Shown here piece by piece: positions 1 to 64,000 of a stretch of 64,000 nucleotides of DNA. Every line of letters starts with the position of its first letter. Positions within the stretch are counted from its first letter, which is position 1. Under the pieces are notes generated by a model. The model had not been told where the DNA came from, did not search any database, and saw only the letters and a list, made by a program, of their open reading frames with translations. The DNA is from Vicinamibacterales bacterium (GTDB lineage Bacteria > Acidobacteriota > Vicinamibacteria > Vicinamibacterales > UBA2999). The position numbers and the translations under genes are program-made. The stretch is taken from contig JBOGIW010000612.1 of assembly GCA_050748045.1 (NCBI GenBank), forward strand, positions 14,573-78,572, in the 5' to 3' direction.

Positions 1-2
1 CC

Positions 3-305
3 TTCGTCGCGCTGCCGGGCGGACTGGGAACGCTCGACGAGCTCTTCGAGATTCTGACGCTCATCCAGACCGAAAGGATCGCGCGTCTTCCCGTCGTCCT
101 GCTCGGCACCGAGTACTGGAGCCCACTGCTGACCGTTCTTCGCGGCATGGCGGCGGCAGGCACGCTCGACCGGTCCGATCTGGATCACATGTATCTCACC
201 GATGATGTGGCGGCCGCCGTCGGGCACATCGTGACCGGCACGGCCTCGCGCACCGTGCCCGCAGGACGCGTCTCACCATGGGCCGATCCGTCCATCGCGA
301 CGTAA
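3..305 (+). CDS. LOG-family (TIGR00730-like, 'lysine decarboxylase-like') protein, C-terminal fragment; the 5' end lies outside the window
   Basis: Frame-3 translation from base 3 reads [40 protein letters not shown]. This is the PGGxGTxxE region typical of LOG/YvdD proteins. The frame stays open to TAA at 303-305. Confidence 0.75.
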
Positions 306-1531
306 CCCTGGCCTCGACGATGGCGATGGGCGTCCTCGATCGCTGGGAGCACACCGACCTCGCGCAAACGATCTTCACGCGCTCCGTCGAGTGTTGGGGT
401 GAGGACCGGGCGGTCGTCCTGCTGGGTCGATCGCCGGCGATCGTCGGGGCGCAGCAGCGGCTCATGCAGTGCACGCATACCGACGGCGCCGCGCTCATCA
501 CCGGGGAGACGGGGTCGGGCAAGGAACTGTTTGCGCGCGGTCTATACCTGATGTCGCGCCGGTATGGGCGCCCGTTCGTGTCGATCAATTGCGCTCAGTA
601 CCTCGACAGCCAACTGCTGGCGAGCGAGCTGTTCGGGCACACGAAAGGAAGCTTCACCGGCGCGATTGCCGATCGCCGCAGCATGTTCGAAGAGGCGCAG
701 AGCGGCGTCATCTTCCTCGACGAGGTCGCCGAGCTCTCGCTCGCCGCCCAGGCGATGCTCCTGCGGGTCCTCGGCGAAGGCGAAATCGTGCGCGTGGGAG
801 AAAACCGCCCGCGGCGCGTCGACGTGCGCACGGTCGCCGCAACGGCCGTCGATCTGGAGCAGGCCGCCGCCCGCCGGGGCTTTCGCGAAGATCTGTTCTA
901 CCGCCTGCGCGGCGTACGACTCAGGATTCCGCCCCTGCGCGAGCGCGACGACGACTGGAGGGTGATCGCCGATTACGCGCTCCACGCGCTGAACACGCGC
1001 TACTCGGTGGTCAAGCGTTTCTCGGCTGCGTCGCTGCGGATTCTCGAGGGCTACTCGTGGCCGGGGAACATTCGAGAGCTCAAGAGCATCGTCGAGCAGG
1101 GGTTCTACATGAGCCGCGGCCAGCTCATCGAGCCGGCCGACTTCGCCGCCGATCTCAATCTCGACGCTTCCGGCGACACCGCTGGCGCCTCGACGAGCGC
1201 CGACGTCCGGCACGACGAGGGTGGCGACGTTACGCCGACCCAGGCGGAGCATCTCTACGCGCGAATTCGACGATGGGGCCTGACGTTCTGGGATGCCGTG
1301 CACCGGCCGTACCTGAACCGCGAGCTCAATCGCCGGGAAGTACAGGCCATCCTGGCCGCTGGTCTTCGCGAAACGCAGGGCAGCTACAAGCGACTCCTGC
1401 CGCTCATCGGGCTCGACGCGACGGAGTACGTGCGGTTCATGGATTTCCTGCGGCATCACGCGCTCAAACCGCCGCGCCGGGACGTTGCGTCCGGATCGCC
1501 CGATTGCATGCTGACGGAACGACGCCCGTGA
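278..1531 (+). CDS. Sigma-54-dependent transcriptional activator (AAA+ bEBP) with almost no N-terminal sensor domain
   Basis: Walker [31 protein letters not shown] (ESELFGH/GAFTGA motifs), Walker [29 protein letters not shown]-terminal helix-turn-helix-like tail. Only ~50 aa precede the AAA+ core. An alternative start is ATG 320, since the 278 start overlaps the upstream gene. Confidence 0.85.
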
Positions 1532-1556
1532 GCACCTACCGCTGCTCACCCCGAGG

Positions 1557-3134
1557 ATGCAGATGATCGCGCACCGCTCCGGTCTCGCGCGCCGCTCGCG
1601 AACGCTCGCCTTCCGCGCCACGCCTGCGGCGGCGTGCCTGGTCGCGCTGTCGGCAGCCGCCGGCGCGCAGGGGACGGCGACGCTGTCCCTCGAGCACGTG
1701 TTCACGGCATTGCTTCAGCACAACCCCGATATCGCGAAGGCCCAGGCGAGCGTGGACGTGGAGCGCGGTGCGCTCGTGCAGGCACGGTATCCGTTCGACC
1801 TGCGTCCGCGGGCGGCGCTGACGAACAGCCGCACGGTGCAGAGCGCGAACAGCGACGTCACACAGGCGGTGCCGTCATACGTCACGCTGGCCAGTCGGAC
1901 GAAGCTCGAGCTCACGAAGCTCTTTCGCTCGGGCATTCAGGTGGCTTCCGAGCTCGCCGTCGAGCGCACTTCGCCGGCCGAGCTCGGGGGGCCCACGCTC
2001 AACCGCCTCATCGCCGACGCCAGCGTGACTGTGCCGTTGATGCAGGGACGCGACGGCGGCCTGTTGGCGGCCGTGGAGCACGCCGCGGCCAAGAGCCATG
2101 CCGCCGCGAGGCAGACCCTGCGCTCCACGGCCGGAGCGGCGCTGTTCCGGGCCACGGTCGCGTACTGGGAGTATGTCGCCGCATTCCAGCGCGCCGCCAT
2201 CCACGGTGCCGCCGCACGCCGGTCGCGGCAGATCGTCGACGAGATCACGATCCTGATTCGCGCCGACGAGCGGCCGCGGTCGGACCTGGATTTGATGGTG
2301 GCCAATGCGGCCTCGAAGCAGGTGGCGCAGCTCCGCGCCGAGCGGCAGATCATCGACGCGCGAACGGCTCTCGCAGGGGCGATCGGGCTCGATCTCGATC
2401 AGGCAGCTACGCTCGCCGACCCAGGCACCGCGTTCCCCGAACAGGACGAGACGCGGCACACGCCTGCGGTCGACGAGATGATACGGGACGCCCTGGCGCG
2501 GCACGACGCGTTGGCGGCGGCGCAGACCCGTCGCGACAGTGCCCGGGCGCTGCGCGACGCCGCGGCGCGCCAGCTGAAACCGCGGGTCGACCTCCTCGTC
2601 GGGGCCGGCTACACGGGCCAGGCCGGTGGCGGCGGAATCGGGCGTCTCTTTCATCCGTTGTTCCACAACACGCTCGGGCCGAACGCATCGGTGCAGCTGC
2701 TGGTGGAGCCATCGGCGATCAACAGCCTCCTGCGCGGCACGCTGATCTCGTCGGACGCCTCCTATGTCCAGGCCGTGACTGCGGCCGACGCGCTCGCACG
2801 CGGCCTCCGCCTCCAGATTGCGAACGCCGCCGAAGGGCTGGCCAACAGCCGCGCGCAGCTGGATCGGACGCAGGAAGCGGTGGATCGCTCGCGCTTGGCG
2901 CTCGCCACCGTCCAGCGCACGTTCGAGCTCGGGAACGCGACACTTTTCGATCGGATTCTGGCCGAGGACACGCTCACGAATGCCGAACTGGCGGATCTCG
3001 GCGCCCGCCAGGAGCACGCGATGGCGCTCGCGGAGCTTCAATCCGCTCGCGGCCTCGTGGTCGAGTGGCGCGACGGCCACTTGGTGGCCGACGCCAGGCG
3101 GGTTCTGCGGGCGTCACGGGGAGACGGCCGGTGA
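1557..3134 (+). CDS. TolC-like outer membrane efflux protein
   Basis: Signal-like N-terminus MQMIAHRSGLARRSRTLAFRATPAAACLVALSAAAGAQG. ~520 aa of Ala/Leu/Arg/Gln-rich repeated coiled-coil-type sequence, as in outer membrane factor proteins. Its stop overlaps (GTGA) the start of the HlyD-like gene. Confidence 0.65.
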   Translation: MQMIAHRSGLARRSRTLAFRATPAAACLVALSAAAGAQGTATLSLEHVFTALLQHNPDIAKAQASVDVERGALVQARYPFDLRPRAALTNSRTVQSANSDVTQAVPSYVTLASRTKLELTKLFRSGIQVASELAVERTSPAELGGPTLNRLIADASVTVPLMQGRDGGLLAAVEHAAAKSHAAARQTLRSTAGAALFRATVAYWEYVAAFQRAAIHGAAARRSRQIVDEITILIRADERPRSDLDLMVANAASKQVAQLRAERQIIDARTALAGAIGLDLDQAATLADPGTAFPEQDETRHTPAVDEMIRDALARHDALAAAQTRRDSARALRDAAARQLKPRVDLLVGAGYTGQAGGGGIGRLFHPLFHNTLGPNASVQLLVEPSAINSLLRGTLISSDASYVQAVTAADALARGLRLQIANAAEGLANSRAQLDRTQEAVDRSRLALATVQRTFELGNATLFDRILAEDTLTNAELADLGARQEHAMALAELQSARGLVVEWRDGHLVADARRVLRASRGDGR

Positions 3135-4393
3135 GTCACACTTTTGCGTTTCGACGGATCGCCCTCGACCGCTTGTCGTCGGCAGACGATCTCGATCGGG
3201 TGCTTCGCGTCACGAGTCCGCGGAGCTGGTTGTTGCTGGCGGCGCTTTGCGGTCTCGTGGCCGCGGTGCTCGTGTGGAGCGTGGTCGCGGTCGTGCCGCT
3301 CAAAGTGTCGGGGCCCGGAATCCTGCTCAAGAGCGGCGGCATTTTCAGCGTCGTGTCGACGATCGGCGGCCGCGTGGCGGACGTGTCGGTCGGCGTCGGC
3401 GACACCGTCAAGGAAGGGCAGGTCGTGGCGCGCATTGCGCAGCCGGAAATCGTCGAGCGCCTGCGGGAGGCCCGCATCACGCTCACGAACCTGCGGGAGG
3501 CGCATGCGTTCCTCACGGCCGCCGGCGGCCGCGAGCTGTCGACACAGGAGGCGTCGCTGCGCCAGCAGGCCATGCACCTGGCCGACGCCATCAAGGCCGA
3601 CGAAAGACGGGCGGCGTTCTTTCGCGAGAAGGTCGTCTCCCAGCAGCAACTCGTGGCGGAGGGTCGCCTCGTGCGCCAGACCCTGATCAACACGCTCCAG
3701 GAGCTCGACGCGACGAACGAGCAGATCCGCATGCGTCGCGGCGAGCTCACGAAGATCGAGCTGCAGACGCTTCAGGCGCGATCGCAGCGGCAGGTCAGCC
3801 TGCAGAAGAGCGCGTTCGCGATTCGCGAGGCCGACCACGACGTCGCGCAGCTCGAACGCAGCCTCACCTCGGGCGCCGAGGTGCGATCGCCGTACACGGG
3901 GCGGATCATCGAAATGGCCGCGGAGCAGGGATCGATCGTGAACCGTGGCGAGGTGCTCTTCACGCTCGACCTGACGGGCCGAACGGTTGCGGCCCTCGAG
4001 GCGATGTTGTATGTCCCGGCCAAAGACGGCAAGCGCATCGCACCCGGCATGGTCGTGCAGATCGCGCCCGCCACGATCCGCCCGGAGGAGCACGGGTACC
4101 TGATCGGACAGGTCACATACGTCTCCGACCTGCCGGCCACCGCACGCGGAATGCTGCGCGTGCTCAAGAACGAGGAACTCGTGCGATCGTTGACCGGCGC
4201 GACGCCGCCGCACGAGGTGCGGGTGGATCTCCTTCCCGATCCATCGAGCGCGAGCGGGTACCGCTGGTCCTCCGCTCAGGGCCCGCCGACCAAAGTGCAG
4301 AGCGGAACGTTGTGCGACGCCGCGGTGATCGTCGAGTCGCGCCGCCCGATCGAGATGGTCGTGCCCTTCCTGCAGAGAGCCTCCGGGCTCTGA
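3131..4393 (+). CDS. HlyD-family membrane fusion protein, NHLM/NHLP bacteriocin-system secretion type (TIGR03794-like)
   Basis: Single N-terminal TM (SWLLLAALCGLVAAVLVWSVVAV), lipoyl-like hairpin (GGRVADVSVGVGDTVKEGQVVARI), long coiled coil. GTG 3131 was chosen because the upstream part of ORF 1634..4393 is the out-of-frame shadow of the TolC-like gene. Confidence 0.8.
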   Translation: MSHTFAFRRIALDRLSSADDLDRVLRVTSPRSWLLLAALCGLVAAVLVWSVVAVVPLKVSGPGILLKSGGIFSVVSTIGGRVADVSVGVGDTVKEGQVVARIAQPEIVERLREARITLTNLREAHAFLTAAGGRELSTQEASLRQQAMHLADAIKADERRAAFFREKVVSQQQLVAEGRLVRQTLINTLQELDATNEQIRMRRGELTKIELQTLQARSQRQVSLQKSAFAIREADHDVAQLERSLTSGAEVRSPYTGRIIEMAAEQGSIVNRGEVLFTLDLTGRTVAALEAMLYVPAKDGKRIAPGMVVQIAPATIRPEEHGYLIGQVTYVSDLPATARGMLRVLKNEELVRSLTGATPPHEVRVDLLPDPSSASGYRWSSAQGPPTKVQSGTLCDAAVIVESRRPIEMVVPFLQRASGL

Positions 4394-4417
4394 ATCCGCC
4401 GACGACGGGACACGCGC

Positions 4418-6634
4418 ATGCGCTTCGAAAGCCGACGTCCGTCTTTGCCGCCGTTCTGCCGGCGCTCCCGCGCGCCCCGACATCCGCGCGTGCGCGTGCC
4501 CTCCGTGCTGCAGATGGAAGCGGTGGAATGCGGCGCCGCGTCGCTGGCCATGATCCTCGCGCACTTCGGCCGCGTCGTGCCGCTCGAAGAGCTCCGCGTG
4601 GTCTGCGGCGTCTCGCGCGACGGCAGCCGCGCGCACAATATCCTCCGCGCGGGGCGGAGCTATGGGCTCCTCGGCAAGGCCTATCGCAAGGAGGTAGCCG
4701 ACCTGCGCCGAATCCCCACGCCGCTCATCGCGCACTGGAATTTCAACCACTTCCTCGTGATCGAGGGATTTCGCGGCAAGAAGGTATTCCTCAACGACCC
4801 CGCAACCGGCCCGCGGACCATCCGCGAGACCGAGCTCGACGCATGCTTCACCGGCGTGGTGCTCTCGTTCGATCGCAGTCCGACCTTCGAGGGCGGCGGG
4901 CAGCGGCACAGTGTCCTGCGCGCGCTCCGGAGGCGGCTCGCCGGCACGTCGCTGGCGCTCGCCTTCCTTCTCGTCGTCGGCCTCCTGTGGATGATGCTGG
5001 TGCTCGTCACACCGGCGTTCCTGACCATCTTCGTCGACGATGTGCTCATCGCCGGCATGCGCGATTGGGCCGTGCCGCTCAACCTCGCGATGCTCCTCAC
5101 GGGCGCCGGCCTCGCGCTGCTGACGTACGTCCAACAGCAGTACGTGTTGCGCCTCGAAACGAAGCTGGCGCTTGCGCAGTCGGCCCGGCTGCTCTGGCAC
5201 CTGCTCACGTTGCCGATCGGCTTCTTTCTCCAGCGCAGCGCCGGTGAGCTCGGCACGCGCGTCGCGGTGAACGAACGCATCGCGCAGGTCCTGTCGGTGG
5301 AGCTGGCGTCCGGCCTGCTCGGCGTGTGCGCCATCCTGCTGTACGTGACGTTCATGCTGGAGTACGACGCGTGGCTCACGCTCGTCATTCTGTTCACGAC
5401 GGCGCTGAACGTCGTGGCGGTGCAGGGCGCGGCGCGCCAGCGCGTGAACCTCAACCGCCGCCTGTCGCAGGACCAGGGAAAGATGGTCGGGACCGCCATG
5501 GGCGGACTGCAGTCGATCGAGACCCTGAAGGCGATGGGCGGCGAGTCGGACTTCTTCGCGCGCTGGTCGGGATATCAGACCAAGGTCCTCAGCGTTCAGC
5601 AGAGTCTCAAGCTCCAGACCGACCTGCTCGGCCTCGTGCCTCCGCTGCTCACGATGGTCAACACCATCCTCATCCTGGGCGTCGGCGGGCATCGTGTCAT
5701 GGACGGCACCCTCACCATCGGCATGCTCGTCGCCTTTCAGTCCTTCGTCTATCTCGTCGCCGTCCCCGCGCAGCAGGTCGTGGCACTCGGCAACAGTCTG
5801 CAGGAGGCCGCCGGACAGCTGGGACGTCTCGAAGACGTGGTGGACACCGTCCCCGACCCGCAGGTGCGCCTGCCGACGGCGGACGAGGCGACGGGTGGCA
5901 CCGAGAAGCTCGCCGGCCTCGTGGAGCTCAGGCAGGTCACGTTCGGATACAGCCCGCTCGACCCGCCGCTCATCGAGAATTTCAACCTGACGATCAGGCC
6001 CGGCCGCCGCGTGGCCCTCGTCGGTGGTTCGGGATCGGGAAAGAGCACCGTGGCGCGGCTGGTCTGCGGCCTCTACCGGCCGTGGAGTGGAGCGATCGCC
6101 TTTGACGGTGTGCCCCGCACCGAGCGCTCGCACCATGAGCTGAGCCACTCGTTCGCGGTCGTCGACCAGGATATCTTCCTCTTCGAAGGCACGGTCCGAG
6201 AAAACCTGACCCTCTGGGACACGACCGCGCCCGAGGCCGACGTCGTCCGCGCGGCTGCCGACGCCTGCATCCACGACGAGATCATGTCGCGAGCCGGCGG
6301 TTACAACAGTCGTGTGGACGAAGGCGGGCGCAACTTCAGCGGGGGCCAGGCGCAGCGGCTGGAGATTGCGCGCGCGCTCTGCAACAACCCGACCGTCCTC
6401 GTGCTCGACGAGGCGACGAGCGCGCTCGATCCCGCCACCGAACGCACGTTCGACGACAACCTGCGCCGCCGCGGGTGCACGTGCCTCATCATCGCGCACC
6501 GCCTCAGCACGATCCGTGACTGCGACGAGATCATCGTCCTCGAGGAGGGCCGGATCGTGCAGCGGGGCACCCACGACGCGATGAAGAGCGTGCCGGGACC
6601 CTACCAGCGTCTCATCGCCTCGGAGGAGTCGTGA
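4418..6634 (+). CDS. Peptidase-containing ABC transporter (PCAT): C39 double-glycine peptidase + TMD + NBD (TIGR03796-like)
   Basis: C39 catalytic Cys in LQMEAVECGAASLAMILAHFG and His in IAHWNFNHFLVIEG, then NDPATG. Six-helix TMD. Walker A GGSGSGKST, signature FSGGQAQRL, Walker B VLVLDEATSALD. Confidence 0.9.
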   Translation: MRFESRRPSLPPFCRRSRAPRHPRVRVPSVLQMEAVECGAASLAMILAHFGRVVPLEELRVVCGVSRDGSRAHNILRAGRSYGLLGKAYRKEVADLRRIPTPLIAHWNFNHFLVIEGFRGKKVFLNDPATGPRTIRETELDACFTGVVLSFDRSPTFEGGGQRHSVLRALRRRLAGTSLALAFLLVVGLLWMMLVLVTPAFLTIFVDDVLIAGMRDWAVPLNLAMLLTGAGLALLTYVQQQYVLRLETKLALAQSARLLWHLLTLPIGFFLQRSAGELGTRVAVNERIAQVLSVELASGLLGVCAILLYVTFMLEYDAWLTLVILFTTALNVVAVQGAARQRVNLNRRLSQDQGKMVGTAMGGLQSIETLKAMGGESDFFARWSGYQTKVLSVQQSLKLQTDLLGLVPPLLTMVNTILILGVGGHRVMDGTLTIGMLVAFQSFVYLVAVPAQQVVALGNSLQEAAGQLGRLEDVVDTVPDPQVRLPTADEATGGTEKLAGLVELRQVTFGYSPLDPPLIENFNLTIRPGRRVALVGGSGSGKSTVARLVCGLYRPWSGAIAFDGVPRTERSHHELSHSFAVVDQDIFLFEGTVRENLTLWDTTAPEADVVRAAADACIHDEIMSRAGGYNSRVDEGGRNFSGGQAQRLEIARALCNNPTVLVLDEATSALDPATERTFDDNLRRRGCTCLIIAHRLSTIRDCDEIIVLEEGRIVQRGTHDAMKSVPGPYQRLIASEES
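4496..4874 (+). other. C39 peptidase domain of the PCAT (approximate borders)
   Basis: The Cys/His/Asp-region motifs listed above all fall in this span. Confidence 0.8.
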
Positions 6635-9546
6635 TGTCGGTGTCGTCCTCCACCGTGCGCGCCGCTGGTCCGGGCGACGAGGCTGCCCGTTACGCCGCGG
6701 CACGGACGATGCTGCGCGGCGACGGCGGGTGGATCGTTCGCGCCGGCTACGCGGACATATTCGTGTCGCGGCGTGGTGCCAGCGAGTCACCCGGCCGGCG
6801 GCACCATCTGTTTCGCGCCGGCGAGCGATCGATCGTCTTTGGCCTGCCGGAGTCGTCCGACCTGCTGTTCGAGGCGATCGGGACCGAATCCACCGTCCTG
6901 GAGCCGGTCGGGCGCGAATGGATCGATGCGTGCGCGAACGACCCGCAGGCCGTCGCCATGACCCCGCGCGCCGTCGATCGATGGATCGACAATCTCTGCG
7001 AATACGTGGCGGCCGGCGTACCGCCCGCAAATTGCGCGTCCTACACGGCCGGGCAGGAAGCGACGGTCGACGCAGGTGGGTCCGTCCGTTCGGCACTTGG
7101 CGTGACCGTCGTCGAGGTCGTGAGCGGCGAGGCGGCGTTCTGCGGTTACGCGCGTGCGCGGTTGCAAACGGGCGATCTGGTCTCGGTATCGTGGCGCACG
7201 TGGCTGACGGCGACGGCGGAGAGCACGGTTCGGGTGAAGGCACTCGGCGAGGTCGTGAGCCGCGGCGATCTCTGGCGGGCGCTCGATACCCTTCACGAAC
7301 TCGCGGTCGAAGCCGTGCGGGTCCGCCTCGAACACATCCGTCAGGTGGAGCGCGACCGGCAGGGCGCCAAGTCGGTTGCCGCGCAGGCAGCCGGCGCCGG
7401 CGCGCTCGGAGAGATCGCGGCGGCGTTCCGCGAAGCGCCGGCCGAGGCTGTCGCGGCAACGTTCGCCGACGGCGCGGCCACGACGCAGGAAAGGCTGAAC
7501 GCCGCGTGCCGGCTGATCGCCGAGCGCCTGCGCATCCCGTTCGCGGCGCCGTCGACGACAGAGTACCGGACGCTCAAAGATGGCGTGGAGTCCGTGGCCC
7601 GCGCGTCGAGATTCCGCGCGCGGCAGGTGATGCTGACCGACGACTGGTGGCGCCACGACGAGGGTCCGCTCCTCGGCTCGTGGAAGGACAGCCAGCGTCC
7701 CGTCGCCCTGCTGCCTCGGAAGCGCTCGGGGTACGACGCGGTCGATCCCCACGACCGCTCGCGTCGGCCGGTCACGCTTCAGGTCGCCGCGCTCCTGGCG
7801 CCGACCGCATTCACCCTGTACCGTCCGTTTCGACCGGGCCGTGTCGGGGTATTCGAGCTCCTGCGCTTCGGCATGGCGGGATGCACGCGGGAGTTCGCGA
7901 CGATCGTGGCCACGGGTGCGCTTGCCGGCGTAATCGCCACCGGCGTTCCGATCGCAACCGGCGTCCTGATCAACTCCATCATTCCGAGCACGGATCGGCT
8001 GCAGCTCGTGCAGTGGACGGTGCTGCTTCTCGTGGGGGCGGCAGCAAGCGGGATGATCCAGGTCGCGCGCAGCATCTCGCTCATCCGCCTCGAGATGCGA
8101 CTCGCCTACGCCATTCAGTCGGCCGTGTGGGATCGGTTGATCAGCCTCCCCTCGGGCTTCTTCCGGCAATACGCCGCGGGCAATCTGGCCTCACGCGCGA
8201 TGGGGCTCGACAGCGTCCGCCAGACGCTGTCCGGCGCGACGATTCGCGCCGTCCTCGGCGGCGTCTTTTCGGTGTTCAACTTCGCGCTGCTGTTCTTCTA
8301 CGACGTTCGACTGGCGCTCTGTGCGGCGGTACTCGTCGCCACGGCAGTCCTGGTCTTCACCGGCTTGGCGTACTTTCAACGCGTGCAGCAGCGCGAAGTC
8401 GCCGCGATCCAGGCGAAGACGTCGGGGATCATCCTCCAGCTCCTCACCGGCATCCGCAAGCTGCGCGTCGCGGGAGCCGAGACGCGCGCCTTCGCGATCT
8501 GGGCCCGGCTGTTCAGCACGCAGCGACGCGCCCAGCTGCGGATTCGAGGCCTCGCCAACTGGCTGCGCGTGTTCACCGTCTCGTTCCCGCTCGTCGCGTA
8601 TGCGGCCCTCTTCACCGTGATCCTGACGACCCCGGGCGGCGGCGCGATACGCACCGGAGACTTCCTGGCGTTCCTCGCGGCCTTCACCGGTTGCATCGAC
8701 GCGACGATGATGACGGCGACCGCCGCCATCAACGCGTTGTCCGTCATCCCGCAGTATGAGATGTCCCGGCCCATTCTCGATGCGGAGCCGGAGGTCAGCG
8801 CCGGACAGGCGGACCCCGGTCCGCTCAACGGCGACATCACGTGCGACAAGATCGTGTTCCGGTATCGGCAGGAGGGGCCGCCGATCCTGAACGGCTTGTC
8901 GTTCAAGATCAAGGCCGGTGAGTTCGTGGCCTTCGTCGGCCCGTCCGGATCCGGCAAATCCACAGTGCTGCGACTGCTCCTCGGCTTCGAAAACGCCGAA
9001 TCGGGAGCGGTGTACTACGACGGCCGCGACTTCAGAGACCTCGACACCCGCGCCGTGCGCCGCCAGATCGGCGTCGTGCTGCAGAGCGGCCGGCTCATGC
9101 CCGGCGACATCTACACGAACATCGCGGGTTGCTCGTCGGCGTCGATGGACGAGGCATGGGCGGCCACACGGATGGCGGGGCTGGAGGACGACATCAGGCG
9201 CATGCCGATGGGCATGCACACCATGGTCACCGACGGCGGAGGCACATTGTCCGGAGGACAGCGCCAGCGGCTTCTGATCGCTCGCGCCGTTGTCGGCGCG
9301 CCGCGACTGCTGTTCTTCGACGAGGCGACGAGCGCGCTCGACAACCAGACGCAGGCGATCGTCAGTCAGAGCCTCGAGCGCCTGCGCGCCACGCGCGTGG
9401 TGATCGCGCATCGTCTCAGCACCATCGTCAACGCGGACCGGATCTTCGTCGTGGAGAAGGGGATCATCGTTCAAAGCGGCACGTACGACGAGCTCATGGC
9501 GCAGCCGGGGCTCTTCCGGGAGCTCGCCAGCCGGCAGTTGGCATGA
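6631..9546 (+). CDS. Second ABC transporter ATP-binding/permease protein of the NHLM bacteriocin system (TIGR03797-like); long N-terminal accessory domain, no peptidase catalytic Cys
   Basis: ~400-aa N-terminal non-peptidase domain, then TMD. Walker A GPSGSGKST, signature LSGGQRQRL, Walker B LLFFDEATSALD. The start overlaps the stop of the PCAT (GTGATG). Confidence 0.85.
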   Translation: MMSVSSSTVRAAGPGDEAARYAAARTMLRGDGGWIVRAGYADIFVSRRGASESPGRRHHLFRAGERSIVFGLPESSDLLFEAIGTESTVLEPVGREWIDACANDPQAVAMTPRAVDRWIDNLCEYVAAGVPPANCASYTAGQEATVDAGGSVRSALGVTVVEVVSGEAAFCGYARARLQTGDLVSVSWRTWLTATAESTVRVKALGEVVSRGDLWRALDTLHELAVEAVRVRLEHIRQVERDRQGAKSVAAQAAGAGALGEIAAAFREAPAEAVAATFADGAATTQERLNAACRLIAERLRIPFAAPSTTEYRTLKDGVESVARASRFRARQVMLTDDWWRHDEGPLLGSWKDSQRPVALLPRKRSGYDAVDPHDRSRRPVTLQVAALLAPTAFTLYRPFRPGRVGVFELLRFGMAGCTREFATIVATGALAGVIATGVPIATGVLINSIIPSTDRLQLVQWTVLLLVGAAASGMIQVARSISLIRLEMRLAYAIQSAVWDRLISLPSGFFRQYAAGNLASRAMGLDSVRQTLSGATIRAVLGGVFSVFNFALLFFYDVRLALCAAVLVATAVLVFTGLAYFQRVQQREVAAIQAKTSGIILQLLTGIRKLRVAGAETRAFAIWARLFSTQRRAQLRIRGLANWLRVFTVSFPLVAYAALFTVILTTPGGGAIRTGDFLAFLAAFTGCIDATMMTATAAINALSVIPQYEMSRPILDAEPEVSAGQADPGPLNGDITCDKIVFRYRQEGPPILNGLSFKIKAGEFVAFVGPSGSGKSTVLRLLLGFENAESGAVYYDGRDFRDLDTRAVRRQIGVVLQSGRLMPGDIYTNIAGCSSASMDEAWAATRMAGLEDDIRRMPMGMHTMVTDGGGTLSGGQRQRLLIARAVVGAPRLLFFDEATSALDNQTQAIVSQSLERLRATRVVIAHRLSTIVNADRIFVVEKGIIVQSGTYDELMAQPGLFRELASRQLA

Positions 9547-9558
9547 CGCGAGGACCAT

Positions 9559-10722
9559 ATGACCGCCAGAGTGTTGCTCGTTCTCGCCGGGTTCCTGTCC
9601 TTTCCCGCGTGCGATGCCGGGACGGGAGGAGCCGGCGACGGTGCCGCCGCCGGGCCGATCCTCATCGGCGCGCCGTGGCCGTGGGAAGCGCGAAAGAACC
9701 TGTTGTACGGCCAGGGACTGGACATGGCGCTCGAGGAGATCAACGGCGCGGGAGGGATCCACGGGCGGTTCCTGCAGATCCTTCGTGAAGACGATCGAGA
9801 GACCGTCGATCAGGGACGCATCGTGGCCCAGAAGCTTGCGGCCAATCCGAACGTCGTGGCGGTCATCGGACACCTCCAGTCGTTCATCACGGTTCCCGCG
9901 GCGGCGATCTACGACCTCGCCGGCGTGGCGCTGCTGACGCCCACGTCCACCGATCCAGGGCTCACCGAGCAAGGCTACAAGATGGTGTTCCGCGCCACGT
10001 TCACGGACAGACAGGTGGGCAGTCAGATGGCATCCCTCGCGCTCGCGAGGAAACATCGGCGCGTCGCCATCTATTACATCCGCGACCGGTATGGGCGCGG
10101 CCTCGCGAACGCGTTCGAGGAGACGTTCGGACAGAACGGGGGGCTCGTCATGGATCGCCAGTCGTACGATCCGAGCGGAGCGGCCAACAGCCGTCCGCTC
10201 GCGCAGCTCGTGGACGACTGGAAGGGTCGCGAGCTCGACGCGATCTTCATAGCCGGTGAAGCGCCCCAAGCGGCGCTCTTCATCGCCGAGGCGCACCGCC
10301 GCGGCCTCCGCGTGCCTGTCCTCGGCGGCGACGCGCTCGGCACACCGGAGCTCTTTGCCGTGGACCACAGGTCGGTCGAGGGTGTGACCATTGCCACGCC
10401 GTTCCATCCCGACGACTCGCGGCCCGAGGTCCGCAGGTTCGACGAGGCGTTTCAGCGGCGCTACGGACGCAGGCCCGACACGGCCGCCGCGCTCGCCTAC
10501 GATTCGCTTCGTCTCCTCGCCGAGGGAATCAGGCGCGCCAGGGCCGCCACGCGGGCCGAGATTGGAGCCGGGCTGCGTACGGTGTCGAAGTGGCCGGGCG
10601 TCACCGGTGCGTTTACGTTCGACGAGGCGGGCGATCTCGTGAGCCATCCGCTCGTCACCGCGGTGGCCCGCGATGGACGGTTCGCCTTCGTGCCCAATGG
10701 GGCAGCCGACGCTCACGAGTGA
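9559..10722 (+). CDS. LivK/Leu-Ile-Val-type periplasmic substrate-binding protein, probable lipoprotein
   Basis: N-terminus MTARVLLVLAGFLSFPAC (signal plus Cys). Type-1 periplasmic binding protein pattern: IGAPWP.., VVAVIGHLQS, YKMVFRATFTD, IFIAGEAPQAALFIAEA. Starts 12 nt after the ABC gene. Confidence 0.7.
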   Translation: MTARVLLVLAGFLSFPACDAGTGGAGDGAAAGPILIGAPWPWEARKNLLYGQGLDMALEEINGAGGIHGRFLQILREDDRETVDQGRIVAQKLAANPNVVAVIGHLQSFITVPAAAIYDLAGVALLTPTSTDPGLTEQGYKMVFRATFTDRQVGSQMASLALARKHRRVAIYYIRDRYGRGLANAFEETFGQNGGLVMDRQSYDPSGAANSRPLAQLVDDWKGRELDAIFIAGEAPQAALFIAEAHRRGLRVPVLGGDALGTPELFAVDHRSVEGVTIATPFHPDDSRPEVRRFDEAFQRRYGRRPDTAAALAYDSLRLLAEGIRRARAATRAEIGAGLRTVSKWPGVTGAFTFDEAGDLVSHPLVTAVARDGRFAFVPNGAADAHE

Positions 10723-10781
10723 TCGGGTTCATCGGCGTCTTCGGACGTCCGCTGCGGGGCCTTTCGTCTTCAGGAGCGAAT

Positions 10782-11792
10782 ATGTCACCAACGCCGATTG
10801 ACCTCTCGGCCCATGGCTCCGTTCACGCAACCACCTGGGAGACGACGGGATCGTGTCCACTCGTGCTGCAGCCGGCGGCGGCGTGCAGCGCGAGCGAGTG
10901 GGTTGCCGGCAATCTCGATGCGGTCGAGGCGGCCCTGCACGAGCATGGGGCAATGCTGTTTCGCGGCTTCAGCGAGCGCGAGCAGTCGGGACTCGAACGG
11001 TTCACCAACACGCTGCGTCTCGAGCTGATGCACTATGTCGAAGGCGCCACGCCGCGGAAGCAGCTCGGCGATCACGTCTACACATCCACCGAGTTCCCGC
11101 CAGAACATGCCATCGCGCTCCACAACGAGCTCTCGTACGTGCTCACGTGGCCGATGAAGATCATCTTCTTCTGCGTGACGGCGCCGGAGCACGGCGGCGA
11201 AACGCCGCTGGCCGACGTGCGACGCGTGTACGCGCGAATTCCGCTCGACATCCGGGCGCGATTCGCCGCGAAGGGATGGATGCTCGTCCGCAACTTCGGC
11301 GAGGGACTCGGTCTGACGTGGCAGAGCGCCTACCGTACGACGGACCGGTCGGCGCTCGAGACGTACGCGAAAGAGGCGCGACTCACGCTCGAATGGCGCG
11401 ACGAGCACAGGCTGCGGACGCGGCAGGTTCGTCCGGCGATCGCCCGCCATCCGGCAACGGGCGACACGGTGTGGTTCAACCACGTGGCGTTCTGGCATGC
11501 GTCGAGCCTGGGGTCAGAGTTCCGCGAGCTGCTCGTCGAGGAGTTCGGAGAGGACGGCCTTCCCTACAACACGTATTACGGCGACGGATCGCCGATCGAG
11601 GACTCCGTCGTGGAGCAGCTGCGGGCGGCGTACGACGCCGAAACAGTTGCGTTCCGCTGGCAGCAAGGCGATCTGCTGCTCGCCGACAACATGCTCGTGG
11701 CACACGGGCGACGTCCCTTCGCGGGGCCGCGGCGGATCATCGTGTCCATGGGGCAGCCACACACGCGCGACGACTTCCACGCCGTCGTGTGA
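10782..11792 (+). CDS. TauD/TfdA-family Fe(II)/2-oxoglutarate dioxygenase (SyrP/clavaminate-synthase-like hydroxylase)
   Basis: HNELSY..(H-x-E facial triad), WPMKIIFFCVTAPEHGGETPLADVRRVY, distal His/Arg in DLLLADNMLVAHGRRPF. AGGAG sits 5 nt upstream of ATG 10782. The longer ORF from 10590 has no support. Confidence 0.8.
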   Translation: MSPTPIDLSAHGSVHATTWETTGSCPLVLQPAAACSASEWVAGNLDAVEAALHEHGAMLFRGFSEREQSGLERFTNTLRLELMHYVEGATPRKQLGDHVYTSTEFPPEHAIALHNELSYVLTWPMKIIFFCVTAPEHGGETPLADVRRVYARIPLDIRARFAAKGWMLVRNFGEGLGLTWQSAYRTTDRSALETYAKEARLTLEWRDEHRLRTRQVRPAIARHPATGDTVWFNHVAFWHASSLGSEFRELLVEEFGEDGLPYNTYYGDGSPIEDSVVEQLRAAYDAETVAFRWQQGDLLLADNMLVAHGRRPFAGPRRIIVSMGQPHTRDDFHAVV

Positions 11793-11812
11793 TCGTCCAG
11801 GAGATGACCGCC

Positions 11813-11998
11813 ATGTCCGAGCCTCTTGCCCCCGGCCTCCGGTCGACGACGCCGCGCGTCGACTCGACGACGGCTGATCCGCAGGCGTTGGCGCCGCTCG
11901 CGGCGCGCGACCCGTCCGCCGACGACGGCGAGCTCACCGAAGCCGACCTCGCACGCGTGGTCGGCGGGCTCGATTGGTCGCAGATGCTCCTGCCGTAA
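11813..11998 (+). CDS. Candidate RiPP/bacteriocin precursor peptide: 52-aa leader ending in a double-glycine motif plus a 9-aa core
   Basis: MSEPLAPGLRSTTPRVDSTTADPQALAPLAARDPSADDGELTEADLARVVGG|LDWSQMLLP. The leader end ELTEADLARVVGG resembles the (E)LS/TxxxLxxVxGG cleavage region of Nif11/NHLP and class II bacteriocin leaders. Third-codon positions are strongly G/C, as in the neighbouring genes. AGGAG lies 9 nt upstream. An in-frame ATG at 11804 is an alternative start. Confidence 0.65.
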   Translation: MSEPLAPGLRSTTPRVDSTTADPQALAPLAARDPSADDGELTEADLARVVGGLDWSQMLLP

Positions 11999-12017
11999 GG
12001 CTTAATCCGTTTTTCGT

Positions 12018-12044
12018 CCCCGCGGCCTATGGAACGCCGCGGGG
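12018..12044 (+). promoter_or_regulatory. Perfect 9-bp GC stem-loop 20 nt downstream of the precursor gene (possible attenuator or mRNA-stabilising element; no U-tract)
   Basis: CCCCGCGGC-ctatggaac-GCCGCGGGG read directly from the sequence. It lies in the longest intergenic gap (145 nt) of the left half of the cluster. Confidence 0.45.
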
Positions 12045-12142
12045 CGCGGCGATACAGTAGCGGCCACATCGACCTTCCCTGGACCGCCCCCCACGGTGTC
12101 CATGGCGGAAGCCCGCCCATCGCATCACCCCAGGAGGAGACC

Positions 12143-12382
12143 ATGAGCATCTTCGACAATGAGGAAGACACGACCATCTACAACGTCGTCGTCAACCACG
12201 AGGAGCAGTACTCGATCTGGCCGGCACATCTTCCCGACGTTCTCGGCTGGCGCAAGGTCGGCGTCTCCGGCATCAAGCGCGAGTGCCTCGAGTACATCGA
12301 GCGGGTGTGGACCGACATGCGGCCGCTGAGCCTGCGGCGAAAGATGGAGCAGGACGCGCAGGCCGTGGCGGCGTCACGGTGA
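12143..12382 (+). CDS. MbtH-like protein
   Basis: [45 protein letters not shown], the canonical MbtH signature. GGAGGAG upstream of ATG 12143. Confidence 0.95.
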
Positions 12383-12386
12383 GGCG

Positions 12387-13157
12387 ATGACGTCGCCGTG
12401 GATCGCCCATCGCGTGCAGAAACCGGCCGCGCGCGTCCGCCTGCTCTGCTTCCCGCACGCCGGCGCGGGCGCATCGGTGTTCCGTCCGTGGACCCGCGCC
12501 GCGGATGAGACGCTCGACGTCTGTCCGGTGCAGCTGCCGGGCCGGGAGACGCGCTGGGGAGAGCCGCCGATCGATCGCGTCGAGCCGCTCGTCGACGCGC
12601 TCTGCGATGCGGTGGCGCCGTGCATCGAGGATCGTTACGCGCTCTTCGGCTGCAGCATGGGGGCGGTCGTCGCCTTCGAGCTCGCGCGAGCGCTGCGGCG
12701 GCGGTCGCTTCCCTCGCCGTCGCACCTCTTCGTCGCCGCACGGCGCGCTCCCACGCGGCTGGATCGCCGCGCGCCGATCCACCACCTGTCGGACGCGGAG
12801 CTCGTCCGCCGCATCGGGGCCTATGCCGGAACGCCGGCGGAGATACTCGCGAGTGCGGACGTCATGAGCCTCTATCTCCCGGCGATCCGCGCGGACTTCA
12901 CGCTCTGCGAGACCTACGTCTGCCAGCCCGGGCCGCTGCTCGACTGCCCCGTCAACGTTTTCGGCGGACACCTCGATTCGGAGGTGACGCCCGACGACCT
13001 CGCCGCGTGGCGCGACGTCACCGTGTCGTCCTGCCGTGTGCAGATGTTCGACGAGGGACACTTGTTCCTCCACAGCCAGCAAAGCGTTCTCCTCGACACG
13101 ATAGCGAGCGAGCTGTGGCGCACCGACGCCACGCCGGAACGCGTCGCCGTCGCCTAG
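12387..13157 (+). CDS. Type II (editing) thioesterase
   Basis: RLLCFPHAGAGASVFRPW, GxSxG as LFGCSMGAVVAFELA, C-terminal FGGHLD...DEGHLFL. Confidence 0.9.
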   Translation: MTSPWIAHRVQKPAARVRLLCFPHAGAGASVFRPWTRAADETLDVCPVQLPGRETRWGEPPIDRVEPLVDALCDAVAPCIEDRYALFGCSMGAVVAFELARALRRRSLPSPSHLFVAARRAPTRLDRRAPIHHLSDAELVRRIGAYAGTPAEILASADVMSLYLPAIRADFTLCETYVCQPGPLLDCPVNVFGGHLDSEVTPDDLAAWRDVTVSSCRVQMFDEGHLFLHSQQSVLLDTIASELWRTDATPERVAVA

Positions 13158-13187
13158 CCATCGCCCGAGGCCGTCCGGGAGCGGCAC

Positions 13188-16100
13188 GTGATGATCCGAT
13201 CTCAACGTGAAGATCCGGTGTCTGAGTTGGATGGACGCGAGAGCGCCAACGAGGCCAGGCGCACGCGGCTCTCGGCGGCCAAGCGTCTGCTGCTCGAGCA
13301 GCGGGCGCGCGGACAGGCCCCGCTCCGAGGCGCCCTCGATTGCATTCCTGCCCGTCCGCCCGGCGACGCGCCGTTGTCGTTCGCCCAGGAACGGATGTGG
13401 TTTCTGCAGCAGCTGTACCCAGCCGGCGCCGCATTCCATGTCCGCGTCGTGCAGCGGCTTCGCGGTCCTCTCGACGTGAATCTGCTCGAGGAGTGCCTGC
13501 AGACGATCATCGGCCGGCACGAAGCGCTGCGCACCACGTTTCCCGCGCACGACGGGGTTCCAGCGCAGGTCGTATCACCGAGCGCGACGTGCAGCGTCAC
13601 GCTCGTCGACCTCCGCCATCTCGGCGACGTCGAGCGGCAGGCTGCGATCGCCGCGACGATCGACGGCGAAACCTCGAGGCCGTTCGATCTCGCGAGCGGC
13701 CCGCTGTTGCGCGTCTCGGTGATGCGCCTTCGGAGCGAGGACCACGTGCTCCTGCTGGTCACCCACCACATCGTCGTGGACGGCCAAAGCGTCGGCACGC
13801 TCTTTCGCGAGCTCGGCGAGCTTTACGGCGCGCGCAAGGCGGGCCTTCGCCCCCGCCTGCCCGACCTGCCGATTCAGTACGCGGACTTCGCCGCCTGGCA
13901 GAGATCCTCGCTGACGGCCGAGCGACTCGAGCGGCACCTCGCCTACTGGAAGGAACAACTCGCCGGTGCGCCGCCCGTGCTGGAGCTGCCGACCGACCGG
14001 CCCCGCCCCGCCGTTCCGACCCATCGTGGCGCACACCGCCGCGTCCGGATCGCGGCGCCGCTCACGCGAGCATTGAAGGCCGTGAGCCGTCGGGCGGGCG
14101 CCACGATGTACATGACATTGTTGGCGACGTTCGAGATCCTGCTCGCGCGCTACACCGGTCAGACCGACGTCGTCGTCGGATCGCCGGTCGCCGGCCGGCT
14201 GCGGGCAGAGCTCGAGCCGCTCATCGGCTGCTTCATCAACATGGTGACGTTGCGAGCGAACGTGGCGGACGACCCGACGTTCGAGGCGTTCCTCGCGCGT
14301 GTCCGACAGACCGTGCTCGACGCGCAGGAACATCAAGAGTTGCCGTTCGAGCAACTCGTCGCCGAGCTGCAGCCCGAGCGGGCCGTACACACGACCCCGC
14401 TGTTTCAGGTCCTGTTCGGGTTCCAGAACGTCGAGGAGGGCGGGCTGCGGCTCGCTGGCACGACGGCGGAGACGATCGACCATCCCGTCACCACCACCGC
14501 GAAACACGACCTGTCGGTCAGTCTCACCGAGCGCGGCGGAGAGGTGACCGGCGCCGTCGAGTACGCGACGGATTCATTCGATCCGACGACCATCGACCGC
14601 TTCATCGGTCACTACATGACGTTGCTCGAAGAGATCGTCGCACGGCCCGGCTCGCGGCTGTCGCAGCTGCGGCTGCTCTCGCCCGCCGAACACCGCACGA
14701 TGGCCGAGTGGCAGGTCTCGTCACCCGTCTCGATCCCGACGGTGCCAGAGGTCTTTGCGGCGCATGCGGCGGCGACGCCGGCCGCGGTCGCGGTCGTCGA
14801 GGGTGCCCGCACGCTCTCCTACGGCGACTTGGAGCGGCGCGCGAACCGGGTGGCGCATGCGCTTCGTCAGCGGGGCATCCGTCGCGGCACGCTCGTGGGC
14901 GTTTCGCTGCCGCGGTCGATCGATCTCGTCGTGGCGCAACTCGCGGTGCTGAAAGTCGGCGCCGCCTACGTGCCGCTCGACCCGGGTTACCCGGCCGAGC
15001 GGCTTGGCATCATGGTGGGCGACACCGAAACCCCGCTCGTCATCTCGGATCCGGCGTCGCCGAACCGACTGCCTTCAGGGATCGCCGTGGTCGATGCCGC
15101 CGCGCTCGAATCGGAGGCGCCGCCAATCGACGCGACCCCGCCATGTCCGGCAGCCGCGGACGACCTCGCGTACGTGATGTTCACGTCGGGGTCAACCGGC
15201 CGTCCGAAGGGCGTGATGGTGACCCATCGCGGCATTCTGCGGCTGGCCGGCGCCAGCGGCCTCATCGCGCTCGGTCCGGACGACACGCTCGCGCACGTGT
15301 CGAACCCCTCGTTCGACGCCGCGACGTTCGAAATCTGGGGTGCGCTCCTGAACGGCGGACGACTCGTGGTGATGCCGCACGATCTCGTCCTCACCGTCGA
15401 TGCGTTCGTTGCGGCTCTTCGTGACAGCGGCGTGACGACGCTTACCCTGACGACGCCGCTGTTCAATGAGGTCGTGGCGCACGTACCTGATGTCATCGGC
15501 CGCATGCGTCACGTGCTGTTCGGCGCCGACCGCGTCGACCCGGCGTCGGTGGCAACGGCGATCGTTCACGGCGCACCCGAACGCCTGCTTCACGTGTACG
15601 GACCGACGGAGAACATGACGTTCACCACCGGGTTCCACGTGCGGCAGGCGCCGAAGCGCGGCGAGACGGTGCCGATCGGCCGTCCGGTGACCGACACATG
15701 TACATACGTCCTCGATCGCTTCCGCCAGCCGGTGCCGCCAGGCGTTATCGGAGAGCTGGTGGTCGGTGGCGCAGGCCTCTCCCCCGGATATTGGAAGCGC
15801 CCGGCGCTCACGGCGGAGAAGTTCGTGCCCGATCCGCTCAGCGCCATACCGGGATCCAGGGTGTACCGCACGGGCGACCTCGGTCGCTGGCGGGTCGACG
15901 GCGAGCTCGAGTTCGTCGGTCGCCGCGATCACCAGGTGAAGATTCGCGGATTCCGCGTCGAACCGGGCGAGATCGAGGCGGTTCTGCGCGGCCATCCTTC
16001 CGTCGGTGCCTGCGCCGTGGTGGCGCGAGAGGAGCCGAAGGGGCGGCGGCTCGTCGGATACGTGGTGGGGACCGCCGGTGCAGGGTTCGATCTCGAGAGC

Positions 16101-19100
16101 GACCTCCGCTCCTTTCTTTCAGCGCGGCTGCCCGACTACATGGTCCCCAGCGCGCTCGTACGCCTCGAACGGCTGCCACTCACGCCGAATGGCAAGGTCG
16201 ATCGAGGCGCGCTGCCAGGCCCCGACGCGGAGAGGCCGGTCACCGCAGCGCCGCGCACACCTACGGAGGAGGTCATCGCCGGCATCTGGGCCGAGGTGCT
16301 CGGACTCGACGACGTATCCGTCCACGACGACTTCTTCGATCTTGGCGGCCACTCGCTCCTGGCCATGCGAGTCGTGGCACGAATGCGCCGCGCGTTCGGG
16401 ATCGATCTCGCCGTCCGTGCCCTGTTCGAGAAACCGACGGTCGCCGCGCTGGCGGCCGAGATTGCCCGCACCGCGGCGCGTGGCCGGCATGCGGATGTAC
16501 CTCCGCCGGCGGCAGGCGCGGCCCGGCCCGACCGACTCCCGCTCTCGTTCGCGCAGCAGCGCATGTGGTACATGCAGCAGCTCGCGCCAGCGAGCACGGC
16601 GCTCCACATTCCGCTCACATGGCGCGGCCGCGGCCACCTCGACATCGAGGCGCTCTCATGGGCGCTCACCGAGCTCCTGGATCGTCACGAGACACTGCGC
16701 ACGCGATTTCCGCTGCGAGACGGCGTGCCGCTGCAGATCATCGATCCGCCGGCGCCGGTCACGATCGACGTCGAGGATCATCGCACGCTGACGGTCGAGG
16801 CACAGGAATTCATCGTGCGCGCGCGGACACGCGCCGTGATCGAGCAGCCGTTCGACCTCGCCACCGGCCCGCTGTGGCGCGCGCGCGTGATGAAGCTCGG
16901 CGCCGATCACCACGTCCTGGCGCTCGTGCTCCATCACATCGTCGCTGACGCGTGGAGCCTGGACATCTTCTGCCGCGAGCTGGCGGCGCTCTACAGCGCG
17001 CGCCTGTCGGCCCGGTCGTCGCCGCTGGCGCCTCTGTCTCTCCAGTACGCCGACTTCTCGACGTGGCAGCACACCTGGCTCGAAGGCGATCGACTCGACC
17101 GCGAGCTGGCGTTCTGGAAGGCGAATCTGGCGGGAGCACCCGCACTCCTGCAACTTCCCTCCGATCGACCGCGACCGCCGATCGCGAGCGGGCGAGGGGG
17201 CAACGCGCCGGTGCGCATCGGACCGGCGCTGACGAAAGCGCTGCGCGCCCTGAGCCGCCAGCACGACGTCACGCTGTACATGGTCCTGCTCGCCGCGTTC
17301 CAGGTGCTCGTCACGCGATATACGGGCCAGAAGGACCTCGTCATCGGAACGTCCATCGCCGGCCGGACCCAGGCCGAGGCCGAGTCGCTCATCGGCGTCT
17401 TCTTCAACGTGCTGCCGCTCCGCACGAGCCTCGCCGGAAATCCTTCGTTCGTCGAGCTCCTCGGCCGCGTGCGCGAGACGACACTGGGTGCGTATCAGCA
17501 CCAGGATCTGCCCTTCGAACGCCTCGTTCGCGAGCTCTCGCTGCCGCGCACGCTCAGCTACAGCCCCGTCTTCCAGGTCCTGTTCGAGCTGCACGACTCG
17601 CAACTGAGCGCCCCAGCGTTGCCGGGACTCGTCATCGACAGCGTGTGGATCGAGGGGAGCCACACGGCGAAGTACGACCTGACGATGTCGCTGGTGCAGC
17701 AGGGCGATGGCGTGGCCGGCGGCGTGGAGTACAGCCGCGACCTGTTCGAACCGGCGACGGTCGAGCGGCTCGTGGGCCATTACCTCACGCTGCTCGAAAG
17801 CATCGTGCAGGAGCCGGGTCAGGCGATCGCGCAGCTCCCGCTCATTCCCGCGGCGGAGCGGCGGCAGCTCGTGAACGAGTGGAATGCCACTGCACTGTCG
17901 TGGGACCCGGCATGTCTCGACGAGCTCTTCGAGGCGCAGGCGCATGCGACGCCAACGGCGGTTGCCGTCGAAGCGGCAGATGGCGCGTCGTGGACCTACG
18001 CCGCGCTGAACGCGCGCGCCAATCAGCTCGCGCGCATTCTCCGTCGCGGCGGCGTTGGACCCGACGATCGGGTCGCCATCTGCGTGCCCCGCAGCATCGA
18101 CCTGATCGCGGGACTGCTTGGGGTGTTGAAGGCAGGAGCGGCGTACGTGCCGCTGGATCCGTCGTATCCCGCCGAACGCCTCCAGTACATGGCGAGTGAT
18201 GCCGGAGTCCGCTCGATCGTGACGCACGCGTCGTGCGCGGCCATGTTTGCCGCGAACGCACCCGTGCTCTGTCTCGATCGCATGACTGAGGCGCTGGCCG
18301 CGGAGGATTCCGCCGACCTCCCGCGAGTCACGACGCCGGCACATCTGGCCTATGTCTACTACACGTCGGGATCGACCGGGCGGCCGAAGGGCGTCGCAAT
18401 CAACCACGACGGCATCGTCAATTACGTGCGTTGGGGTTGTCGCGCCTACGGCGCCGCGATGGGCGGCGGCGCGCCGCTGCATTCCTCGATCGCGGTGGAC
18501 CTGACGCTCACGAACCTGCTGCCGCTGTTTGCGGGCGGCCGCGTTCAACTCGTGGAGGAAGGGCCGGGCGTGGATGGACTCGTGAAGGCGCTTCACGCCC
18601 GTCCGCGTTGGGGTCTGCTGAAGCTGACGCCAACGCATCTTGCGCTCCTCAATCCGGCTCTCACCCCCGAGGAGCGGGAGGCCAGCGCCCGCGTACTGGT
18701 GATTGGCGCAGACCAGCTCACGGCAGAACCGACGGCGGTATGGCAGGAGACGGCACCGGGTGTGACGCTCATCAACGAGTATGGCCCCACGGAAACGGTC
18801 GTGGGCTGCAGCAGCTACGTCTTCGATCGCCGTGCGCCGAAAGCAGGCGTTGTGCCGATCGGGCGGCCGATTGCGAACACGACGTTCTACGTCATGGATC
18901 CCGAGCGCGAGCTGTTACCGATCGGCATTCCCGGTGAGCTGTACATCGGCGGCGTCGGCGTGGCGCGCGGCTATTGGGGCCGTCCGGGGCTGACCGCCGC
19001 GCAGTTCGTGCCCGATCCGTTCCGCGGCATTCCCGGCGGACGCATGTACAAGACCGGCGACCGTGCCCGCTATCTGCCGAGTGGCGACCTGGAGTGCCTC

Positions 19101-20564
19101 GGGCGCTTCGACGACCAGGTCAAACTTCGCGGCTATCGCGTCGAGCTCGCCGAGATCGAAGCGGTGCTCACGGCGCATCCGGCCATCCACAAGGCCGTGG
19201 CGCTGCTGCGCGAGGATGCGCCCGGCGATCGGAGACTCGTCGCCTACGTGGCCACGGGCGCAACTGACGTGCACGTCAGCGAGCTGCGCGACCACATGAA
19301 GCGGCACCTGCCCGACTACATGCTACCGACGGCCGTCGTCTGCCTGCCGGAACTGCCGATGGGTGCGAACGGAAAGATCGACCGACGCGCGTTGCCTCCT
19401 CCCGACCGCGATCGCCCGCATCCCGGCGCGGCGTATGTCGCACCGGCGAATGCTGTGGAGGAAGAGCTCGTGCACCTCTGGGAAGCGCTGCTCGACGTTC
19501 GTCCAATCGGCATGAACGACAATTTCTACGATCTCGGCGGTCATTCGCTGCTCGCCACGCGGCTGCTCGCTCAGATCCGCCTGCACTTCCAGGTCGAGCT
19601 GCCGCTATCGCTGTTCGTGACCGGCGCGACCGTTCGCGAGATGTCGGCGGTCGTTCGAACACAGAACGCCGCCAGCTCGATCGTCGTGCCGATTCAACCC
19701 GAAGGCACGAGGCCTCCGCTCTTCTGCGTGCATCCTGCCGGCGGGCAGGTGCTCTGCTACACGAACCTTGCGCGGCACCTCGACCGGAGTCAACCGCTCT
19801 ACGGATTGCAGGATCCCTACGCGAATGCGCCTGGGGGGTACTCGCCGCATTCGATCGCGCAGACGGCTGGAGCGTACGTCGCGGCCATTCGGCGTGTTCG
19901 TCCACACGGCCCCTACTGCCTGCTCGGCTGGTCGTTCGGCGGCACGGTGGCCTTCGAGATGGCGCAGCAGCTTCGCCGCGCAGGCGAAGACGTTCCATTG
20001 CTCGTGCAGCTGGATACGCCGGCACCACGATTCGCACGTCGGCTGACGCGAACGGAACGCGACGATTGCGTCATCCTTGCCGGCCTCGCGCGCGAGCGAG
20101 CGTATGTCGACGACCTCGAGGTGGCGATCTCGTCCGACGATCTACTGCAGCTCGCGAGGCAGCGGCGCTGTTGCCACGTCGTGGAACGCCTCAACGCCGC
20201 CGGCGTGACGCACCCGGGCGTGACGGCCGAGTCCTTCGAACAGCAGCTCGAACGGTGGTGGGGCCGCATCCATTCGCTGCAGACGTACGAGCCGCACGTG
20301 TACTCGGGCCGTATGCTCCTCATTCGCGCCGCAAGCACCGACACGGCGCTGCACCACGATTGGGCGGAGCTGATGACATCGACCTACCGCGATCGCGCGC
20401 TCGGCTGGAGCGAGTTCGTGTCGACGCCGATCGACATTCTCGACGTGCCCGGCCATCACAACACCATCGGCCGCGAGCCGTACGTGCGGGAGCTGGCGGC
20501 CCAGCTCGCCGCGCGTCTCGCGGCTGCCGTCGCCCGTATGTCGCCCGCTCCCGCATCCGTGTAG
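13188..20564 (+). CDS. NRPS, two modules plus terminal thioesterase: C-A-T-C-A-T-TE
   Basis: C: LSFAQERMWF/HHIVVDGQS. A1: FTSGSTGRPKG; hand-extracted code approx DAFTLGVTFK (aliphatic, Ile/Val-like). T: FFDLGGHSL. C: HHIVADAWS. A2: approx DLTKVGEVGK (Asx-like). T: FYDLGGHSL. TE: LLGWSFGG. Confidence 0.95.
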   Translation: MMIRSQREDPVSELDGRESANEARRTRLSAAKRLLLEQRARGQAPLRGALDCIPARPPGDAPLSFAQERMWFLQQLYPAGAAFHVRVVQRLRGPLDVNLLEECLQTIIGRHEALRTTFPAHDGVPAQVVSPSATCSVTLVDLRHLGDVERQAAIAATIDGETSRPFDLASGPLLRVSVMRLRSEDHVLLLVTHHIVVDGQSVGTLFRELGELYGARKAGLRPRLPDLPIQYADFAAWQRSSLTAERLERHLAYWKEQLAGAPPVLELPTDRPRPAVPTHRGAHRRVRIAAPLTRALKAVSRRAGATMYMTLLATFEILLARYTGQTDVVVGSPVAGRLRAELEPLIGCFINMVTLRANVADDPTFEAFLARVRQTVLDAQEHQELPFEQLVAELQPERAVHTTPLFQVLFGFQNVEEGGLRLAGTTAETIDHPVTTTAKHDLSVSLTERGGEVTGAVEYATDSFDPTTIDRFIGHYMTLLEEIVARPGSRLSQLRLLSPAEHRTMAEWQVSSPVSIPTVPEVFAAHAAATPAAVAVVEGARTLSYGDLERRANRVAHALRQRGIRRGTLVGVSLPRSIDLVVAQLAVLKVGAAYVPLDPGYPAERLGIMVGDTETPLVISDPASPNRLPSGIAVVDAAALESEAPPIDATPPCPAAADDLAYVMFTSGSTGRPKGVMVTHRGILRLAGASGLIALGPDDTLAHVSNPSFDAATFEIWGALLNGGRLVVMPHDLVLTVDAFVAALRDSGVTTLTLTTPLFNEVVAHVPDVIGRMRHVLFGADRVDPASVATAIVHGAPERLLHVYGPTENMTFTTGFHVRQAPKRGETVPIGRPVTDTCTYVLDRFRQPVPPGVIGELVVGGAGLSPGYWKRPALTAEKFVPDPLSAIPGSRVYRTGDLGRWRVDGELEFVGRRDHQVKIRGFRVEPGEIEAVLRGHPSVGACAVVAREEPKGRRLVGYVVGTAGAGFDLESDLRSFLSARLPDYMVPSALVRLERLPLTPNGKVDRGALPGPDAERPVTAAPRTPTEEVIAGIWAEVLGLDDVSVHDDFFDLGGHSLLAMRVVARMRRAFGIDLAVRALFEKPTVAALAAEIARTAARGRHADVPPPAAGAARPDRLPLSFAQQRMWYMQQLAPASTALHIPLTWRGRGHLDIEALSWALTELLDRHETLRTRFPLRDGVPLQIIDPPAPVTIDVEDHRTLTVEAQEFIVRARTRAVIEQPFDLATGPLWRARVMKLGADHHVLALVLHHIVADAWSLDIFCRELAALYSARLSARSSPLAPLSLQYADFSTWQHTWLEGDRLDRELAFWKANLAGAPALLQLPSDRPRPPIASGRGGNAPVRIGPALTKALRALSRQHDVTLYMVLLAAFQVLVTRYTGQKDLVIGTSIAGRTQAEAESLIGVFFNVLPLRTSLAGNPSFVELLGRVRETTLGAYQHQDLPFERLVRELSLPRTLSYSPVFQVLFELHDSQLSAPALPGLVIDSVWIEGSHTAKYDLTMSLVQQGDGVAGGVEYSRDLFEPATVERLVGHYLTLLESIVQEPGQAIAQLPLIPAAERRQLVNEWNATALSWDPACLDELFEAQAHATPTAVAVEAADGASWTYAALNARANQLARILRRGGVGPDDRVAICVPRSIDLIAGLLGVLKAGAAYVPLDPSYPAERLQYMASDAGVRSIVTHASCAAMFAANAPVLCLDRMTEALAAEDSADLPRVTTPAHLAYVYYTSGSTGRPKGVAINHDGIVNYVRWGCRAYGAAMGGGAPLHSSIAVDLTLTNLLPLFAGGRVQLVEEGPGVDGLVKALHARPRWGLLKLTPTHLALLNPALTPEEREASARVLVIGADQLTAEPTAVWQETAPGVTLINEYGPTETVVGCSSYVFDRRAPKAGVVPIGRPIANTTFYVMDPERELLPIGIPGELYIGGVGVARGYWGRPGLTAAQFVPDPFRGIPGGRMYKTGDRARYLPSGDLECLGRFDDQVKLRGYRVELAEIEAVLTAHPAIHKAVALLREDAPGDRRLVAYVATGATDVHVSELRDHMKRHLPDYMLPTAVVCLPELPMGANGKIDRRALPPPDRDRPHPGAAYVAPANAVEEELVHLWEALLDVRPIGMNDNFYDLGGHSLLATRLLAQIRLHFQVELPLSLFVTGATVREMSAVVRTQNAASSIVVPIQPEGTRPPLFCVHPAGGQVLCYTNLARHLDRSQPLYGLQDPYANAPGGYSPHSIAQTAGAYVAAIRRVRPHGPYCLLGWSFGGTVAFEMAQQLRRAGEDVPLLVQLDTPAPRFARRLTRTERDDCVILAGLARERAYVDDLEVAISSDDLLQLARQRRCCHVVERLNAAGVTHPGVTAESFEQQLERWWGRIHSLQTYEPHVYSGRMLLIRAASTDTALHHDWAELMTSTYRDRALGWSEFVSTPIDILDVPGHHNTIGREPYVRELAAQLAARLAAAVARMSPAPASV
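19670..20561 (+). other. Terminal TE domain of the NRPS (approximate)
   Basis: PLFCVHPAGGQVLCY..GWSFGGTVAFEMA..VPGHH. Confidence 0.85.
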
Positions 20565-20588
20565 GTCACCCGTCCGGGGGGTTCGCGT

Positions 20589-23500
20589 ATGGCCACCACC
20601 TCTTCGGCTCGATCGGCGCGATACGAAGCGCAGGTCGCCGAAATCCTGGCTCCGCTCTTTGGGTGTTCGGAGGCAGACGTGGACCGGAGCTCGACGTTCC
20701 TCGAGCTCGGCGCCGATTCCCTGCTCCTCATGCGCGCGAGCCGCGCCATCGAGCAGCGCTTCGGCGTCACGATCCCGTTCCGGACGCTGATGGGGGGCCT
20801 GGGGACGGTGCGCGATCTCGCCGCGCATCTCACGACCAACATCCCTGCCGAGACGCCCGCCGCGGAGCTGGACGTGCCGCTGCCCGAAGCGCCGTCGGTC
20901 TCTCCCGATCCGCCGCGGTCCTCGACCTGGGCGGCCCACGGTGATCGTGGCGGCGCCTCGGATCTCGAACGGATCGTCAGCGATCAGCTCCACCTGATGT
21001 CGCGCCAACTCGAGCTGCTGCGGCGCGCACGAGCAGGGACGCACGACCGGCGGCAGGACCAGCCGAGCGCCGCTCCGACAGTCGAAGCGGCCGCTGCGCC
21101 GGACACCGCGACACCCGAAGCGTTCGGGCCGTTTCGTCCCGCGTCTCGGCAGACGATCTCGGCGATGACCGACCGCCAACAGCGGCACTTGTCCGACCTT
21201 GTCGCGCGCTACACAGCGAGGACGGCGGCGTCGAAGCAATTCGCCGCCGAGCATCGCCGTTGCCTCGCCGATCCGCGGGCGCCAGCCGGCTTCCAGCTCG
21301 CCTGGAAGGAAATGGTGTATCCGCTCGTGGGCAGCCGGTCGAAGGGCTCGCGGCTGTGGGACCTGGACGGCAATCAGTACGTCGATTTCACGATGGGGTT
21401 CGGCGTTCACCTCTTCGGCCATTCGCCGCCCTGCGTGACCAACGCCATCGCCGCGCAGCTCGCCGAGGGCCTGCACCTCGGACCGCAGACGGAACGAGCC
21501 GGCCGCGTCGCCGCCCTCCTGGCCGAGTTGACCGGCATGGAGCGCGTGGCCTTCTGCAACTCCGGCACGGAAGCGGTGATGGGCGCGATCCGGCTCGCGC
21601 GAGCCGCAACCGGACGTGCCCGCATCGCGGTCTTTTCCGGCGCGTATCACGGCACGTTCGACGGCGTACTCGGCCGCGAGCAGACCGTCGGCGGCGTCCG
21701 GCGCACCGCACCCGTCTCCATCGGGACGCCCCTCTCGCTGGTCGCCGACGTGATGGTCCTCGACTACGGCGATCCGGCATCGATCGACGCCGTTCGACAT
21801 GCCGCTGATCTGGCCGCGGTCCTCGTGGAACCCGTCCAGAGCCGCAACCTGTCGCTGCAGCCACGCGCGTTCCTCGAGGAACTGCGAGCGGTGACGGCGC
21901 AGGTCGGTGCGGCGCTCATCTTCGACGAGATCATCTCCGGCTTCCGCGTGCATCCCCGTGGATGCCAGGGCTGGTTCGGCGTGAGCGCCGACCTTGCGAC
22001 CTATGGAAAGGTCGTGGCCGGCGGCCTGCCGATCGGTGTGATCGCGGGGGCGGCGCCCTTCCTCGACCGGATCGACGGCGGCTCCTGGCAGTACGGCGAT
22101 CGGTCGTGCCCGACGGTTCCGCAAGCGATCTTCGCAGGCACCTTCTCGAAGAACCCGCTGACGATGGCCGTGGCCGAAGCGGTCTTGTCGGCGATCCGAG
22201 AGCAGAGTCCCGAGTTGCAGGAGTCGCTGAACCGTCGCACCGGCGCCCTCGCGGAGGCGCTCAACGCCATCTTCACGCGCTGGCGAGCGGCGATGCAGGT
22301 GCACCACTTCGGCTCGATGTTCCGGTTCGCGCGCCGGCCCGACGCTCGCTGGCTCGATCTGCTCTTCTACCACCTCGTCGACCGCGGCGCGTACATCTGG
22401 GAGGGGCGAGGCTGTTTCCTGTCGACCGCGCACGGTGACGCGGATGCGACCTTCCTCGTCGACGCCGTCGACGACAGCCTTCGCGAGCTCGAGCGGGAGG
22501 GCTTTCTCGGCGAGCGCCCGCTCCCGGCCCCGGCTTCCGCGCCGACGCACACGTTCGTTCCGATGGCGGCGTCGGCGAGGCAGATCTGGGTGCACTCGCA
22601 GATCAGCGAGCAGGCTTCCCTGGCGTACAACGAGCTGCTCTGCCTCCGGATGCACGGCGAGATCGATATCGACGCGATGCGGCAATCGGTCCGGCAGCTC
22701 GCCGAACGCCATGACGCGCTTCGAGCTACGGCGGACGAATCGGGTGAACGGTGGTGCGTGGCGGGCGAGGTGGCGGCCGACGTCGCTCGCATCGACCTGT
22801 CGGAACGATACGCCGGCGAAGGCGAGGTCGCCATGGCGGCGGTACTCGACGAGGCGATAGGCGAGCCGTTCGATTTGACCCGCGGGCCGCTCTTCCGCGT
22901 CCGGCTCTATCGTCTCGCCTCCGACCAGCATCTTTTTGCGCTCGTATTTCACCACCTGGCGATGGACGGATTGTCCGCTCAGTTGTTCCTGCAGGAGCTG
23001 CGGACGATGTACGTGGCGGCCATCGAGCGACGCCCGCATGCGCTGCCGCCGGCGAGGCAGTTCAGCGAGCGCGCCGGCGCCGCGCCGGGTCTCCATTCAT
23101 CGGCCGACGCCCTCCACGGAGAGCGCTTCTGGTCAGAGCTGTTGGATGGCGCGGCGCCGCTGCATCTGCCGCTCGACCGGCCGCGCCCGGCGATCGGCGT
23201 CAGCGACGGCCGGCGTGAGCGGATCACGACGCGTGGCGGGCTCGGCGCGGCACTCGCCGACGACGCGGCGCGCGCCAACTGCTCGCTCTTCGTCGTTCTC
23301 CTGTCGGCCTTCGTCGCCACGCTGCACCGCTTGTCGCGACAGAACGACTTCGTCGTGGGTGTGACCTCGATGGGCCGCGCGTTCGACGGCGACCAGCGCA
23401 TGATCGGTCACTGCGTCGATCTGCTGCCGCTGCGCAGCCGTGCGGCCGACGACCCGGAGCTCAGCGGGATCTTCGGGGCGATGAAGTCGCAGCTCCTCGA

Positions 23501-26500
23501 CGCGCAGCAGTACGCGCCCTGGTTGCATCCGAGCAGCGGACCCCGCCGACTCCCCGCCATTCGCGCAACGTTCAACATGGATCCGCCGGCTCGCGACGCC
23601 GGCAGCTCGCTCGACTTCGGGTCGATACACGTCACGAAGCTTCCGGGACGCGTTCGCCACGTCAAATTCGACGTGCAATGGAACGTCGCCGTCGTCCAGG
23701 ACGAGCTCTCGATCGTCTGCGACTACAACGCCCGCTGCTTCGACCCCTCGTCCATTCGATCGATGCTCGACACGTACGTGCAGATCTGCACGCTCGTCGC
23801 CCGGACGGCGCATGTTCGATTGTCCGAGCTGCCCCCCGTGACCGACGTCGGGCGGGAGCGGCTGATGGCCGAACGCGCCGCAACGGCGCGCTCCGTTCCG
23901 CACACGACCATTCCGGCCCTGTTCGAGACGCAGGTCCGGCGAACGCCGCATGCGGTCGCCGTGGCGTGCGGCGAAGAGCGGCTGACCTACGCACAGCTCG
24001 ACGAACGCGCGAATCGGCTCGCGCATCACCTGATCGCCTCGGGCGTCGGCCCAGAGCGGCTCGTCGGCGTGGCGCTGCCTCGCTCGACAAATCTCGTGGT
24101 GGCGATCGTCGCGACGTTGAAGGCTGGTGGAGCCTACGTGCCGATTGAGCCGGACTATCCCGACGCTCGGCTCGCGTTCATGATCGAAGACGCTCGCCCG
24201 AGCCTGGTGCTGACGACCGCGGCGATGCAGCCGCGGCTGCCGCCCGTGGCGCCGACGCTCGATCTCGACGACGAGGCAGTCCAGGACATGCTCGGGCGGC
24301 TGCCGTCGGCGCCGCCCGACCTCACCGTTCTCCCGCAGCATCCCACGTACGTGATCTACACGTCCGGATCCACCGGCGCACCGAAGGGTGCCACGAACAC
24401 ACACGAGGCGCTCGTCAACCGCTTGCTCTGGATGCAGCACGCGTACGGACTGAACGAAGGCGATCGCGTCCTGCAGAAGACGCCATACGGCTTCGACGTT
24501 TCGGTCTGGGAGTTCGTCTGGCCGCTGATCGTAGGGGCGCAGGTCGTGGTGGCCTCGCCGGGCGCGCATCGCGACCCGGTCGCGATTGCCGACGCCATCT
24601 GCGAGCACGGCGTCACGACGGTTCACTTTGTACCGTCGATGCTGCGCGAGTTCCTGCGGTCGCCCGCCGCACCGCGTTGCGTGACGCTGCGCCGCGTCAT
24701 CTGCAGCGGCGAGGCGCTCGCCGGCGATCTGCGGCAGCGGTTCTTCGACGCGCTTCCCGCGGTCGAGCTGCACAACCTCTATGGTCCGACTGAGGCGGCA
24801 ATCGACGTGAGCGCCTGGGCGTGCCGCCCCGACGAGGGCCATGCGGCGCCGCCGATCGGCCACGCGATCTGGAACACCGCACTCTACATCCTCGACGAGC
24901 ACCTCCAGCCGGTGCCGGACGGCGTCATCGGCGATCTCTACATCGTCGGCGCCGGGCTCGCGCGTGGATACCTGCGGCGGCCCGGGCTGACGGCCGACCG
25001 GTTCATCCCTGATCCGTACGCGGATGGAGCGCGGATGTATCGGACCGGCGATCTCGCCCGTCGACGGCAAGGCGGCGCGCTCGAGTTTGCCGGGCGTCGA
25101 GACGATCAGATCAAGCTGCGCGGAGTACGGATCGAGCCTGGCGAGATCGAGGTGGCGCTTCGCCGACATCCGGCGGTCCGTGACGCCGCGGTGGTGCCTG
25201 TCGCGAGCGCCGACGGCGGGAGTCGACTCGCGGCGTACGTCGCGCTCGATACCCGTGTAGCCGGAACGGCGCTGCGCCTGGCGGCGTGCGAACGGGAAGG
25301 CCGACTCTCCGCTGACGCGTGGGTCGAGCTTCCCAACGGCTTGCCGGTCGCGCACCTGACTCGCGGTGAAACGGAGTTCCTCTACGACGAGATCTTCGCG
25401 CGGCAGCGGTATCTGCGACACGGCGTGACGCTCTCGCCTGGCGCATGCGTGCTCGACGTCGGCGCGAACATCGGCATGTTCAGCCTGTTCGTCGGGCACC
25501 ACTACCCGGGCACGCGCATCTACGCATTCGAGCCGATCGCAGCGATCCGCAAGGTGCTGGAGCTCAACGCCGGAATTCACGGACTCGACGTGCGGGTGAT
25601 CGGTGCCGGCCTCGCGGAAGAAGAGGGCGAGCGAACGTTCACCTTCTACCCACGCATGTCGATACTCTCCGGTCAGTTCGCCGATGCGGATCAGGAGCGC
25701 GCCGTCGTCACCGCCTACGCACGGGGGCACGCCACCGGCTCGGCGGACGCGTTCGACGAGCTGCTCGACGACCGGCTGGCGGCGGAAAACGTGCGCTGCC
25801 GGGTGACCACCATCTCCGCGGCCCTCGCGGAGCAGCGAATCGAGCGGGTCGACCTCCTCAAGATCGACGCCGAGAAGAGCGAACTGGCGGTGCTTGACGG
25901 ACTTGCCGCAGACGACTGGCCGAAGATTCGACAGGTGGTCGTGGAGGTGCACGACGAGCGTGCGGCGCTCCCGACCATCCGTGCCCGCCTGCAGCAACAC
26001 GGCTTCCACGTCTCCGAGGAGTGCGACGACAGCCTGGCGGCGACGGGACTGACCACGTTGTACGCGGTACGCGAAGCCGGTCGCGAGAGCGAAGTTCCTC
26101 CGGCCCCCGCGACATGGAGCAGCCCGGCGCGTCTCATCGCGGACATGCGCGCCCGTCTCGGCGAGTCACTGCCGGAGATCATGATTCCCCCGGTCTTCGT
26201 GCTGCTCGATCGACTCCCAGTCAGCGCGAATGGAAAGCTCGATCGGCGGGCGCTGCCGCTGCCCGACCGCGGGTCGCTGCAGGCCGCGTCTCTCGTCCCT
26301 CCCCGCACGCCCACGGAGGAGGTGCTGGCCGCACTCTGGCGCGAGGTGCTCGGCATCGACGGCTTCGGAGTGCACGCCAATTTCTTCGATCTCGGCGGCC
26401 ATTCGCTGCTCGCCACACGTGTGACGGCCGGCATCCGCCGTCACTTCCACGTCCAACTCCGCCTCCACGTCGTGTTCGACCAACCGACGATCGCGCAGCT

Positions 26501-26579
26501 CGCCGAGGTCGTGGAGACGGCGTTGCTCGACGCGCTCGATGCGATCCCGGAGGAAGAGGCCGCACGGCTCGTGGGCTAG
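20589..26579 (+). CDS. Hybrid synthetase: ACP - class III aminotransferase (AMT) - C - A(Ser-like, interrupted by an FkbM-type methyltransferase) - T
   Basis: Carrier LELGADSLLLMRAS. AMT: GSRLWDLDGNQYVDFTMGFG, FCNSGTEAVMGAIRLAR, YGKVVAGGLPIG. C: HHLAMDGLS. A: YTSGSTGAPKG; code approx DVWHISLIDK. MT: VLDVGANIGMFSLF, inserted between the RGVRIEPGEIE core and the A10 core NGKLDRRALP. T: FFDLGGHSL. Confidence 0.9.
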   Translation: MATTSSARSARYEAQVAEILAPLFGCSEADVDRSSTFLELGADSLLLMRASRAIEQRFGVTIPFRTLMGGLGTVRDLAAHLTTNIPAETPAAELDVPLPEAPSVSPDPPRSSTWAAHGDRGGASDLERIVSDQLHLMSRQLELLRRARAGTHDRRQDQPSAAPTVEAAAAPDTATPEAFGPFRPASRQTISAMTDRQQRHLSDLVARYTARTAASKQFAAEHRRCLADPRAPAGFQLAWKEMVYPLVGSRSKGSRLWDLDGNQYVDFTMGFGVHLFGHSPPCVTNAIAAQLAEGLHLGPQTERAGRVAALLAELTGMERVAFCNSGTEAVMGAIRLARAATGRARIAVFSGAYHGTFDGVLGREQTVGGVRRTAPVSIGTPLSLVADVMVLDYGDPASIDAVRHAADLAAVLVEPVQSRNLSLQPRAFLEELRAVTAQVGAALIFDEIISGFRVHPRGCQGWFGVSADLATYGKVVAGGLPIGVIAGAAPFLDRIDGGSWQYGDRSCPTVPQAIFAGTFSKNPLTMAVAEAVLSAIREQSPELQESLNRRTGALAEALNAIFTRWRAAMQVHHFGSMFRFARRPDARWLDLLFYHLVDRGAYIWEGRGCFLSTAHGDADATFLVDAVDDSLRELEREGFLGERPLPAPASAPTHTFVPMAASARQIWVHSQISEQASLAYNELLCLRMHGEIDIDAMRQSVRQLAERHDALRATADESGERWCVAGEVAADVARIDLSERYAGEGEVAMAAVLDEAIGEPFDLTRGPLFRVRLYRLASDQHLFALVFHHLAMDGLSAQLFLQELRTMYVAAIERRPHALPPARQFSERAGAAPGLHSSADALHGERFWSELLDGAAPLHLPLDRPRPAIGVSDGRRERITTRGGLGAALADDAARANCSLFVVLLSAFVATLHRLSRQNDFVVGVTSMGRAFDGDQRMIGHCVDLLPLRSRAADDPELSGIFGAMKSQLLDAQQYAPWLHPSSGPRRLPAIRATFNMDPPARDAGSSLDFGSIHVTKLPGRVRHVKFDVQWNVAVVQDELSIVCDYNARCFDPSSIRSMLDTYVQICTLVARTAHVRLSELPPVTDVGRERLMAERAATARSVPHTTIPALFETQVRRTPHAVAVACGEERLTYAQLDERANRLAHHLIASGVGPERLVGVALPRSTNLVVAIVATLKAGGAYVPIEPDYPDARLAFMIEDARPSLVLTTAAMQPRLPPVAPTLDLDDEAVQDMLGRLPSAPPDLTVLPQHPTYVIYTSGSTGAPKGATNTHEALVNRLLWMQHAYGLNEGDRVLQKTPYGFDVSVWEFVWPLIVGAQVVVASPGAHRDPVAIADAICEHGVTTVHFVPSMLREFLRSPAAPRCVTLRRVICSGEALAGDLRQRFFDALPAVELHNLYGPTEAAIDVSAWACRPDEGHAAPPIGHAIWNTALYILDEHLQPVPDGVIGDLYIVGAGLARGYLRRPGLTADRFIPDPYADGARMYRTGDLARRRQGGALEFAGRRDDQIKLRGVRIEPGEIEVALRRHPAVRDAAVVPVASADGGSRLAAYVALDTRVAGTALRLAACEREGRLSADAWVELPNGLPVAHLTRGETEFLYDEIFARQRYLRHGVTLSPGACVLDVGANIGMFSLFVGHHYPGTRIYAFEPIAAIRKVLELNAGIHGLDVRVIGAGLAEEEGERTFTFYPRMSILSGQFADADQERAVVTAYARGHATGSADAFDELLDDRLAAENVRCRVTTISAALAEQRIERVDLLKIDAEKSELAVLDGLAADDWPKIRQVVVEVHDERAALPTIRARLQQHGFHVSEECDDSLAATGLTTLYAVREAGRESEVPPAPATWSSPARLIADMRARLGESLPEIMIPPVFVLLDRLPVSANGKLDRRALPLPDRGSLQAASLVPPRTPTEEVLAALWREVLGIDGFGVHANFFDLGGHSLLATRVTAGIRRHFHVQLRLHVVFDQPTIAQLAEVVETALLDALDAIPEEEAARLVG
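21290..22510 (+). other. Aminotransferase (GSA-aminomutase-like) domain (approximate)
   Basis: See the motifs above. The arrangement is the same as the AMT of iturin/mycosubtilin-type loading modules. Confidence 0.75.
25260..26100 (+). other. FkbM-family methyltransferase insertion inside the Ser-type A domain (approximate)
   Basis: LTRGETEFLYDEIFARQRYLRHGV..VLDVGANIGMFSLFVGHHYPG..IYAFEP...LLKIDAEKSELAVLDG. Confidence 0.75.
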
Positions 26580-26599
26580 ACCATCCACAGGACGAGACA

Positions 26600-28591
26600 A
26601 TGAACACCTTTCGAGTGACGCTGATCAACATGCCTTTCGGCGATCTGCAGATGCCTTCGCTCGGCCTGATGCAGCTCAAGGCGAGGCTCGAGTCGGTCTT
26701 CAAAGACCGTGTCAGCTGCCGGATTCTGTATCTGAGCAACGACTACGCGCGTTACCTCGGCCTGGACGTCTACACGCGGATCGTCGCCTCGACCGAGCTG
26801 CAGGTCACCGGTCTCGGCGACTGGTTCTTCCGCCAGCTCGCCTTCCCCGAGGAACCGGACAACGAGCGCGGGTACTTCCGCAGATACTTCAACGCGAAAG
26901 ACGACGCAACCGTGCGGCTCCGCGAGCGGCTGCGCGATCGGCGGCCCGGCCTCGAAGCGTTCACGGAGCGTCTCATCGACGCCTGTGACCTGCGCTCGGC
27001 CGACCTGGTCGGCCTCACGTCGATGTTCTCGCAGAATGTCGCCTGCTTCGCCATGGCGCGTCTGCTCAAGCGGTCGCAGCCCGCACCGCTCGTCGTGATG
27101 GGCGGCGCGAATTGCGAGGCGCCGATGGGAAAAGTCATCGCCGATCACGTCGAGTGGCTGGACGCCGTCTTCTCGGGACCGGCCTTGCACAGCTTCCCCG
27201 AGTACGTCGAGGCGTGCATGGATGGCCGGCCCGAGCGGATTCAGTCGATCGAAGGCGTCTTCACGCGACAGGGTCGCCAGCTGCTGGCCAGGAATGGCCT
27301 GCTCACAATGGCGCAGCCGGCCGTGCCGCCGTTCGGCAAGGAGCTCGACATCAACACCACCATCGAGCCCGACTACGACGAGTTCCTGGATCAGTTCTCC
27401 ACCCACTTTCGCGGCGAGGCGATGAAGCCGACCCTGACCTTCGAAACGTCGCGCGGGTGCTGGTGGGGCGCGAAGGCGCACTGCACGTTCTGCGGGCTGA
27501 ACGGGTCGAACATGACCTACCGGGCGCTCGACTCGCGCAAGGCGGTGGAGCAGTTCCAGCGTCTCTTCACCTACGCCGATCGCAGCTCGTTCTTCTTCTC
27601 GGTGGACAACATCCTGCCGACGAATTACCCGACCGAGGTGCTGCCGCTCCTCGACGCACCTCCGAACGTCAAGATCTTCTACGAGGTGAAGGCGGACCTC
27701 AGCGACAAGACGCTCGCCTCGCTGGCGCGCGCCGGCGTCCGGATCGTGCAGCCGGGAATCGAAGCGCTTTCGACCTCCACGCTGAAGCTGATGAGAAAGG
27801 GCACGAGCGCCTTCAGCAACATCGCGTTCCTGAAGGGGTGTCTGCAACACGACATCAAGCCGCTCTGGAACCTGCTCATCGGCTTTCCAGGCGAGCAGGC
27901 CGCCGTCTACGAGAAGTACCAGCGCGACATCCCGCTGCTTGCGCACCTGCCGCCGCCGAGCGGCGTGTTCCCGATTCGCTTCGATCGATACAGCCCGTAC
28001 TTCACCAAGGCCGCCGAGTACGAGCTGTCGCTCGAGCCAATGGAGTTCTACCGGCTCGTGTACCCCTTCCCGCAGGCCGCGATCGCCGATCTCGCCTACT
28101 ACTTCGTCGACGTGAACCCGAACGCGTCGTACATGCTCAACATGGCTGAATGGCACGGACCGCTGAACCATGCCGTCGACCGCTGGAAGCGTCGATGGCT
28201 CGACGGCGACTGCGGAGCCGTCCGCCCCGTCCTGCACGTCACGAACGGCTCCGAGGGGGTCGTGGTCCACGATTCACGCTTCGACCGCGAAGCGGCCTAC
28301 CGGCTGACGACGGAACAGGCGAGGTGCCTGCATCGGCTGGCGCTGCCGGCGCGCAGCGCCGACCTCGCCCAGCTCTCGAGAGAAATCCCAACCATCGTCG
28401 TCGAGCGCGAGCTCGCGTTTCTGCGCGACAGACGCCTCGTATTCGAGGAGGGCGACCGCCTGGTCGGCCTCGTCAGCAACGCCGAGCTGGCAGCGCCAGC
28501 CCTTCAGGATCTCGTTTCGCGCGCTCCCGAGCCTCTGGAGGTAGCGGCCGCGGAAGCAGACGTTCACATAGCCTCGTTCGCCTGCTCGTAA
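26600..28591 (+). CDS. B12-binding radical SAM enzyme of the 'RiPP maturation radical SAM protein 1 / C-methyltransferase' type (TIGR03975-like; PoyB/PoyC family)
   Basis: N-terminus MNTFRVTLINMPFGDLQMPSLGLMQLKARL. Extended cluster motif FETSRGCWWGAKAHCTFCGLNG (Cx8CxxC, characteristic of this family). VQPGIEALS, LWNLLIGFPGE. Confidence 0.8.
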   Translation: MNTFRVTLINMPFGDLQMPSLGLMQLKARLESVFKDRVSCRILYLSNDYARYLGLDVYTRIVASTELQVTGLGDWFFRQLAFPEEPDNERGYFRRYFNAKDDATVRLRERLRDRRPGLEAFTERLIDACDLRSADLVGLTSMFSQNVACFAMARLLKRSQPAPLVVMGGANCEAPMGKVIADHVEWLDAVFSGPALHSFPEYVEACMDGRPERIQSIEGVFTRQGRQLLARNGLLTMAQPAVPPFGKELDINTTIEPDYDEFLDQFSTHFRGEAMKPTLTFETSRGCWWGAKAHCTFCGLNGSNMTYRALDSRKAVEQFQRLFTYADRSSFFFSVDNILPTNYPTEVLPLLDAPPNVKIFYEVKADLSDKTLASLARAGVRIVQPGIEALSTSTLKLMRKGTSAFSNIAFLKGCLQHDIKPLWNLLIGFPGEQAAVYEKYQRDIPLLAHLPPPSGVFPIRFDRYSPYFTKAAEYELSLEPMEFYRLVYPFPQAAIADLAYYFVDVNPNASYMLNMAEWHGPLNHAVDRWKRRWLDGDCGAVRPVLHVTNGSEGVVVHDSRFDREAAYRLTTEQARCLHRLALPARSADLAQLSREIPTIVVERELAFLRDRRLVFEEGDRLVGLVSNAELAAPALQDLVSRAPEPLEVAAAEADVHIASFACS

Positions 28592-28618
28592 CCAGGAGTT
28601 GCGTTACGGAGGATCATC

Positions 28619-29770
28619 ATGCACCAAGGCAGCGCACCGGCAAACCGACTGGGAATCACGGGCGTCGATCACATGTTGCTGTACGCGGGCAATGCGCATC
28701 AGACCGCCCATTTCTACAGTGCGGCGTTCGGCTTCCGAATCCTCGGATATTCCGGTCTCGAAACGGGACACCGCAACCAGGCGTCCTGGGTTCTCGGGCA
28801 CGGTGACGCAACCCTCGTGGTCACCAGCGGCCTCGACGCCGACGGACCCGCGGCACGACACGTCAATAGACACGGCGACAGCGTCAAAGATGTCGCGTTC
28901 CGTGTAGAGAGCGTCGAACGGGCGTTCGCGGAGGCGGTTCGCGGCGGCGCTCGACCGGTGCTGGAGCCGGCAACCATCGAGGATCAGTACGGTCGTTTCG
29001 TCGTGGCGACCGTGGGAACGGTCGGCGACCTGGTGCATTCGTTCGTCGATCGGCGCGCCTATCACGGGCCGTTCGTGCCGGGGTACGTCCCGAAGGTATC
29101 GCGGGCCCGCACGCGCCGACTCGCGATCACCGCCTTCGACCATTTTGCGGTCGCCCTCACGGCCGGAACGCTCGACGCGTGGGTAGACTTCTACCGTTGT
29201 GCGCTCGGCTTTCATGAGTGCCACGAGCAGAGGATCGACACGGGAAAGACCGGCATGCGATCGCGCGTGATGGCCGGCGGGCCCGCCGGCGTGGTCTTTC
29301 CGCTGCTCGAGCCGGTCGACGGCGCCAGCCGCTCCCAGGTGCAGGAGTTTCTCGACTTCAACTGCGGCCCCGGGGTGCAGCATGCCGCCATCCACACCAC
29401 CGACATCATCGCGGCGGTTCGCTCGCTGATTCACATGGGCATGGAGTTCGTCCACACGCCGGACGCGTATTACGAAGCGGTGCCGTCGCGCATGGGTCGG
29501 CTCGACGAGGATCTCGCCGCACTCCAAGAGCTGCGCATCATGGTCGACAAGGACGATTCCGGCTATCTGTTCCAGATCTTCACGAAGTCCGTCACCGGAC
29601 GGCCCACGTTCTTCATCGAGCTGATCCAGCGGAAGGGATCGCGCGGGTTCGGCGCCGGCAACGTTCGCGCCTTGTTCGAAGCGATCGAACGAGAGCAGGC
29701 GGTGCGCGAGCGCGCAGCCGAGTACGGGGACGCGCCGCTCGCGCAAGCCTCCGCGGGAGGCGGCGCGTGA
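28619..29770 (+). CDS. 4-hydroxyphenylpyruvate dioxygenase family enzyme (HPPD or 4-hydroxymandelate synthase; not distinguishable by eye)
   Basis: Two VOC-fold halves. VDHMLLYAGNAHQTAHFY.., FDHFAV, GPGVQHAAIHTTDI, YLFQIFTKSVTGRPTFFIELIQRKGSRGFGAGNVRALFEAIE. GGAGG RBS. Confidence 0.85.
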   Translation: MHQGSAPANRLGITGVDHMLLYAGNAHQTAHFYSAAFGFRILGYSGLETGHRNQASWVLGHGDATLVVTSGLDADGPAARHVNRHGDSVKDVAFRVESVERAFAEAVRGGARPVLEPATIEDQYGRFVVATVGTVGDLVHSFVDRRAYHGPFVPGYVPKVSRARTRRLAITAFDHFAVALTAGTLDAWVDFYRCALGFHECHEQRIDTGKTGMRSRVMAGGPAGVVFPLLEPVDGASRSQVQEFLDFNCGPGVQHAAIHTTDIIAAVRSLIHMGMEFVHTPDAYYEAVPSRMGRLDEDLAALQELRIMVDKDDSGYLFQIFTKSVTGRPTFFIELIQRKGSRGFGAGNVRALFEAIEREQAVRERAAEYGDAPLAQASAGGGA

Positions 29771-32634
29771 CACCGGCGGCACGCTGCAGTTGCGGCGGCC
29801 ACGATTGGCCGCGCGCGATCGGCGACCACGCACGGCGGCAGCCGCAGCGGACGGCGGTCGTCTGGACGGGCGGGCGCCTCACCTACGGCCAGCTCGTCAC
29901 GTTGAGCGGCGCGCTCGCCCATCACCTGCGCGACGTGACGCCGTCGCGGCCGGCGCGCATCGGCGTCTGCCTCGATCGTTCGTGGCGAGCCGTCGTGGCG
30001 GTGCTCGGCATCCTCGAAGCGGAATGCATTTACGTGCCGCTCGACGCGAGTCACCCCCTCGAACGCCTCCAGGCCGTCATCGAGGACGCACAGCTCGACG
30101 CGCTCCTCGTCGAGCGGCCGACCGCCAGCCTCATCCCCGATTCTGCGCGCCCGATTGCGTGCGTGATCGACGATCTCCTCGCGCCTGCGCCCGCCGCCGG
30201 GTCAGGCACGGAACCGGCGGTCTGCCGCTGCCGCGAGCTGGCGTACATCATGTACACCTCGGGAACGACCGGCACGCCGAAGGGCGTGATGATCGAGCGC
30301 CGCAATCTCGCCGCGTGCTTGGCCGCGAGCCAGGAGCGATTCGAGTGGCGGCGGTCCGACAAGCTGGCAGCGGTGGCGCCGTGGGCCTTCGATATCTCCC
30401 TCTTCGAGATCCTCAACCCGCTCGTCGCTGGCGGATCCGTCTGGATCGTCGGCAAGGTGGAAATACTGAATGCACGGGCGCTGACCGACGTGCTCGCCCG
30501 CTGCACGATGTTCCATGCCGTGCCGGCGCTCATGCAGGGCCTGGTCGGACACCTGAGGAACACCACCACGTCCCTGCCGTCGCTCGCAACCGTCTTCGTG
30601 GGCGGCGACCGCGTGCCGCCGGATCTGCTGGCGTCGCTGCGCGACGTGTTTCCGCACGCGCAGGTCCACGTCCTCTACGGGCCGACCGAAGCGACGATCA
30701 TCAGCACCTCCCATCGCGTGTCCGCAGACCTGCGTGCCGACGCGATCATCGGCTCCGCTCTCCCCGGCTCGATCGTCAAGGTCGTCCCGCTGGAACCGTC
30801 GGGCACGAGCGGAGAGATCTGGATTGGCGGCGAGGGCGTAGGCCGCGGCTATTGGCGGCGCGACGATCTCACGCAGGCGCAATTCGTCAAGCGCGACGGC
30901 GATCGCTACTATCGCACCGGCGACCTCGCGCGCGTGCAGCCGGACGGGAACCTGGTCTTCCTCGGGCGCCTCGACCGGCAGGTCAAGATTCGCGGACAGC
31001 GCATCGAGCCCGCCGAGATCGAGATTGCGCTTCGTCGCCATCCCGGCGTGCTCGACGCCGCGGTGGCACCGCGCGTGAACAGCAACGGCGACACCACGCT
31101 GGCCGCCTGGGTGGTGCCGGTCGCAGGCGACAGTCGCACGCACATGTGGCCGTCCGTGGGCGAATACCCCCTTTACGACGAGCTCATCTATCGCGGCCTG
31201 ACGAGCGATGAGGAACGAAATCGCGCCTACCTCCACGCGCTGACGTGCACAGCGCCCGGTCGAGTCGTCGTAGACGTCGGCACCGGCGCCGACGCGATTC
31301 TGGCGCGAATGGCGGCGCAAGCGGGCGCCCGCCGTGTCTACGCGATCGAAGCCCGTGAAGACGCCTTTCGAGCCGCTGTCGCGTGCGTCGCCAACGCTGG
31401 CATGTCCGATCGAATCCAGGTGATCAAGGGCGACGCCCGCCAGGTCGCGTTGCCCGAACAACCCGAGGTATGTGTCTCCGAAATATTCGAGTCGATCGGG
31501 GGCGCGGAAGGTGCCGGGATGATTCTCTCCGCCGTCCGCCGACAGCTCTGCGGTGCGCGCGTCATGGTGCCGTGGCAGGTGACGACGATGGTCGCCGCGG
31601 TGTCGATCCCGGACTCGTCGAGGAAGGCGCCGCGCTTCGATCCCGTCGCCGCGTACTACGTCGAGAAGGCGTTCGCCGCATTCGGCCGCCCGTTCGACAT
31701 TCGTCTCTGTGTGCGCGGGGCGTCGCGCGAGTGGCTGCTCTCGGGCGAAGACGTCTTCGAGCGCCTCGATCTCGACGATCCCGGGACGACGCGGTCGGAC
31801 CGGCGGGCACATCTCCGCATCCAGCGCAAGGGAACGGTGGACGGATTTCTGCTCTGGCTCCGGCTCACGATGCCGGACGGTCGTGTCCTCGATACGCTCG
31901 ACACGGCGACCTCGTGGTTTCCGGCGTTCGTACCGGCATTCGACGGAGCCGCGGTTGAACCAGGCGACGAGTTGATCGCCGATTGCGTGTCGCGCCTCTC
32001 GGCGGACGGCGTGCATCCGGACTATGCTCTGCGCGGAACGCTCACGCGCCCCGGCCGCCGCCACCTTGGTTTCGACTGCGACCTGGCGTACCGGCCGCAA
32101 CACTTCCGCCGCGACCTGTTCTACCAGCAGCTGTTCCACGACTCGGGCGTGCCGGCGCGAGGACTGACGATCGACGCGAGCGAGATCAGGCGGCACGCCG
32201 CCAGCCTGCTGCCGGCCCACATGATTCCCTCCACGGTCACCCTCGTCGAACGCCTTCCGCTGACGCCGAACGGGAAGCTCGATTACGCGGCGTTGCCCGA
32301 GCCGACGGTCGCGCGATCGCCGGCGCTCAGCGGCTACGCGCCTCCCACCGACGAACGTGAGCGACGCATGGTCGGCATCTGGGAACAGGTTCTCGACGCA
32401 TCCCCCATCGGCGTGCGCGACAGCTTCTTCGATCTCGGCGGCGACTCACTCACGGCGTTGCGGCTGATCGAGCGTGTCCGGCACGAACTCGATGTCGACA
32501 TTCCGCTCGCCAGTCTGTACCGCGATCAGACCGTCGAGCGCCTGGTGCAATCGCTCGCCGGCCGCCCGCCGGACAGGGCGGATCGCGCGCGCGCACGGCT
32601 CGCGCGGCTCACGCCGTGCGACGTACACCTGTGA
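29767..32634 (+). CDS. Stand-alone NRPS A-T didomain whose A domain is interrupted by a PRMT-like class I methyltransferase (A-MT-T, no C domain)
   Basis: A: YTSGTTGTPKG, LYGPTE, YRTGDL, KIRGQRIEPAEIE. Insertion: PSVGEYPLYDELIYRGLTSDEERNRAY..VVDVGTGADAILARMAAQAGARRVYAIEAREDAF (arginine-methyltransferase-like motifs I/post-I). A10: PNGKLDYAALP. T: FFDLGGDSL. Code approx DIFHFGLIIK (unassigned). GTG 29767 overlaps the previous stop (GTGA). Confidence 0.85.
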   Translation: MTPAARCSCGGHDWPRAIGDHARRQPQRTAVVWTGGRLTYGQLVTLSGALAHHLRDVTPSRPARIGVCLDRSWRAVVAVLGILEAECIYVPLDASHPLERLQAVIEDAQLDALLVERPTASLIPDSARPIACVIDDLLAPAPAAGSGTEPAVCRCRELAYIMYTSGTTGTPKGVMIERRNLAACLAASQERFEWRRSDKLAAVAPWAFDISLFEILNPLVAGGSVWIVGKVEILNARALTDVLARCTMFHAVPALMQGLVGHLRNTTTSLPSLATVFVGGDRVPPDLLASLRDVFPHAQVHVLYGPTEATIISTSHRVSADLRADAIIGSALPGSIVKVVPLEPSGTSGEIWIGGEGVGRGYWRRDDLTQAQFVKRDGDRYYRTGDLARVQPDGNLVFLGRLDRQVKIRGQRIEPAEIEIALRRHPGVLDAAVAPRVNSNGDTTLAAWVVPVAGDSRTHMWPSVGEYPLYDELIYRGLTSDEERNRAYLHALTCTAPGRVVVDVGTGADAILARMAAQAGARRVYAIEAREDAFRAAVACVANAGMSDRIQVIKGDARQVALPEQPEVCVSEIFESIGGAEGAGMILSAVRRQLCGARVMVPWQVTTMVAAVSIPDSSRKAPRFDPVAAYYVEKAFAAFGRPFDIRLCVRGASREWLLSGEDVFERLDLDDPGTTRSDRRAHLRIQRKGTVDGFLLWLRLTMPDGRVLDTLDTATSWFPAFVPAFDGAAVEPGDELIADCVSRLSADGVHPDYALRGTLTRPGRRHLGFDCDLAYRPQHFRRDLFYQQLFHDSGVPARGLTIDASEIRRHAASLLPAHMIPSTVTLVERLPLTPNGKLDYAALPEPTVARSPALSGYAPPTDERERRMVGIWEQVLDASPIGVRDSFFDLGGDSLTALRLIERVRHELDVDIPLASLYRDQTVERLVQSLAGRPPDRADRARARLARLTPCDVHL
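31140..32180 (+). other. PRMT-like methyltransferase insertion (approximate borders)
   Basis: The motifs listed above lie between the A8/A9 region and the A10 core. Confidence 0.65.
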
Positions 32635-32647
32635 GCCGGAGACTGTC

Positions 32648-33970
32648 ATGAGCCGCTCCCGACACGTCGAGCTCAAGGCGTGTTTCTCCGATCCGTTGCT
32701 CGACGTGATGACCTTCCTGAACGAAGTCGTGTCCGAATATCCATCGGCCATTTCGTTCGCCCCCGGCCGTCCGCTCGACTCGTCGTTCCAGATCGAGGAA
32801 TCGCTTCCGGCAATCGCCGCGTTCGTGACCGCATCCGCCGCGCGTCGCGGCGTCGCGGCCGGCACCGTCTGGCAGGAGCTCGCGCAATACGGCCGCACCA
32901 ATGGGATCATCCACGAGCTCATCGCCACGCATCTGGCAACGGACGAGGGGATCGTCGCGGATCCAGCGTCGATCGTGGTCACGGTCGGCGCGCAGGAAGC
33001 GATGGCCATCGCCCTCGCCGGTCTGTTCGAGCCGCGTGAGGACGTGCTGCTCGTCAGCGATCCGACGTATATCGGGATCACCGGCCTCGCACGCATTCTC
33101 GGGATACGCGTCGCGCCGGTGCCATCCGGCGATCGCGGTCTGGACGCCGGCGTCGTAGAGCAGGCGATCGCGCGGGCGTCGCGCGAAGGGCGCGTTCGTG
33201 CCCTGTACGACATCCCCGATTTCAACAACCCGCTCGGAACCAGTCTGCCCTTCGAAGATCGATTGCGGCTGCTGGACGTGTGCACCCGTCACGGCGTGCT
33301 CGTGATCGAGGACAATCCCTACGGGATGTTCGCCTACGACAACCAGCGCCTGCCCACTCTCAAGGCGCTCGATCGGGATGGCGTCGTCTTGTACATCGGC
33401 AGTTTCGCCAAAACGCTGTTTCCGGGTCTCCGCCTCGGGTATCTCGTGACGGACCAGCGCACCGCGTGCGGCGAGCCGCTGGCCGCCGCGCTCTCGCGCG
33501 TGAAGAGCCTCATCAGCGTGAACACCTCGCCGATCGTGCAGGCAATCGCCGGTGGGATGCTCCTGAGAAGCGGCGGGTCCCTCGAACCGATCGTGGCGCC
33601 GAAGCGGAACGCGTACCGTGCCCGTCGAGACGCGATGCTCGCGGCGCTGGACCGGCACTTCGGCGGCGGTCCGGTCTCGTGGAGCTCGCCGCAGGGAGGG
33701 TTCTTCCTCACGATGACGCTGCCGTTCGAGTTCGGGCCCGTCGAGCTCCGGCAATGCGCCGCCGACTACGGCGTCATCGTGGCGCCGATGCGCTTCTTCG
33801 GCCTGACCGCGACACGGACCACGCAGATCCGCCTGTCGTTCAGCTACGTCGATCCTGAACGGATCGCCGTAGGTGTCCAGCGTCTGGCTCGTTTCGTTCA
33901 CGATCGTCTGGGAGCAGCCCCGGATGCGTCGTTGTGCGCATGGTCCAACGCATGTAAACTCGCCCGTTGA
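32648..33970 (+). CDS. PLP-dependent aminotransferase, class I/II fold
   Basis: ISFAPGRP.., VTVGAQEAMAIALAGL, EDNPYGMF, SFAKTLFPGLRLGYL (PLP-Lys region), RLSFS. Confidence 0.8.
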   Translation: MSRSRHVELKACFSDPLLDVMTFLNEVVSEYPSAISFAPGRPLDSSFQIEESLPAIAAFVTASAARRGVAAGTVWQELAQYGRTNGIIHELIATHLATDEGIVADPASIVVTVGAQEAMAIALAGLFEPREDVLLVSDPTYIGITGLARILGIRVAPVPSGDRGLDAGVVEQAIARASREGRVRALYDIPDFNNPLGTSLPFEDRLRLLDVCTRHGVLVIEDNPYGMFAYDNQRLPTLKALDRDGVVLYIGSFAKTLFPGLRLGYLVTDQRTACGEPLAAALSRVKSLISVNTSPIVQAIAGGMLLRSGGSLEPIVAPKRNAYRARRDAMLAALDRHFGGGPVSWSSPQGGFFLTMTLPFEFGPVELRQCAADYGVIVAPMRFFGLTATRTTQIRLSFSYVDPERIAVGVQRLARFVHDRLGAAPDASLCAWSNACKLAR

Positions 33971-33975
33971 TCCCG

Positions 33976-35322
33976 ATGCCCCGACGCATGCCCGGCCGAT
34001 GGCTGCTCGGTCCCGTCCTGATCGCGCTGCTCGTGGTCGGGCCTGCCGCCCGGCGTGGGCGCCCGCTGACGATTACCCACGCCACGGTCGTCGACATGGT
34101 GACCGGACGCACGACCCCCGACAGCACAGTGGTGGTACGAGACGGGGTCATCGTGTCGGTGGGGACGCGCACGGCGCCGCCGGCGGGCGCGCACGTCGTC
34201 GACGCCGCGGGCGGCTTTCTGATTCCAGGCCTCTGGGACATGCACGCGCATCACGAGGCCACTGGTGAGACCTCCCTCGGCCTGTACGTCGCCAACGGCG
34301 TCACCGGTACGCGCGACATGGGATCGGATCTCGATGCGGTGCTTCGGCTGCGGGCGATGACCGCGGCCGGTACCCTCCTTGGTCCGCGCATCGTCGCCGC
34401 CGGGCCGATTCTCGACGATGCGCCGGACGACTGGCCGTATCGGCTGCGGGTGCGCACGGCCGACGAAGCGCGGCGCGCCGTTCGCATGCTGAAGACGCGA
34501 GGCGTCGATTTCGTCAAAGTGCACGACCGTACGCCGCGCGAGGCATATCTCGCAATCGTCGAGGAGGCCAGCCAGCACAGCCTGCCCGTGGTCGGGCACG
34601 TGCCGCGCGGGATTACGCTCGAGGACGCCGTGCAGGCAGGGCAACGCAGCATCGAGCACCTCGCGGGGTTCCGCGTCGTGCGCCAATGTTCGGGCGGCGA
34701 GACGTATCGTCGAGAGGCGTGCGCGCCGTTCTTCGCGTGGCTCGCCACACGCGCGGTCTGGCAGACGCCGACGTTGGCATCGTGGCGCAGCCTGATGACC
34801 ATCGGCACCGCACAATCGGATGCGGAGAAAGACCACGTCGAGTACGCCAGCCCTTCACTGCGGGAAGGATGGGCGCTGAATCAGCGCGTGTCCAACTCCA
34901 GCGCCGAACAAGCGCGCCAGCTCGTGGCATCCTCCGACAATGCCGCGATTGCAGTGAGCGATATGCAGAGGGCGGGTGTCGGCATTCTTGCCGGCTGCGA
35001 CGGGCTCGTTCCGGGCTTCTGCGTTCACGACGAGCTCGAGGTGATGGTTCGGGGCGGCATGTCACCGCTCGCGGCGCTGCAGACCGCGACGATCAACCCG
35101 GCGCGGTTTCTCGCTCTCGAGCGGACGCTGGGCGCGGTAGCGGAGGGCAAGGCCGCCGACCTCCTCTTGCTGCAGGCGAACCCGCTCGAGGACATCGCCA
35201 ACGTCAGGAAGATCGAGGGCGTTGTCGTGGCTGGGCGCTGGCTCGATCGGCAGCAACTCGACGCCCTGCTCGCCGACATCAAGCGCCGGTTCAACCCGGC
35301 ATCGCTCGCGCCCGCGAACTAG
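33976..35322 (+). CDS. Metal-dependent amidohydrolase-family protein with an N-terminal signal/anchor
   Basis: MPRRMPGRWLLGPVLIALLVVGPAA, then ITHATVVDM.., FLIPGLWDMHAHH (HxH metal site), DFVKVHD, GILAGCDG, HDELE. TTG 33967 (TTGA overlap with the previous stop) is an alternative start. Confidence 0.8.
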   Translation: MPRRMPGRWLLGPVLIALLVVGPAARRGRPLTITHATVVDMVTGRTTPDSTVVVRDGVIVSVGTRTAPPAGAHVVDAAGGFLIPGLWDMHAHHEATGETSLGLYVANGVTGTRDMGSDLDAVLRLRAMTAAGTLLGPRIVAAGPILDDAPDDWPYRLRVRTADEARRAVRMLKTRGVDFVKVHDRTPREAYLAIVEEASQHSLPVVGHVPRGITLEDAVQAGQRSIEHLAGFRVVRQCSGGETYRREACAPFFAWLATRAVWQTPTLASWRSLMTIGTAQSDAEKDHVEYASPSLREGWALNQRVSNSSAEQARQLVASSDNAAIAVSDMQRAGVGILAGCDGLVPGFCVHDELEVMVRGGMSPLAALQTATINPARFLALERTLGAVAEGKAADLLLLQANPLEDIANVRKIEGVVVAGRWLDRQQLDALLADIKRRFNPASLAPAN

Positions 35323-35459
35323 ATCTCCTTTCGTCCGGACAGCCGATGGCGGCCTGGCCCGCAACCGGCTACGCTTCTCGACCACGGCGGATTCTTCCGC
35401 CGGGCCTTCCTCGAGCTTCCGACATGTCTGGCGGAAGCCCGTTCATCGAAGGTGAGCCG

Positions 35460-35765
35460 ATGCTTGATTGGGAAATGCTGATGCTGCTCGATGAGCGGGA
35501 GGACGAAGACGAGGCGACGCGATACGAACGCCGCGCGTTCCGGCAGGAGCTGCAGTGGAGCGTGTCGCCGCTCGTTTTCGCGGCCATCCTTCTCGCCCAC
35601 GGCGGCGCCGCGCTTGCCCGCCTGCTCTCGTCGCGAGCGCGGCGCGTGTGGACGGCCGTCCGAGGATCCGCGCGTCGGCGCTCCTTCGCCGCCGACACGA
35701 GCCCGTCACGAGAGCCGCTCGCACACGTCCACGCCGATGTGAGCTCCCCGATCGGCCGGCTCTGA
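35460..35765 (+). CDS. Small hypothetical protein (101 aa): acidic N-terminus, central hydrophobic segment, Arg-rich C-terminus; candidate scaffold or accessory peptide of the LanB-like enzyme
   Basis: MLDWEMLMLLDEREDEDEATRYERRAFRQELQWSVSPLVFAAILLAHGGAALARLL SSRARRVW... Third-codon positions are strongly G/C, as in real genes here. AAGGTGAG lies 5 nt upstream. The ORF ends 30 nt before the LanB-like gene. In-frame ATG 35424 is an alternative start. Confidence 0.45.
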   Translation: MLDWEMLMLLDEREDEDEATRYERRAFRQELQWSVSPLVFAAILLAHGGAALARLLSSRARRVWTAVRGSARRRSFAADTSPSREPLAHVHADVSSPIGRL

Positions 35766-35794
35766 TTCTCGCGCTGACCTTCCGAGGCCGAGCG

Positions 35795-38359
35795 ATGGCT
35801 GTTGATCGCGCAGCGTTCGTCGCCGATGCGCCACTCGACGCGGCACGCGAGCGGACCACCTCCGCGCCGCTGCACGTGTGGGAACACGAACGGCCGCTGC
35901 CGGGCGGCGACTGGGTCATCTGGCGTCCGACGGTCCTTCGCGGCACCGGCTTCCCGGTGTCGACCATGGCCGGTCTGGCGGGGATGCAAGCGCCATCGGC
36001 CGCGGACGAGTACTCCGACACTCGGGCCGACGTGATCCGTTTGCGCCGGCTCGCACTTGCGCAGATCGGCCAGGATCTGCGGGCGTGTCCTCCGAGCGCC
36101 CGCGCCGCGCTCCGTGCCAGGCGGCGTCGTATTCGTCAGGGGAGAATCGCGCGCGACGCCACGACTCACATCGAACGGGCGCTGGCATCCGCGACGGAGG
36201 CGCGCGTCGCGGCGCACGCTCGGTTGATGGAGGTGTACCGGGCGGAGACGCAGCTCATCGACGCGCGTCTTGCCGGGATCCTGGCCGACCCCCGCTTTCG
36301 CGAAGCAGTGCGGTGGCAAAATCCGCGCGCGCTCTCGCTGATCGATCGCAGGTTTCAAGCGCCGGCAGGCGCACGCGCCGACCGTCGCGCCGCAGGCGAT
36401 CTCGTCGCGATGCTCATTCAGCGCTACGCGCTCAAGAACGACAGCATCGGGTTCTTTGGACCGGTGGGGTGGGGCTCCCTTTCCGAGCAGGAGATGACGG
36501 TCGACATCTCGCCGGGTGCCGGCTTGCTCGCCCGCCGCGCGGTGTACTTCGAAGGGTGGTGCATCGACGCGCTCGCCGACGCGCTCGACGCGCATCCATC
36601 GGTCAGGTGCTGGACCGCGCCCCGTCTCGCCGGCGGCGTCTGGCAGGGAGAGAACGGCGTCGTGCACGTGCCTCTGGTTGGGCAGGTGGCCGTATCGGAA
36701 GGCGAGCGCCGTGTCCTGGCGTTGTGCGACGGGGAGCGCTCCGCGCGGGAGATCGCCGACGTCGTGCTCCGCCACCCTGAATCGGATCTGCGTTCCGAGG
36801 ACGACGTGTTTGCCGCGCTTCGTGCTCTCGTCGACAGACGGGTGCTCGTCTGGAGACTGGACGTCGCTCCTCAACTTCATCCCGACCACGAGCTCCGCAG
36901 GCGTCTCCATCGCATCGGCGATCCCCGGTTGCGCCAGGAGTGCTTCGCCGCGCTCGACGCGCTGGTCGAAGCGCGCGACGCGGTTGCGCGCGCCTCAGGC
37001 GATCCCGACGCACTCGACGAGAGGCTCACCGCGCTGAACACGACGTTTACGGGTCTCACAGGTCGCGCGCCGACGCGCCGCGTCGGACAGATGTATGCCG
37101 GCCGCACGCTGGTATACGAAGACTGCCGCCGTGCCGGCCGGGTCACCCTCGGCGCTGCATTCCTCGCGCGGCTCGGTCCGCCTCTCACGCTTGTCCTCGA
37201 GAGCGCCCGATGGGTGGCGGCGGAGCTCGCACGTGGATTCCGGGTGCAGATGCGGCAGTGTTATGCCGCGCTCGCGCGTGAACGGCGGGATGCGGTCGAC
37301 GCGCACGAGTTCTATACACGAGTCACGCAGATCCCGCTCGACGAACGGATGGCGCGCATTCGCGACGTGGAACGGCGATTCCGTGAGCGGTGGCAGTTCG
37401 CGCTCGGCGTGGACGGAGAGCCGCGCCGAGTGAGCCGATCGGTGGACCAGATCGCGCTCCGCGCCCGCGAGGCCTTCCTCTCGCGCTCGCCGCTATGGAG
37501 CAGGGTGAGGTTCCTCAGTCCGGACGTGCTGGTGGCCGCCGATGGCCCGGAAGCATTCCGCCGTGGCGACTTTCACTGCGTGCTCGGCGAGATCCACAGC
37601 GGCAACGGACTCCTCTGGTCCGCGCTGGCTTCGCAGCATCCCGATCCGCAGGAGCTCGCGGACGCGGTCGAGCGCGATGCGCGCGACGTCACGCCTATCG
37701 TGACCCAGGTCCTCAAGAGCGACTGGTCGGCCCGGCTGAACGTCGCGGCGCGTCCCCCGTGCGGCTGGCGGTACGAGTTTCACGACGATCGACCGAGCCA
37801 GCCCGGTTGCCGACCGATGCCGGCGGCAATGCTCGTTCCATCGGATGACGGCCTCACGGTGACGATGCGGACGCGCGACGGCAACCACGAGTTCGACGCG
37901 ATCGAGTTGTTCGGTCTGCCGCTGTGCTGGGAGGTGGACAGCGTCCTCAAGCAATACCTCCCGGACGCACCTCACGTGCCCCGCGTGACGATCGGCGCCT
38001 TGACTATCGCGCGCGAGCGTTGGTGCGCCACCCGCGACGAGCTGCCGTTCGTCACCGAGCCCGACCGTGCGGCGCGCTTCGCTGCGCTGCGCGCGTGGGC
38101 GCGCGGCCTCGGGCTCCCGCGACGCGTGTTCTACAAGTTCCCGCGCGAGCGCAAGCCGTGTTATCTGGACTTCGACAGCCCGCTGTACAGCGATCTCTTC
38201 CTGAAAGGCGTGCGCAGCCTCGAAGAGGGCATCGCGGTTCGCCTCGACGAGATGTTCCCGGGAATCGCCGAGACATGGCTCGCAGACGGCACCGGCGACC
38301 GGTACACCAGCGAGTTCCGGTTCGCCACTCGACTGGCGAGTCCCGGGTGCCTGGCATGA
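35795..38359 (+). CDS. Small LanB-like protein: lantibiotic-dehydratase N-terminal (glutamylation / aminoacyl-tRNA-using) domain only, no elimination domain (PEARL-like)
   Basis: 854 aa. WVIWRPTVLRGTGFP, ADPRFREAVRWQNPRAL and QRYALKNDSIGFFGPVGWG resemble the conserved 'dp.f.eAl..aSp.L' and '..Y..R...R.TPFGLFAG' blocks of LanB N-terminal domains. The length fits the ~800-aa N-domain. No SpaB_C-like C-terminal region follows. ATGA overlap with the next gene. Confidence 0.6.
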   Translation: MAVDRAAFVADAPLDAARERTTSAPLHVWEHERPLPGGDWVIWRPTVLRGTGFPVSTMAGLAGMQAPSAADEYSDTRADVIRLRRLALAQIGQDLRACPPSARAALRARRRRIRQGRIARDATTHIERALASATEARVAAHARLMEVYRAETQLIDARLAGILADPRFREAVRWQNPRALSLIDRRFQAPAGARADRRAAGDLVAMLIQRYALKNDSIGFFGPVGWGSLSEQEMTVDISPGAGLLARRAVYFEGWCIDALADALDAHPSVRCWTAPRLAGGVWQGENGVVHVPLVGQVAVSEGERRVLALCDGERSAREIADVVLRHPESDLRSEDDVFAALRALVDRRVLVWRLDVAPQLHPDHELRRRLHRIGDPRLRQECFAALDALVEARDAVARASGDPDALDERLTALNTTFTGLTGRAPTRRVGQMYAGRTLVYEDCRRAGRVTLGAAFLARLGPPLTLVLESARWVAAELARGFRVQMRQCYAALARERRDAVDAHEFYTRVTQIPLDERMARIRDVERRFRERWQFALGVDGEPRRVSRSVDQIALRAREAFLSRSPLWSRVRFLSPDVLVAADGPEAFRRGDFHCVLGEIHSGNGLLWSALASQHPDPQELADAVERDARDVTPIVTQVLKSDWSARLNVAARPPCGWRYEFHDDRPSQPGCRPMPAAMLVPSDDGLTVTMRTRDGNHEFDAIELFGLPLCWEVDSVLKQYLPDAPHVPRVTIGALTIARERWCATRDELPFVTEPDRAARFAALRAWARGLGLPRRVFYKFPRERKPCYLDFDSPLYSDLFLKGVRSLEEGIAVRLDEMFPGIAETWLADGTGDRYTSEFRFATRLASPGCLA

Positions 38360-40137
38360 CCGTCACCAATCGCTTCGAAGCCCGGGCCGCGGCGTCTCCG
38401 GAGGCCGTTGCGCTGATCGCCAACGATCGGACGTGCACGTATCGCGCCCTCAACGCGCGGGCCAATCGGCTGGCGTGGCATCTCCGCGAGCGCGGCGTCG
38501 GACCGGAGACGATTGTCGGCATCTGCATCCCACGAAGCATCGATTTCGTCGTGGCGCTGCTCGCGGTCGCGAAAGCCGGGGGTGCGTACCTCGCCATCGA
38601 CGTCGATCATCCACGCCAGCGAGCCGAGTGGATGCTGCGCGACACCGGCGCGCGTCTTCTCCTGGCGACGGCCGACACCCGCGGACTGGTCTGCGCGGCG
38701 CCCGTGATCGTGCTGACCGAGCTCGATGAGGTCCTGGACCATCAGCGCCACGACAATCCGGCCTCGCCTGCCAGCCCCGATGGCCTCTTCAAGGTCGTTT
38801 ATACGTCGGGCAGTACAGGTCGACCCAAAGGCGTGCTGGTGCCGATGCGGGCCGTCCTGCACCGACTCGATGCGATGGCGGCCCGCTTCCCGTTCGTCAA
38901 CGGCGATGTTGCGCTGCTCCATCGATCGTCGATGATCGCCGGATCGTCGTGGGATGCGCTCGGCCCGCTCATCGCCGGCGTGCCGACGCTCGTGATGCCC
39001 ACGTTCGACCCGATGGATGCCGCCGTGTGGGAGCTGGTTGCGAGGACGCGTGTCTCGCATCTCGCCGCCGGACCATCCTTGTGGCACCTCATCCTGACCA
39101 TGGCGGAGCGGTCGGCCGTCCGCTGGGATGCGCTGCGCATGGTAATCGTCGGCGGCGAGCGTGCCAGCCGCAAGCTCGTGACACGTTTCGCTCGCGCCTT
39201 CCCGCACGCGTCTCTCGTCAACATCTATGGGCTGACCGAGAGCATCTATCCGTGCGGCTGCGACGCAACGCTCACCGCCGCCTGCGGATCGTACGTTCCG
39301 GCGGGAGGGCCGTTCCCGGACGTGTCCGTCGCCGTCGTCGACGACGCCGGACGCGCGCAGCCCCATGGTACGTCCGGACATATCTGCCTCGCAGGCCCGG
39401 GCACGGCACGCGGATATCTGCACGCGCCGAGCCTCACCGCAGAGAAATTCGCCCCTAATCCCTCGGGCGCCACGCCCGGCGAGCGCATGTTCAGGACCGG
39501 TGACCGGGGCCGGTGGCGCGCCGACGGGGTGCTCGAGGTGCTCGGCCGCCGCGACAATCAGGTGAAGGTGCGCGGAACACGCGTCGAGCTCGCCGAAGTA
39601 GAAGCGGTGCTGTCGGCGTCGCCCGGCGTCAGCGAAGCGGCCGTCACGAGCCACACGGCGGACGAGGGCGAATCGCGCATCGTCGGATACGTCGTGCCCG
39701 AGCCTGGCGTGTCGATTTCCATCCGCGAGCTGCGCGCGTCACTTGCACGCGCGCTGCCGGCGGGGGCCGTTCCCGCGGCGTTCGTCGTGCTCGCAGAGAT
39801 GCCGATCACCTCACAGGGCAAGGTCGATCGCGCGCGGCTGCCGGCGCCGGCGACCACGGGGGCCGACGACAGACACAGCGGCCCGGCGCCGCGCACGAAC
39901 ACCGAACGGGCCATTGCCCGGATCTGGCGGGAGCTGCTGAACGTACCTCAGGTCGGTGTGCACGACGACTTCATCAGTCTCGGCGGCACGTCGCTGGCCG
40001 GCATGTACGTCGCGTCGCGGATCCGCCAGGAGTTCGGAATCAGTTTGTCGTTTGATACGGTGCTCGGCGCACCGGGACTCGACGCGCTCGCCTCGTATGT
40101 CGACGCCGCGCAGGAGCGGAAGGCCCACGGCGCATGA
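38356..40137 (+). CDS. Stand-alone A-T didomain with a non-amino-acid (carboxylic/aryl/keto acid-type) adenylation pocket
   Basis: YTSGSTGRPKG, FRTGDRGRW, KVRGTRVELAEVE, QGKVDRARLP. T: FISLGGTSL. The position equivalent to Asp235 (FDxS) reads IAGSSWD, so Ala replaces Asp. The A5 core reads YGLTES instead of YGPTE. Confidence 0.85.
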   Translation: MTVTNRFEARAAASPEAVALIANDRTCTYRALNARANRLAWHLRERGVGPETIVGICIPRSIDFVVALLAVAKAGGAYLAIDVDHPRQRAEWMLRDTGARLLLATADTRGLVCAAPVIVLTELDEVLDHQRHDNPASPASPDGLFKVVYTSGSTGRPKGVLVPMRAVLHRLDAMAARFPFVNGDVALLHRSSMIAGSSWDALGPLIAGVPTLVMPTFDPMDAAVWELVARTRVSHLAAGPSLWHLILTMAERSAVRWDALRMVIVGGERASRKLVTRFARAFPHASLVNIYGLTESIYPCGCDATLTAACGSYVPAGGPFPDVSVAVVDDAGRAQPHGTSGHICLAGPGTARGYLHAPSLTAEKFAPNPSGATPGERMFRTGDRGRWRADGVLEVLGRRDNQVKVRGTRVELAEVEAVLSASPGVSEAAVTSHTADEGESRIVGYVVPEPGVSISIRELRASLARALPAGAVPAAFVVLAEMPITSQGKVDRARLPAPATTGADDRHSGPAPRTNTERAIARIWRELLNVPQVGVHDDFISLGGTSLAGMYVASRIRQEFGISLSFDTVLGAPGLDALASYVDAAQERKAHGA

Positions 40138-41015
40138 TCGCGAATCCCTCTGCTGAACATCAGGAGGCCGCGTGCGCGCCGGCTGTTCTTTCCGGCGCCG
40201 GCGAGCTGACCTGTCGCGATCTCAGGAGCCACCAGGACCTGGAGAGCGCGGCCGCGCTGGAAACCGAGATCTGGGGGTACACGGATCGTCTCGACGCGCT
40301 GCCACCCTCGCTTCTCTCGGCCTCGATCCGCGTCGGGGGCCTCCTGCTGGGCGCGTTCGACGCGGATCGCCTCGTGGGATTCGTCTACTCGTTTCCCGCG
40401 ATTCGGAACGGCGAGACGATCCACTGGTCGCATCGGCTTGGCGTCGCAGAAGCATACAGGAGCACGGGCGTCGGGCACTGGTTGAAGCTGGAGCAGCGGA
40501 GGCGTGTGGCCGCGCTCGGTCTCAACCTCGTTGCCTGGACCTACGACCCTATGCTGGCGGCGAACGCGCACCTGAACCTGACGAAATTGCGCGCCACGGC
40601 GGCGCGATACGAAACTGACGTGTACGGCACCTCGAGCAGCCCGCTGCATGCCGGAATCCCGACGGATCGGCTCGTCGTGGACTGGCGGATCGGCGGCGCG
40701 ACCGGCGAACCCGACGCGGATCGAAGTCGTCGGCGCCACACCGCCATCTGCGACGCCCCGGTCGTGAACAGGACGCGACGCGGTCGCGTCTGGCCTGCAT
40801 GCGCCGCCCTCGAGCTCTCGTGTCCGTCAGATACCGTGCGCGTCGAGATTCCACTCGGGTTCACCCAGATGCTGCGCCGCGATCGCGGGCTGGCGCTGCA
40901 GTGGCGACTGGCGACGCGCGCGGTCTTCACGACGTATTTCGGTGCCGGATTCACTGCGGTCGACTTCGCCGTCTGTCGCGACCGCGGGCTCGGATGGTAC
41001 CTGTTGACGCGCTGA
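40134..41015 (+). CDS. GNAT-fold acyltransferase-like protein (COG3375-like), function unknown
   Basis: LETEIWGY...PSLLSASIRVGGLLLGAFD..LVGFVYSFPA...SHRLGVAEAYRSTGVGHWLKLEQRR.ALGLNLVAWTYDPMLAANAHLNLTKL resembles the 'predicted GNAT superfamily acetyltransferase' family. ATGA overlap with the previous gene. Confidence 0.45.
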   Translation: MIANPSAEHQEAACAPAVLSGAGELTCRDLRSHQDLESAAALETEIWGYTDRLDALPPSLLSASIRVGGLLLGAFDADRLVGFVYSFPAIRNGETIHWSHRLGVAEAYRSTGVGHWLKLEQRRRVAALGLNLVAWTYDPMLAANAHLNLTKLRATAARYETDVYGTSSSPLHAGIPTDRLVVDWRIGGATGEPDADRSRRRHTAICDAPVVNRTRRGRVWPACAALELSCPSDTVRVEIPLGFTQMLRRDRGLALQWRLATRAVFTTYFGAGFTAVDFAVCRDRGLGWYLLTR

Positions 41016-41053
41016 CTTCCGTCGCGACCGACGCATCCGTAGGAGTGCCGTGC

Positions 41054-43867
41054 ATGACCGTGCCGCCGCAGGACGGGCGTGAGCCCGAGCGAGAGTGTGA
41101 CATCGCCGTGATCGGCATGGCCGGGAGGTTTCCCGGCGCAAGGGACGTCGACGAGCTGTGGCGCAATCTCTCGAACGGCGTCGAGTCGATTTCGGAACTG
41201 ACGTCGTCGGACCTCGTCCAGGCCGGCGTGCCGCGAGCGGACCTCGAGCATCCCAACTATGTCCGCGCGCGCGGGCTGCTGGCGGACGCCGAGTGCTTCG
41301 ACGCGGCGTTCTTCGGAGTCACGCCGGCGGAAGCCACGGTCATGGACCCGCAGCACCGCCTGCTGCTGGAGTGTGCATGGGCGGCACTGGAGCACGCGGG
41401 GTACGCCCCGGACAGCGTCCCAGGGGTCGTCGGCGTCTACGCCGGCGCGAGTGCCAGCGATCACCGCGCCAGGCTGGGATCTCGCCCCGAGCTATGCGAT
41501 CTCCTCGGCGGCTACCTGGTGCAGGTTGGCAACGACGTCGATTTCCTCACGACGCGGATCTCGTACAAGCTGAACCTCAAGGGACCGAGCATCGCGGTGC
41601 AGACATCGTGCTCGACCTCCCTCGTCGTCGTCCATCTCGCATGCCAGGCCCTGTTGAACGGCGAGTGCGACCTGGCGCTGGCGGGCGGCGTGAACGTATC
41701 GACCCTGCGGCGCATCGGCTATCTCTATCAGGAGGCCGGGATTCGATCGCCCGACGGACACTGCCGGCCGTTCGACGCAGGCGCGAAGGGAATGGTCAGC
41801 GGTGCAGGGCTCGGCCTGGTGGTGATCAAGCCGTTGCGCGCCGCGCGGCGCGACCGCGATTTCGTTCACGCGGTCATCAAGGGTTCCGCCGTGAACAATG
41901 ACGGCCGCGCAAAGGTGAGCTACACGGCGCCGAGCGTGGACGGGCAGGCCACGGCCATTCGCGAGGCGCTGTCATGGGCCGCCGTCGATCCCGCGACGAT
42001 CGGCTATGTCGAAGCGCACGGCACCGGCACGCATCTCGGCGATCCCATCGAGATCGCGGCGCTCACCGACGTCTTTCGCGCCTCCACCTCGCGGCGCTCG
42101 AAGTGCCCCGTCGGGTCGATCAAGGCGAACATCGGCCACCTGTCGGCCGCGGCGGGCGTCGCCGGCCTCATCAAGACGATTCTGATCCTGAAACATGGAT
42201 GCGTCCCCCCGAACCCGTACTTCCGGGCGCCGAATCCGGAAGCGCGGCTCGACGAGAGTCCCTTCTACGTCAACCAGGGGGCGGTGGACTGGCCGGCGAC
42301 GGCCCATCCGCGCCGCGCCCTGGTCAGCGCCCTCGGCATTGGCGGCACGAATGCGCACTTGGTGCTCGAGGAAGCACCGGTGCACGCGCCGACAACCCCC
42401 TCGAACACCTGGCACGTCCTGACTTTGTCTGCCCGCACGGCATCGGCTCTCGATGCGATGACCCAGAACCTCTCGGGGCACCTCACCTCCGCGGCTGCGC
42501 CCTCGTTGCCGGATCTCGCCCACACGCTCCACGCTGGTCGGACCGGCTTTTCCTACCGCCGCGCGATCACATGCCGCGACATCGACGGTGCCGTGCGGGC
42601 GCTTCGCGGTGAGGAGGGCGCACGTGCATGGACGGGCGTCGCCTCGGAGGAGCCTCCGCCCGCCGCATTCATGTTTCCTGGCGTCGGCACGCAGTACGTG
42701 GGCATGGCGGCGGAGCTGTACCGCGAAGATGCGCTGTTCCGACAGGAGCTGGATCGATGTTTCGACGTCCTCGCTCGTCACTCGGACGTGAACTTCCGGG
42801 ACGTGCTCTACCGGCCTGACTCCCAGACCGATCCCACGACGATCGATCGCGCTGTCGTCGTGAATCCGCTCGTGTTCGCCGTCGCCTATGGCGTCGCGAT
42901 CCGCTGGACGCAGTGCGGAATTCGTCCGGCCGCGCTCATCGGCCACAGCCTGGGCGAGTACGCAGCCGCCACGCTGGCGGGCGTGTTCACGCTCGAGCAT
43001 GCGCTCGAGCTCATGTTGACGCGCGGCCGCCTCATCGAGCGCGTCCCTCCTGGCGCGATGCTCGCGGTACCTCTCTCCGAGGAGGAGACGCTTCCGTATC
43101 TCAACGACGACGTCTCGCTTGCATCCGTGAACGCGCCGACGGCGTGCATCCTGTCGGGGGCGCCTGCGGCAATCGCCGCAGTCGAGGCCGCACTGCACCA
43201 GCGTGGCACCGCGTGCCGGGCGCTGCGCTTCCCTCACGCTCCTCATTCCGCGATGATGGACCCCATCCTTGGCGAGTTCGCCGACCACGTTCGCGCGGCG
43301 GCACCGAAAGCTCCACGAATTCCACTGGTGTCGAGCGTCACCGGCACGTGGATCACGCCCGCGCAGGCTGAGGACCCGCACTACTGGGCCTCGCACCTTC
43401 GCCGCACGGTACGATTCGCCGAAGGACTTCGGTGCGTGTTGAGCAATCCGCGGCAGCTCCTCATCGAGATGGGGCCCGGCCGCAGCCTGAGCCGGCTCGT
43501 GAAGCGGCAGGGGGCGGGCGCGGCCAAACGACAGGTCATCCCCACGCTTTGCGCACCCGACGATGACACACCCGATCGGGAGCTGTTCGCGCGCGGGCTC
43601 GCCCGCTGCTGGGCGGCTGGCGTGCGGGTCGAGTGGACGCACTACACCGGCGCCGAGCCGCGGTACCGCGTGCCGCTGCCGACGTATCCATTCGAGCGAA
43701 CGCGGTATGCGCTCGAGACCAGCACGGGCGCGCCCTCGCCAAGCGATGCGAGCGGCCATACCGCGCGCACGGCCGACGATCGAGGGGCGCCTGGGTCGGA
43801 TCTGGAACGCGTCATCACCGACCAGCTTCGTCTGATGTCGGCGCAGCTCGACGCACTCCAGGGCTGA
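41054..43867 (+). CDS. Type I PKS fragment: KS-AT only (no ACP, KR, DH)
   Basis: KS: IAVIGMAGRFPGA, VQTSCSTSLVVVHLAC, EAHGTGTHLGDPIE, KANIGHLSAAAG. AT: GHSLGEYAAATLAG, FPHAPHSAMM (HAFH-like, suggesting malonyl). C-terminal tail GSDLERVITDQLRLMSAQLDALQG. AGGAG 8 nt upstream. Confidence 0.9.
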   Translation: MTVPPQDGREPERECDIAVIGMAGRFPGARDVDELWRNLSNGVESISELTSSDLVQAGVPRADLEHPNYVRARGLLADAECFDAAFFGVTPAEATVMDPQHRLLLECAWAALEHAGYAPDSVPGVVGVYAGASASDHRARLGSRPELCDLLGGYLVQVGNDVDFLTTRISYKLNLKGPSIAVQTSCSTSLVVVHLACQALLNGECDLALAGGVNVSTLRRIGYLYQEAGIRSPDGHCRPFDAGAKGMVSGAGLGLVVIKPLRAARRDRDFVHAVIKGSAVNNDGRAKVSYTAPSVDGQATAIREALSWAAVDPATIGYVEAHGTGTHLGDPIEIAALTDVFRASTSRRSKCPVGSIKANIGHLSAAAGVAGLIKTILILKHGCVPPNPYFRAPNPEARLDESPFYVNQGAVDWPATAHPRRALVSALGIGGTNAHLVLEEAPVHAPTTPSNTWHVLTLSARTASALDAMTQNLSGHLTSAAAPSLPDLAHTLHAGRTGFSYRRAITCRDIDGAVRALRGEEGARAWTGVASEEPPPAAFMFPGVGTQYVGMAAELYREDALFRQELDRCFDVLARHSDVNFRDVLYRPDSQTDPTTIDRAVVVNPLVFAVAYGVAIRWTQCGIRPAALIGHSLGEYAAATLAGVFTLEHALELMLTRGRLIERVPPGAMLAVPLSEEETLPYLNDDVSLASVNAPTACILSGAPAAIAAVEAALHQRGTACRALRFPHAPHSAMMDPILGEFADHVRAAAPKAPRIPLVSSVTGTWITPAQAEDPHYWASHLRRTVRFAEGLRCVLSNPRQLLIEMGPGRSLSRLVKRQGAGAAKRQVIPTLCAPDDDTPDRELFARGLARCWAAGVRVEWTHYTGAEPRYRVPLPTYPFERTRYALETSTGAPSPSDASGHTARTADDRGAPGSDLERVITDQLRLMSAQLDALQG

Positions 43868-43908
43868 TCGTTCCAGCTCGCCTCGCTCCTTCTCAGCGCG
43901 AGAGTTCC

Positions 43909-45336
43909 ATGCCAGACAAGTTCGAAGACGAGTGCGGCGTCTTTGGCGTGTACAACCACCCCGGCGCCGTCTCGCTTACCACGATCGGCCTCCTGTCGCT
44001 TCAGCATCGCGGGCACGAAAGCGCCGGGGTGGCGTGCAGCCGCGATGGCGTGCTCCATTGCGTTCGCGCCAAAGGGTGGGTGTCCCACCTCGCCGACCGG
44101 CACCTCGGCGGCGTCAGCGGATCCGCCGCGATCGGGCACGTCAGATACTCGACGTGCGGCGACAGCTCGCTCGCCAACGCCCAGCCTCTCGTCGTGGCCA
44201 CGCGCGACGGACACCTCGCGCTCTGTCACAACGGAAACATTGTGAACGCGCACGACATACGGACGACACTGCGCGATTCGGGCGCGACCTTCGACGGCGA
44301 CGGCGACACCGAGGTCGTTGCGCGACTGCTCGCACGACGATGGTCGGAGCTTCCGGAGCACGAGGCGTTCCGCAAGACGTTCGAGATGGTGCGCGGCGCC
44401 TACTCGATCGTCGTCCTGACCAGCGATCGCATGTACGCTCTGCGCGATCCGCTGGGCATTCGTCCGCTGAGTCTCGGCCGCATCGGCGACGCAATCGTGA
44501 TCAGTTCGGAGACGTGCGGGTTCGATGCCATTGGCGCCACACACGTGCGCGACATTCGTCCAGGCGAGCTGCTCGTCGTCGGCCGCGCGGGCGTCCGCTC
44601 CTTCCAATTCCAGACTCCCGCGCCGCTCTCCGCGCAATGTGTGTTCGAGTTGATCTACTTCGCCCGGCCCGACAGCGTGACGTTCGGTCACAGCGTCGCG
44701 GCGGTGCGCATGGCGCTCGGCCGAAGGCTCGCCCAGGAGCAGCCAGCCGACGCCGACGTCGTCGTGCCGATTCCCGATTCCGGCCTCTATTGCGGTATCG
44801 GCTATGCCCGTGGCACCGGCATCGGATGCGAGCTGGCGCTCGTTCGCAACGCGCACGTCGGCCGAACCTTCATTCGGCCCGACGTAGCGGAACGGCGCGC
44901 CACCATCGCCGCCAAGTACAACGTGATTCGCGATCTCGTCGCAGGCCGGAGGGTGGCGCTGGTCGATGACTCGCTCGTCCGCGGCTCCACGTGCGAATCC
45001 ATCGTCGCACGAGTCCGAGAGGCCGGCGCGCGCGAGGTTCACGTGCGAATCGCGAGTCCGGAAACGATCGGACCGTGCTACTTCGGCGTCGACACACCCG
45101 ACGAGGGCGACCTCTTCGCAACCGGTCGATCGGTCGCGGAGATGGCGCGGCTCCTCGGAGCGGACTCTCTGGCCTTTCTCAGTCTGGATGGACTGCTCCG
45201 TGCGGTTGCCGGTGCCACCGGCGGCTACTGCTCGGGCTGCTATACCCGCCGATATCCGATCGATCCGGACGCATCGCCGCGGACGGCACGATCCGTGGCG
45301 GCGCCGGCCCGTCTGTATACGGCGTGCACGAGGTAA
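43909..45336 (+). CDS. purF: Amidophosphoribosyltransferase (glutamine PRPP amidotransferase), B. subtilis-type with propeptide and Fe-S Cys ligands
   Basis: MPDKFEDE|CGVFGV (propeptide plus catalytic Cys1), LQHRGHESAG, PRTase motif VALVDDSLVRGST, Cys ligands in GPCYFGVDTP and GYCSGCYT. Confidence 0.9.
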   Translation: MPDKFEDECGVFGVYNHPGAVSLTTIGLLSLQHRGHESAGVACSRDGVLHCVRAKGWVSHLADRHLGGVSGSAAIGHVRYSTCGDSSLANAQPLVVATRDGHLALCHNGNIVNAHDIRTTLRDSGATFDGDGDTEVVARLLARRWSELPEHEAFRKTFEMVRGAYSIVVLTSDRMYALRDPLGIRPLSLGRIGDAIVISSETCGFDAIGATHVRDIRPGELLVVGRAGVRSFQFQTPAPLSAQCVFELIYFARPDSVTFGHSVAAVRMALGRRLAQEQPADADVVVPIPDSGLYCGIGYARGTGIGCELALVRNAHVGRTFIRPDVAERRATIAAKYNVIRDLVAGRRVALVDDSLVRGSTCESIVARVREAGAREVHVRIASPETIGPCYFGVDTPDEGDLFATGRSVAEMARLLGADSLAFLSLDGLLRAVAGATGGYCSGCYTRRYPIDPDASPRTARSVAAPARLYTACTR

Positions 45337-45343
45337 GTCTCGA

Positions 45344-46600
45344 GTGATCGCGGCTCCAGACGACGTGACCGGCGATTGGATCGTCGTGATGACCTGCCAC
45401 GGCGCCAGCGACGTCATGCGCATGACGCTGCAGATGCACGGCGATCGCGCGACCGCGTGCCTTGGCGGCTGTGCTTTCGAAGGTCGCGCGAGCGGCTCGC
45501 GCCTGGAGCTTCGGACGCCGGATGGTGCAACACCCGCCGCTCGGATCAGCGGGACCTTCGAGCGGCACGCGTTGTCGGGAGAGTATGTCGTCGGCAAAAC
45601 GCGCTGGACCTGGTCGGCCACGCGACCCGCCGGACGTGCCGCAGGGGCGTCGCGGACGCACGTGTTCGCGCCCACAACCTTTCATCGGATGTTTTCCGGA
45701 TCGATCCCGCCCGCATTGCACATTCGGTGCGGCGACCGCGTGAAGACCTGGACGCTCGACTCGTCGGGGATCGATGCCGACGGAGCACGGCGATCGCGAC
45801 CCGGTAACCCTCAAACCGGCCCCTTCTACGTCGAGGGGGCCGTTCCCGGTGACACGCTGGCGGTGACCTTCACGCGCATGCGCTTGAACCGCGATACGGC
45901 AACGTCGCGACGGAGGATCTGGAAGGACGCGGTCACGGCGGCGTATATCGAGAGCCGGCGCCCGCTTGCCGATCCCGACAGCGCGTGGCTGCTCGACCGC
46001 GCGAAGGGAGTGGCGCGGCCGGCGCAGCCGACTCCCGCGCTCGCCGGATATGCGGTGCCGCTCCAGCCGATGCTCGGGTGCGTAGCCGTGGCGCCGCCGT
46101 TCGACATGGCGGTCACGTCGCAGCATCCCGGGACGTTCGGAGGCAACATCGACTATGCCGGCATCCGTGAAGGCGTGACGGTGTACCTGCCGGTGTTTCA
46201 GATCGGCGCGCTCCTGTTCATCGGAGACGGCCACGCGGCCCAAGGCGACGGCGAGGTCACCGTCAGCGCGCTCGAGACGTCGATGGACGTGGAGTTCGTC
46301 GTCGACGTGCTCCCAGGGCGAACGCTGGCGACACCGTGCGCCGAAGACGCCGAATGCCTGATGGCGATAGGAATCGAGCGATCGCTCACGAGGGCGCTGC
46401 AGAGCGCCACCACCGAAATGGCGCGCTGGCTCGAACGCGACTACGGGCTCGACCGCGAAGAGGCCGCGACGGTGCTAGGGACGGCGCTGCGCTATGACAT
46501 CGCGCAAGTCGTCAATCCCCATCCGAGCGTCGTGGCGAAGCTGCCCAAGGCGGTGATGGCCCGGGTCCGCAAACCGCCTGTCAACGGTGAAAGGCGATGA
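45344..46600 (+). CDS. Acetamidase/formamidase-family amidohydrolase
   Basis: NPQTGPFYVEGAVPGDTLAV, GTFGGNIDY, LFIGDGHAAQGDGEV. The N-terminal ~100 aa are unusual. The start is uncertain (GTG 45344, 8 nt after purF). The stop overlaps the next NRPS start (ATGA). Confidence 0.75.
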   Translation: MIAAPDDVTGDWIVVMTCHGASDVMRMTLQMHGDRATACLGGCAFEGRASGSRLELRTPDGATPAARISGTFERHALSGEYVVGKTRWTWSATRPAGRAAGASRTHVFAPTTFHRMFSGSIPPALHIRCGDRVKTWTLDSSGIDADGARRSRPGNPQTGPFYVEGAVPGDTLAVTFTRMRLNRDTATSRRRIWKDAVTAAYIESRRPLADPDSAWLLDRAKGVARPAQPTPALAGYAVPLQPMLGCVAVAPPFDMAVTSQHPGTFGGNIDYAGIREGVTVYLPVFQIGALLFIGDGHAAQGDGEVTVSALETSMDVEFVVDVLPGRTLATPCAEDAECLMAIGIERSLTRALQSATTEMARWLERDYGLDREEAATVLGTALRYDIAQVVNPHPSVVAKLPKAVMARVRKPPVNGERR

Positions 46601-49600
46601 CCATGGATGCTTCATCCGATCGGCCCCTGCTGGTCCGCCGGCCACCTCAGACGCCGGCACCGCTGTCGTATGCGCAGCACGCGCTCTGGGTGGCGCAGCA
46701 GCTCCACGGACCCGCTGCGAAGTACAACGTTGTCACCGCATGGCGGCTGCATGGCCCGGTCGACCGAGCGGCCCTGTGCCGCGCCATCAATACCATCGTC
46801 GAGCGCCACGAGAGCCTGCGCACGCGCTTCGACGAGCTCGACGAGGAGCCGGTGCAGATCGTCTGCCCCGCGGCGCCATTCGATCTCTCCCCGGAAGACC
46901 TGACCGGCCTCGACGATGTCGCGCAGCGTCGGGCGGTGACGCAGGCGCTCGACGACGAATGGGCGAAGCCTTTCGACCTGCGACGCGCGCCGCTGCTGCG
47001 CGTACGTCTCCTGGAGCTCGGCACCGTCGAGCACGTGCTGATTCAGACGGCTCACCACATCGTGTGGGACGGCTGGTCGCGTGGAGTCTTCGCACGGGAG
47101 CTGAGCGCGCTCTATCGCGCGGCGCACCACGAGGTGCCGCATGGCCTCGCGGCTCTCGAGGTGCAGTGCGCCGATGCCGCGGTGTGGCAGCGCTCGCGGC
47201 TCACGGGGCCGCGCCTCGCTCACGGTCTCGGATACTGGAACGAGCAGCTGGCAAATGCACCTCAGGAGCTCACCCTGCCGTCCGATCGCCGCCGGCCGGC
47301 TGTGCGGCGGCAGGAGGGTCGCGCCCTCGACGTGCAGCTGTCGCCCGAGCTGATCGGCGCCGTCACGCGCTTCGGCCAGGCCAATCGCGCTTCCCTCTTC
47401 ACCACCCTCCTCGCGGGCTTTGGTGCCCTGCTGGCGCGGTACACGCACGCCTGCGACATCGTCGTCGGAACGCCCGTCGCCGACCGGCCCGACGCGCGGC
47501 TCGAGCCGCTGATAGGCCTCTTCACGAACGAACTGCCCATTCGAATGAAGATCGGCCCGGAGACAACGTTCCGGCAGCTGGTGAACGACGTGCGCGAGAC
47601 GACGCTTGCGGCGTATCGGCACAAAGAGGTGCCGTTCGACCGGATCGTGCAGGAGCTCTCGCCGCAACGGAGCCGCAACGCTGCTCCTCTGTTTCAGGTT
47701 GGATTCGGTCTACAGGATGCGACGTCGGCAGCCTTGACGTTGGCCGGCCTCGACGTCGAGGCGTGGCTCCGCGCCGAGCGTCTCCGGGCAAAGCTCGATC
47801 TCGAAGTGCAGGTGCTCGTCGACGGCGATCGCGCCAGACTGTATTGGCTTTACGACGCCGAACTCTTCGGCCGCGCCCGCATGGAGCAGATGGCCCGTCA
47901 CTATAGACAGCTGCTCGACGGGCTGACGGCCGATCCCGACGTGCCCCTGCACCGGCTCCCCATCGTGAGCGAGGAAGACCGCCTGGCGCTCGATGGATGG
48001 CAGGGCGCCGCGCACGAGATCGCGCCGGCGACGATTCCCGAGCTCTTCGAACATCAGGTAGACGCCACGCCAGCGCGGATCGCGGTTGCGAGCGGCACCG
48101 AGTCGCTGAGCTACGCGGACCTGGACAGGCTCGCAAACGCCGTCGCGCATCGCCTCCGGGTGTGCGGAGTCGGCCCGGAGACGATTGTCGCCGTGTGCGC
48201 GGAGAGGTCGCCGCAACTCGTGGCCGGCCTGCTCGCCGTCCTCAAGGCCGGCGGCGCGTATCTACCGATCGATCCCGCCTACCCGCGTGATCGGATTGCG
48301 TTCATGCTCGAAGACAGCGGCGCCGCGGTGGTACTCGCCGAACCTGGAACGCTGGAGCGCGTGGTGCCAGGAGACCGGACGATCGTCAATCTCGACGACT
48401 ATCGATGCGTCACGGCGGATCAACGGCACGAGACCCGGCGTCTCGCGCATCGGGCTACGGCGGCGAACCTGGCGTACGTGCTGTACACGTCGGGTTCGAC
48501 GGGACGGCCGAAGGCTGTGATGGTGTCGCGCGGCGCCCTCGCGAACCACATGGCGTGGATGAACTCGCATTTTCCGCTCGACTTGCACGATCGGATTTTG
48601 CAACGGACCGCCCTCAGCTTCGATGCCTCCGTCTGGGAGTTCTATGCGCCGCTTCTGACCGGAGCCCGTCTCGTCCTCGCACCACCCGAAAGCCATCCCG
48701 ACGGCGCAACGCTCACGCGATGGATGCGAGAAGAGGCAATCACCATCGTGCAAATGGTGCCGTCGCTCCTTCGCGTGCTGACCGAAGCACCGGACCTCGA
48801 GCGCTGCCTGTCGTTGCGTCGCGTGTTCTGCGGCGGTGAGCCTCTCACGAGCGAGCTGCAGCAGCGAGTGCGCGCGCGCCTGCCGAACGTCGAGCTGCAC
48901 AATCTGTACGGCCCCACGGAGGCCACCATCGATGCGACGTGGTGGCCCTGCGCATCGGGCACCGAATCCGAGGAGCCCGCGATCGGGCGCCCCGTGTGGA
49001 ACACGCGCGCGTATGTCGTGAACGCGGCGCTGCAGCTGGCACCGGCAGGCGTCACGGGTGAACTGTGTCTCGCCGGGGCCGGACTGGCGCGTGGCTACCT
49101 CCGACGGGCGGCGTTGACGGCCGAACGATTCGTTCCGGACCCGTACTGCGGTCGTCCTGGCGAGCGCATGTACCGCGTTGGAGACCTCGTGCGATGGCGA
49201 CCGGACGGAGCGCTCGACTTCGTCGCGCGAATCGACCATCAACTCAAGATCAGGGGTCTCCGTATCGAGCTTGGAGAAATTGAAGCCGCGTTGAGGGCAT
49301 TGCCGGGCGTGGCGCAGGTCGTGGTCGTCGGCCGTGAGGAGGAGTTTGCTCAGGCACGTCTGGTCGCCTACGTCGTCGCGTCCACGGCGGACGTGGTGAC
49401 CGCCGACACGCTGCGAAACCGGCTGCGCGAGACCTTGCCGGACTACATGGTCCCGGCCGCGTTCGTCTTGCTCGATGCGCTGCCGCTCATGCCGAACGGC
49501 AAGATCGACCGCAAGGCACTGCCCGCCCCCGAGGCCTCCGCCGCGGGGTACCGCCAGCCGCGGACGGCCGACGAACGAGCGCTATGCACGATTTTCGCGG

Positions 49601-49800
49601 AAGTGCTCGGCGTCGATCGTGTCGGCCTCGACGACGATTTCTTCGCCATCGGCGGCCACTCGCTCTCGGCGATGCGCGTGATCATGCGCTCGCGCGCGCA
49701 GCTGGGGATTCCGCTGTCGTTTCGAACCATGCTGGAGCACGGCACGGTGGCCGCCATCCTTCAGCAGGTCGCGAGCGCATCGGGGGAGGTCGCGCGATGA
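46597..49800 (+). CDS. NRPS module C-A-T (Gln-like code)
   Basis: C: LSYAQHALWV/HHIVWDGWS. A: YTSGSTGRPKA; code approx DAWQFGLIDK (the classical Gln code). T: FFAIGGHSL. Confidence 0.95.
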   Translation: MTMDASSDRPLLVRRPPQTPAPLSYAQHALWVAQQLHGPAAKYNVVTAWRLHGPVDRAALCRAINTIVERHESLRTRFDELDEEPVQIVCPAAPFDLSPEDLTGLDDVAQRRAVTQALDDEWAKPFDLRRAPLLRVRLLELGTVEHVLIQTAHHIVWDGWSRGVFARELSALYRAAHHEVPHGLAALEVQCADAAVWQRSRLTGPRLAHGLGYWNEQLANAPQELTLPSDRRRPAVRRQEGRALDVQLSPELIGAVTRFGQANRASLFTTLLAGFGALLARYTHACDIVVGTPVADRPDARLEPLIGLFTNELPIRMKIGPETTFRQLVNDVRETTLAAYRHKEVPFDRIVQELSPQRSRNAAPLFQVGFGLQDATSAALTLAGLDVEAWLRAERLRAKLDLEVQVLVDGDRARLYWLYDAELFGRARMEQMARHYRQLLDGLTADPDVPLHRLPIVSEEDRLALDGWQGAAHEIAPATIPELFEHQVDATPARIAVASGTESLSYADLDRLANAVAHRLRVCGVGPETIVAVCAERSPQLVAGLLAVLKAGGAYLPIDPAYPRDRIAFMLEDSGAAVVLAEPGTLERVVPGDRTIVNLDDYRCVTADQRHETRRLAHRATAANLAYVLYTSGSTGRPKAVMVSRGALANHMAWMNSHFPLDLHDRILQRTALSFDASVWEFYAPLLTGARLVLAPPESHPDGATLTRWMREEAITIVQMVPSLLRVLTEAPDLERCLSLRRVFCGGEPLTSELQQRVRARLPNVELHNLYGPTEATIDATWWPCASGTESEEPAIGRPVWNTRAYVVNAALQLAPAGVTGELCLAGAGLARGYLRRAALTAERFVPDPYCGRPGERMYRVGDLVRWRPDGALDFVARIDHQLKIRGLRIELGEIEAALRALPGVAQVVVVGREEEFAQARLVAYVVASTADVVTADTLRNRLRETLPDYMVPAAFVLLDALPLMPNGKIDRKALPAPEASAAGYRQPRTADERALCTIFAEVLGVDRVGLDDDFFAIGGHSLSAMRVIMRSRAQLGIPLSFRTMLEHGTVAAILQQVASASGEVAR

Positions 49801-52800
49801 CCACCGGCGCGCCACGCGAATACCCGGCGTCATTCGCCCAGGAGCGCATGTGGTTCCTGGAGCAGCTCGACACCGCGCAGTCCCACTACGGGATGTCCCG
49901 CGTGTGGCGCCTGCGCGGTCATCTGGATTGTGACGCCTTGTCGGCGAGCGTGGAAGCGCTGACGGCGCGGCACGAGATACTCCGCACGACATTTCGGATG
50001 CGACCCGACGGCTTGCGCCAGGTCGTACGAGATGACGCGGTGACGCTGGAGGTGGTGCCCGTCAGCGAGGCTTTGCTCGACGCGAGCGTCCGCGACATGA
50101 CCTCACGCCGATTCGATCTCGCGGTTGGTCCGCTCGCGCAGTTCAGGCTGTTGCGGCACTCCGACGAGCACTACGTGCTTGCGATCCTTCTCCATCACAT
50201 CGTGTGTGACGGCTGGGGCCTCGACGTGATGTTGCGTGAGCTCTCGGAGCAGTATGCCGCGCGGGTGCAGGGATGCGAGCCGGCCCTGCCGCCTCTGCCG
50301 ATGCAGTACGGCGACTACGCCGCGCAACAGCGGGAGGCATGGGCGAGCGGCCGACTGAACACCGATCTGGCGTTCTGGAGGCGCGAGCTCGATGGCGCGC
50401 CGACGGTCGTGAATCTGCCGGCCGACCGGCCGCGCCCGGCCGTCCGCAGCGGACGCGGCGCGCGCGAACGGCTGACCGTGCCCGCGGGTATCACGCGACG
50501 CTTACGGGCGACGGCGCAGCGCACGCGCACGACGCTGTTCATGGTGCTGGTGACGGCGTTCCACGCGCTCTTGAGCCGCTACTCCGGACAACGCGACATC
50601 GTCGTGGGCACACCCGTCGCCGGTCGCGCACGCCAAGCCACGGAGCCGCTCGTCGGCCTTTTCGTCAACACGCTTCCAGTACGTGCCACTCTCGCGGGGG
50701 ATCCGCCGTTTGACGCCCTTCTGCAACAGGTTCGGGAACGGCTATCCGAGAGTTACATGCACCAGGACGTGCCGTTCGAGAAGCTGGTTGCAGAACTGCA
50801 GATCGAGCGATCCACGGCCCATGCGCCGCTCGTGCAGGTGATGTGTGCCCTGCAGAACACGCCGAAGACGCTGTTCGCGCTGCCAGGCATCCGGATCGAG
50901 CGTATCGACGTACCGCTGGAGGTCGCGCGTCTCGATCTGACGCTTGCCCTCGAAGAGGTTGGCGATGCGCTCGCCGGCCGTATCGACTATGACCGCGATC
51001 TGTTCGACCCGGGAACCATCTCCCGATTGGCCGATCATTACGTGCGGCTGCTGGACGGAATCGCTACCGACCACAGGCGGCGCGTCTTGGCGCTTCCGCT
51101 CCTGAGCGAGGCTGAACGGACACACCTGCGGCACGCGACCCACGGTGCGCGTGTGACGCTGCCCGAAGCCGCGGGCATTCACGATGTCATCGCCGCGCAG
51201 GCCGCTCGAACGCCGGCGCGCCCTGCGCTGGCGTGCGACGACGCGTGTTTGACCTACGGCGAAATGAATGCCCGCGCGAACCAGCTCGCGCGCTTCCTGC
51301 AGCGTCACGGCGTCGGGCCTGATGTGACGGTCGCCATCTGCCTGGAGCGCGGCGTCGACGTGATCGTGGCGCTGCTCGCGGTGTTGAAAGCCGGTGGCGC
51401 GTATGTCCCGCTCGAATCGACCTTTCCCCGCGAGCGTCTGGCGTTCATGATCGCCGACTCCAGAAGTCGCGTCGTGATTACCAGGTCGCGCTTGCGCACG
51501 CCGCTCCCCGGTTCCATCGAGACGATCTGTCTCGACGAGGCGGCCGCCGACATCGCGCGGCAAGCGGCCGCGGAACCGAAGAGTGACGTACGGCCGGCAC
51601 ACCTCGCATACGTGATCTATACCTCCGGATCGTGCGGCCGTCCGAAGGGTGTAGCCGTCGAGCATCGCCAGATTCTGAACTACGTCGCCGCCGTGACGCG
51701 CGATCTGGCGTTTCCCTCGGGTCCCCTGGCGCTGGCGTCGACGATCGCTGCCGACCTCGGACACACGATGCTCTTTCCCGCGCTGTGCCACGGCAACACG
51801 CTGCACGTGCTGCCCGATGGCGTCATCCGCGACGGGCATGAGTGGCGTCGCTACTTCGATCGTCATGGCATCGCGGGACTGAAGATTACGCCGACTCACC
51901 TCAGGGCCTTGCTGGGACCGGCTCGCGACGCGAGCGCGTTGCCGAGCTGCCAGCTCGTGATTGGAGGAGAGGCGAGCACGTGGGACTGGATCGCGGAGCT
52001 CGAGCGGGCCAGCCCCGAATGCCGCATCTTCAATCACTACGGACCGACGGAGTGCACGGTCGGCGCAGTCGCGTGCGAGCTGTCGGCGATCGAGGAGCGC
52101 CACGGGCTCGTGCCGCTCGGCACGCCGCTCGCAAACACGACCGTGTACGTGCTCGACGACGCAGCGGAACTGTCGCCGACGTCGGTTCCGGGAGAGCTTT
52201 ACATCGGAGGTGACGGCGTTGCGCGGGGGTACCTCGGTCAGCCGTCGCTGACGGCGGAACGGTTCCTGCCCGATCCGTTCGCCTCCACACCGGGCGCGCG
52301 GCTGTATCGCACCGGGGATCGCGTGCGATGGCGCAGCGACCGCCGTCTCGAGTTCCTGGGACGTGTCGATGAGGAGCTGAAGGTGCGCGGGTTTCGGGTG
52401 CACCCGCGCGAGATCGAGTCGACACTGCGACAGCACGCGCACCTGAACGACGCGCTCGTCACCGCCCACATGGTGGATGGCCGGCAAGAGCTCGCCGCCT
52501 ACGTCGTCGCTGGCGCGCATGCGCCGATGAGTGAAGAGAGTCTGCGTGCGTGGCTCGCGGCACGGCTCCCGGACCACATGGTGCCTGCGACCGTCACGCT
52601 GCTTCCGGCATGGCCCCTGACGGCGAATGGCAAGCTCGATCGGCGGGCCCTGCCGGTACCGGAACCGCGGGCGCGCCGCGAACGAGCGTACGACCCGCCG
52701 CGGACGCCCGTCGAGGCGATACTCGCCGACATCTGGCAGGACGTTCTGGGCCTTCCTCGTGTTGGGATTTACGACAACTTCTTCGAGCTCGGCGGCGACT

Positions 52801-54350
52801 CGATCCACAGCATCCAGGTGATTACACGCGCCGCCCAACGCGGCCTCGAGCTCGTGCCGCGCGACGCCTTCGAGCACCAGACCGTGGCGGCCCTCGCCGC
52901 CGGATTGCGCCCGCGACCGGCGATACGCATCGAAGACGCGCCGCTCTCGGGCATCGTGCCGCTTACACCCGTTCAGCGCTGGTTCTTCGCGCAGGACCTG
53001 GCGTGTCCACACCACTACAACCAGTCACTGCTGCTCGAGCCGCGCGAAACGCTCGACGCTGACGTGCTGCGCCGCGCATTCGACGCCGTGTACAGGCACC
53101 ACGACGCGTTCGGGATGCGCTACGAGCGCGATGGCAGCGTCTGGCGGCAATGCGCCCGGCTCGATCATGGCGTGGCCCCGTACGAGATCGTCGACCTCGG
53201 ACGCCTTCCAGCCGCCGCCCAGCCTAACGCCGTCAAATCGATTGCAGCAGACCGTCAGTCGCAACTTCACATCCACACCGGCCCGCTTGCACAATTCACG
53301 CTGTTCGAGCGGGGAGCCGGGCGCCCGCAGCGGCTGCTGCTCATCGCGCATCACCTGATTGTCGACGGCGTGTCGTGGCGAATCCTCGCCGAGGACCTCG
53401 ACACCGCGTACCGTCAGCTTCGGCACGGCGACAGCGTCGATCTGCCCCCGAGAACGTCGTCACTGTGCACGTGGGGGGCGGCGCTCGACCGGTACGCTCG
53501 GAGCGCCGAACACGTGTCGGAGATCCCGGTCTGGCAGGAGTCGGCGTGGCGCGGCCGCCAACGGATGCTGCCCAGGGATGGCCCCGGCGGCGTGAACACC
53601 GAGGCGTCGGCTCGGTACGTGACGGTTCGGCTGTCGGTGCCGGAGACCGAGCAGCTGCTTCGCGACGCGCCGCGCGCGGCCCACGCTCGGGTACCGGAGG
53701 TGCTGCTCGCAGCGCTCTGGCAGGCTGTTGCGGAATGGGCCGGTCACGAGGAGTTCGGCGTCATGCTCGAGGGTCATGGCCGCGAAGTCCTCGAGCCAGG
53801 GCTCGATCTCTCACGCACGATCGGCTGGTTCACCGCGACGCGGCCGGTCCGGCTGGATCTGCGGCGAGCCGCAACTGCGGCGCAGCGCCTGAGGACCGTG
53901 AGGAGCGAGCTGGGGCGCGTGGCGCATGGCGGCATCGGCTACGGCTGCTGGCGCTACCCGGCGGCGTCCCCTGGTACGGCCGGCGTGGCTGACGCTGCGC
54001 CCGAGCTGACGCTCAACTATCTTGGCCAATTCGATCAGACGTTTGGGGGGCACACGCTCTGGCGGGTCGTATCCGAGCCTCAGGGACCGGTGCACGCGCC
54101 CGTGAATCTCAGGTCGCGAGTGCTGCAGATCAACGGACGCGTGCTCCACGGAAGGCTCGAGTTGAGCTGGACGTACTCGTCGCATCTGCACCGGCGCAAG
54201 ACGATCGCGCGCCTCGCCGAGCGGCATCTCACGGCAGTGCGATCGCTCGTGCGCGAATGCCTGGCTTCGGCCGCTCCGGCGTCGAGCGACGTCGACCCCG
54301 ACGTTACCGACCACGACCTGTTGACGATTTCACGCGCTCTCGGCCGCTGA
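49797..54350 (+). CDS. NRPS module C-A-T-E (Asp-like code, epimerising)
   Basis: C: ASFAQERMWF/HHIVCDGWG. A: YTSGSCGRPKG; code approx DLTKVGHVGK (Asp). T: FFELGGDSIHSIQ (E-coupled T motif). E: HHLIVDGVSWRIL. Confidence 0.95.
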   Translation: MTTGAPREYPASFAQERMWFLEQLDTAQSHYGMSRVWRLRGHLDCDALSASVEALTARHEILRTTFRMRPDGLRQVVRDDAVTLEVVPVSEALLDASVRDMTSRRFDLAVGPLAQFRLLRHSDEHYVLAILLHHIVCDGWGLDVMLRELSEQYAARVQGCEPALPPLPMQYGDYAAQQREAWASGRLNTDLAFWRRELDGAPTVVNLPADRPRPAVRSGRGARERLTVPAGITRRLRATAQRTRTTLFMVLVTAFHALLSRYSGQRDIVVGTPVAGRARQATEPLVGLFVNTLPVRATLAGDPPFDALLQQVRERLSESYMHQDVPFEKLVAELQIERSTAHAPLVQVMCALQNTPKTLFALPGIRIERIDVPLEVARLDLTLALEEVGDALAGRIDYDRDLFDPGTISRLADHYVRLLDGIATDHRRRVLALPLLSEAERTHLRHATHGARVTLPEAAGIHDVIAAQAARTPARPALACDDACLTYGEMNARANQLARFLQRHGVGPDVTVAICLERGVDVIVALLAVLKAGGAYVPLESTFPRERLAFMIADSRSRVVITRSRLRTPLPGSIETICLDEAAADIARQAAAEPKSDVRPAHLAYVIYTSGSCGRPKGVAVEHRQILNYVAAVTRDLAFPSGPLALASTIAADLGHTMLFPALCHGNTLHVLPDGVIRDGHEWRRYFDRHGIAGLKITPTHLRALLGPARDASALPSCQLVIGGEASTWDWIAELERASPECRIFNHYGPTECTVGAVACELSAIEERHGLVPLGTPLANTTVYVLDDAAELSPTSVPGELYIGGDGVARGYLGQPSLTAERFLPDPFASTPGARLYRTGDRVRWRSDRRLEFLGRVDEELKVRGFRVHPREIESTLRQHAHLNDALVTAHMVDGRQELAAYVVAGAHAPMSEESLRAWLAARLPDHMVPATVTLLPAWPLTANGKLDRRALPVPEPRARRERAYDPPRTPVEAILADIWQDVLGLPRVGIYDNFFELGGDSIHSIQVITRAAQRGLELVPRDAFEHQTVAALAAGLRPRPAIRIEDAPLSGIVPLTPVQRWFFAQDLACPHHYNQSLLLEPRETLDADVLRRAFDAVYRHHDAFGMRYERDGSVWRQCARLDHGVAPYEIVDLGRLPAAAQPNAVKSIAADRQSQLHIHTGPLAQFTLFERGAGRPQRLLLIAHHLIVDGVSWRILAEDLDTAYRQLRHGDSVDLPPRTSSLCTWGAALDRYARSAEHVSEIPVWQESAWRGRQRMLPRDGPGGVNTEASARYVTVRLSVPETEQLLRDAPRAAHARVPEVLLAALWQAVAEWAGHEEFGVMLEGHGREVLEPGLDLSRTIGWFTATRPVRLDLRRAATAAQRLRTVRSELGRVAHGGIGYGCWRYPAASPGTAGVADAAPELTLNYLGQFDQTFGGHTLWRVVSEPQGPVHAPVNLRSRVLQINGRVLHGRLELSWTYSSHLHRRKTIARLAERHLTAVRSLVRECLASAAPASSDVDPDVTDHDLLTISRALGR
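52930..54347 (+). other. Epimerisation domain (approximate)
   Basis: PLTPVQRWFF..HHLIVDGVSWRIL..EGHGRE..NYLGQF. Confidence 0.85.
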
Positions 54351-54389
54351 CGCGCCCGTCGCAGCGCCCACGCTCCAGCGGGACCTCCT

Positions 54390-57300
54390 ATGCCTACAGC
54401 GGATCTCGAATCTGTCTACGCGTTGTCTCCTCTGCAGGAGGGGATGCTGTTCCATGCGCTCTACCTGCCCGACGCCGGACTCGACGTCTCGCAGTCGGTG
54501 TGGATGCTCGACGGCAGATTGAACGTCGATGCGCTCAAACGCGCGTGGCGCACGACCCTCGCGCGACACGCCGTGCTGCGTACCTCCTTCCATTGGGAGG
54601 GTGTGCACAAGCCGATGCAGGCCGTGAGTCGCGAGGTGGATGCGCCGTGGATCGAAGACGACTGGCGGCGAGCCGGCGAAACCGAGCGGCTCCAGAAGCT
54701 CGACGCCTTTCTCGACGCCGATTTGAAGACCGCGTTTCATCTGAATCGCGCGCCGCTCGCCCGCCTGGCGCTCTTCCGCACTGGAGACGAGCGTCACCAG
54801 CTGGTGTTGACCACACATCACCTCGTGCTCGATGGCTGGTCGAAGCGGATCGTCCTCGGGGACCTGCTGCACTTCTATGACGCCGCATCGACGGGCCGCG
54901 GCGCGACGCTTCCTCCGGCTCCGCCCTTCAGTGAACACGTCCGCTGGCTCGCCTGCCAGGACCTCGGAAAGGCGGAAGCCTACTGGCGCCGCGTGCTGCA
55001 CGGCTGTCAAGCGACGCACATGGCGCCTCCGGCTCTCGCGGGCACGGGCGACCACCATGTATCGGAAGCCGTGGCAATCCTCTCCGATACAGACAGCACC
55101 CTCGTTCGAGAGGCCGCACGTCGCGAGCGGGTGACGATGAACACGCTCGCCCTTGGCGCGTATGCGCTGATGGTGTCCCGCCATGCGGGGGCGAACGAGG
55201 CGGTGTTCGGCACCGCCGTATCCGGCCGTCCTGCAGCGCTCCCCGATGTCGAGCGGCGTGTCGGTATGTTCGTCAACACCCTTCCGGTGCGCGTGGGCGT
55301 GCCGCCCGGCGATTGTGTGGGTGACTGGTTGCGCGCCCTACAGCGCAGCCAGGCAGAGGCACGCGAGTACGAGTACACGCCGCTCTCAGCGGTTCACGCC
55401 TGGTGCCGTGTTCCGTCGCGCGAGTCGCTGTTCGACACGGTGCTCGCGTTCCAGAACTATCCCGATTTGCTGCGCACATCGACGGGAATCCGGATGCGAC
55501 CGGACCGGTCGCGTCAGCGAACCACCTATCCGCTGGTGATCTTCGTCACGCCGTCGACGGCGATACACGTTAAGGCGCTGTACAAACCCGATCGGTTTAC
55601 CCGAGCGGCGGTCGACACGCTGCTGTCAGACTATACGCGACTGCTGCGCGAGGTGGCCGGCGGCAGCGATCGCGTGCTGGCGACCGTGCCGCACGCCGCC
55701 TGCACCGAACAGCGGGCGATCGAGCGATGGAACGCGACCGATCGCCCCCTCCCGCCGTGGCGAGGGCTCCACGACGTCGTCGCCGCGTGGGCCGAGCGCG
55801 ACCCGGCGCGCTGTGCGGTGATCGCGGGTGACGAGCGTCTCACCTACGCTGAGTTGTCGCGGCGGGCGGATCGGCTCGCGAGCCGGCTGCGGGTGTGTGG
55901 CGTCGGTCCTGAAGTTCGGGTGGCGGTGTGCGTCACCCACAGCATCGATGTCGCGGTCGTCCCGCTCGCGATCTGGAAGGCCGGCGGCGCCTACGTCCCG
56001 CTCGATCCCGAATACCCGGCCGATCGCATCCGGCTCATGCTGCAGGACTGCAGGCCTCGCCTCATCGTGACGCGCGACGCGTTCCGGCACTCGTTGCCAT
56101 CGGACCACGGTGCAGAGGTACTGAACCTCGATCACGACTCCTGGACGGTGAGCACGGAGGCGTCTGACCCACCCGCCAGCGCCCATGACATCGACAACCT
56201 GGCGTACATCATCTACACATCCGGATCGACCGGAGCGCCGAAAGGCGTCGCGGTCACACATCGTGGCCTCGTCAACGTTGCCGCCGCGCAGGCCGGCTTT
56301 GGCCTCACTCGCGACGACCGTGTGTTGCAGTCGTCATCACCGAGCTTCGACGGCTGCATCTTCAACGTGTCGCTGGCCTTTTCGGCTGGTGCGTCTCTCG
56401 CGCTCGCTCCCGATCGAGGGCGACCCTTCATCACGGAGCTGCTGCGGCTGCTGGTCGAAGGCCAGGTCACGGTGGCGGTGCTTTCGCCAACCGTTCTTTC
56501 CGCCGTGCCGAGAGAGCCGCTGCCGCACCTGCGCGTCGTGATGGCCGCCGGCGAGGAGTGCGCGCTGGAGCTTGCACGCTACTGGGCGCGGGGACGTATC
56601 TTCTGGAATCTCTACGGTCCGACGGAACAGACCATCTGGTCAACCGCACAACGGATCTCCGTCGACGCCGACGTTGCGCCAATCGGCGGCCCCATCGCGA
56701 ATACCCGCGCGTATGTGTTGGACGCAAACCTGCAACCGGTTGCAATCGGCAGGACGGGAGAGCTGTACCATTCCGGTGTCGGAACGGCGCGCGGCTATCA
56801 CGGACGTCCGGATCTGACGGCGGAGAGGTTCGTACCGAATCCGTTCAGCGCGTCCGGTGGTTCACGCTTGTACCGGACCGGCGACCGCGTGAAATGGCGC
56901 GCCGACGGCACCCTCCACTTCGTCGGACGCGCCGATCACCAGGTCAAGCTGCGCGGCTACCGAGTGGAGCTCGGCGAAGTCGAGACAGCGCTCCGCCGTC
57001 ACCCGATGGTGGAGGATGCCGTAGCCATCGTGCATGGACGCGACGGCGACGCCCAGCTCGTCGCCTACGTTGTCTGCCGGGAGGGTGCCTTCGAGATGGA
57101 CGACGTTCGGAGCTGGCTCGCCGGCCGTCTGCCGCACTACATGGTTCCAGGTATCGTGACGAGGCTCGCCGAATGGCCGCTGACCCCCAGCGGCAAGCTC
57201 GATCGCTCGAAGCTGCCGGATCCTCGCAGGCGGGCAGCGCCCCTCGAGAGCGGCGCCGGGGCGGAGACCGCGCTCGAGCGGGTGATCAGCGGCATTTGGT

Positions 57301-57605
57301 CCGAGATCCTCGGGGTCGACGCGGTTGGAGTCGACGGCAACTTCTTCGAGCTCGGCGGCAACTCGGTGCTGGCCATCCGCGTCTGCAGCAAGCTTCGCGA
57401 GCGGTGCGCGAGCGGGCTACCGCTGGTGACGCTCTTTCAGTACCCCACCATCCGATCGCTCGCGCGCCACCTAGGAGACGGCCGCGCGAGCGAAGGCACT
57501 GCCGTCACGTCAGACGATTCGGCAAGAGCGCGTGGCGGCATGCGACGAGCGCGGCGGATCGGCCGCCAGCGCGGAGCGATCGCGCGCGACGAGCGGGGCG
57601 CCTAA
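54390..57605 (+). CDS. NRPS module (D)C(L)-A-T with a basic C-terminal tail, no TE
   Basis: C: YALSPLQEGMLFHAL/HHLVLDGWS (the type that follows E domains). A: YTSGSTGAPKG; code approx DGFVMALIWK (unassigned). T: FFELGGNSV. ~45-aa Arg-rich tail. Confidence 0.95.
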   Translation: MPTADLESVYALSPLQEGMLFHALYLPDAGLDVSQSVWMLDGRLNVDALKRAWRTTLARHAVLRTSFHWEGVHKPMQAVSREVDAPWIEDDWRRAGETERLQKLDAFLDADLKTAFHLNRAPLARLALFRTGDERHQLVLTTHHLVLDGWSKRIVLGDLLHFYDAASTGRGATLPPAPPFSEHVRWLACQDLGKAEAYWRRVLHGCQATHMAPPALAGTGDHHVSEAVAILSDTDSTLVREAARRERVTMNTLALGAYALMVSRHAGANEAVFGTAVSGRPAALPDVERRVGMFVNTLPVRVGVPPGDCVGDWLRALQRSQAEAREYEYTPLSAVHAWCRVPSRESLFDTVLAFQNYPDLLRTSTGIRMRPDRSRQRTTYPLVIFVTPSTAIHVKALYKPDRFTRAAVDTLLSDYTRLLREVAGGSDRVLATVPHAACTEQRAIERWNATDRPLPPWRGLHDVVAAWAERDPARCAVIAGDERLTYAELSRRADRLASRLRVCGVGPEVRVAVCVTHSIDVAVVPLAIWKAGGAYVPLDPEYPADRIRLMLQDCRPRLIVTRDAFRHSLPSDHGAEVLNLDHDSWTVSTEASDPPASAHDIDNLAYIIYTSGSTGAPKGVAVTHRGLVNVAAAQAGFGLTRDDRVLQSSSPSFDGCIFNVSLAFSAGASLALAPDRGRPFITELLRLLVEGQVTVAVLSPTVLSAVPREPLPHLRVVMAAGEECALELARYWARGRIFWNLYGPTEQTIWSTAQRISVDADVAPIGGPIANTRAYVLDANLQPVAIGRTGELYHSGVGTARGYHGRPDLTAERFVPNPFSASGGSRLYRTGDRVKWRADGTLHFVGRADHQVKLRGYRVELGEVETALRRHPMVEDAVAIVHGRDGDAQLVAYVVCREGAFEMDDVRSWLAGRLPHYMVPGIVTRLAEWPLTPSGKLDRSKLPDPRRRAAPLESGAGAETALERVISGIWSEILGVDAVGVDGNFFELGGNSVLAIRVCSKLRERCASGLPLVTLFQYPTIRSLARHLGDGRASEGTAVTSDDSARARGGMRRARRIGRQRGAIARDERGA

Positions 57606-57694
57606 GATGCTCTGACGAGCGGCGCGCAATGCGTGTGTGGGCCCACGAGCATGCCGCCACCACGATCCATTCGGGCGGGACTTGTCTACGGTAC

Positions 57695-57795
57695 TCATTC
57701 GATCGCGTTGGCACACGCGATCAAGAGGACACAACCAACGGCAGCCAACATCAGCAGCAGCGTGGTACTCGCAATTTCGACGACACACGACGGAG
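57695..57795 (-). pseudogene. Fragment of an FtsX/ADOP-type permease gene (TM-helix motif only)
   Basis: The - strand reads ..VVEIASTTLLLMLAAVGCVLLIACANAIE*. This aligns with ..GDVGTVLWVLMATIGVVLLIACANVANLLL of the intact ADOP gene next door. It breaks off right after ACAN and lacks the ~270 aa that should precede it. Confidence 0.55.
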
Positions 57796-57902
57796 CACCG
57801 CGTGCGTGTCCGTGGTCGCATTCGGCGGCCTGAACTGGGCTCTCGATGACGCCGCCGGGCCGGTGCTTCGACTCGAGCCCACGCAGGAATCTCCCACGTC
57901 CC

Positions 57903-57920
57903 GCTGTCATTCATGACAGC
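57903..57920. terminator. Palindromic hairpin just downstream of the ADOP stop (weak, no U-tract)
   Basis: GCTGTCAT-tc-ATGACAGC read directly. It lies in the convergent gap between the NRPS and ADOP genes. Confidence 0.25.
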
Positions 57921-57929
57921 GTCGACCCG

Positions 57930-60374
57930 CTACTCGGACCGGAGCGCTTCGACTGGATCGATGGACGTTGCTCTCAGCGCGGGAAGATAGCTCGCAACCA
58001 TCGTCGCGGCCAGCAAGCTGACGGCGACTCCGGCGTACGTGACCGGATCGACCGGGCTGACGTTGAAGAGCAGCGACACCATCAATCGCGTTGCCGCGAA
58101 GGCGGCGGCGAGTCCACACACGATTCCAACAACGGCCAATCTCACACCATGAGCGACGAACATGCGTGTCACTTCGCGGTGCTTTGCCCCGAGCGCTAGG
58201 CGGATGCCGATCTCTCGAGTGCGCTGCGATACGGAGTACGAGATCACGCCGTATATTCCCGCGATGCCGAGGAGCAGCGCCATCGCTCCGGCGAGAGCAA
58301 GCATCACTAGCGTGAAAGAGGTGCGCGCCATCGATCGGTTGTAGATCTCCTGAAGCGTCTGCACGCTGGCGAGCGCGAGGTTGGGGTTCACAGACCAGAC
58401 AGCTTGACTGACCGCGTTGAAGAACGTTTCGGACCCGACGCGGCTACTTCTGATCACATACGAGACCGATCGTGGGACAAATGGTCCATCGCCCATCACA
58501 TCGTCCATCAGGATTGGCCAGTACACCATCGTTGGCGGCTCCTGGTTCACGCCAAGGTCGCGACTATCGCTCACGACTGCGACGACTTCGCGCCATGGTC
58601 CCTTGACGGGACGAATTCGCTTACCGAGTGCTGCGGAAGGTGTGCGCCAGAGCTCACGCGCCAGGCGTTCCGACACCATTGCAAGAGGCCGCTTTTCGTA
58701 GGTATCCGTCCAGGTGAAGTCGCGGCCGATCACGAGCGGCCGGCCGAGCGCCGCCAGCAAACCTGGCGTGATGAACCTAAAGGAGCGAGCTGGCGGTACC
58801 TGTGACTCGCCGTAGGCGTGATCCTCCGCAAAAAGAGGATCGCTCCAGTCATTCCCGTCCATGGGAAGCGAAGACATGAGCCCCACCGGCTTCACGCCGG
58901 CGATGGCTCCCACCCTTTCAGCGATCGCTTCTTGCATGCGCACCACCGCGATCGGATCGCGGACCTGCGACTGCGGAATCGAAATACGAAGCGTCAGGAC
59001 TTCTTCAGGGCGGGTGAACCCTGGGTTCACGTCCCTCAGCGCCTGAAAAGTCCGAATCATGAGGGAAGAGCTGACGAGCAGTACCAGTGCGAGGGCAACC
59101 TGCACGACCGCCAGCGCGCTTCTCGCCCGCGACCGCTCACGGCTCGCACCGCGGCCTCCGGCGCGCAAGGCCGTGGCCACTCGCGGTCCGGCATACTTGA
59201 CCACCGGAATCGCTCCAAACAAGAGGCCCGCTGCGATCGAGATCGCGAGGGTAAAGAGAAGGACTGTCGCGTCGATCGAAATCTCCTGAAGGCGGGGGAG
59301 ATTGCCAGGCGCCAGCGCGAGCAGCACGCGCAACGCGCCGTACGCGAGCACCACACCCAGCACTCCGCCAAGCAATCCGAGAACCACGCTTTCCGCCAGC
59401 AGCTCCCGCGCAACACGCGACCAGCTCGCCCCGAGCGCCGCGCGAATCGCAAGCTCCTGCTGGCGCCCTTCGGCACGGACCAGCAGCAGGTTGGCAACGT
59501 TCGCGCACGCAATCAGCAGCACCACACCAATCGTTGCCATCAGTACCCACAACACCGTGCCGACGTCGCCAATCAAGTGCTCCTTGAGCCCGCGCGAGGT
59601 GGCCGTGATTCGCGCTTCCTCGAACATCTTGACTGTTACGCCGGGGAACGGTGGAAAGCGTTGCAGTGCCACGGGTATCAAACGAGCAAATTCCGCATTG
59701 GCCCGTTCGACGGTGACGCCCGGCCTCAACCGCGCCATTCCGGCGTAACTGGAGCCACCGAGCAGCGTCCGACTGCGGTCGATCCGCATCGGCAGGACCA
59801 ATGCAGGTCGAAGGTCGAGGAAGCGGAAGCTCTCAGGCAAGACACCAATGATGTCAACGAGTTCGCCGTCGACGAGGAGCCGCTGGCCGAGGACTGAGGG
59901 ATTCGCGCCGAACGTCGTCTTCCAATAGCCAGCGGAGAGAATCACCGTGCGTGGGCTCCGCGGGTCATCGTCCTGGGCGGAGAAGAGTCGGCCGATGAGC
60001 GCCTGCGCACCAAGCATCGGCAGCACCCGGTCGGACACCTGAAGCACGGATACTTCTTCCGGCGTTGCAACCCCGGTCACGGTTCTTGTGCCCCGCCTCC
60101 AGATCCCGATGTCGCCAATCGTTCGAGCTTGCTCGCGGTAGGTGAAGTACAGGAATCCGAACAAACCGGCGTGCTCGATGTTTACGCCAGGCGCGGCATG
60201 GTCCACCGCAATCAGCTCGTGCGCGTTCGGATAGGGCAGAGGTGTGAGCAGGATTCCCTGGACCACGCTGAACATCGCCGTGTTGGCGCCGACGCCGATA
60301 GCCAGCGTGGCGATCGTGACGATGGTGAAGGTCGGGAGCTGCAGAAGACGTCGCAGAATCTGTCGGAGTCGCAT
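57930..60374 (-). CDS. ADOP-family duplicated MacB/FtsX-type ABC permease
   Basis: MRLRQILRRLLQLPTFTIVTIATLAIGVGANTAMFSV. Two MacB_PCD/FtsX halves with VLLIACANVANLLLVRAEGRQQELAIRAALGA and SQRTREIGIRLALGA. Confidence 0.9.
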   Translation of the reverse strand: MRLRQILRRLLQLPTFTIVTIATLAIGVGANTAMFSVVQGILLTPLPYPNAHELIAVDHAAPGVNIEHAGLFGFLYFTYREQARTIGDIGIWRRGTRTVTGVATPEEVSVLQVSDRVLPMLGAQALIGRLFSAQDDDPRSPRTVILSAGYWKTTFGANPSVLGQRLLVDGELVDIIGVLPESFRFLDLRPALVLPMRIDRSRTLLGGSSYAGMARLRPGVTVERANAEFARLIPVALQRFPPFPGVTVKMFEEARITATSRGLKEHLIGDVGTVLWVLMATIGVVLLIACANVANLLLVRAEGRQQELAIRAALGASWSRVARELLAESVVLGLLGGVLGVVLAYGALRVLLALAPGNLPRLQEISIDATVLLFTLAISIAAGLLFGAIPVVKYAGPRVATALRAGGRGASRERSRARSALAVVQVALALVLLVSSSLMIRTFQALRDVNPGFTRPEEVLTLRISIPQSQVRDPIAVVRMQEAIAERVGAIAGVKPVGLMSSLPMDGNDWSDPLFAEDHAYGESQVPPARSFRFITPGLLAALGRPLVIGRDFTWTDTYEKRPLAMVSERLARELWRTPSAALGKRIRPVKGPWREVVAVVSDSRDLGVNQEPPTMVYWPILMDDVMGDGPFVPRSVSYVIRSSRVGSETFFNAVSQAVWSVNPNLALASVQTLQEIYNRSMARTSFTLVMLALAGAMALLLGIAGIYGVISYSVSQRTREIGIRLALGAKHREVTRMFVAHGVRLAVVGIVCGLAAAFAATRLMVSLLFNVSPVDPVTYAGVAVSLLAATMVASYLPALRATSIDPVEALRSE

Positions 60375-60552
60375 TGGGCGTACCTACACAACCGATCTGT
60401 TCTCAGTGTCGTTGACGGATTAGTGGCGAAGCGACGCCGATCGAGCGCGACAACTTACTGCCAAGTACGCGTCGAGCGGCGCGGCGCCGACCGCCGCGCG
60501 AGTCACGCGACCCTACGGCAGCAGTCAAGCGAACACGTCGCCAGACGGATGG

Positions 60553-60972
60553 TCAAGTGCCTTGAACAGCATTTTCTTCCAATCGCACGCCAATCGTCCC
60601 GTTGGCGTGGGCGGTGGTGGATAGACGCACGGCGAAGCGCAGTTTCATCGATTGACTCTGCAACCAGTCGACGATCGCGAGAGAGATTGTGCTGTTCCGA
60701 TGCTCGTCAGTTCGCCCGACGCTTCTGAAAACATTGTAAGGGATTCGGATCGTCCCGGTCTGCACGTACGGATGCCGCTGGCGCAAAACACGAACGTGCG
60801 CGACGAATTCGCCCCGCTCGATGCGCTGCACGTCGTCTTGCAGAACCGCGTAATCCCGGGCGTCGCGGCCTTTGTAAACGCCGGAGAGGACGATTGAGAC
60901 GGGGCGCTCTCTGGCTCGCGCCAGCGGCATCCGCGCGGTTCTGGCGGGCAACACATGAATCCTTCGAAGCAT
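60553..60972 (-). CDS. Hypothetical protein (no family recognised)
   Basis: Open frame MLRRIHVLPARTARMPL...GVRLEENAVQGT. Third-position G/C is clearly lower than in the cluster genes, so this is either foreign or non-coding. Confidence 0.3.
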   Translation of the reverse strand: MLRRIHVLPARTARMPLARARERPVSIVLSGVYKGRDARDYAVLQDDVQRIERGEFVAHVRVLRQRHPYVQTGTIRIPYNVFRSVGRTDEHRNSTISLAIVDWLQSQSMKLRFAVRLSTTAHANGTIGVRLEENAVQGT

Positions 60973-61417
60973 ACGCCACCCCTCAAGTGACTTGACGCGA
61001 ACTCGCACGGCGCCGCACAAGCGCCGCTTTGAATTTCAGCGCGTACCAACAGAAATGCAGCGGCGTACAGCGCGAGAAGGCCGAGTGCGGCAATCGCGGA
61101 TCGGCGAATCACGTCCAACGCGTCGTCGCCATCGAGCCAGGGCTGGTGTAATCGCAGCGGCTGCCGCGCGGGCCGCGTCCAGCCGTACAATCGCATTCAA
61201 CCGATTCGATGCGACGCTGGACGCGTCCATCGTGCACGCGAGGTCCACTCCGGCGTCACGCCGGCAGCGGCAGCAGCTCCGGCAGGAGTTTCCATGGAGC
61301 AAGTGAGCATCAGGTCTCACAGCCATCGATCGTCCGTCTCGGACGCGTGATCGCCAGGAGTGGTTTGGCTCAGCTCCATGCAGAGCGCCTGAGGCACCTT
61401 TCCGGTGCCGTGCGCGA

Positions 61418-62083
61418 TCATGTCTCGGCCCAGAGCCTCACGAGGTTTCCGAGGGTTTTTTCAAGGAGCAGCCGCGGCTCGCCGCCCTCGGGCACCACCG
61501 ACCGCAAGCGGACTAAGTCATATACGATCTCGCGCTGGTCCTCTCGCCGCAAAACGCTCTGTACCCAGCCGACGCAGACATACCGCTCGCCGCGCGTGAC
61601 CGGTGATACACAATGCGGCACTCGGGTCGAGTAGACGATGGCGCTGCCCGCTTCAAGCTTTACGGTCCGGTTCTCCCCTGCCATGTCCAGGTGCAGCTCG
61701 CCGCCATCGTACGAATCGGGATCAGACAGATAGAGCGTGAACGACAAGTCCGACCGCACGAGCCCACGATCATCCTGCATCACGGGGAAGTCCACATGCA
61801 TTCCGTAGCCATTTCCCGGAACGTACCGCGCAAATCGCATCTTGGTCCACCGACTGGGGCGAGCGTATACCGGGAAGGTCGGGTGCCGCATCAGTGCGGT
61901 CTTCACGAGGCTTGTCAGATCCAGCGCAGTGGGATCATCGAAGTCGATTTGGCCGTTCGCCTTCTTGCCCACAGTACCGGCACCTTTTCCGCGGAGCTGG
62001 CCGTCAATGAACGGAGCTTCTGCCAGCGCGGCGCGGACGTGCGCCAACTCGTCGGACGTCAACACGCGATCGATTGCGATCAT
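61418..62083 (-). CDS. PiuC/YbiX-type Fe(II)/2-oxoglutarate-dependent hydroxylase (PKHD-type)
   Basis: MIAIDRVLTSDELAHVRAAL..FIDG.., YVPGNGYGMHVDF (HxD), SFTLYLSDPDSYDGGEL, VYSTRVPHCVSPVTRGERYVCVGWVQS. GGAGG 7 nt upstream of ATG 62083. Confidence 0.85.
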   Translation of the reverse strand: MIAIDRVLTSDELAHVRAALAEAPFIDGQLRGKGAGTVGKKANGQIDFDDPTALDLTSLVKTALMRHPTFPVYARPSRWTKMRFARYVPGNGYGMHVDFPVMQDDRGLVRSDLSFTLYLSDPDSYDGGELHLDMAGENRTVKLEAGSAIVYSTRVPHCVSPVTRGERYVCVGWVQSVLRREDQREIVYDLVRLRSVVPEGGEPRLLLEKTLGNLVRLWAET

Positions 62084-62822
62084 GAGCTTACCTCCAGAGA
62101 CTGCTCGGCTTCCGATCGACAGCGGCAAACGGCCTCTTGAACCACCTCACGAGCAACTGACCCAACGCTTCGTGAATTGGTGTCCTCGTTCCGGGAATTG
62201 CCGGCGCTCGGTGAATAGACCGGTCTGCGACGAGGCCAAGACCGCCATTCACGCCCAGTGCCTCGCGGTCGCGAACTGCGGTGGCGGAACGCATAGGGCC
62301 ATCTATCAAGTCGCACATCGTCCGCGGGACACGGCGAAATCAACGGCGATGCGGTTCGGGTGAGAGCAGGCAACACATCAGGCAGCGGGAATGACACGCT
62401 TCCGCCGTTGGTGGCCCGAATGGCCGATGTGGTGAGGACACCAATATTCGCAGACGCGCCCAGAGACTGCCGCCGGTCTGCAGCGCCGCGTCTAAGCTAT
62501 CCCCTTCGCGCGAACCGGGCAATCAACCATTGGAGCGGTTGATGGTGTAGTTCCAGAGCTCGTGACCGCCTCCCAGCGTTTCAGCAGCGACCGAGAGCAA
62601 TGATGAAGATCCGATGCCTCAATGACTTACGGCGCCGAAGCGACCTCACATCGATCAGAGTCGACTTCGTGGCAACCGCATCTGTCGAAGGGATTAGCAG
62701 ATCATTGACATTGGGACCTGGCACGGTCCCGATCTTTCCCGTGCTGATTTCATCGCAACCGCCGGCTCCACGAACGCTGATCGCACAGCATCGACATCCA
62801 CAAGTCGTCCATGAGCACTCGT

Positions 62823-63815
62823 CTATCTTGCGGCCCCTGCCCATCGGCGCTGCATCCCGCGTACGGCCTGAATCCCATCGGCTTCCGAGGGCCTGATCTG
62901 ATGACCCGTTAACTTGACGAATGCATCTTCGAGTGTGGGCCGATTGAAGTGCACGCTGTGCACGTGAATCGATGGACTGTTGGCCCGCAGCGCTTCCATC
63001 ATCTGTGGGATGACCGATTCGCGTCGGTTGTTTCGATGATCACCTCGCCGCCTGGCGCGAGACGAGCCTTGCTTCCTCGCACCCGCGTCAAACAACTCAC
63101 AGCGCGATCGTTGTCGGAGGTCACGACCGCAACGACGTCCCCGCCTGCCAGCGCCTTCAGACCCTGCGGCGTATCGAGGGCGGCGAGGCGACCCCGGTCG
63201 ATCACGGCGATGCGATCACAGTGCTCGGCCTCTTCCATATAGTGAGTCGTCATGAACATCGTGATCCCCTGCTGCCGCCGCAGCTCGAGGAGATACTGCC
63301 AGATATGCCTTCGTGTCTGCGGGTCCAGGCCGATGGTCGGTTCATCCAGAAACAGGACCGGGGGACGATGCAGGAGGCCCCGCGCGATCTCCAGTCGACG
63401 TTTCATCCCGCCCGAATACATGCGAGTAGGCGCGTGGGCCTTGTCAGCCAGGTCCAGCAGGGCAAGCAGCTCGTCGGCCCGCGGACCGAAATCGCTGCGA
63501 GGTACGTCGTAGAGCATCGCGTGGAACCGCAAGTTCTCCAGAGCGGTGAACCGGTCGTCAAGGCACGGATCCTGGAAGATGATGCCGATCGATTGGCGGA
63601 TCCGATCGGGGTGTCGTCGAAGACCGTGGCCGTTGATCACCGCCGTGCCTGACGTCGGCCGCAACATCGTGCAGAGCATGTTGATCGTCGTCGTCTTTCC
63701 CGCGCCGTTCGGGCCGAGAAAGCCAAAGACCTCTCCCGGAGCGACGGCGAAGTCGATGTCGTCGACAGCGATCACCGTGCCGAACGAACGCCCCAGTCCT
63801 CGAGATCAGTGACAA
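62823..63815 (-). pseudogene. DrrA/ABC-2-type ABC transporter ATP-binding gene, disrupted at both ends (frameshifts) and without a partner permease
   Basis: The core frame (62999..63775) has GPNGAGKTT, YSGGMKRRLEIA, VLFLDEPTIGLD and TTHYMEEAE. The expected C-terminus (ESVIPQMMEALRANSPSIHVHSVHFNRPTLEDAFVKLTG) is in another frame (62823..63095). The expected N-terminus (..SRGLGRSFGTV) is cut by an in-frame TGA at 63806-63808. Confidence 0.7.
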
Positions 63816-64000
63816 AGAAGGTATCTGCAGTCACCTGGCGGCAGTGACGAAGGCCGTCCAGGACGCACATCGGATTGTGTGGGAGCTAACGTCCGCGCTC
63901 GACACGACTGTCGGGCCGAAGACCCGTGCCGTTGGCTGCTGAGGAATCCGCCTCCGCTGATCTCTCTCGCGGCATCCCACAGACACGGTGGAAGCGTATG

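What the first reader, a model, noticed from the sequence alone, without database searches (positions are those of the whole stretch)
35424..35765. Unannotatable small ORF upstream of the LanB-like gene shares an LDW..ML.L motif with the precursor core
The ORF has gene-like G/C third-position bias and an SD-like AAGGTGAG. It ends 30 nt before the LanB-like start, the position where PEARL and LanB substrates are usually encoded.

Its first residues, MLDWEMLMLL, resemble the 9-mer core LDWSQMLLP of the GG peptide: LDW is identical and MLL is identical after a one-residue gap, with Trp being a rare residue. The remainder is an acidic stretch, a hydrophobic segment containing its own GG (LLAHGGAALARLL) and an Arg-rich tail.

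It could be a second, leaderless or inverted-topology substrate, an immunity or decoy protein that mimics the core, or a small membrane regulator. The motif match could also be chance.
Basis: seen in the sequence. Interest (0 to 1): 0.6.

Follow-up and report, generated by a model that had tools for sequence, protein, structure and literature searches.

The report
Conserved small helical protein before PEARL-like gene
The small ORF is a real, conserved gene for a roughly 100-residue helical, probably membrane-anchored protein that travels with a LanB/PEARL-like enzyme gene in a few acidobacterial NRPS-PKS clusters, but it does not look like a peptide substrate and its "LDW" resemblance to the GG peptide is most likely coincidence.

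Summary
The ORF is real. Its composition is coding-like (GC1/2/3 = .75/.53/.82). Against a 62%-identical syntenic homologue, codons 1-33 are 91% identical with saturated synonymous change (pS .62, pN .04).

The true start is ATG 35460 (MLDWE..., 101 aa). It is not 35424, which both the finding and NCBI use.

It belongs to a very rare family with no Pfam, NCBIfam or PDB match: 7 clusters among 5.8 billion proteins. Every context long enough to read that shows cluster genes is an NRPS/PKS cluster. In three sequence lineages the gene sits directly upstream of the same LanB_N-only (PEARL-like) cassette, even though the upstream gene differs.

The layout is an acidic amphipathic N-terminal helix, an SxSP kink, a hydrophobic helix, an Arg-rich flank and an unconstrained tail (pN≈pS).

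The substrate reading fails. The C-terminus is not conserved, there is a TM-like helix, and the internal GG is not conserved.

The LDW..MLL match exists, but shuffled cores match something in the window's proteome equally well 16% of the time. Across the family only x-D-W-E is conserved.

Function is unproven. My best guess is a membrane-tethered accessory or docking protein.

Separately, a ~130-nt leader carrying an ops-like 12-mer (GGCGGAAGCCYG) occurs twice in the window.

The parts
35460..35765 (+). Small ORF coding sequence (101 aa plus stop); the corrected start is ATG 35460.
   Evidence: Coding-like GC frame pattern. The 1-nt indel and ATG->GTG upstream in L001 exclude the 35424 start. 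Homologues P0002-P0007 all start at the equivalent Met. Differences by codon position over codons 1-33 are [3,0,12].
35449..35456 (+). Shine-Dalgarno-like AAGGTGAG.
   Evidence: Read from the sequence. AGGTGAG is conserved in L001, and purine-rich equivalents occur in L015 and L017.
35460..35558 (+). Codons 1-33: the acidic amphipathic N-terminal helix (MLDWEMLMLLDEREDEDEATRYERRAFRQELQW). This is the most constrained part of the protein.
   Evidence: 91% identity to P0002 with pS .62 and pN .04. AF2 predicts a helix over residues 3-34. The family motifs are M-x-D-W-E and ERRxFRxELxW.
35559..35630 (+). Codons 34-57: the SxSP kink plus a hydrophobic, TM-like helix (SVSPLVFAAILLAHGGAALARLL).
   Evidence: The best 19-residue Kyte-Doolittle mean is 1.93; it is 1.7-1.9 in 6 of 7 members and 1.35 in P0005. 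The Hessa sum is +1.4 to +3.9 kcal/mol. AF2 gives its highest pLDDT over residues 41-60. JGI names P0002 'uncharacterized membrane protein'.
35631..35762 (+). Arg-rich flank followed by a variable, disordered C-terminal tail.
   Evidence: Over codons 69-99, pN .51 ≈ pS .52 and identity is 29%. Tail length and sequence differ in every homologue. pLDDT is below 50.
35326..35459 (+). Conserved non-coding leader upstream of the small ORF. It contains CTAGATC/TTTCGTCC (35319-35336), a TAnnnT box (TACGCT, about 35372-35377) and the ops-like 12-mer GGCGGAAGCCCG (35430-35441).
   Evidence: The blocks are conserved in L001 and in the divergent L018, where the upstream gene is unrelated. A second copy lies in the window at 12012-12142. 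The 12-mer occurs only in these leaders among 270 kb searched.
35795..38359 (+). LanB_N-only (PEARL-like) gene immediately downstream. It is the first gene of a conserved cassette: LanB-like, A-PCP, a 293-aa weakly GNAT-like protein, KS-AT, and GATase/PRT.
   Evidence: Pfam PF04738 only, with no PF14028 hit among the ORFs scanned. The same cassette order is found in the P0003 contig.
11813..11998 (+). GG-leader peptide (61 aa, ...ELTEADLARVVGG|LDWSQMLLP), the peptide the motif was compared with.
   Evidence: It is annotated by NCBI as a hypothetical protein, and members of its 90% cluster have cores LDWSQMLLP or LDWSQMFLP.
12012..12142 (+). Second copy of the leader element (TTTCGTCC 12012-12019; GGCGGAAGCCCG 12104-12115). 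It lies between the GG-peptide gene and the real MbtH start, ATG 12143.

Best explanation
window:35460-35765 is a genuine, translated gene. It encodes a 101-residue all-helical accessory protein of a hybrid NRPS-PKS/RiPP gene cluster in a Vicinamibacterales (Acidobacteriota) MAG.

Shown:
- It is protein-coding and under purifying selection.
- It belongs to a tiny unannotated family.
- It is inherited together with the LanB_N-only (PEARL-like)/A-PCP/GNAT-like/KS-AT cassette, as that cassette's first cistron, even when the upstream gene differs.
- Only its first ~65 residues are constrained. These are the acidic amphipathic helix beginning M-x-D-W-E, the ERRxFRxELxW juxta-helix motif, the SxSP kink and the hydrophobic helix.

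Inferred:
- The hydrophobic helix anchors the protein in or on the cytoplasmic membrane.
- The highly conserved N-terminal helix is a docking surface for a partner. The most economical candidate is a cytoplasmic enzyme of the downstream cassette, such as the PEARL-like enzyme, which would place late steps next to the exporters.
- It is not a RiPP precursor or a PEARL carrier peptide.
- Its LDW..MLL resemblance to the GG-peptide core is coincidental.
For: Coding:
- GC1/2/3 = .75/.53/.82.
- Window against L001, codons 1-33: 91% identity, pS .62, pN .04. Whole-gene omega is .29, against .15-.23 for the flanking enzymes.
- Substitutions by codon position are [3,0,12].

Family:
- P0002 at E = 7e-27.
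- Five more members found by profile search of 1.84 billion representatives.
- No further members in 5.8 billion proteins.
- No Pfam, NCBIfam or PDB match.

Linkage:
- Amidohydrolase -> small ORF -> LanB-like in the window and in L001/L002.
- rSAM -> small ORF -> LanB_N -> A-PCP -> 300 aa -> KS-AT -> GATase in the P0003 contig and L016.
- The 4-gene difference upstream therefore leaves the pair intact.

Anatomy:
- AF2 predicts helices 3-34 and 37-77, with pLDDT highest over residues 41-60 and a disordered tail.
- The 19-residue Kyte-Doolittle mean is 1.7-1.9 in 6 of 7 members, and both flanks are basic.

Against a substrate role:
- The tail has pN≈pS, and family lengths range from 87 to 115 aa.
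- BhaB(C)Trp needs only the C-terminal 12-mer of its substrate (PMC11962472).
- NRPS-associated PEARL-like enzymes act on non-ribosomal carboxylates, and no carrier peptide is found in such clusters (PMC11212132).

Motif: the family-wise p is about 0.16.
Against: - No experiment or structural complex supports any partner; the docking role is inference only.
- Topology is ambiguous. Both flanks of the hydrophobic helix carry 4-6 Arg, and the Hessa ΔG is marginal at +1.4 to +3.9 kcal/mol. The helix might instead be buried in a protein complex.
- Twelve LanB-like loci at 34-39% identity have no homologue or positional analogue, so the protein is not generally required by this enzyme type.
- In L018 the family member is followed by a NusG paralogue, not a LanB-like gene. 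In L017 and L019 it lies next to a transposase-like ORF (judged by eye, not tested) or an unrelated gene.
- Pairwise, the motif match is unusual (p = 0.0035-0.02) and falls in the most conserved residues, so a functional resemblance is not excluded.
Confidence: 0.4

Rival explanations
1. Regulatory small protein. It would be the first cistron behind a conserved leader, and would act as a membrane-anchored signal transducer or anti-activator. It might control cluster transcription through the sensor-less sigma-54 activator at 278-1531, or through a NusG-type antiterminator.
For: - It always follows a conserved ~130-nt leader that is also used in front of the MbtH-TE-NRPS operon.
- In L018 the next gene is a NusG paralogue.
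- The cluster's sigma-54 activator has its AAA+ domain from residue 49, so it has no obvious sensor domain.
- A conserved N-terminal helix, a membrane anchor and a variable tail form a common layout for small regulators; this point rests on general knowledge.
Against: - The window contains no NusG paralogue.
- No sigma-54 promoter consensus lies near the leader.
- The leader is not specific to this gene.
- There is no homology to any known regulator.
Confidence: 0.2
2. Immunity or decoy protein. The N-terminus (M)LDWEMLMLL would be a tethered mimic of the exported core LDWSQMLLP. It would compete for an enzyme, receptor or target that recognises the LDW N-terminus.
For: - The pairwise match is p = 0.0035-0.02 and is the best match to the core in the whole window: score 29, against 27 for the next best.
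- The match lies at the extreme N-terminus of both peptides and within the most constrained residues, with D-W-E conserved in 5 of 7 members.
- A periplasmic-binding-protein gene and a C39 exporter lie next to the GG peptide.
Against: - The family-wise p is 0.16.
- 'L' and 'MLL' are not conserved in the family.
- The two genes are 23.5 kb apart.
- Met1 is unlikely to be removed before Leu (general knowledge), so the free N-termini would differ.
- Co-variation could not be tested, because no GG-peptide orthologue from a divergent cluster was obtained. My database query for it was in the wrong frame.
Confidence: 0.1
3. A second ribosomal substrate. It would be either a carrier peptide for the PEARL-like enzyme or an inverted-topology precursor with an N-terminal core and a C-terminal follower.
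For: - It is encoded 29 nt upstream of the LanB-like gene.
- In the P0003 cluster it lies between a TIGR03975-type RiPP rSAM and the LanB-like gene.
- The N-terminus is highly conserved and is followed by an acidic stretch.
Against: - The C-terminus is unconstrained and variable in length.
- The protein has 101 residues and a TM-like helix.
- It has no Cys and no conserved Ser/Thr core.
- No elimination domain or LanC was found among the ORFs scanned.
- Conservation runs continuously through residue ~65 rather than as a short core.
- The GG peptide already fits the RiPP enzymes.
Confidence: 0.05
4. A spurious ORF in a high-GC intergenic region, or an N-terminal extension of the LanB-like gene.
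For: High-GC genomes produce many long open frames. The LanB frame is open from 35495.
Against: - Third-position-biased substitutions and a pN/pS of .04/.62 occur in this frame.
- The ORF is conserved in distant metagenomes.
- The LanB-like start aligns at 35795 in L001.
Confidence: 0.03

Closest known systems
PEARL carrier (scaffold) peptides such as TglA, AmmA and BhaA
   Same: A small gene encoded next to a LanB_N-only (PEARL-type) gene.
   Different: Those peptides are soluble, and BhaB(C)Trp recognises the C-terminal 12-mer of its substrate (PMC11962472). This protein has an unconstrained C-terminus and a TM-like helix, and it shows no detectable similarity to any annotated family.
NRPS/PKS clusters with a PEARL-like 'lantibiotic dehydratase' (SnaE of the sna cluster, PMC11212132)
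   Same: A LanB_N-only enzyme is embedded among NRPS and KS-AT genes, and no elimination domain is present in the neighbourhood.
   Different: The window has no ureido-type C domain signature EHHxxHDG. It does carry a GG-leader peptide, a C39 exporter and a RiPP-type rSAM. The small ORF has no counterpart described for sna.
Pf3-coat-like and other small bitopic membrane proteins (acidic N-tail, one TM helix, basic C-flank)
   Same: The overall charge and hydrophobicity layout, and one long helix predicted across the hydrophobic stretch.
   Different: There is no sequence relationship. The N-flank here is also Arg-rich, so the N-out topology is not secure. The resemblance is from general knowledge, not from a test.
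RfaH ops element GGCGGTAGCGTG (this applies to the leader, not the protein)
   Same: The leader 12-mer GGCGGAAGCC(C/T)G matches ops at 10 of 12 positions in L001 and L018 and at 9 of 12 in the window; counting the variable nn pair as free, the departures are 1 and 2. It keeps C3, G5 and G8, and also G at -10 and Y-G at -1/+1. It lies between a possible promoter and the first gene. One family member is followed by a NusG paralogue (PMC5995543).
   Different: The key flipped base T6 is A. No NusG paralogue is present in the window. Nothing has been tested functionally.

Membership tests
Protein-coding gene under purifying selection | Frame-specific codon bias, and synonymous change far exceeding non-synonymous change against homologues. 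| tested here: met
   GC3 is .82. Over codons 1-33, pS is .62 and pN .04; overall omega is .29. Differences by codon position are [3,0,12].
PEARL carrier peptide | Encoded adjacent to the PEARL gene. | tested here: met
   A 29-nt gap separates it from the LanB_N-only gene. The adjacency is conserved in L001, L002, L016 and the P0003 contig.
PEARL carrier peptide | A conserved C-terminal region that the enzyme recognises and extends (a 12-mer suffices for BhaB(C)Trp, PMC11962472). | tested here: not met
   The C-terminal ~30 residues are 29% identical with pN .51 ≈ pS .52. The termini differ in all 7 members and lengths range from 87 to 115 aa.
PEARL carrier peptide | A short soluble peptide (TglA is a 50-residue scaffold, per the PMC9016710 abstract). 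| tested here: not met
   The protein has 101 aa and a hydrophobic helix with a 19-residue Kyte-Doolittle mean of 1.93. JGI labels the homologue a membrane protein.
PEARL carrier peptide | C-terminal aminoacyl-tRNA-dependent extension. | not testable with these tools
   This needs in vitro or heterologous co-expression with mass spectrometry.
Class I lanthipeptide precursor (LanA) | A Ser/Thr/Cys-rich conserved core, with a LanB elimination domain and a LanC cyclase in the cluster. | tested here: not met
   The protein has no Cys and its tail is not conserved. Pfam scans of the window's main ORFs found only PF04738, with no PF14028 or LanC.
Double-glycine (GG) leader peptide | A conserved GG/GA/GS cleavage motif preceded by the leader consensus. 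| tested here: not met
   The internal HGG at residues 47-49 is replaced by HAS, GSA, IAA, YGV or HAV in the homologues.
Small bitopic membrane protein | A hydrophobic helix of about 19 or more residues above the TM threshold. | tested here: met
   The 19-residue Kyte-Doolittle mean is 1.7-1.9 in 6 of 7 members, against a usual threshold of about 1.6. AF2 predicts a continuous helix with its highest confidence there. The Hessa sum is marginal at +1.4 to +3.9 kcal/mol.
Small bitopic membrane protein | A charge asymmetry that defines topology (positive-inside rule). | tested here: inconclusive
   Taken whole, the N-side is net -4 to -6 and the C-side is +3 to +5. The 15 residues before the helix also hold 4-6 Arg.
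Shared motif with the GG-peptide core (functional mimicry) | A similarity beyond chance that is conserved in homologues. | tested here: inconclusive
   Pairwise p is 0.0035-0.02 and family-wise p is 0.156. Only x-D-W-E is conserved. Co-variation with cognate cores could not be tested.
RfaH-type ops element (leader) | GGCGGTAGnnTG on the non-template strand of a transcribed leader, together with a cognate NusG paralogue. | tested here: inconclusive
   GGCGGAAGCCYG is present in 4 independent leaders. T6 is A. A NusG paralogue is adjacent only in L018 and is absent from the window. Transcription was not tested.

The most novel reading that the evidence does not exclude
The extreme N-terminus of this membrane-tethered protein, (M)LDWE-hydrophobic, may be a built-in mimic of the free N-terminus of the exported and processed GG peptide (LDWSQMLLP). 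It could act as a pseudo-ligand or pseudo-substrate. That would give the producer immunity, or gate an enzyme or receptor that reads the LDW N-terminus, such as the GNAT-like protein of the downstream cassette or the periplasmic binding protein next to the GG-peptide gene. This would be a genetically encoded tethered decoy of a RiPP core inside a hybrid RiPP-NRPS-PKS cluster.
Probability: 0.08. Interest if true: 0.7.

Novelty: new member of a known kind. Interest (0 to 1): 0.3.

Why it matters
Small proteins encoded in biosynthetic gene clusters are routinely ignored or mis-started by annotation pipelines. This one is a clean example of a rare but strongly constrained small gene that co-inherits with a PEARL-like enzyme cassette in uncultured Acidobacteria.

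Three consequences follow:
- It is not a precursor or carrier peptide, which prevents a wrong product prediction for this cluster. The GG peptide remains the only ribosomal substrate candidate.
- Its 33-residue N-terminal helix is more conserved than the neighbouring enzymes, so it is a specific handle for interaction studies.
- The incidental leader element with an ops-like 12-mer may be of wider interest. It suggests NusG-paralogue-type antitermination of a ~46-kb NRPS-PKS operon in Acidobacteria.

Tried and rejected
1. Wrong-frame error. I first took the GG peptide as 11814-11998, but the correct start is 11813. The Pfam scan of it and my last homologous-protein search therefore used a wrong-frame translation. 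Their 'no hit' results are void. Only the exact-sequence cluster look-up is valid; it shows three >90%-identical members with cores LDWSQMLLP or LDWSQMFLP. The co-variation test could not be done for this reason.
2. Synteny search with the LanB-like protein in genome contigs found 12 loci at 34-39% identity. None has a homologue or positional analogue of the small ORF, and none has a GG-type peptide by regex.
3. A metagenome scan with the family alignment recovered only the already known L015 contig. The first attempt failed because the alignment lacked conserved columns.
4. Rfam, the sigma-70/terminator scan and the sigma-54 consensus gave nothing at the locus.
5. RNA folding of the four leader copies gave z-scores of -0.04 to -1.8, and RNAalifold gave only 13 weak pairs. 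A structured RNA element is not supported.
6. PDB sequence searches with the small family and with the LanB-like protein found nothing useful.
7. No ureido-type C domain (EHHxxHDG) is present in the window, so the SnaE-type substrate logic cannot simply be transferred.
8. The protein downstream of the small ORF in L018 has no Pfam hit and no relative in the window.
9. A fold search of the AF2 model was not run. Two helices at pLDDT 69 would match anything.

Full report
**Context**

The window has 67.6% G+C. An exact protein match places it in a Vicinamibacterales (Acidobacteriota) MAG contig of 78.7 kb.

Pfam and NCBIfam scans show one long, almost entirely plus-strand biosynthetic cluster. 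In order, it contains:
- a sigma-54 activator, an OEP, a C39-peptidase ABC exporter, a second ABC transporter, a periplasmic binding protein and TauD;
- a 61-aa GG-leader peptide (11813-11998, ...ELTEADLARVVGG|LDWSQMLLP);
- MbtH, a type II thioesterase and two NRPSs;
- a TIGR03975 'RiPP maturation radical SAM C-methyltransferase' (504 bits, cut-off 282);
- an HPPD-like dioxygenase, an A-MT-PCP protein, an aminotransferase and an amidohydrolase;
- the small ORF;
- a LanB_N-only protein (PF04738 with no PF14028 hit among the ORFs scanned, so PEARL-like by the neighbourhood criterion of PMC11212132);
- A-PCP, a 293-aa weakly GNAT-like protein, KS-AT, GATase/PRT and an FmdA-like protein;
- three more NRPSs.

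Most of it is.
- The frame is open to TGA 35763-35765, 29 nt before the LanB-like ATG at 35795.
- GC1/2/3 of 35460-35762 is .75/.53/.82, indistinguishable from the flanking genes.
- AAGGTGAG lies at 35449-35456.

The start needs correcting. A 62%-identical homologue (P0002, E = 7e-27) lies in a syntenic JGI contig, L001. Its gene order is HPPD-like, A-MT-PCP, aminotransferase, amidohydrolase, small ORF, LanB-like. In the DNA alignment the upstream ATG at 35424 is GTG in L001, and a 1-nt indel breaks that frame before the second ATG. The gene therefore starts at 35460 with MLDWE.... The 113-aa NCBI model and the finding's start coordinate are 36 nt too long.

**Is it a gene?**

Yes.
- Window against L001, Nei-Gojobori method:
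  - Codons 1-33 are 91% identical, with pS .62 and pN .04.
  - Codons 34-68 are 60% identical, with pN .24.
  - Codons 69-99 are 29% identical, with pN .51 ≈ pS .52.
  - The flanking enzymes have pS of about .61-.62 and omega of .15-.23.
- Differences in codons 1-33 fall [3,0,12] by codon position.
- The N-terminal 33 residues are more conserved than the neighbouring enzymes, which are 63-70% identical.

**The family**

A profile search of 1.84 billion representative proteins found five further members (P0003-P0007, E = 1.5e-17 to 1.6e-4). A profile search of 5.8 billion proteins added none. No Pfam, NCBIfam or PDB family matches.

The alignment shows these features:
- M-[LIVS]-[DEH]-[WF]-[ED]-hydrophobic at the extreme N-terminus, followed by an acidic stretch;
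- (T/Q)R(F/Y)ERRxFRxELxW;
- SxSPLxFAAxLL;
- a hydrophobic stretch that is not conserved in detail;
- an Arg-rich flank;
- an unrelated tail of variable length (87-115 aa in total).

AF2 on this alignment predicts two helices, 3-34 and 37-77, broken at SxSP. Confidence is highest over residues 41-60 and the tail is disordered. The best 19-residue Kyte-Doolittle mean is 1.7-1.9 in 6 of 7 members, and the Hessa sum is a marginal +1.4 to +3.9 kcal/mol. Both flanks are Arg-rich, so topology cannot be called.

**Genomic association**

- P0003 lies in a 73-kb contig ordered NRPS, NRPS, rSAM, small ORF, LanB_N, A-PCP, 300 aa, KS-AT, GATase/PRT. L016 confirms rSAM, small ORF, LanB-like.
- That rSAM is 68% identical to the window's. 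It is therefore the same cluster type without the four genes that separate the rSAM from the small ORF in the window.
- The small ORF stays with the LanB-like cassette across this rearrangement.
- In L018 a divergent member is followed by a NusG paralogue.
- In L017 and L019 members lie next to a PCP end plus an ORF I read by eye as transposase-like (not tested), or next to an unrelated convergent gene.
- Twelve LanB-like loci at 34-39% identity (Holophagales, Blastocatellia, Ktedonobacteria, Herpetosiphonaceae and others) have neither a homologue nor a positional analogue.
- The protein is therefore an accessory of one cluster lineage, not a general partner of NRPS-associated LanB-like enzymes.

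**The motif**

LDW is shared, and the best local alignment is ungapped (LDWSQMLL/LDWEMLML, BLOSUM62 score 29).
- Shuffling the ORF gives p = 0.0035, and shuffling the core gives p = 0.02.
- No other protein in the window reaches 29; the next best is 27.
- However, 15.6% of shuffled cores reach at least 29 somewhere in the 27-protein, 19.8-kaa window proteome.
- Across the family the 'L' is L/I/V/S and 'MLL' is not kept. Only D-W-E is conserved.
- The internal GG is not conserved.

I could not test co-variation with cognate GG-peptide cores. My only remaining database search used a wrong-frame query, and the valid exact look-up returned only >90%-identical copies. Chance is the best reading, at roughly 3:1, but functional mimicry is not excluded.

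**What it is not**

A PEARL carrier peptide should present a recognisable, conserved C-terminal region. BhaB(C)Trp needs only the C-terminal 12-mer of its substrate (PMC11962472). Here the C-terminus is the one part that evolves neutrally. The protein is also long and hydrophobic.

A LanA-type precursor is excluded. There is no Cys, no conserved core, and no elimination domain or LanC among the ORFs scanned.

The GG peptive with its typical double-glycine leader, the C39 exporter and the TIGR03975 rSAM already form a coherent RiPP substrate-and-enzyme set. NRPS-associated PEARL-like enzymes can also act on non-ribosomal carboxylates (PMC11212132), although the window lacks the ureido C-domain signature.

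**Most likely mechanism (inferred)**

I read it as a small membrane-tethered accessory protein whose N-terminal helix docks a partner. The partner is probably a component of the downstream cassette. Regulatory and immunity roles are the main rivals. No tool available here could discriminate between them.

**Incidental finding**

The ~130 nt upstream of the small ORF is conserved in L001 and, notably, in the divergent L018, where the upstream gene is unrelated.

A second copy lies in the window between the GG-peptide gene and the true MbtH start at 12143. Shared blocks are TTTCGTCC, a TAnnnT box and GGCGGAAGCC(C/T)G. That 12-mer occurs only in these leaders among 270 kb of window plus loci.

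It resembles the RfaH ops element GGCGGTAGCGTG (PMC5995543):
- C3, G5 and G8 are kept, as are G at -10 and Y-G at -1/+1.
- T6 is replaced by A.

Together with the NusG paralogue in L018, this suggests NusG-paralogue antitermination sites at 12.1 kb and 35.4 kb of a ~46-kb operon. This is a lead only. The RNA folds are not significant, no sigma-54 or sigma-70 consensus was found, and the window has no NusG paralogue.

**Verdict**

This is a real, rare, strongly constrained small gene of unknown function. It was correctly spotted, but with a mis-set start and an over-read motif. It is not a substrate. Interest for the ORF itself is modest.

Noticed in passing
window 35326-35459 and window 12012-12142; L001 7569-7704; L018 402-547: A ~130-nt non-coding leader is repeated in the window. 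One copy precedes the small ORF and one precedes the MbtH-TE-NRPS operon. It is conserved in other metagenomes regardless of the upstream gene. Its 12-mer GGCGGAAGCC(C/T)G (35430-35441 and 12104-12115) resembles the RfaH ops element GGCGGTAGCGTG, with T6 replaced by A. This may be a NusG-paralogue recruitment or pause site.
   Followed up: partly
L018 548-1502: A divergent member of the small-protein family (P0005) is followed directly by a NusG-family paralogue (PF02357, E = 1.7e-16) and then by an unannotatable gene. The upstream gene is unrelated to biosynthesis.
   Followed up: partly
window 35424-35459: NCBI's gene model (ACRD26_23190, 113 aa) and the finding start at ATG 35424. Comparative data (ATG->GTG and a 1-nt indel in L001) put the start at 35460.
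   Followed up: yes
window 26600-28591: A TIGR03975 'RiPP maturation radical SAM C-methyltransferase' (504 bits against a cut-off of 282) sits between NRPS genes. Together with the GG-leader peptide, the C39 exporter, TauD and the LanB_N-only gene, it suggests a genuine RiPP/NRPS/PKS hybrid cluster.
   Followed up: partly
window 12019-12045: A perfect 9-bp G+C hairpin (CCCCGCGGC ... GCCGCGGGG) lies just after the GG-peptide stop codon. It is preceded rather than followed by a T-run, and it sits inside the first leader copy.
   Followed up: no
window 12029-12382 (MbtH-like gene): The longest ORF (117 aa) over-extends the MbtH gene. A strong SD (AGGAGGAG) and ATG 12143 give a typical 79-aa MbtH, and the extension overlaps the conserved leader.
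   Followed up: partly
L004 52-3597: In a Thermoanaerobaculia MAG, a condensation-domain segment (HHxxxDG motif) and the LanB-like domain lie in one continuous 1181-aa ORF. This suggests a natural C-domain/PEARL-like fusion.
   Followed up: no
L013, minus strand near 1973: Only this Herpetosiphonaceae LanB-like locus carries the ureido-type C-domain signature EHHLLHDG described for SnaA-type NRPSs. The window and the other loci do not.
   Followed up: no
window 62395-62406, minus strand: GGCGGAAGCGTG differs from E. coli ops at a single position (T6->A). It lies in a poorly coding stretch between the ABC ATPase gene and the MacB/FtsX-like gene on the minus strand.
   Followed up: no
window 278-1531: The sigma-54 enhancer-binding protein has its AAA+ domain starting at about residue 49, so it has no recognisable N-terminal sensor domain. 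No sigma-54 promoter consensus was found near either leader.
   Followed up: partly

What the first reader, a model, noticed from the sequence alone, without database searches (positions are those of the whole stretch)
35795..38359. Small LanB-like (PEARL-like) protein, elimination domain absent, translationally coupled to an NRPS A-T gene and a GNAT-like gene
This 854-aa protein carries blocks that resemble the N-terminal glutamyl-tRNA-dependent domain of lantibiotic dehydratases. It ends where the elimination (SpaB_C) domain would begin, and I recognise no separate elimination-domain gene in the window.

Such 'small LanBs' include peptide aminoacyl-tRNA ligases, which extend the C-terminus of a scaffold peptide so that amino-acid-derived metabolites can be built on it. 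Here the gene overlaps (ATGA) a carboxylic-acid-type A-T didomain, which in turn overlaps a GNAT-like gene and is followed by KS-AT.

A tRNA-dependent LanB-type enzyme wired directly into thiotemplate loading genes is not a combination I can assign to a known pathway. It could act on the GG peptide, on the small protein encoded just upstream, or on a T-domain-bound Ser/Thr. A Ser-specific module exists at 23.9-26.5 kb.
Basis: partly seen in the sequence, partly recalled or inferred. Interest (0 to 1): 0.9.

Follow-up and report, generated by a model that had tools for sequence, protein, structure and literature searches.

The report
tRNA-dependent amide ligase in NRPS cluster
The gene is real and encodes a LanB-like enzyme without an elimination domain, but it belongs to a class described in 2024 (SnaE-type PEARLs in NRPS/PKS clusters, predicted to add an amino acid from tRNA to a free carboxylate), so it is a new, uncharacterised member and not a new kind of system.

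Summary
Window 35795-38359 (+) encodes an 854-aa protein with a significant PF04738 hit. Its confident model matches the glutamylation-only enzyme TbtB over its full length. No elimination domain (PF14028) was found in the protein or in any predicted protein of the window scanned. ATGA overlaps link it to an A-T gene and that gene to a GNAT-fold gene; KS-AT follows.

The claim that the combination cannot be assigned to a known pathway is outdated. Yu & van der Donk (2024) reported about 2000 NRPS/PKS clusters with such enzymes and characterised one, SnaE. SnaE is a PEARL-like enzyme that adds Thr to a free carboxylate of a nonribosomal intermediate. The focal protein carries the PEARL-type residues and is closest to SnaE in the published signature blocks. 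Its near relatives include fusions to carrier (T) domains.

This cluster differs from the SnaE precedent. No ureido-forming C domain (EHHxxHDG) is present. The coupled A domain lacks Asp235 (code AGWAIGIYPK), so it probably loads a non-amino acid. The acceptor carboxylate is therefore unknown. I infer it sits on the starter unit loaded by the coupled A-T.

The source is an uncultured Vicinamibacterales (Acidobacteriota) MAG. Verdict: new member of a known kind, moderate interest.

The parts
35795..38359 (+). SnaE-type PEARL (small LanB; glutamylation-type domain only), 854 aa
   Evidence: PF04738, E=2.4e-22. Model pLDDT 88.8. Foldseek best hit TbtB, E=3e-27, full length. PEARL residues Q209/R210/K214/N215, D577, E599, R740, F779, E840 and R842 are invariant or nearly so in 37 homologues. 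Closest to SnaE in the published signature blocks.
36680..36880 (+). RRE-like (PqqD-like) winged-helix segment inside the PEARL (about aa 296-362; 'VLALCDGERSAREIA...')
   Evidence: Weak profile match to PqqD 5SXY (E=0.04) at profile positions 274-340. C311 and G313 are nearly invariant. RREs occur in PEARLs and may be vestigial (PMC11962472).
38356..40137 (+). Stand-alone A-T loading didomain without Asp235 (code AGWAIGIYPK), translationally coupled to the PEARL (ATGA)
   Evidence: Pfam AMP-binding, AMP-binding_C and PP-binding. Alignment to LgrA puts 'MIAGSSW' at the FDxS (A4) motif. Code extraction, with the L001 homologue reading VGWAIGVYPK. Overlap confirmed.
40134..41015 (+). GNAT-fold protein (N-terminal about 170 aa) with an extra C-terminal domain, translationally coupled to A-T (ATGA)
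   Evidence: Weak Acetyltransf_7 hit. Model pLDDT 87.3. Foldseek hits to many GNAT N-acetyltransferases, E about 1e-8. Belongs to a widespread 'predicted GNAT' family, 45-50% identical. Overlap confirmed.
41054..43867 (+). KS-AT (no ACP) PKS protein
   Evidence: Pfam ketoacyl-synt, Ketoacyl-synt_C, KS-AT linker and Acyl_transf_1. Start inferred from the 940-aa homologue in the syntenic locus.
35460..35765 (+). Small conserved single-pass membrane protein directly upstream of the PEARL
   Evidence: Identical protein in an NCBI Vicinamibacterales MAG, and a 62%-identical homologue P0122 that JGI names 'uncharacterized membrane protein'. Same position in syntenic loci L086/L087 and in the P0002 and P0003 loci. 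GC3 0.81. C-terminus not conserved. The TM helix is read from the hydrophobic stretch in both sequences, not predicted by a tool.
43909..45336 (+). PurF-like class-II glutamine amidotransferase, conserved after KS-AT in the syntenic cluster
   Evidence: GATase_6/7 plus weak Pribosyltran. Coding frame from GC3. Same gene in the P0003 locus.
45344..46600 (+). FmdA/AmdA-family amidase-like protein
   Evidence: PF03069, E=2.9e-19. Also present in the P0003 locus. The start codon is approximate.
20589..26579 (+). T-AmT(class III)-C-A(Ser code, FkbM MT)-T. Its N-terminal T is the likely carrier for the ACP-less KS-AT.
   Evidence: Pfam. T motifs. Code DVWHISLID. Conserved in the P0003 locus.
13188..20564 (+). 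Terminating NRPS C-A-T-C-A-T-TE
   Evidence: Pfam. Codes DAFTLGVTFK and DLTKVGEVGK.
46597..57605 (+). Three further NRPS genes: C-A-T (Gln code), C-A-T-C/E (Asp code), C-A-T
   Evidence: Pfam. Codes DAWQFGLIDK, DLTKVGHVGK and DGFVMALIWK. None of their C domains has the EHHxxHDG motif.

Best explanation
The gene encodes an NRPS/PKS-associated peptide aminoacyl-tRNA ligase (PEARL) of the SnaE type. It is not a dehydratase.

**Proposed mechanism.**
1. The enzyme uses ATP to phosphorylate a free carboxylate on a nonribosomal substrate, giving an acyl phosphate.
2. The alpha-amine of an aminoacyl-tRNA attacks the acyl phosphate and forms an amide.
3. The tRNA ester is then hydrolysed.

The net result is one amino acid added at a position the thiotemplate line cannot reach.

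**Proposed acceptor in this cluster.** I propose that the acceptor is the starter unit handled by the translationally coupled A-T didomain. That A domain lacks Asp235, so it should load a non-alpha-amino carboxylic acid, for example a keto or dicarboxylic acid, or an N-blocked acid. The PEARL would act on that unit while it is tethered to the T domain, or just before it is loaded. KS-AT, the T-AmT-C-A-T protein and the terminating NRPS would then extend the chain in the normal direction.

**Shown.**
- Fold and family.
- Absence of an elimination domain.
- Conservation of the PEARL-type residues.
- Gene coupling.
- Synteny with related clusters.
- Carrier-domain fusions in close homologues.
- Absence of a ureido-forming C domain.
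- Absence of Asp235 in the coupled A domain.

**Inferred.**
- Use of ATP and aminoacyl-tRNA, by homology to TglB and SnaE.
- That the substrate is nonribosomal.
- The identity of the acceptor.
- Which amino acid is added.
For: **Family.** PF04738 scores above its cut-off and there is no PF14028. The confident model superposes on TbtB over its whole length.

**Residues.**
- The block 'FREAVRWQNP...QRYALKNDSIGFF' and the C-terminal 'YTSEFRF' match the PEARL/SnaE blocks of Fig. S12 in PMC11212132. There the R and K are proposed to bind the tRNA 5'-phosphate, and the E-x-R is needed for ATP-dependent phosphorylation.
- R842 corresponds to TglB R803, which is Leu in split LanBs.
- D577 and E599 have the same spacing as TglB D542 and E564, and both are invariant.
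- R740 and F779 align with the adenine-binding R743 and F783 of TbtB.
- The signature blocks score highest against SnaE: 27/57 identities, score 95.5, against at most 73.5 for scaffold-peptide PEARLs and at most 46.5 for dehydratases.

**Context.**
- 76 of 112 homologue loci have NRPS/PKS domains within 7 kb.
- The close homologues P0006 and P0012 are T-PEARL fusions and P0016 is a C-T-PEARL fusion.
- In L040 and L071 the PEARL gene directly precedes an A-T-C(EHHxxHDG) NRPS. This is the architecture of the threopeptin NRPS SnaA, where the unit on the loading A-T carries the acceptor carboxylate (PMC11212132). In the sna cluster itself snaE is not adjacent to snaA.
- The focal PEARL likewise directly precedes a loading A-T, with an ATGA overlap.
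- The run small TM protein, PEARL, A-T, GNAT-like, KS-AT is conserved in the P0003 locus at 55% identity. The upstream part is conserved in the P0002 and L086 loci.

**A domain.** Asp235 is replaced by Ala here and by Val in L001. An aliphatic residue at this position marks A domains that take non-amino acids such as 2-keto acids (PMC13643306, PMC10949194).
Against: - No biochemical data exist for this protein or for any close relative. SnaE's own use of ATP and tRNA is inferred in the literature, not shown in vitro.
- The one characterised precedent depends on a ureido-forming C domain to create the free carboxylate. None of the seven C-type domains here has EHHxxHDG, so the source of the acceptor carboxylate is conjecture.
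- The A-domain pocket (G236, W239, A278, I299, G301, I322, Y330, P331) has no basic residue that would suggest a dicarboxylate.
- Gene adjacency and translational coupling do not prove a shared substrate. In the sna cluster the PEARL gene is not adjacent to the loading module.
- The equivalence of D577 to TglB D542 rests only on spacing and invariance. A sequence-profile attempt to align this region to TbtB failed.
- Most A domains that directly follow PEARL genes in other loci do have Asp235, so the loader-as-acceptor rule is not general.
Confidence: 0.6

Rival explanations
1. The chemistry is the same (PEARL-type, ATP- and aminoacyl-tRNA-dependent amide formation on a nonribosomal substrate), but the acceptor is not the starter unit. 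[quoted passage not shown] The step would be a late tailoring reaction.
For: - Classical PEARLs extend a C-terminal carboxylate.
- The cluster ends in a TE.
- It contains an Asp-coded module (DLTKVGHVGK) and a TauD-family hydroxylase.
- For SnaE the timing, on-line or after release, is unresolved.
Against: - This reading does not explain the conserved translational coupling to the Asp235-less loading A-T.
- It does not explain the T-domain fusions in close relatives.
- If the TE macrocyclises the product, there is no free C-terminus.
Confidence: 0.2
2. The enzyme is a carrier-protein-directed PEARL. It works on the phosphopantetheinyl T domain itself. It either hands an aminoacyl or acyl-aminoacyl group from tRNA to the T-domain thiol, acting as an A-domain surrogate or re-loading step, or it uses the aminoacyl-S-T as the amine nucleophile in place of aminoacyl-tRNA.
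For: - T-PEARL and C-T-PEARL fusions occur among the 16 closest homologues.
- A T domain abuts the PEARL upstream in 11 of 99 assessable loci, and a C domain abuts it downstream in 11 of 88.
- Streptomyces and Kitasatospora loci (L045, L070, L080) show C-T modules without an A domain directly upstream of the PEARL and a C domain directly downstream.
Against: - No precedent exists for this chemistry.
- The focal protein is not fused to a T domain, and its partner module has its own A domain.
- The ATP-site residues and the residues proposed to bind the tRNA 5'-phosphate are all conserved, which fits the standard PEARL cycle.
Confidence: 0.1
3. The enzyme is a classical scaffold-peptide PEARL. 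It extends the C-terminus of a ribosomal peptide encoded in the window, either the GG-leader peptide at 11813-11998 or the small protein at 35460-35765. The appended residue is then elaborated or passed to the NRPS.
For: - A genuine double-glycine leader peptide (…LTEADLARVVGG|LDWSQMLLP) lies in the window beside a C39-peptidase ABC exporter.
- A small conserved ORF always sits just upstream of the PEARL in the syntenic loci.
- The PEARL keeps an RRE-like segment.
Against: - The small protein is a membrane protein with a conserved N-terminus and predicted TM helix but a non-conserved C-terminus. PEARLs modify the C-terminus.
- The GG peptide is 24 kb away, and no relatives were found, so co-occurrence could not be tested.
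- The family as a whole sits in NRPS clusters without precursor peptides (PMC11212132).
- The RRE of PEARLs appears dispensable (PMC11962472).
- The signature blocks are closest to SnaE, not to scaffold-peptide PEARLs.
Confidence: 0.07
4. The protein is the glutamylation half of a split LanB dehydratase. It transfers Glu from Glu-tRNA to a Ser or Thr hydroxyl, for example on the Ser module's T-bound residue or on a peptide. An unrecognised partner would eliminate the glutamate, or the glutamyl ester would persist.
For: - The Pfam family is PF04738, and the best structural match is the glutamylating TbtB.
- A Ser-coded module is present.
Against: - No PF14028 elimination protein is found in any predicted protein of the window that was scanned.
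- The protein carries the PEARL-only Arg (R842; Leu in split LanBs) and the invariant D577 (Tyr in split LanBs, per PMC11117183), plus the 'QR...KND' block in place of the dehydratase 'R...R/K-(T/S)-x-P' block.
- The Ser module carries an FkbM-type methyltransferase, which suggests O-methylation and not dehydration.
Confidence: 0.05

Closest known systems
SnaE (threopeptin pathway, Stackebrandtia nassauensis; Yu & van der Donk, ACS Cent Sci 2024, PMC11212132)
   Same: - A stand-alone LanB-like protein of about 850 aa (SnaE is 845 aa) with no elimination domain.
- Encoded in a hybrid NRPS-PKS cluster together with a KS-AT.
- No precursor peptide is required.
- Same 'FREAV.WQNP...QRY..KND(T/S)IGFF' block and same C-terminal 'YTSE(L/F)RF' block.
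- Of all the reference sequences compared, the focal protein scores highest against SnaE.
   Different: - In the sna cluster the acceptor carboxylate is made by a ureido-forming C domain (EHHxxHDG) in an A-T-Curea-A-T NRPS. The focal cluster has no such C domain.
- The focal PEARL is translationally coupled to an Asp235-less A-T and a GNAT-fold protein.
- The phylum differs (Acidobacteriota against Actinomycetota), and the assembly line is much larger.
- Whole-sequence identity to SnaE could not be measured because only two published blocks were available.
Scaffold-peptide PEARLs (TglB, AmmB1-4, BhaB1-7)
   Same: - The same fold and the same catalytic residues: the tRNA-phosphate-binding R/K, the E-x-R, and the Asp/Glu pair with ATP-grasp-like spacing.
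- No elimination domain.
- An RRE-like insert is retained.
   Different: - Those enzymes extend the C-terminus, or a vinylogous carboxylate, of a ribosomal scaffold peptide encoded beside them.
- Here no convincing scaffold peptide exists. The neighbours are thiotemplate enzymes, and close homologues are fused to T domains.
Split LanB glutamylation proteins of thiopeptide/goadsporin pathways (TbtB, GodF)
   Same: - The best structural matches, and similar in length (about 860 aa).
- The glutamylation-type domain is encoded alone.
- The adenine-pocket Arg, Phe and Glu are conserved.
   Different: - Those proteins work with a separately encoded elimination protein (PF14028) on RiPP precursors and do not use ATP.
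- The focal protein has the PEARL-only Arg and Asp, and no elimination partner nearby.
Full-length class I lantibiotic dehydratases (NisB, MibB, MadB)
   Same: The N-terminal domain is homologous (PF04738; Foldseek E of 1e-17 to 1e-21).
   Different: - There is no C-terminal elimination domain, no LanC, and no Ser/Thr/Cys-rich core peptide.
- The target-normalised TM-score is only 0.46-0.50, because about 300 residues of those proteins have no counterpart here.

Membership tests
LanB glutamylation-domain superfamily (PF04738) | Significant match to the Lant_dehydr_N profile | tested here: met
   E=2.4e-22, 79.3 bits against a cut-off of 28. Most listed homologues carry PF04738.
LanB glutamylation-domain superfamily (PF04738) | Fold similarity to solved glutamylation domains | tested here: met
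   Foldseek: TbtB E=3e-27, TM 0.61-0.67; GodF, MibB, MadB and NisB all at probability 1.00. The model has pLDDT 88.8.
LanB glutamylation-domain superfamily (PF04738) | [quoted passage not shown] | tested here: met
   R210 and K214 lie in 'QRYALK' and are invariant in 37 homologues. They align with the block shown in Fig. S12 of PMC11212132.
Full-length class I lantibiotic dehydratase (LanB) | C-terminal glutamate-elimination domain (PF14028) in the same protein | tested here: not met
   No PF14028 hit. The protein ends with the glutamylation-type domain: its C-terminal end aligns with the C-terminal end of TbtB. The target-normalised TM-score to NisB and MibB is below 0.5.
Full-length class I lantibiotic dehydratase (LanB) | Co-encoded LanA precursor with a Ser/Thr/Cys-rich core, and a LanC cyclase | tested here: not met
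   No LanC-like family appears in any predicted protein scanned. The only leader-type peptide has the core LDWSQMLLP, with one Ser and no Cys.
Split LanB (thiopeptide/goadsporin type) | Separate elimination-domain protein (PF14028) encoded nearby | tested here: not met
   Pfam scans of every predicted gene product between 0.3 and 60.4 kb, plus 62999-63775, gave no PF14028. The short ORFs at 60.4-63.0 kb were not scanned.
Split LanB (thiopeptide/goadsporin type) | Tyr and Leu at the positions of TglB D542 and R803 (no ATP-phosphorylation residues) | tested here: not met
   R842 occupies the position of TbtB L853 (block alignment). D577 is invariant where the PEARL Asp is expected.
PEARL (peptide aminoacyl-tRNA ligase) | Glutamylation-like domain with no elimination domain in the protein or the neighbourhood | tested here: met
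PEARL (peptide aminoacyl-tRNA ligase) | E-x-R motif near the C-terminus (TglB E801/R803), required for ATP-dependent phosphorylation | tested here: met
   E840-F-R842 in 'YTSEFRF'. Both residues are invariant in 37 homologues. They align with the published block.
PEARL (peptide aminoacyl-tRNA ligase) | PEARL-only Asp (TglB D542) and the Glu 22 residues later (TglB E564) | tested here: inconclusive
   D577 and E599 are invariant. Their spacing is 22 residues, and they lie about 260 residues before the E-x-R, as in TglB. No TglB sequence or residue-level structural alignment was available, and the profile search of this segment against the PDB failed.
PEARL (peptide aminoacyl-tRNA ligase) | Q-R-x3-K-N-(D/E)-(T/S) block | tested here: met
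   Q209 R210 ... K214 N215 D216 S217.
PEARL (peptide aminoacyl-tRNA ligase) | Ribosomal scaffold peptide, encoded in the cluster, whose C-terminus is extended | tested here: not met
   The upstream small protein has a variable C-terminus and a predicted TM helix. The GG peptide is distant and no relatives were found. This counts against the classical subtype only, not against PEARL chemistry.
PEARL (peptide aminoacyl-tRNA ligase) | ATP- and aminoacyl-tRNA-dependent amide bond formation | not testable with these tools
   Requires an enzyme assay.
SnaE-type NRPS/PKS-associated PEARL | Encoded within an NRPS/PKS cluster that lacks a RiPP precursor requirement | tested here: met
   The gene is flanked on both sides by NRPS/PKS genes and overlaps an A-T gene. 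76 of 112 homologue loci have NRPS/PKS domains within 7 kb.
SnaE-type NRPS/PKS-associated PEARL | Closer in sequence to SnaE than to scaffold-peptide PEARLs or dehydratases | tested here: met
   Two published blocks only. Block 1 scores 95.5 for SnaE against 73.5 for AmmB2 and 59 for TglB. Block 2 scores 48 against 37 for BhaB7.
SnaE-type NRPS/PKS-associated PEARL | Acceptor carboxylate generated by a ureido-forming C domain (EHHxxHDG) | tested here: not met
   The motifs are THHIVVDG, LHHIVADA, FHHLAMDG, AHHIVWDG, LHHIVCDG, AHHLIVDG and THHLVLDG. This feature belongs to the threopeptin pathway, not necessarily to the enzyme class. Only 2 of the 88 loci surveyed had it.

The most novel reading that the evidence does not exclude
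The PEARL acts on the non-amino-acid starter unit while that unit is thioester-bound to the T domain of its co-translated A-T partner. It caps a distal carboxylate with an amino acid taken from aminoacyl-tRNA. This would be a 'backwards' chain extension at the initiation module that needs no ureido chain reversal. It would also show that carrier-protein-tethered intermediates are direct PEARL substrates, which the T-PEARL and C-T-PEARL fusions in close relatives hint at. That would join ribosomal tRNA pools to thiotemplate assembly on the carrier itself.
Probability: 0.25. Interest if true: 0.6.

Novelty: new member of a known kind. Interest (0 to 1): 0.4.

Why it matters
Only one NRPS-associated PEARL, SnaE, has a known role. 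That role depends on a ureido chain reversal which this cluster lacks.

A second case with a different source of acceptor carboxylate would test a published claim: that these enzymes are general 'off-line' amide-bond formers for positions a thiotemplate line cannot reach. It could also show whether they work on carrier-bound intermediates. This case comes from an uncultured Acidobacteriota lineage and includes a keto-acid-type loader and a GNAT-fold partner.

In practice, cluster-prediction tools would label this gene a lantibiotic dehydratase or call the region a lanthipeptide hybrid, and would miss one residue of the product. The finding does not open a new category.

Tried and rejected
1. 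**Single-sequence phmmer of the PEARL against the PDB** found nothing. A 37-sequence profile was needed.
2. **ORF 43932-44969**, which had no Pfam hit, was considered as a hidden elimination domain. Its translation is Arg-rich off-frame noise. GC3 analysis shows the real gene is in another frame, and that gene is a PurF-like amidotransferase. ORFs 10853-11998 and 12273-13550(-) are likewise artefacts. They lie over a TauD gene, the GG peptide, an MbtH gene and a type II thioesterase (TEII) gene.
3. **My first hand assignment of the A-domain code** took 'FDPMD' as the A4 motif, which would keep Asp235. That was wrong. Alignment to LgrA places A4 at 'MIAGSSW'.
4. **The small upstream protein as a PEARL scaffold** was rejected, because its C-terminus is not conserved and it carries a predicted TM helix.
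5. **The RRE-like segment as evidence for a peptide substrate** was rejected. PEARL RREs appear dispensable, and the segment is conserved across the whole NRPS-associated family.
6. **A metagenome scan with the GG peptide** found no relatives. The same scan with the PEARL found nothing closer than 41%. The genome scan also gave at most 41% identity, so the source lineage is poorly sampled.
7. **Aligning the D577 region to TbtB by profile** failed.
8. **The GNAT-fold protein as a Fem-like tRNA-dependent transferase** found no support. The top 50 structural matches were generic single-domain GNAT acetyltransferases.
9. **No tRNA gene** is present in the window.
10. **Literature searches** found no second characterised NRPS-associated PEARL.

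Full report

Yes. An ORF runs from ATG 35795 to TGA 38359 on the + strand and encodes 854 aa. Pfam finds PF04738 (Lant_dehydr_N) at E=2.4e-22 and 79.3 bits, against a gathering cut-off of 28, and finds nothing else. NCBIfam finds nothing.

An AlphaFold2 model built on 37 homologues is confident (mean pLDDT 88.8, pTM 0.88). Foldseek against the PDB returns these hits:
- TbtB, the glutamylation-only 'split LanB' of thiomuracin biosynthesis, is best (E=3e-27, TM 0.61-0.67 over the whole length).
- GodF comes next.
- The full-length dehydratases MibB, MadB and NisB follow, with target-normalised TM-scores of only 0.46-0.50.

A sequence profile of the family aligns both the N-terminal and the extreme C-terminal parts of the protein to the corresponding ends of TbtB. 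The protein is therefore a complete glutamylation-type domain and stops there.

I scanned every predicted gene product of the window from 0.3 to 60.4 kb, plus 62999-63775, against Pfam after correcting several off-frame ORFs by GC3 analysis. None has the elimination domain PF14028 or a LanC-like domain. The short ORFs at 60.4-63.0 kb, outside the cluster, were not scanned. The two ATGA overlaps are present: PEARL with A-T at 38356-38359, and A-T with the GNAT-like gene at 40134-40137.

**2. Where does it come from, and what surrounds it?**

The small protein just upstream and the GNAT-like protein both have identical entries in NCBI from a 'MAG: Vicinamibacterales bacterium' on a 78.7-kb contig. 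The source is therefore an uncultured Acidobacteriota genome.

The window is one large hybrid NRPS-PKS cluster. In gene order:

| Coordinates | Product |
|---|---|
| 278-1531 | sigma-54 activator |
| 1557-9546 | OEP / HlyD / C39-peptidase ABC / ABC export genes |
| 9559-10722 | periplasmic binding protein |
| 10782-11792 | TauD-family dioxygenase |
| 11813-11998 | 61-aa double-glycine-leader peptide |
| 12143-12382 | MbtH-like protein |
| 12387-13157 | type II thioesterase |
| 13188-20564 | C-A-T-C-A-T-TE |
| 20589-26579 | T-AmT-C-A(FkbM MT)-T |
| 26600-28591 | radical SAM protein |
| 28619-29770 | HPPD/HmaS-like dioxygenase |
| 29767-32634 | A(MT)-T with an Hpg-like code |
| 32648-33970 | class I/II aminotransferase |
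| 33967-35322 | amidohydrolase |
| 35460-35765 | small membrane protein |
| 35795-38359 | the focal gene |
| 38356-40137 | A-T |
| 40134-41015 | GNAT-fold protein |
| 41054-43867 | KS-AT without an ACP |
| 43909-45336 | PurF-like amidotransferase |
| about 45344-46600 | FmdA-like amidase |
| 46597-57605 | three more NRPS genes |
| 57930-60374 (-) | MacB-type exporter |

**3. Which kind of LanB-like enzyme is it?**

The literature separates glutamyl-tRNA-dependent dehydratases from PEARLs by a few residues.
- They also carry an additional set required for ATP-dependent phosphorylation of the acceptor carboxylate: TglB D542, E801 and R803. In split LanBs D542 and R803 are replaced by Tyr and Leu (PMC11212132 Fig. 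S12; PMC11117183).

The focal protein compares as follows:
- It reads 'FREAVRWQNP...LIQRYALKNDSIGFF', where SnaE reads 'FREAVAWQNP...YAQRYFTKNDTIGFF'.
- It ends with 'DRYTSEFRFATR', where SnaE has 'EMYTSELRFVAV'.
- Q209, R210, K214, N215, E840 and R842 are invariant in 37 homologues.
- D577 and E599 are also invariant. Their spacing matches TglB D542 and E564 exactly (22 residues, about 260 residues before the E-x-R). I take them as the equivalents, but this step rests on spacing only, because a profile alignment of that segment to TbtB failed.
- R740 and F779 align with the adenine-binding R743 and F783 of TbtB.

Scored against the ten reference sequences printed in Fig. S12, both blocks of the focal protein are closest to SnaE. 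The residue evidence therefore points to PEARL chemistry: an acyl phosphate followed by attack of an aminoacyl-tRNA amine. It does not point to Ser/Thr glutamylation.

**4. Is the combination with thiotemplate genes unknown?**

No. Yu & van der Donk (ACS Cent Sci 2024, PMC11212132) state that about two thousand NRPS/PKS clusters encode proteins annotated as lantibiotic dehydratases. [quoted passage not shown]

They characterised one such cluster from Stackebrandtia nassauensis. SnaE is required for adding Thr to the free carboxylate left after a ureido-forming C domain (signature EHHxxHDG) reverses the chain. [quoted passage not shown] Further searches found no second characterised member.

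My own survey agrees with theirs.
- The family is abundant. At least 550 relatives occur in one-per-species genomes, mainly Acidobacteriota, Chloroflexota, Myxococcota and Actinomycetota.
- In 76 of 112 loci, NRPS/PKS domains lie within 7 kb.
- Among the 16 closest homologues, two are T-PEARL fusions and one is a C-T-PEARL fusion, each with a plausible phosphopantetheine-attachment Ser.

**5. How this case differs from the precedent.**

None of the seven C-type domains in the window has EHHxxHDG, so no ureido chain reversal creates the acceptor carboxylate here.

The A domain coupled to the PEARL lacks Asp235. Alignment to LgrA puts 'MIAGSSW' at the FDxS motif, which gives the code AGWAIGIYPK. 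The homologue in the syntenic locus L001 reads VGWAIGVYPK. An aliphatic residue at position 235 is the published mark of A domains that take 2-keto acids or other non-amino acids (PMC13643306, PMC10949194). The other A domains of the window have ordinary codes: Ser, Asn, Gln, Asp, Hpg-like and Val/Ile-like.

The cassette is conserved. The run small membrane protein, PEARL, A-T, GNAT-like, KS-AT, PurF-like amidotransferase recurs at 55% PEARL identity in the P0003 contig. Its upstream part recurs in the P0002 and L086/L087 loci.

Two more distant loci, L040 and L071, have the PEARL gene directly followed by an A-T-C(EHHxxHDG) NRPS. That is the architecture of the threopeptin NRPS SnaA, in which the unit on the loading A-T is the one that ends with the free carboxylate. 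In the sna cluster itself, snaE is not adjacent to snaA.

**6. Most likely mechanism.**

I commit to the following. [quoted passage not shown] In this cluster the acceptor most probably belongs to the starter unit handled by the co-translated, Asp235-less A-T. It would be either a distal carboxylate of a T-tethered acid, or a free acid that becomes an N-acyl amino acid and is then loaded (about 0.3 for this level).

The chain would then pass to KS-AT, which lacks its own ACP and probably uses the N-terminal T of the T-AmT-C-A-T protein. After that come beta-amination, Ser(OMe) incorporation and the terminating C-A-T-C-A-T-TE. This ordering is inference from domain logic only.

Weaknesses:
- There is no biochemistry for this protein.
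- The A-domain pocket shows no basic residue that would suggest a dicarboxylate.
- Coupling is not proof of a shared substrate.
- In most other loci the A domain after the PEARL does have Asp235.

**7. Rivals.**

- (a) The same chemistry acts on the released product's C-terminus or on the Asp side chain (0.2).
- (b) A carrier-directed role, in which the enzyme transfers a group from tRNA to the T-domain thiol or uses aminoacyl-S-T as the nucleophile (0.1). The fusions suggest this, as do A-less C-T modules that abut PEARL genes in Streptomyces and Kitasatospora loci.
- (c) A classical scaffold-peptide PEARL acting on the GG peptide or on the small upstream protein (0.07). The small protein's C-terminus is not conserved and it carries a predicted TM helix. 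The GG peptide is 24 kb away with its own exporter, and no relatives could be found. The RRE-like insert is a family-wide and probably vestigial feature.
- (d) A dehydratase half-reaction (0.05). The PEARL-only residues and the lack of any elimination domain contradict it.

**8. Verdict.**

The novelty claim does not hold, because this is a member of the SnaE-type class published in 2024.

What remains of interest:
- The acceptor must arise differently from the only known example.
- The enzyme sits in a conserved cassette with a keto-acid-type loader and a GNAT-fold protein.
- It comes from an unsampled acidobacterial lineage.

Novelty: new member of a known kind. Interest: 0.4.

Noticed in passing
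window 11813-11998 (+): A 61-aa peptide with a near-canonical double-glycine leader (…ELTEADLARVVGG, which fits LSxxELxxIxGG) and a 9-aa core, LDWSQMLLP. It lies between a TauD-family gene and an MbtH gene, downstream of OEP/HlyD/C39-peptidase-ABC/ABC export genes (1557-9546). GC3 is 0.87. It looks like an exported signalling or bacteriocin-like peptide embedded in an NRPS cluster. A metagenome scan found no relatives.
   Followed up: partly
window 35460-35765 (+) versus 11972-11998 (+): The conserved extreme N-terminus of the small membrane protein upstream of the PEARL reads M-LDWEMLMLL (homologue P0122: M-LDWEILMLL). It resembles the GG-peptide core LDWSQMLLP: 4 of 9 residues identical without gaps, including LDW. 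This could be chance. It is unexplained.
   Followed up: no
loci L002 (P0016), L003 (P0012), L083 (P0006), L045, L070, L080, L066, L077, L079: PEARL homologues are fused to T domains (T-PEARL, C-T-PEARL), or are sandwiched between a C-T module that lacks an A domain and a downstream C domain. Cultured Streptomyces and Kitasatospora genomes are among them. This suggests an uncharacterised in-line use of PEARLs within NRPS assembly lines.
   Followed up: partly
loci L040 and L071 (about 12.5-15 kb in each): The PEARL gene is directly followed by an A-T-C-A-T NRPS whose first C domain has the ureido signature EHH(A/L)IHDG. These are probable threopeptin-like chain-reversal systems, in a Parvularcula MAG and a gammaproteobacterial MAG.
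   Followed up: partly
window 43932-44969 (+), 10853-11998 (+), 12273-13550 (-), 34686-35765 (+, N-terminal part): These long ORFs are off-frame artefacts of the 68% GC content, with Arg-rich translations. GC3 analysis shows the real genes lie in other frames: a PurF-like amidotransferase (43909-45336), TauD (10782-11792), the GG peptide, MbtH and a type II thioesterase.
   Followed up: yes
window 20589-26579 (+) and 41054-43867 (+): The KS-AT protein has no ACP. The T-AmT(class III)-C-A-T protein begins with an orphan T domain followed by an aminotransferase domain. Together they resemble the split form of a mycosubtilin/iturin-type beta-amination module. The Ser-coded A domain carries an FkbM-type methyltransferase insert, so the residue is probably O-methyl-Ser.
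   Followed up: no
window 40134-41015 (+): The GNAT-fold protein belongs to a very widespread family of about 275 aa, 'predicted GNAT superfamily acetyltransferase' (45-50% identity, with a second copy in the same MAG). It has an invariant W-S-H ... N-A-H-L-N ... T-D-R set of residues and an uncharacterised C-terminal domain. The family seems to have no solved structure or assigned function.
   Followed up: partly
window 58000-64000: GC content falls from about 68% to about 62% after the MacB-type exporter gene. This probably marks the downstream edge of the cluster.
   Followed up: no

Follow-up and report, generated by a model that had tools for sequence, protein, structure and literature searches.

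The split beta-amination module studied here carries the same short helix on two of its proteins, at the very C-terminus of a KS-AT protein devoid of an ACP and between the ACP and the aminotransferase (AMT) domain of an ACP-AMT-C-A-T protein. Both copies belong to one sequence family, and the tail copy is strictly tied to split systems. Since the helix pairing recurs in other bacteria whose module is split, the helix most likely serves as a docking element, so far uncatalogued, that would reassemble the split enzyme; we infer this role from comparison across systems. That the tail helix and the ACP-to-AMT helix are copies of one conserved amphipathic docking device appears about evenly balanced. 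The features discussed below are located within the window, i.e. the whole stretch of 64,000 nucleotides of Vicinamibacterales DNA that was analysed (Table 1).

Table 1. Genes, domains and helix copies of the split module, with their positions in the window
Feature	Position (nt)	Strand	Size and basis
ACP - linker helix - AMT - C - A (embedded FkbM-type methyltransferase) - T gene	20589..26579	+	1996 aa, NCBI MGH9350163.1; Pfam
N-terminal ACP, aa 11-85	20619..20843	+	PP-binding (Pfam); AF2 four-helix ACP, pLDDT 84-96
Tether from ACP to helix	20859..20960	+	AF2: aa 91-122 disordered, pLDDT < 50
Internal helix copy, Q/L/M-rich, amphipathic, aa 125-148 (core SDLERIVSDQLHLMSRQLELLRR)	20961..21032	+	AF2 H125-148, pLDDT 69-87; HMM
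Tether from helix to AMT, aa 149-182, disordered	21033..21134	+	AF2 pLDDT < 50
Class-III (GSA-aminomutase-like) aminotransferase, aa 194-644	21168..22520	+	6KFM/6KFU alignment; Pfam Aminotran_3
Stand-alone A-T didomain gene, presumed starter-unit loader	38356..40137	+	Pfam AMP-binding, AMP-binding_C, PP-binding; start codon
KS-AT gene with C-terminal helix, without ACP	41054..43867	+	937 aa, NCBI MGH9350173.1; Pfam; RBS and start codon
Post-AT linker end (LPTYPFE, aa 875-881) and ~33 aa low-complexity tether	43676..43795	+	AF2
C-terminal helix copy, aa 915-937, SDLERVITDQLRLMSAQLDALQG, stop directly after	43796..43864	+	AF2 H400-421 of 422-aa construct, pLDDT ~70; HMM

In the ACP-AMT protein, to which P0127 is 100% identical, the Pfam domains follow one another in the order PP-binding, Aminotran_3, Condensation, AMP-binding, Methyltransf_21 and PP-binding. 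The phosphopantetheine site GADSL of the N-terminal ACP begins at aa 41, and the class-III aminotransferase is embedded directly behind this ACP, as in a MycA-type beta-amination module. Over its whole length this domain aligns with the MycA AMT structures 6KFM/6KFU (E 2e-144), the alignment beginning at TDRQQRHL, and the catalytic PLP lysine is kept within a YGK motif (aa 472-474; window DLATYGKVVAGGLPIG aligned with MycA DLVTYGKIIGGGQPLG). The KS-AT protein comprises the Pfam domains ketoacyl-synt, Ketoacyl-synt_C, KAsynt_C_assoc and Acyl_transf_1; inspection by eye finds the active-site Cys in TSCSTS, the His motifs EAHGTGT and NIGHL and the AT motif GHSLGE. It would build the beta-keto thioester on the window ACP in trans. 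An earlier, sequence-only reading had proposed the order A-T, KS-AT and ACP-AMT-C-A-T, with which the Pfam assignments of the three genes agree; its logic holds, with the A-T as starter and ACP-AMT-C-A-T for beta-amination. Its description of the module as MycA-like holds as well; the module differs from MycA in the loader, which is an NRPS-type A-T, and in the AT, which is in cis with the KS.

The KS-AT protein ends with SDLERVITDQLRLMSAQLDALQG, its stop codon (43865-43867) following directly on the core; the longer end of the ORF reads DDRGAPGSDLERVITDQLRLMSAQLDALQG before the stop. In the ACP-AMT protein the corresponding stretch is SDLERIVSDQLHLMSRQLELLRR, and the extended linker copy GDRGGASDLERIVSDQLHLMSRQLELLRRA covers aa 118-148 of the ORF (nt 20940-21032), 22.8 kb away from the tail. 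The motif noticed earlier in both places is real: when the cores are aligned, 14 of 23 residues and 49 of 69 nucleotides (71%) are identical, as are 13 of 23 third codon positions. Searched with blastn against the rest of the window, the tail region finds one site (75 bp, 74.7% identity, E 3e-7), all remaining matches having E >= 0.025, and a six-frame regex scan gives exactly two copies of the motif. An HMM built exclusively from 21 foreign ACP-to-AMT linkers, and run on 939 six-frame segments of the window, gives 42.7 bits (E 1.2e-12) for the linker copy, 30.4 bits (E 8.7e-9) being reached by the KS-AT tail, while the third-ranked segment reaches 4 bits only. The window tail retains each invariant position of the family and is no closer to the local linker copy than to some foreign copies.

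The family consensus reads S-x-L-E-R-[IVL]-[IVM]-A-Q-Q-L-x-[LIV]-M-S-x-Q-L-E-L-L-R-G, in which hydrophobic residues occupy d, e and b of the heptad and a holds two invariant Gln. Its profile matches 223 proteins (E <= 1e-3) among 1.84 billion representatives, and in nearly all of them the helix lies directly behind an ACP and ahead of an AMT. A generic low-complexity linker was rejected, given that repeats occur in two of the top 150 profile matches (P0129, P0238) and that the window holds no further match. In P0126 the helix region is duplicated in tandem. In AF2 monomer models each window copy is predicted to form a lone helix whose tethers are disordered, with pLDDT < 50 in the linker flanks and in the 38 residues before the tail (KS-AT aa 877-914, construct residues 362-399). 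Lone helices next to segments of low pLDDT are typical of docking elements.

The idea that the motif might be the N-terminal helix of the AMT fold did not hold. The helix lies ahead of the MycA AMT region that was crystallised, ~45 residues before its start, and the crystallised constructs exclude it. It is also found at the N-terminus of C-A proteins without AMT (P0153, P0204, P0223) and between ACP and C in P0207; because it is present in these proteins with no AMT following, it behaves, as judged from its distribution, as a junction element, a separate linker helix outside the AMT fold. Like P0153, P0160 and P0217 begin with the helix. No model of Pfam or NCBIfam, docking models included, matches it at E <= 10, and the sole match of the profile in the PDB is calmodulin (E 0.94), by chance. 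When 5.8 billion proteins were searched by profile with a motif alignment of 51 columns, too short and noisy an input for this search, nothing came back at E <= 10, and a description of the helix was not found in the literature on the motif, the MycA AMT structure, AMT linkers and docking at AMT junctions.

The systems used for comparison all come from metagenome contigs. Among the top 150 representatives, 55 proteins are ACP-first and 43 are fused, the fused KS-AT-ACP-helix-AMT enzymes carrying a single helix copy with one exception, in which the copy is in tandem. In the other split systems where both partners were visible, both carry the helix (8/8), and their genes are adjacent as against 23 kb apart in the window. 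Five of these systems (L079, L080, L082, L083, L084) were found starting from tail-bearing AT proteins, and ACP-helix-AMT is the next gene downstream; two (L085, L086) were found from ACP-first proteins, whose immediate upstream gene encodes a KS-AT of 995-999 aa with the helix at its end; a metagenome scan added one further split pair (L119). This contrast of double-helix split systems with single-copy fused enzymes lends comparative support to the earlier suggestion of a docking helix that may rejoin the split parts. As split systems are no rarer than fused ones, such a docking pair would be widespread and possibly portable.

Proteins with the succession AT, post-AT linker, helix and stop form at least 12 lineages, in which most of the core is kept (Q, L, M, Q, L, L, with conservative substitutions in a few of the lineages) and the 30-60 aa ahead of the helix are unconserved. 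Tails of the long variant occur too, such as that of P0268. KS-AT-KS-AT proteins that end after the AT at loci without an AMT partner (L041, L048) have no helix, and none of the KS-AT relatives at 76 loci of the genome scan (<= 52% identity) has it directly behind the AT. Among ACP-AMT homologues on plasmids of Rhizobium, Variovorax and Ralstonia, and of Burkholderia with an unannotated record, the annotated ones are fused and a cultured split example was not found; tblastn of the tail against plasmids gave chance matches only. Three candidates were discarded: P0006 and P0029, which had looked like ACP-less AMT proteins, are frameshifted fused genes, and the apparent split of L107 is a frameshift artefact.

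Helix similarity is 0.597 within pairs versus 0.532 between systems (p = 0.024, permutation), and p rises to 0.08 once the near-identical L079 pair, whose two copies agree at 27 of 30 residues, is left out. Because similarity within pairs is barely above that between systems, a specific pairing code is not demonstrated, and these values hint at best weakly at pair-specific recognition.

The docking proposal can be outlined as follows. Fused KS-AT-ACP-helix-AMT-C-A-T enzymes have one helix per chain, on flexible tethers just behind the ACP. In modules divided between AT and ACP, the KS-AT bears a helix of its own where the ACP was formerly attached. The tail helices would join the linker helices of the dimeric ACP-AMT protein in a small bundle, whose helix-helix contact, stoichiometry and orientation we infer. 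Such a bundle would tether the KS-AT non-covalently beside the trans-supplied ACP, onto which the AT would then load malonyl; the KS would condense the A-T-bound starter onto this malonyl-loaded ACP, and the AMT would aminate the beta-keto intermediate, so that the C domain downstream receives a beta-amino acyl chain. The proposal in its full form, an uncatalogued type of cis-AT PKS/NRPS docking in which a Gln-layered helix, duplicated onto the KS-AT C-terminus, pairs like-with-like with the internal post-ACP helix and so reconnects the AT|ACP split, falls in our estimate just short of an even bet.

Against docking counts that fused enzymes retain the helix, which must therefore have a role independent of a second copy; the weak pair specificity, the metagenomic origin of all comparison systems and the distance between the two genes in the window count against it as well. 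Each helix could be an autonomous homodimerisation or stabilising element of its own polypeptide, in which case the copies would never be in contact and each half would need one after the split. The single helix per fused chain and the isolated amphipathic helix predicted by AF2 are consistent with this, as is the fact that convincing pair-specific covariation was not found. However, KS domains and fold-type-I aminotransferases form obligate homodimers by themselves, the KS-AT proteins of the AMT-less loci do without the helix, and the tail is placed exactly where the ACP was once attached; an autonomous role of each copy seems unlikely. Another explanation is that both helices bind a common third surface, such as a groove on the AMT dimer, the ACP or the downstream C, to which the KS-AT would be recruited. 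The wide conserved face (d, a, e and b, with the invariant Gln at a) would fit a helix in a groove too, and the helix is always near an ACP-to-AMT or ACP-to-C junction. Yet the domain downstream varies (AMT, or C as in P0153 and P0207), so no single receptor domain is constant, and disordered segments flank the helix in the AF2 monomer model; we regard a shared receptor as distinctly improbable.

The sequence-only reading had also offered the motif as a remnant of gene fission, and the tail might indeed have no function and be left over from the duplication or fission that split an ancestral fused gene. Tandem duplication of the helix region is proved possible by P0126, and the nearly identical L079 copies are compatible with recent duplication or gene conversion in that lineage. 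In the window, however, the DNA likeness is limited to ~75 bp with third positions diverged (13/23), grounds on which a recent duplication was rejected there, and the tail is not especially near to the local copy. As the invariant positions are kept as well, and core positions persist in at least 12 divergent tails next to unconserved linkers, a fission remnant is unsupported and a tail without function most improbable.

Docking elements decide which megasynthase subunits become partners, and they are key tools in the redesign of assembly lines for polyketides and peptides. On the best reading, which is comparative, the helix would add to this known kind of element as a new variant. If this is true, a one-helix element pairing like-with-like would represent a new, very compact design principle, by which a cis KS-AT is joined to an internal site beside a trans-supplied ACP, and would account for the assembly of many split beta-amination modules in soil bacteria. 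In annotation, the helix would also serve as a simple marker in the sequence by which KS-AT and ACP-AMT genes that lie far apart, as they do in the window, can be matched.

Among known systems, MycA, ItuA and BamA of Bacillus (mycosubtilin, iturin and bacillomycin) share with the window the succession of ACP, class-III aminotransferase and C-A-T. In MycA all domains lie on one chain, the loader is a fatty-acyl ligase and FenF supplies the AT in trans, and the beta-keto intermediate of MycA-type systems is made by the KS (PMC3039948), whereas the window has three genes, which encode a loader of the NRPS A-T type, a KS with its AT in cis, and the ACP-AMT protein. BamA has a Q-rich helix, TLEKIIASQNQLIQDALQAQLNSFNLL, in its ACP-to-AMT linker, but in Bacillus the helix has a long, divergent form, which scores -0.5 bits with the short-form profile, i.e. 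no match. A FAAL-KS-AT-ACP-AMT-... megasynthetase of the Ralstonia solanacearum megaplasmid, which from its genomic context we take to be probably the ralsolamycin/ralstonin synthetase, shows the order KS-AT-ACP-helix-AMT with the linker helix SSLERLLSQQLDALSQLTARQLALLQGG; it differs in being fused, with one helix copy of a long variant containing extra residues and with no KS-AT tail.

Of the known docking classes (class 1, class 2, trans-AT 4HB, COM, PAX, beta-hairpin), none is matched by the helix in the catalogued families of Pfam and NCBIfam or in the solved structures of the PDB. Catalogued classes occupy the ends of chains, in most cases at ACP/KS or PCP/C junctions (PMC9113145); here the donor is the KS-AT C-terminus and the proposed acceptor is internal (aa 125-148). 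In class 1 docking domains of cis-AT PKSs (DEBS2/DEBS3, PikAIII/IV), short tethered helices of two homodimers form a four-helix bundle (PMC9113145). Short helices on flexible tethers are common to both, and a bundle is proposed for the window. Class 1 domains serve intermodular ACP/KS junctions, where the C-terminal partner follows the ACP and the N-terminal one, a coiled coil, precedes the KS, whereas the junction in the window is intramodular (AT|ACP), its putative acceptor helix is internal and downstream of the ACP, and both partners come from one sequence family. Intramodular splits are regarded as a trans-AT feature, and the four-helix-bundle docking domains of trans-AT PKSs (VirA/VirFG, macrolactin Mln), of ~25 residues, reconnect split modules (PMC9113145). 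Those domains are helix-turn-helix pairs at both termini in trans-AT systems, while the window combines a single AF2-predicted helix per chain with a cis-AT module and one internal partner.

The KS-AT protein ends in ...DDRGAPGSDLERVITDQLRLMSAQLDALQG followed by the stop codon, while the large NRPS ORF from 20589 carries GDRGGASDLERIVSDQLHLMSRQLELLRRA at aa 118-148, between its ACP and its aminotransferase domain (AMT). This shared helix had been reported in the sequence-only reading and is confirmed: the two cores are identical at 14/23 residues and 49/69 nucleotides, a six-frame scan of the 64 kb window reveals only these two copies, and when the tail region is queried by blastn against the remaining window sequence, the linker site alone matches at E 3e-7. 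The two proteins (NCBI MGH9350163.1 and MGH9350173.1) belong to a Vicinamibacterales (Acidobacteriota) MAG. The genes do not follow the presumed order of assembly: A-T and KS-AT are encoded 18-23 kb downstream of the ACP-AMT gene.

Genes and domains of the window
Feature	Position	Strand	Basis
ACP - Aminotran_3 - C - A (FkbM methyltransferase inserted) - T	20589-26579	+	Pfam
A-T	38356-40137	+	Pfam
KS-AT, no carrier protein	41054-43867		Pfam
Thioesterase-containing NRPS (C-A-T-C-A-T-TE), immediately upstream of ACP-AMT gene	13188-20564	+	
Methyltransf_21 (FkbM-type), aa 1623-1807 of ACP-AMT protein	25455-26009		E 6.5e-15
ORF with second A domain and embedded methyltransferase	29218-32634		
293-aa ORF between A-T and KS-AT genes	40134-41015	+	
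Unusual accessory genes of the NRPS/PKS cluster	35555-38359, 26021-28591, 43909-45336, 44966-46600	+	

Homologues of the ACP-AMT N-terminus show a recurrent stretch, xLERIxxQQLxLMSxQLELLRG, between ACP and AMT. A profile of 21 exclusively foreign sequences, scored against 939 six-frame window segments, recovers the linker copy (42.7 bits, E 1.2e-12) and the KS-AT tail (30.4 bits, E 8.7e-9), the best remaining segment reaching a non-significant 4 bits; a chance or low-complexity resemblance was rejected on this result. Searching 1.84 billion representative proteins with a 33-position profile gave 223 proteins at E <= 1e-3, the top 150 of which were annotated with the window's own domains. The helix directly follows a carrier protein in nearly all of these and directly precedes AMT in 82; 55 are ACP-first proteins, at least as common as fused ones. 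Among the top matches, P0129 and P0238, with tandem low-complexity repeats (SRQLEVISWQLEVIS...), are unrelated to synthases and were discarded as false positives of a short profile. The logo of 169 unique instances reads S-x-[LV]-E-[RQ]-[IVL]-[IVM]-A-Q-Q-L-x-[LIV]-M-[SA]-[QR]-Q-L-E-[LMV]-L-R-G; read as heptads, it has hydrophobic residues at d, e and b, and the middle of that face holds two invariant Gln at position a. The two window copies are members of one conserved family. Longer, more divergent Q-rich versions occupy the ACP-to-AMT linker of Bacillus BamA, the MycA orthologue (TLEKIIASQNQLIQDALQAQLNSFNLL), of a Nostoc synthase, of a fused Ralstonia megaplasmid synthetase and of many fused metagenomic synthases. 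Neither helix region matches Pfam or NCBIfam, even at E <= 10, and the profile finds no PDB chain except for a chance match to calmodulin.

The helix lies outside the AMT fold and is not the N-terminal helix of AMT domains: the MycA AMT structures 6KFM and 6KFU can be aligned from TDRQQRHL (aa 194) onward only, ~45 residues after the helix end. In the AlphaFold2 monomer model of ACP-helix-AMT (660 aa, mean pLDDT 83.5, built on 44 aligned sequences), residues 125-148 form a single helix (pLDDT 69-87) between flanks of pLDDT below 50 (residues 91-122 and 149-182); in that of AT plus tail, the last 22 residues are helical after 38 disordered ones. Some proteins carry the helix but no aminotransferase: the C-A proteins P0153, P0204 and P0223 have it at their very N-terminus, ahead of the C domain, and P0207 (KS-AT-ACP-helix-C) has it between ACP and C. 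The helix is therefore a marker of the PKS-to-NRPS junction, not of AMT.

Fused KS-AT-ACP-helix-AMT proteins hold one copy in 43 representatives, with 1 exception bearing a tandem copy, and those fused loci of the metagenome scan to which the profile gives a score likewise hold one. A 597 aa fragment, P0126, reads AT-ACP followed by a unit of Q-rich repeat and helix that occurs twice in tandem (DSPLATLIQQQLNLMQQQLDLLRG each time), so the region can duplicate in tandem. In the AT fragments P0173, P0179 and P0249, no ACP follows the post-AT linker LPTYPF; after 30-60 residues that are not conserved come the helix and a stop; a targeted search brought such AT-helix-stop lineages to at least 12. 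Contigs encoding split systems were looked up from the tail side and from the ACP-first side. ACP-helix-AMT is the next gene downstream of the tail-bearing one in L079, L080, L082, L083 and L084, whereas the downstream neighbour in L081 is unrelated and convergent; in L085 and L086 the gene immediately upstream of the ACP-first gene is a KS-AT (999 and 995 aa) ending in the helix, and L119 is a further pair from the metagenome scan. All 8/8 other split systems with both partners visible, each from a metagenome contig, behave like the window, although in these eight, unlike the window, KS-AT lies directly upstream of ACP-AMT. Among 76 genomic KS-AT loci used as control, the sole proteins ending just after AT (L041, L048) are without the helix; both are KS-AT-KS-AT and no AMT partner is present in their loci.

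Helix copies of split systems
System	KS-AT tail	Partner linker
window	SDLERVITDQLRLMSAQLDALQG stop	SDLERIVSDQLHLMSRQLELLRR
L079	LFERVMSQQLQVMARQLEVLT...	LFERVMSQQLQVMERQLEVLR
L080	LYERIVARQLQLMSRQLEALGRSR stop	ALERIMARQLEVMERQLEL
L082	ALERIMSEQLQLMAQQLEVLS...	LFERVLSQQLQVMARQLEVLK
L083	EEDVIHQQLQIMSRQLELLSQS stop	TLEQILAQQLQIMQQQLEVMR
L084	RRLIERQVQVMTQQLEMLRR...	GLEAVLFQQLDLMAAQLRLLQ
L085	SVERIVAQQLEIISAQLDVLRE...	PLERIMAQQLQLMSRQLDMLR
L086	VQERIMGQQLEVMSRQLAMLRN...	LIERIMAQQLEVMAQQLEALR
L119	EEDLIKQQLQIISKQLELLNQF stop	SIEQIMAQQLQIMAQQLEVMR

Comparative genomics supports reading the two copies as putative docking helices. Similarity of the window copies at the DNA level is limited to ~75 bp, third codon positions agree at 13/23 in a genome with GC3 near 0.8, and only 8 of the 14 common residues use identical codons, on which grounds a recent duplication was rejected. 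Foreign linkers resemble the tail about as closely as its own linker does, and some, such as that of P0047, match it as well or better; like the internal copies, tails of divergent lineages retain most of the conserved core (Q, L, M, Q, L, L), with conservative substitutions in some. The earlier proposal of a remnant was abandoned on this limited DNA similarity, the equally close foreign linkers and the retained core, and a neutral remnant at the tail is very improbable. Only 34 residues separate LPTYPF from the helix in KS-AT, too few for a degraded ACP.

Tails resemble their own linkers slightly more than permuted ones (mean identity 0.597 against 0.532; p = 968/40320 = 0.024), with p rising to 0.08 without L079 and 0.12 without L079 and L082. 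The soil-metagenome L079 copies (in genes at 166-882 and 1093-4851) are identical at 27/30 positions (VPRSAILFERVMSQQLQVMARQLEVLTYCQ and VPKSAILFERVMSQQLQVMERQLEVLRYCQ), far above other pairs, which suggests gene conversion or recent duplication in that lineage. This permutation test of identity yields no clear pairing code, and the remaining signal could stem from shared ancestry and amino-acid usage. Instead of docking to each other, the helices might each be an autonomous dimerisation element, which is rather unlikely, or might both bind a common third receptor surface, which we regard as quite improbable.

For docking, a mechanism can be proposed. Both KS and class-III aminotransferases form homodimers. 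In the fused enzyme, two linker helices on long tethers would adjoin the ACP; once the module is split, KS-AT would add two more copies exactly at the former ACP attachment point, and association of the four would stand in for the covalent link that was lost. A multi-helix bundle of this kind would fit the broad hydrophobic face d-a-e-b with its buried Gln layers, and AT, KS and AMT would all stay close enough to serve the ACP. A starter unit would be loaded by A-T, the ACP supplied in trans malonylated by AT, the starter condensed onto it by KS, the beta-keto group converted to beta-amino by AMT and the chain handed on by the C domain. As a whole, this four-helix joining of KS-AT to ACP-AMT has about an even chance of being correct.

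Other features of the cluster concern its chemistry. The A-domain FDxS motif normally holds the Asp that binds the alpha-amino group; in the A-T protein this position reads IAGSSWD by eye, so the loader may activate an acid without an alpha-amino group. The FkbM-type insertion interrupts the A domain between AMP-binding and the last segment of AMP-binding_C. The 293-aa ORF is coding-like (GC3 0.80), has no Pfam match at E <= 1e-3 and shows, by eye, a GNAT-like stretch (HWSHRLGVAEAYRSTGVGHWLKLEQRR). Accessory products comprise a lantibiotic-dehydratase N-terminal domain protein, a radical SAM protein, a PurF-like glutamine amidotransferase with N-terminal propeptide MPDKFEDEC... and a formamidase-like protein. 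Many relatives carry a luciferase-like monooxygenase domain between AMT and C (L085 5025-10778, L086 10001-17467, L087 Ralstonia), which fits 2-hydroxy-3-amino acyl products; the ACP-AMT protein of the window is without it.

The system had been called MycA-like, which stands for the chemistry but not for the layout: MycA is a single polypeptide that includes a fatty-acyl ligase and uses FenF as trans AT (PMC3039948). A 2021 review of docking domains lists class 1 and class 2 domains for ACP/KS junctions; for trans-AT split modules it names four-helix-bundle and DHD docking, and for NRPS and hybrid systems the COM, PAX and beta-hairpin types. It describes cis-AT junctions as predominantly intermodular, and the word aminotransferase is absent from its text (PMC9113145). 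No description of the helix was found in open-access papers and preprints, and an earlier one may exist elsewhere. If the proposal is true, the helix would interest those studying or engineering megasynthases. The element would resemble class 1 docking in principle, with a bundle built from the helices of two dimers. It is distinct in lying at an AT/ACP junction inside a module, in having one helix per chain and a proposed internal acceptor, and in drawing both partners from the same sequence family.
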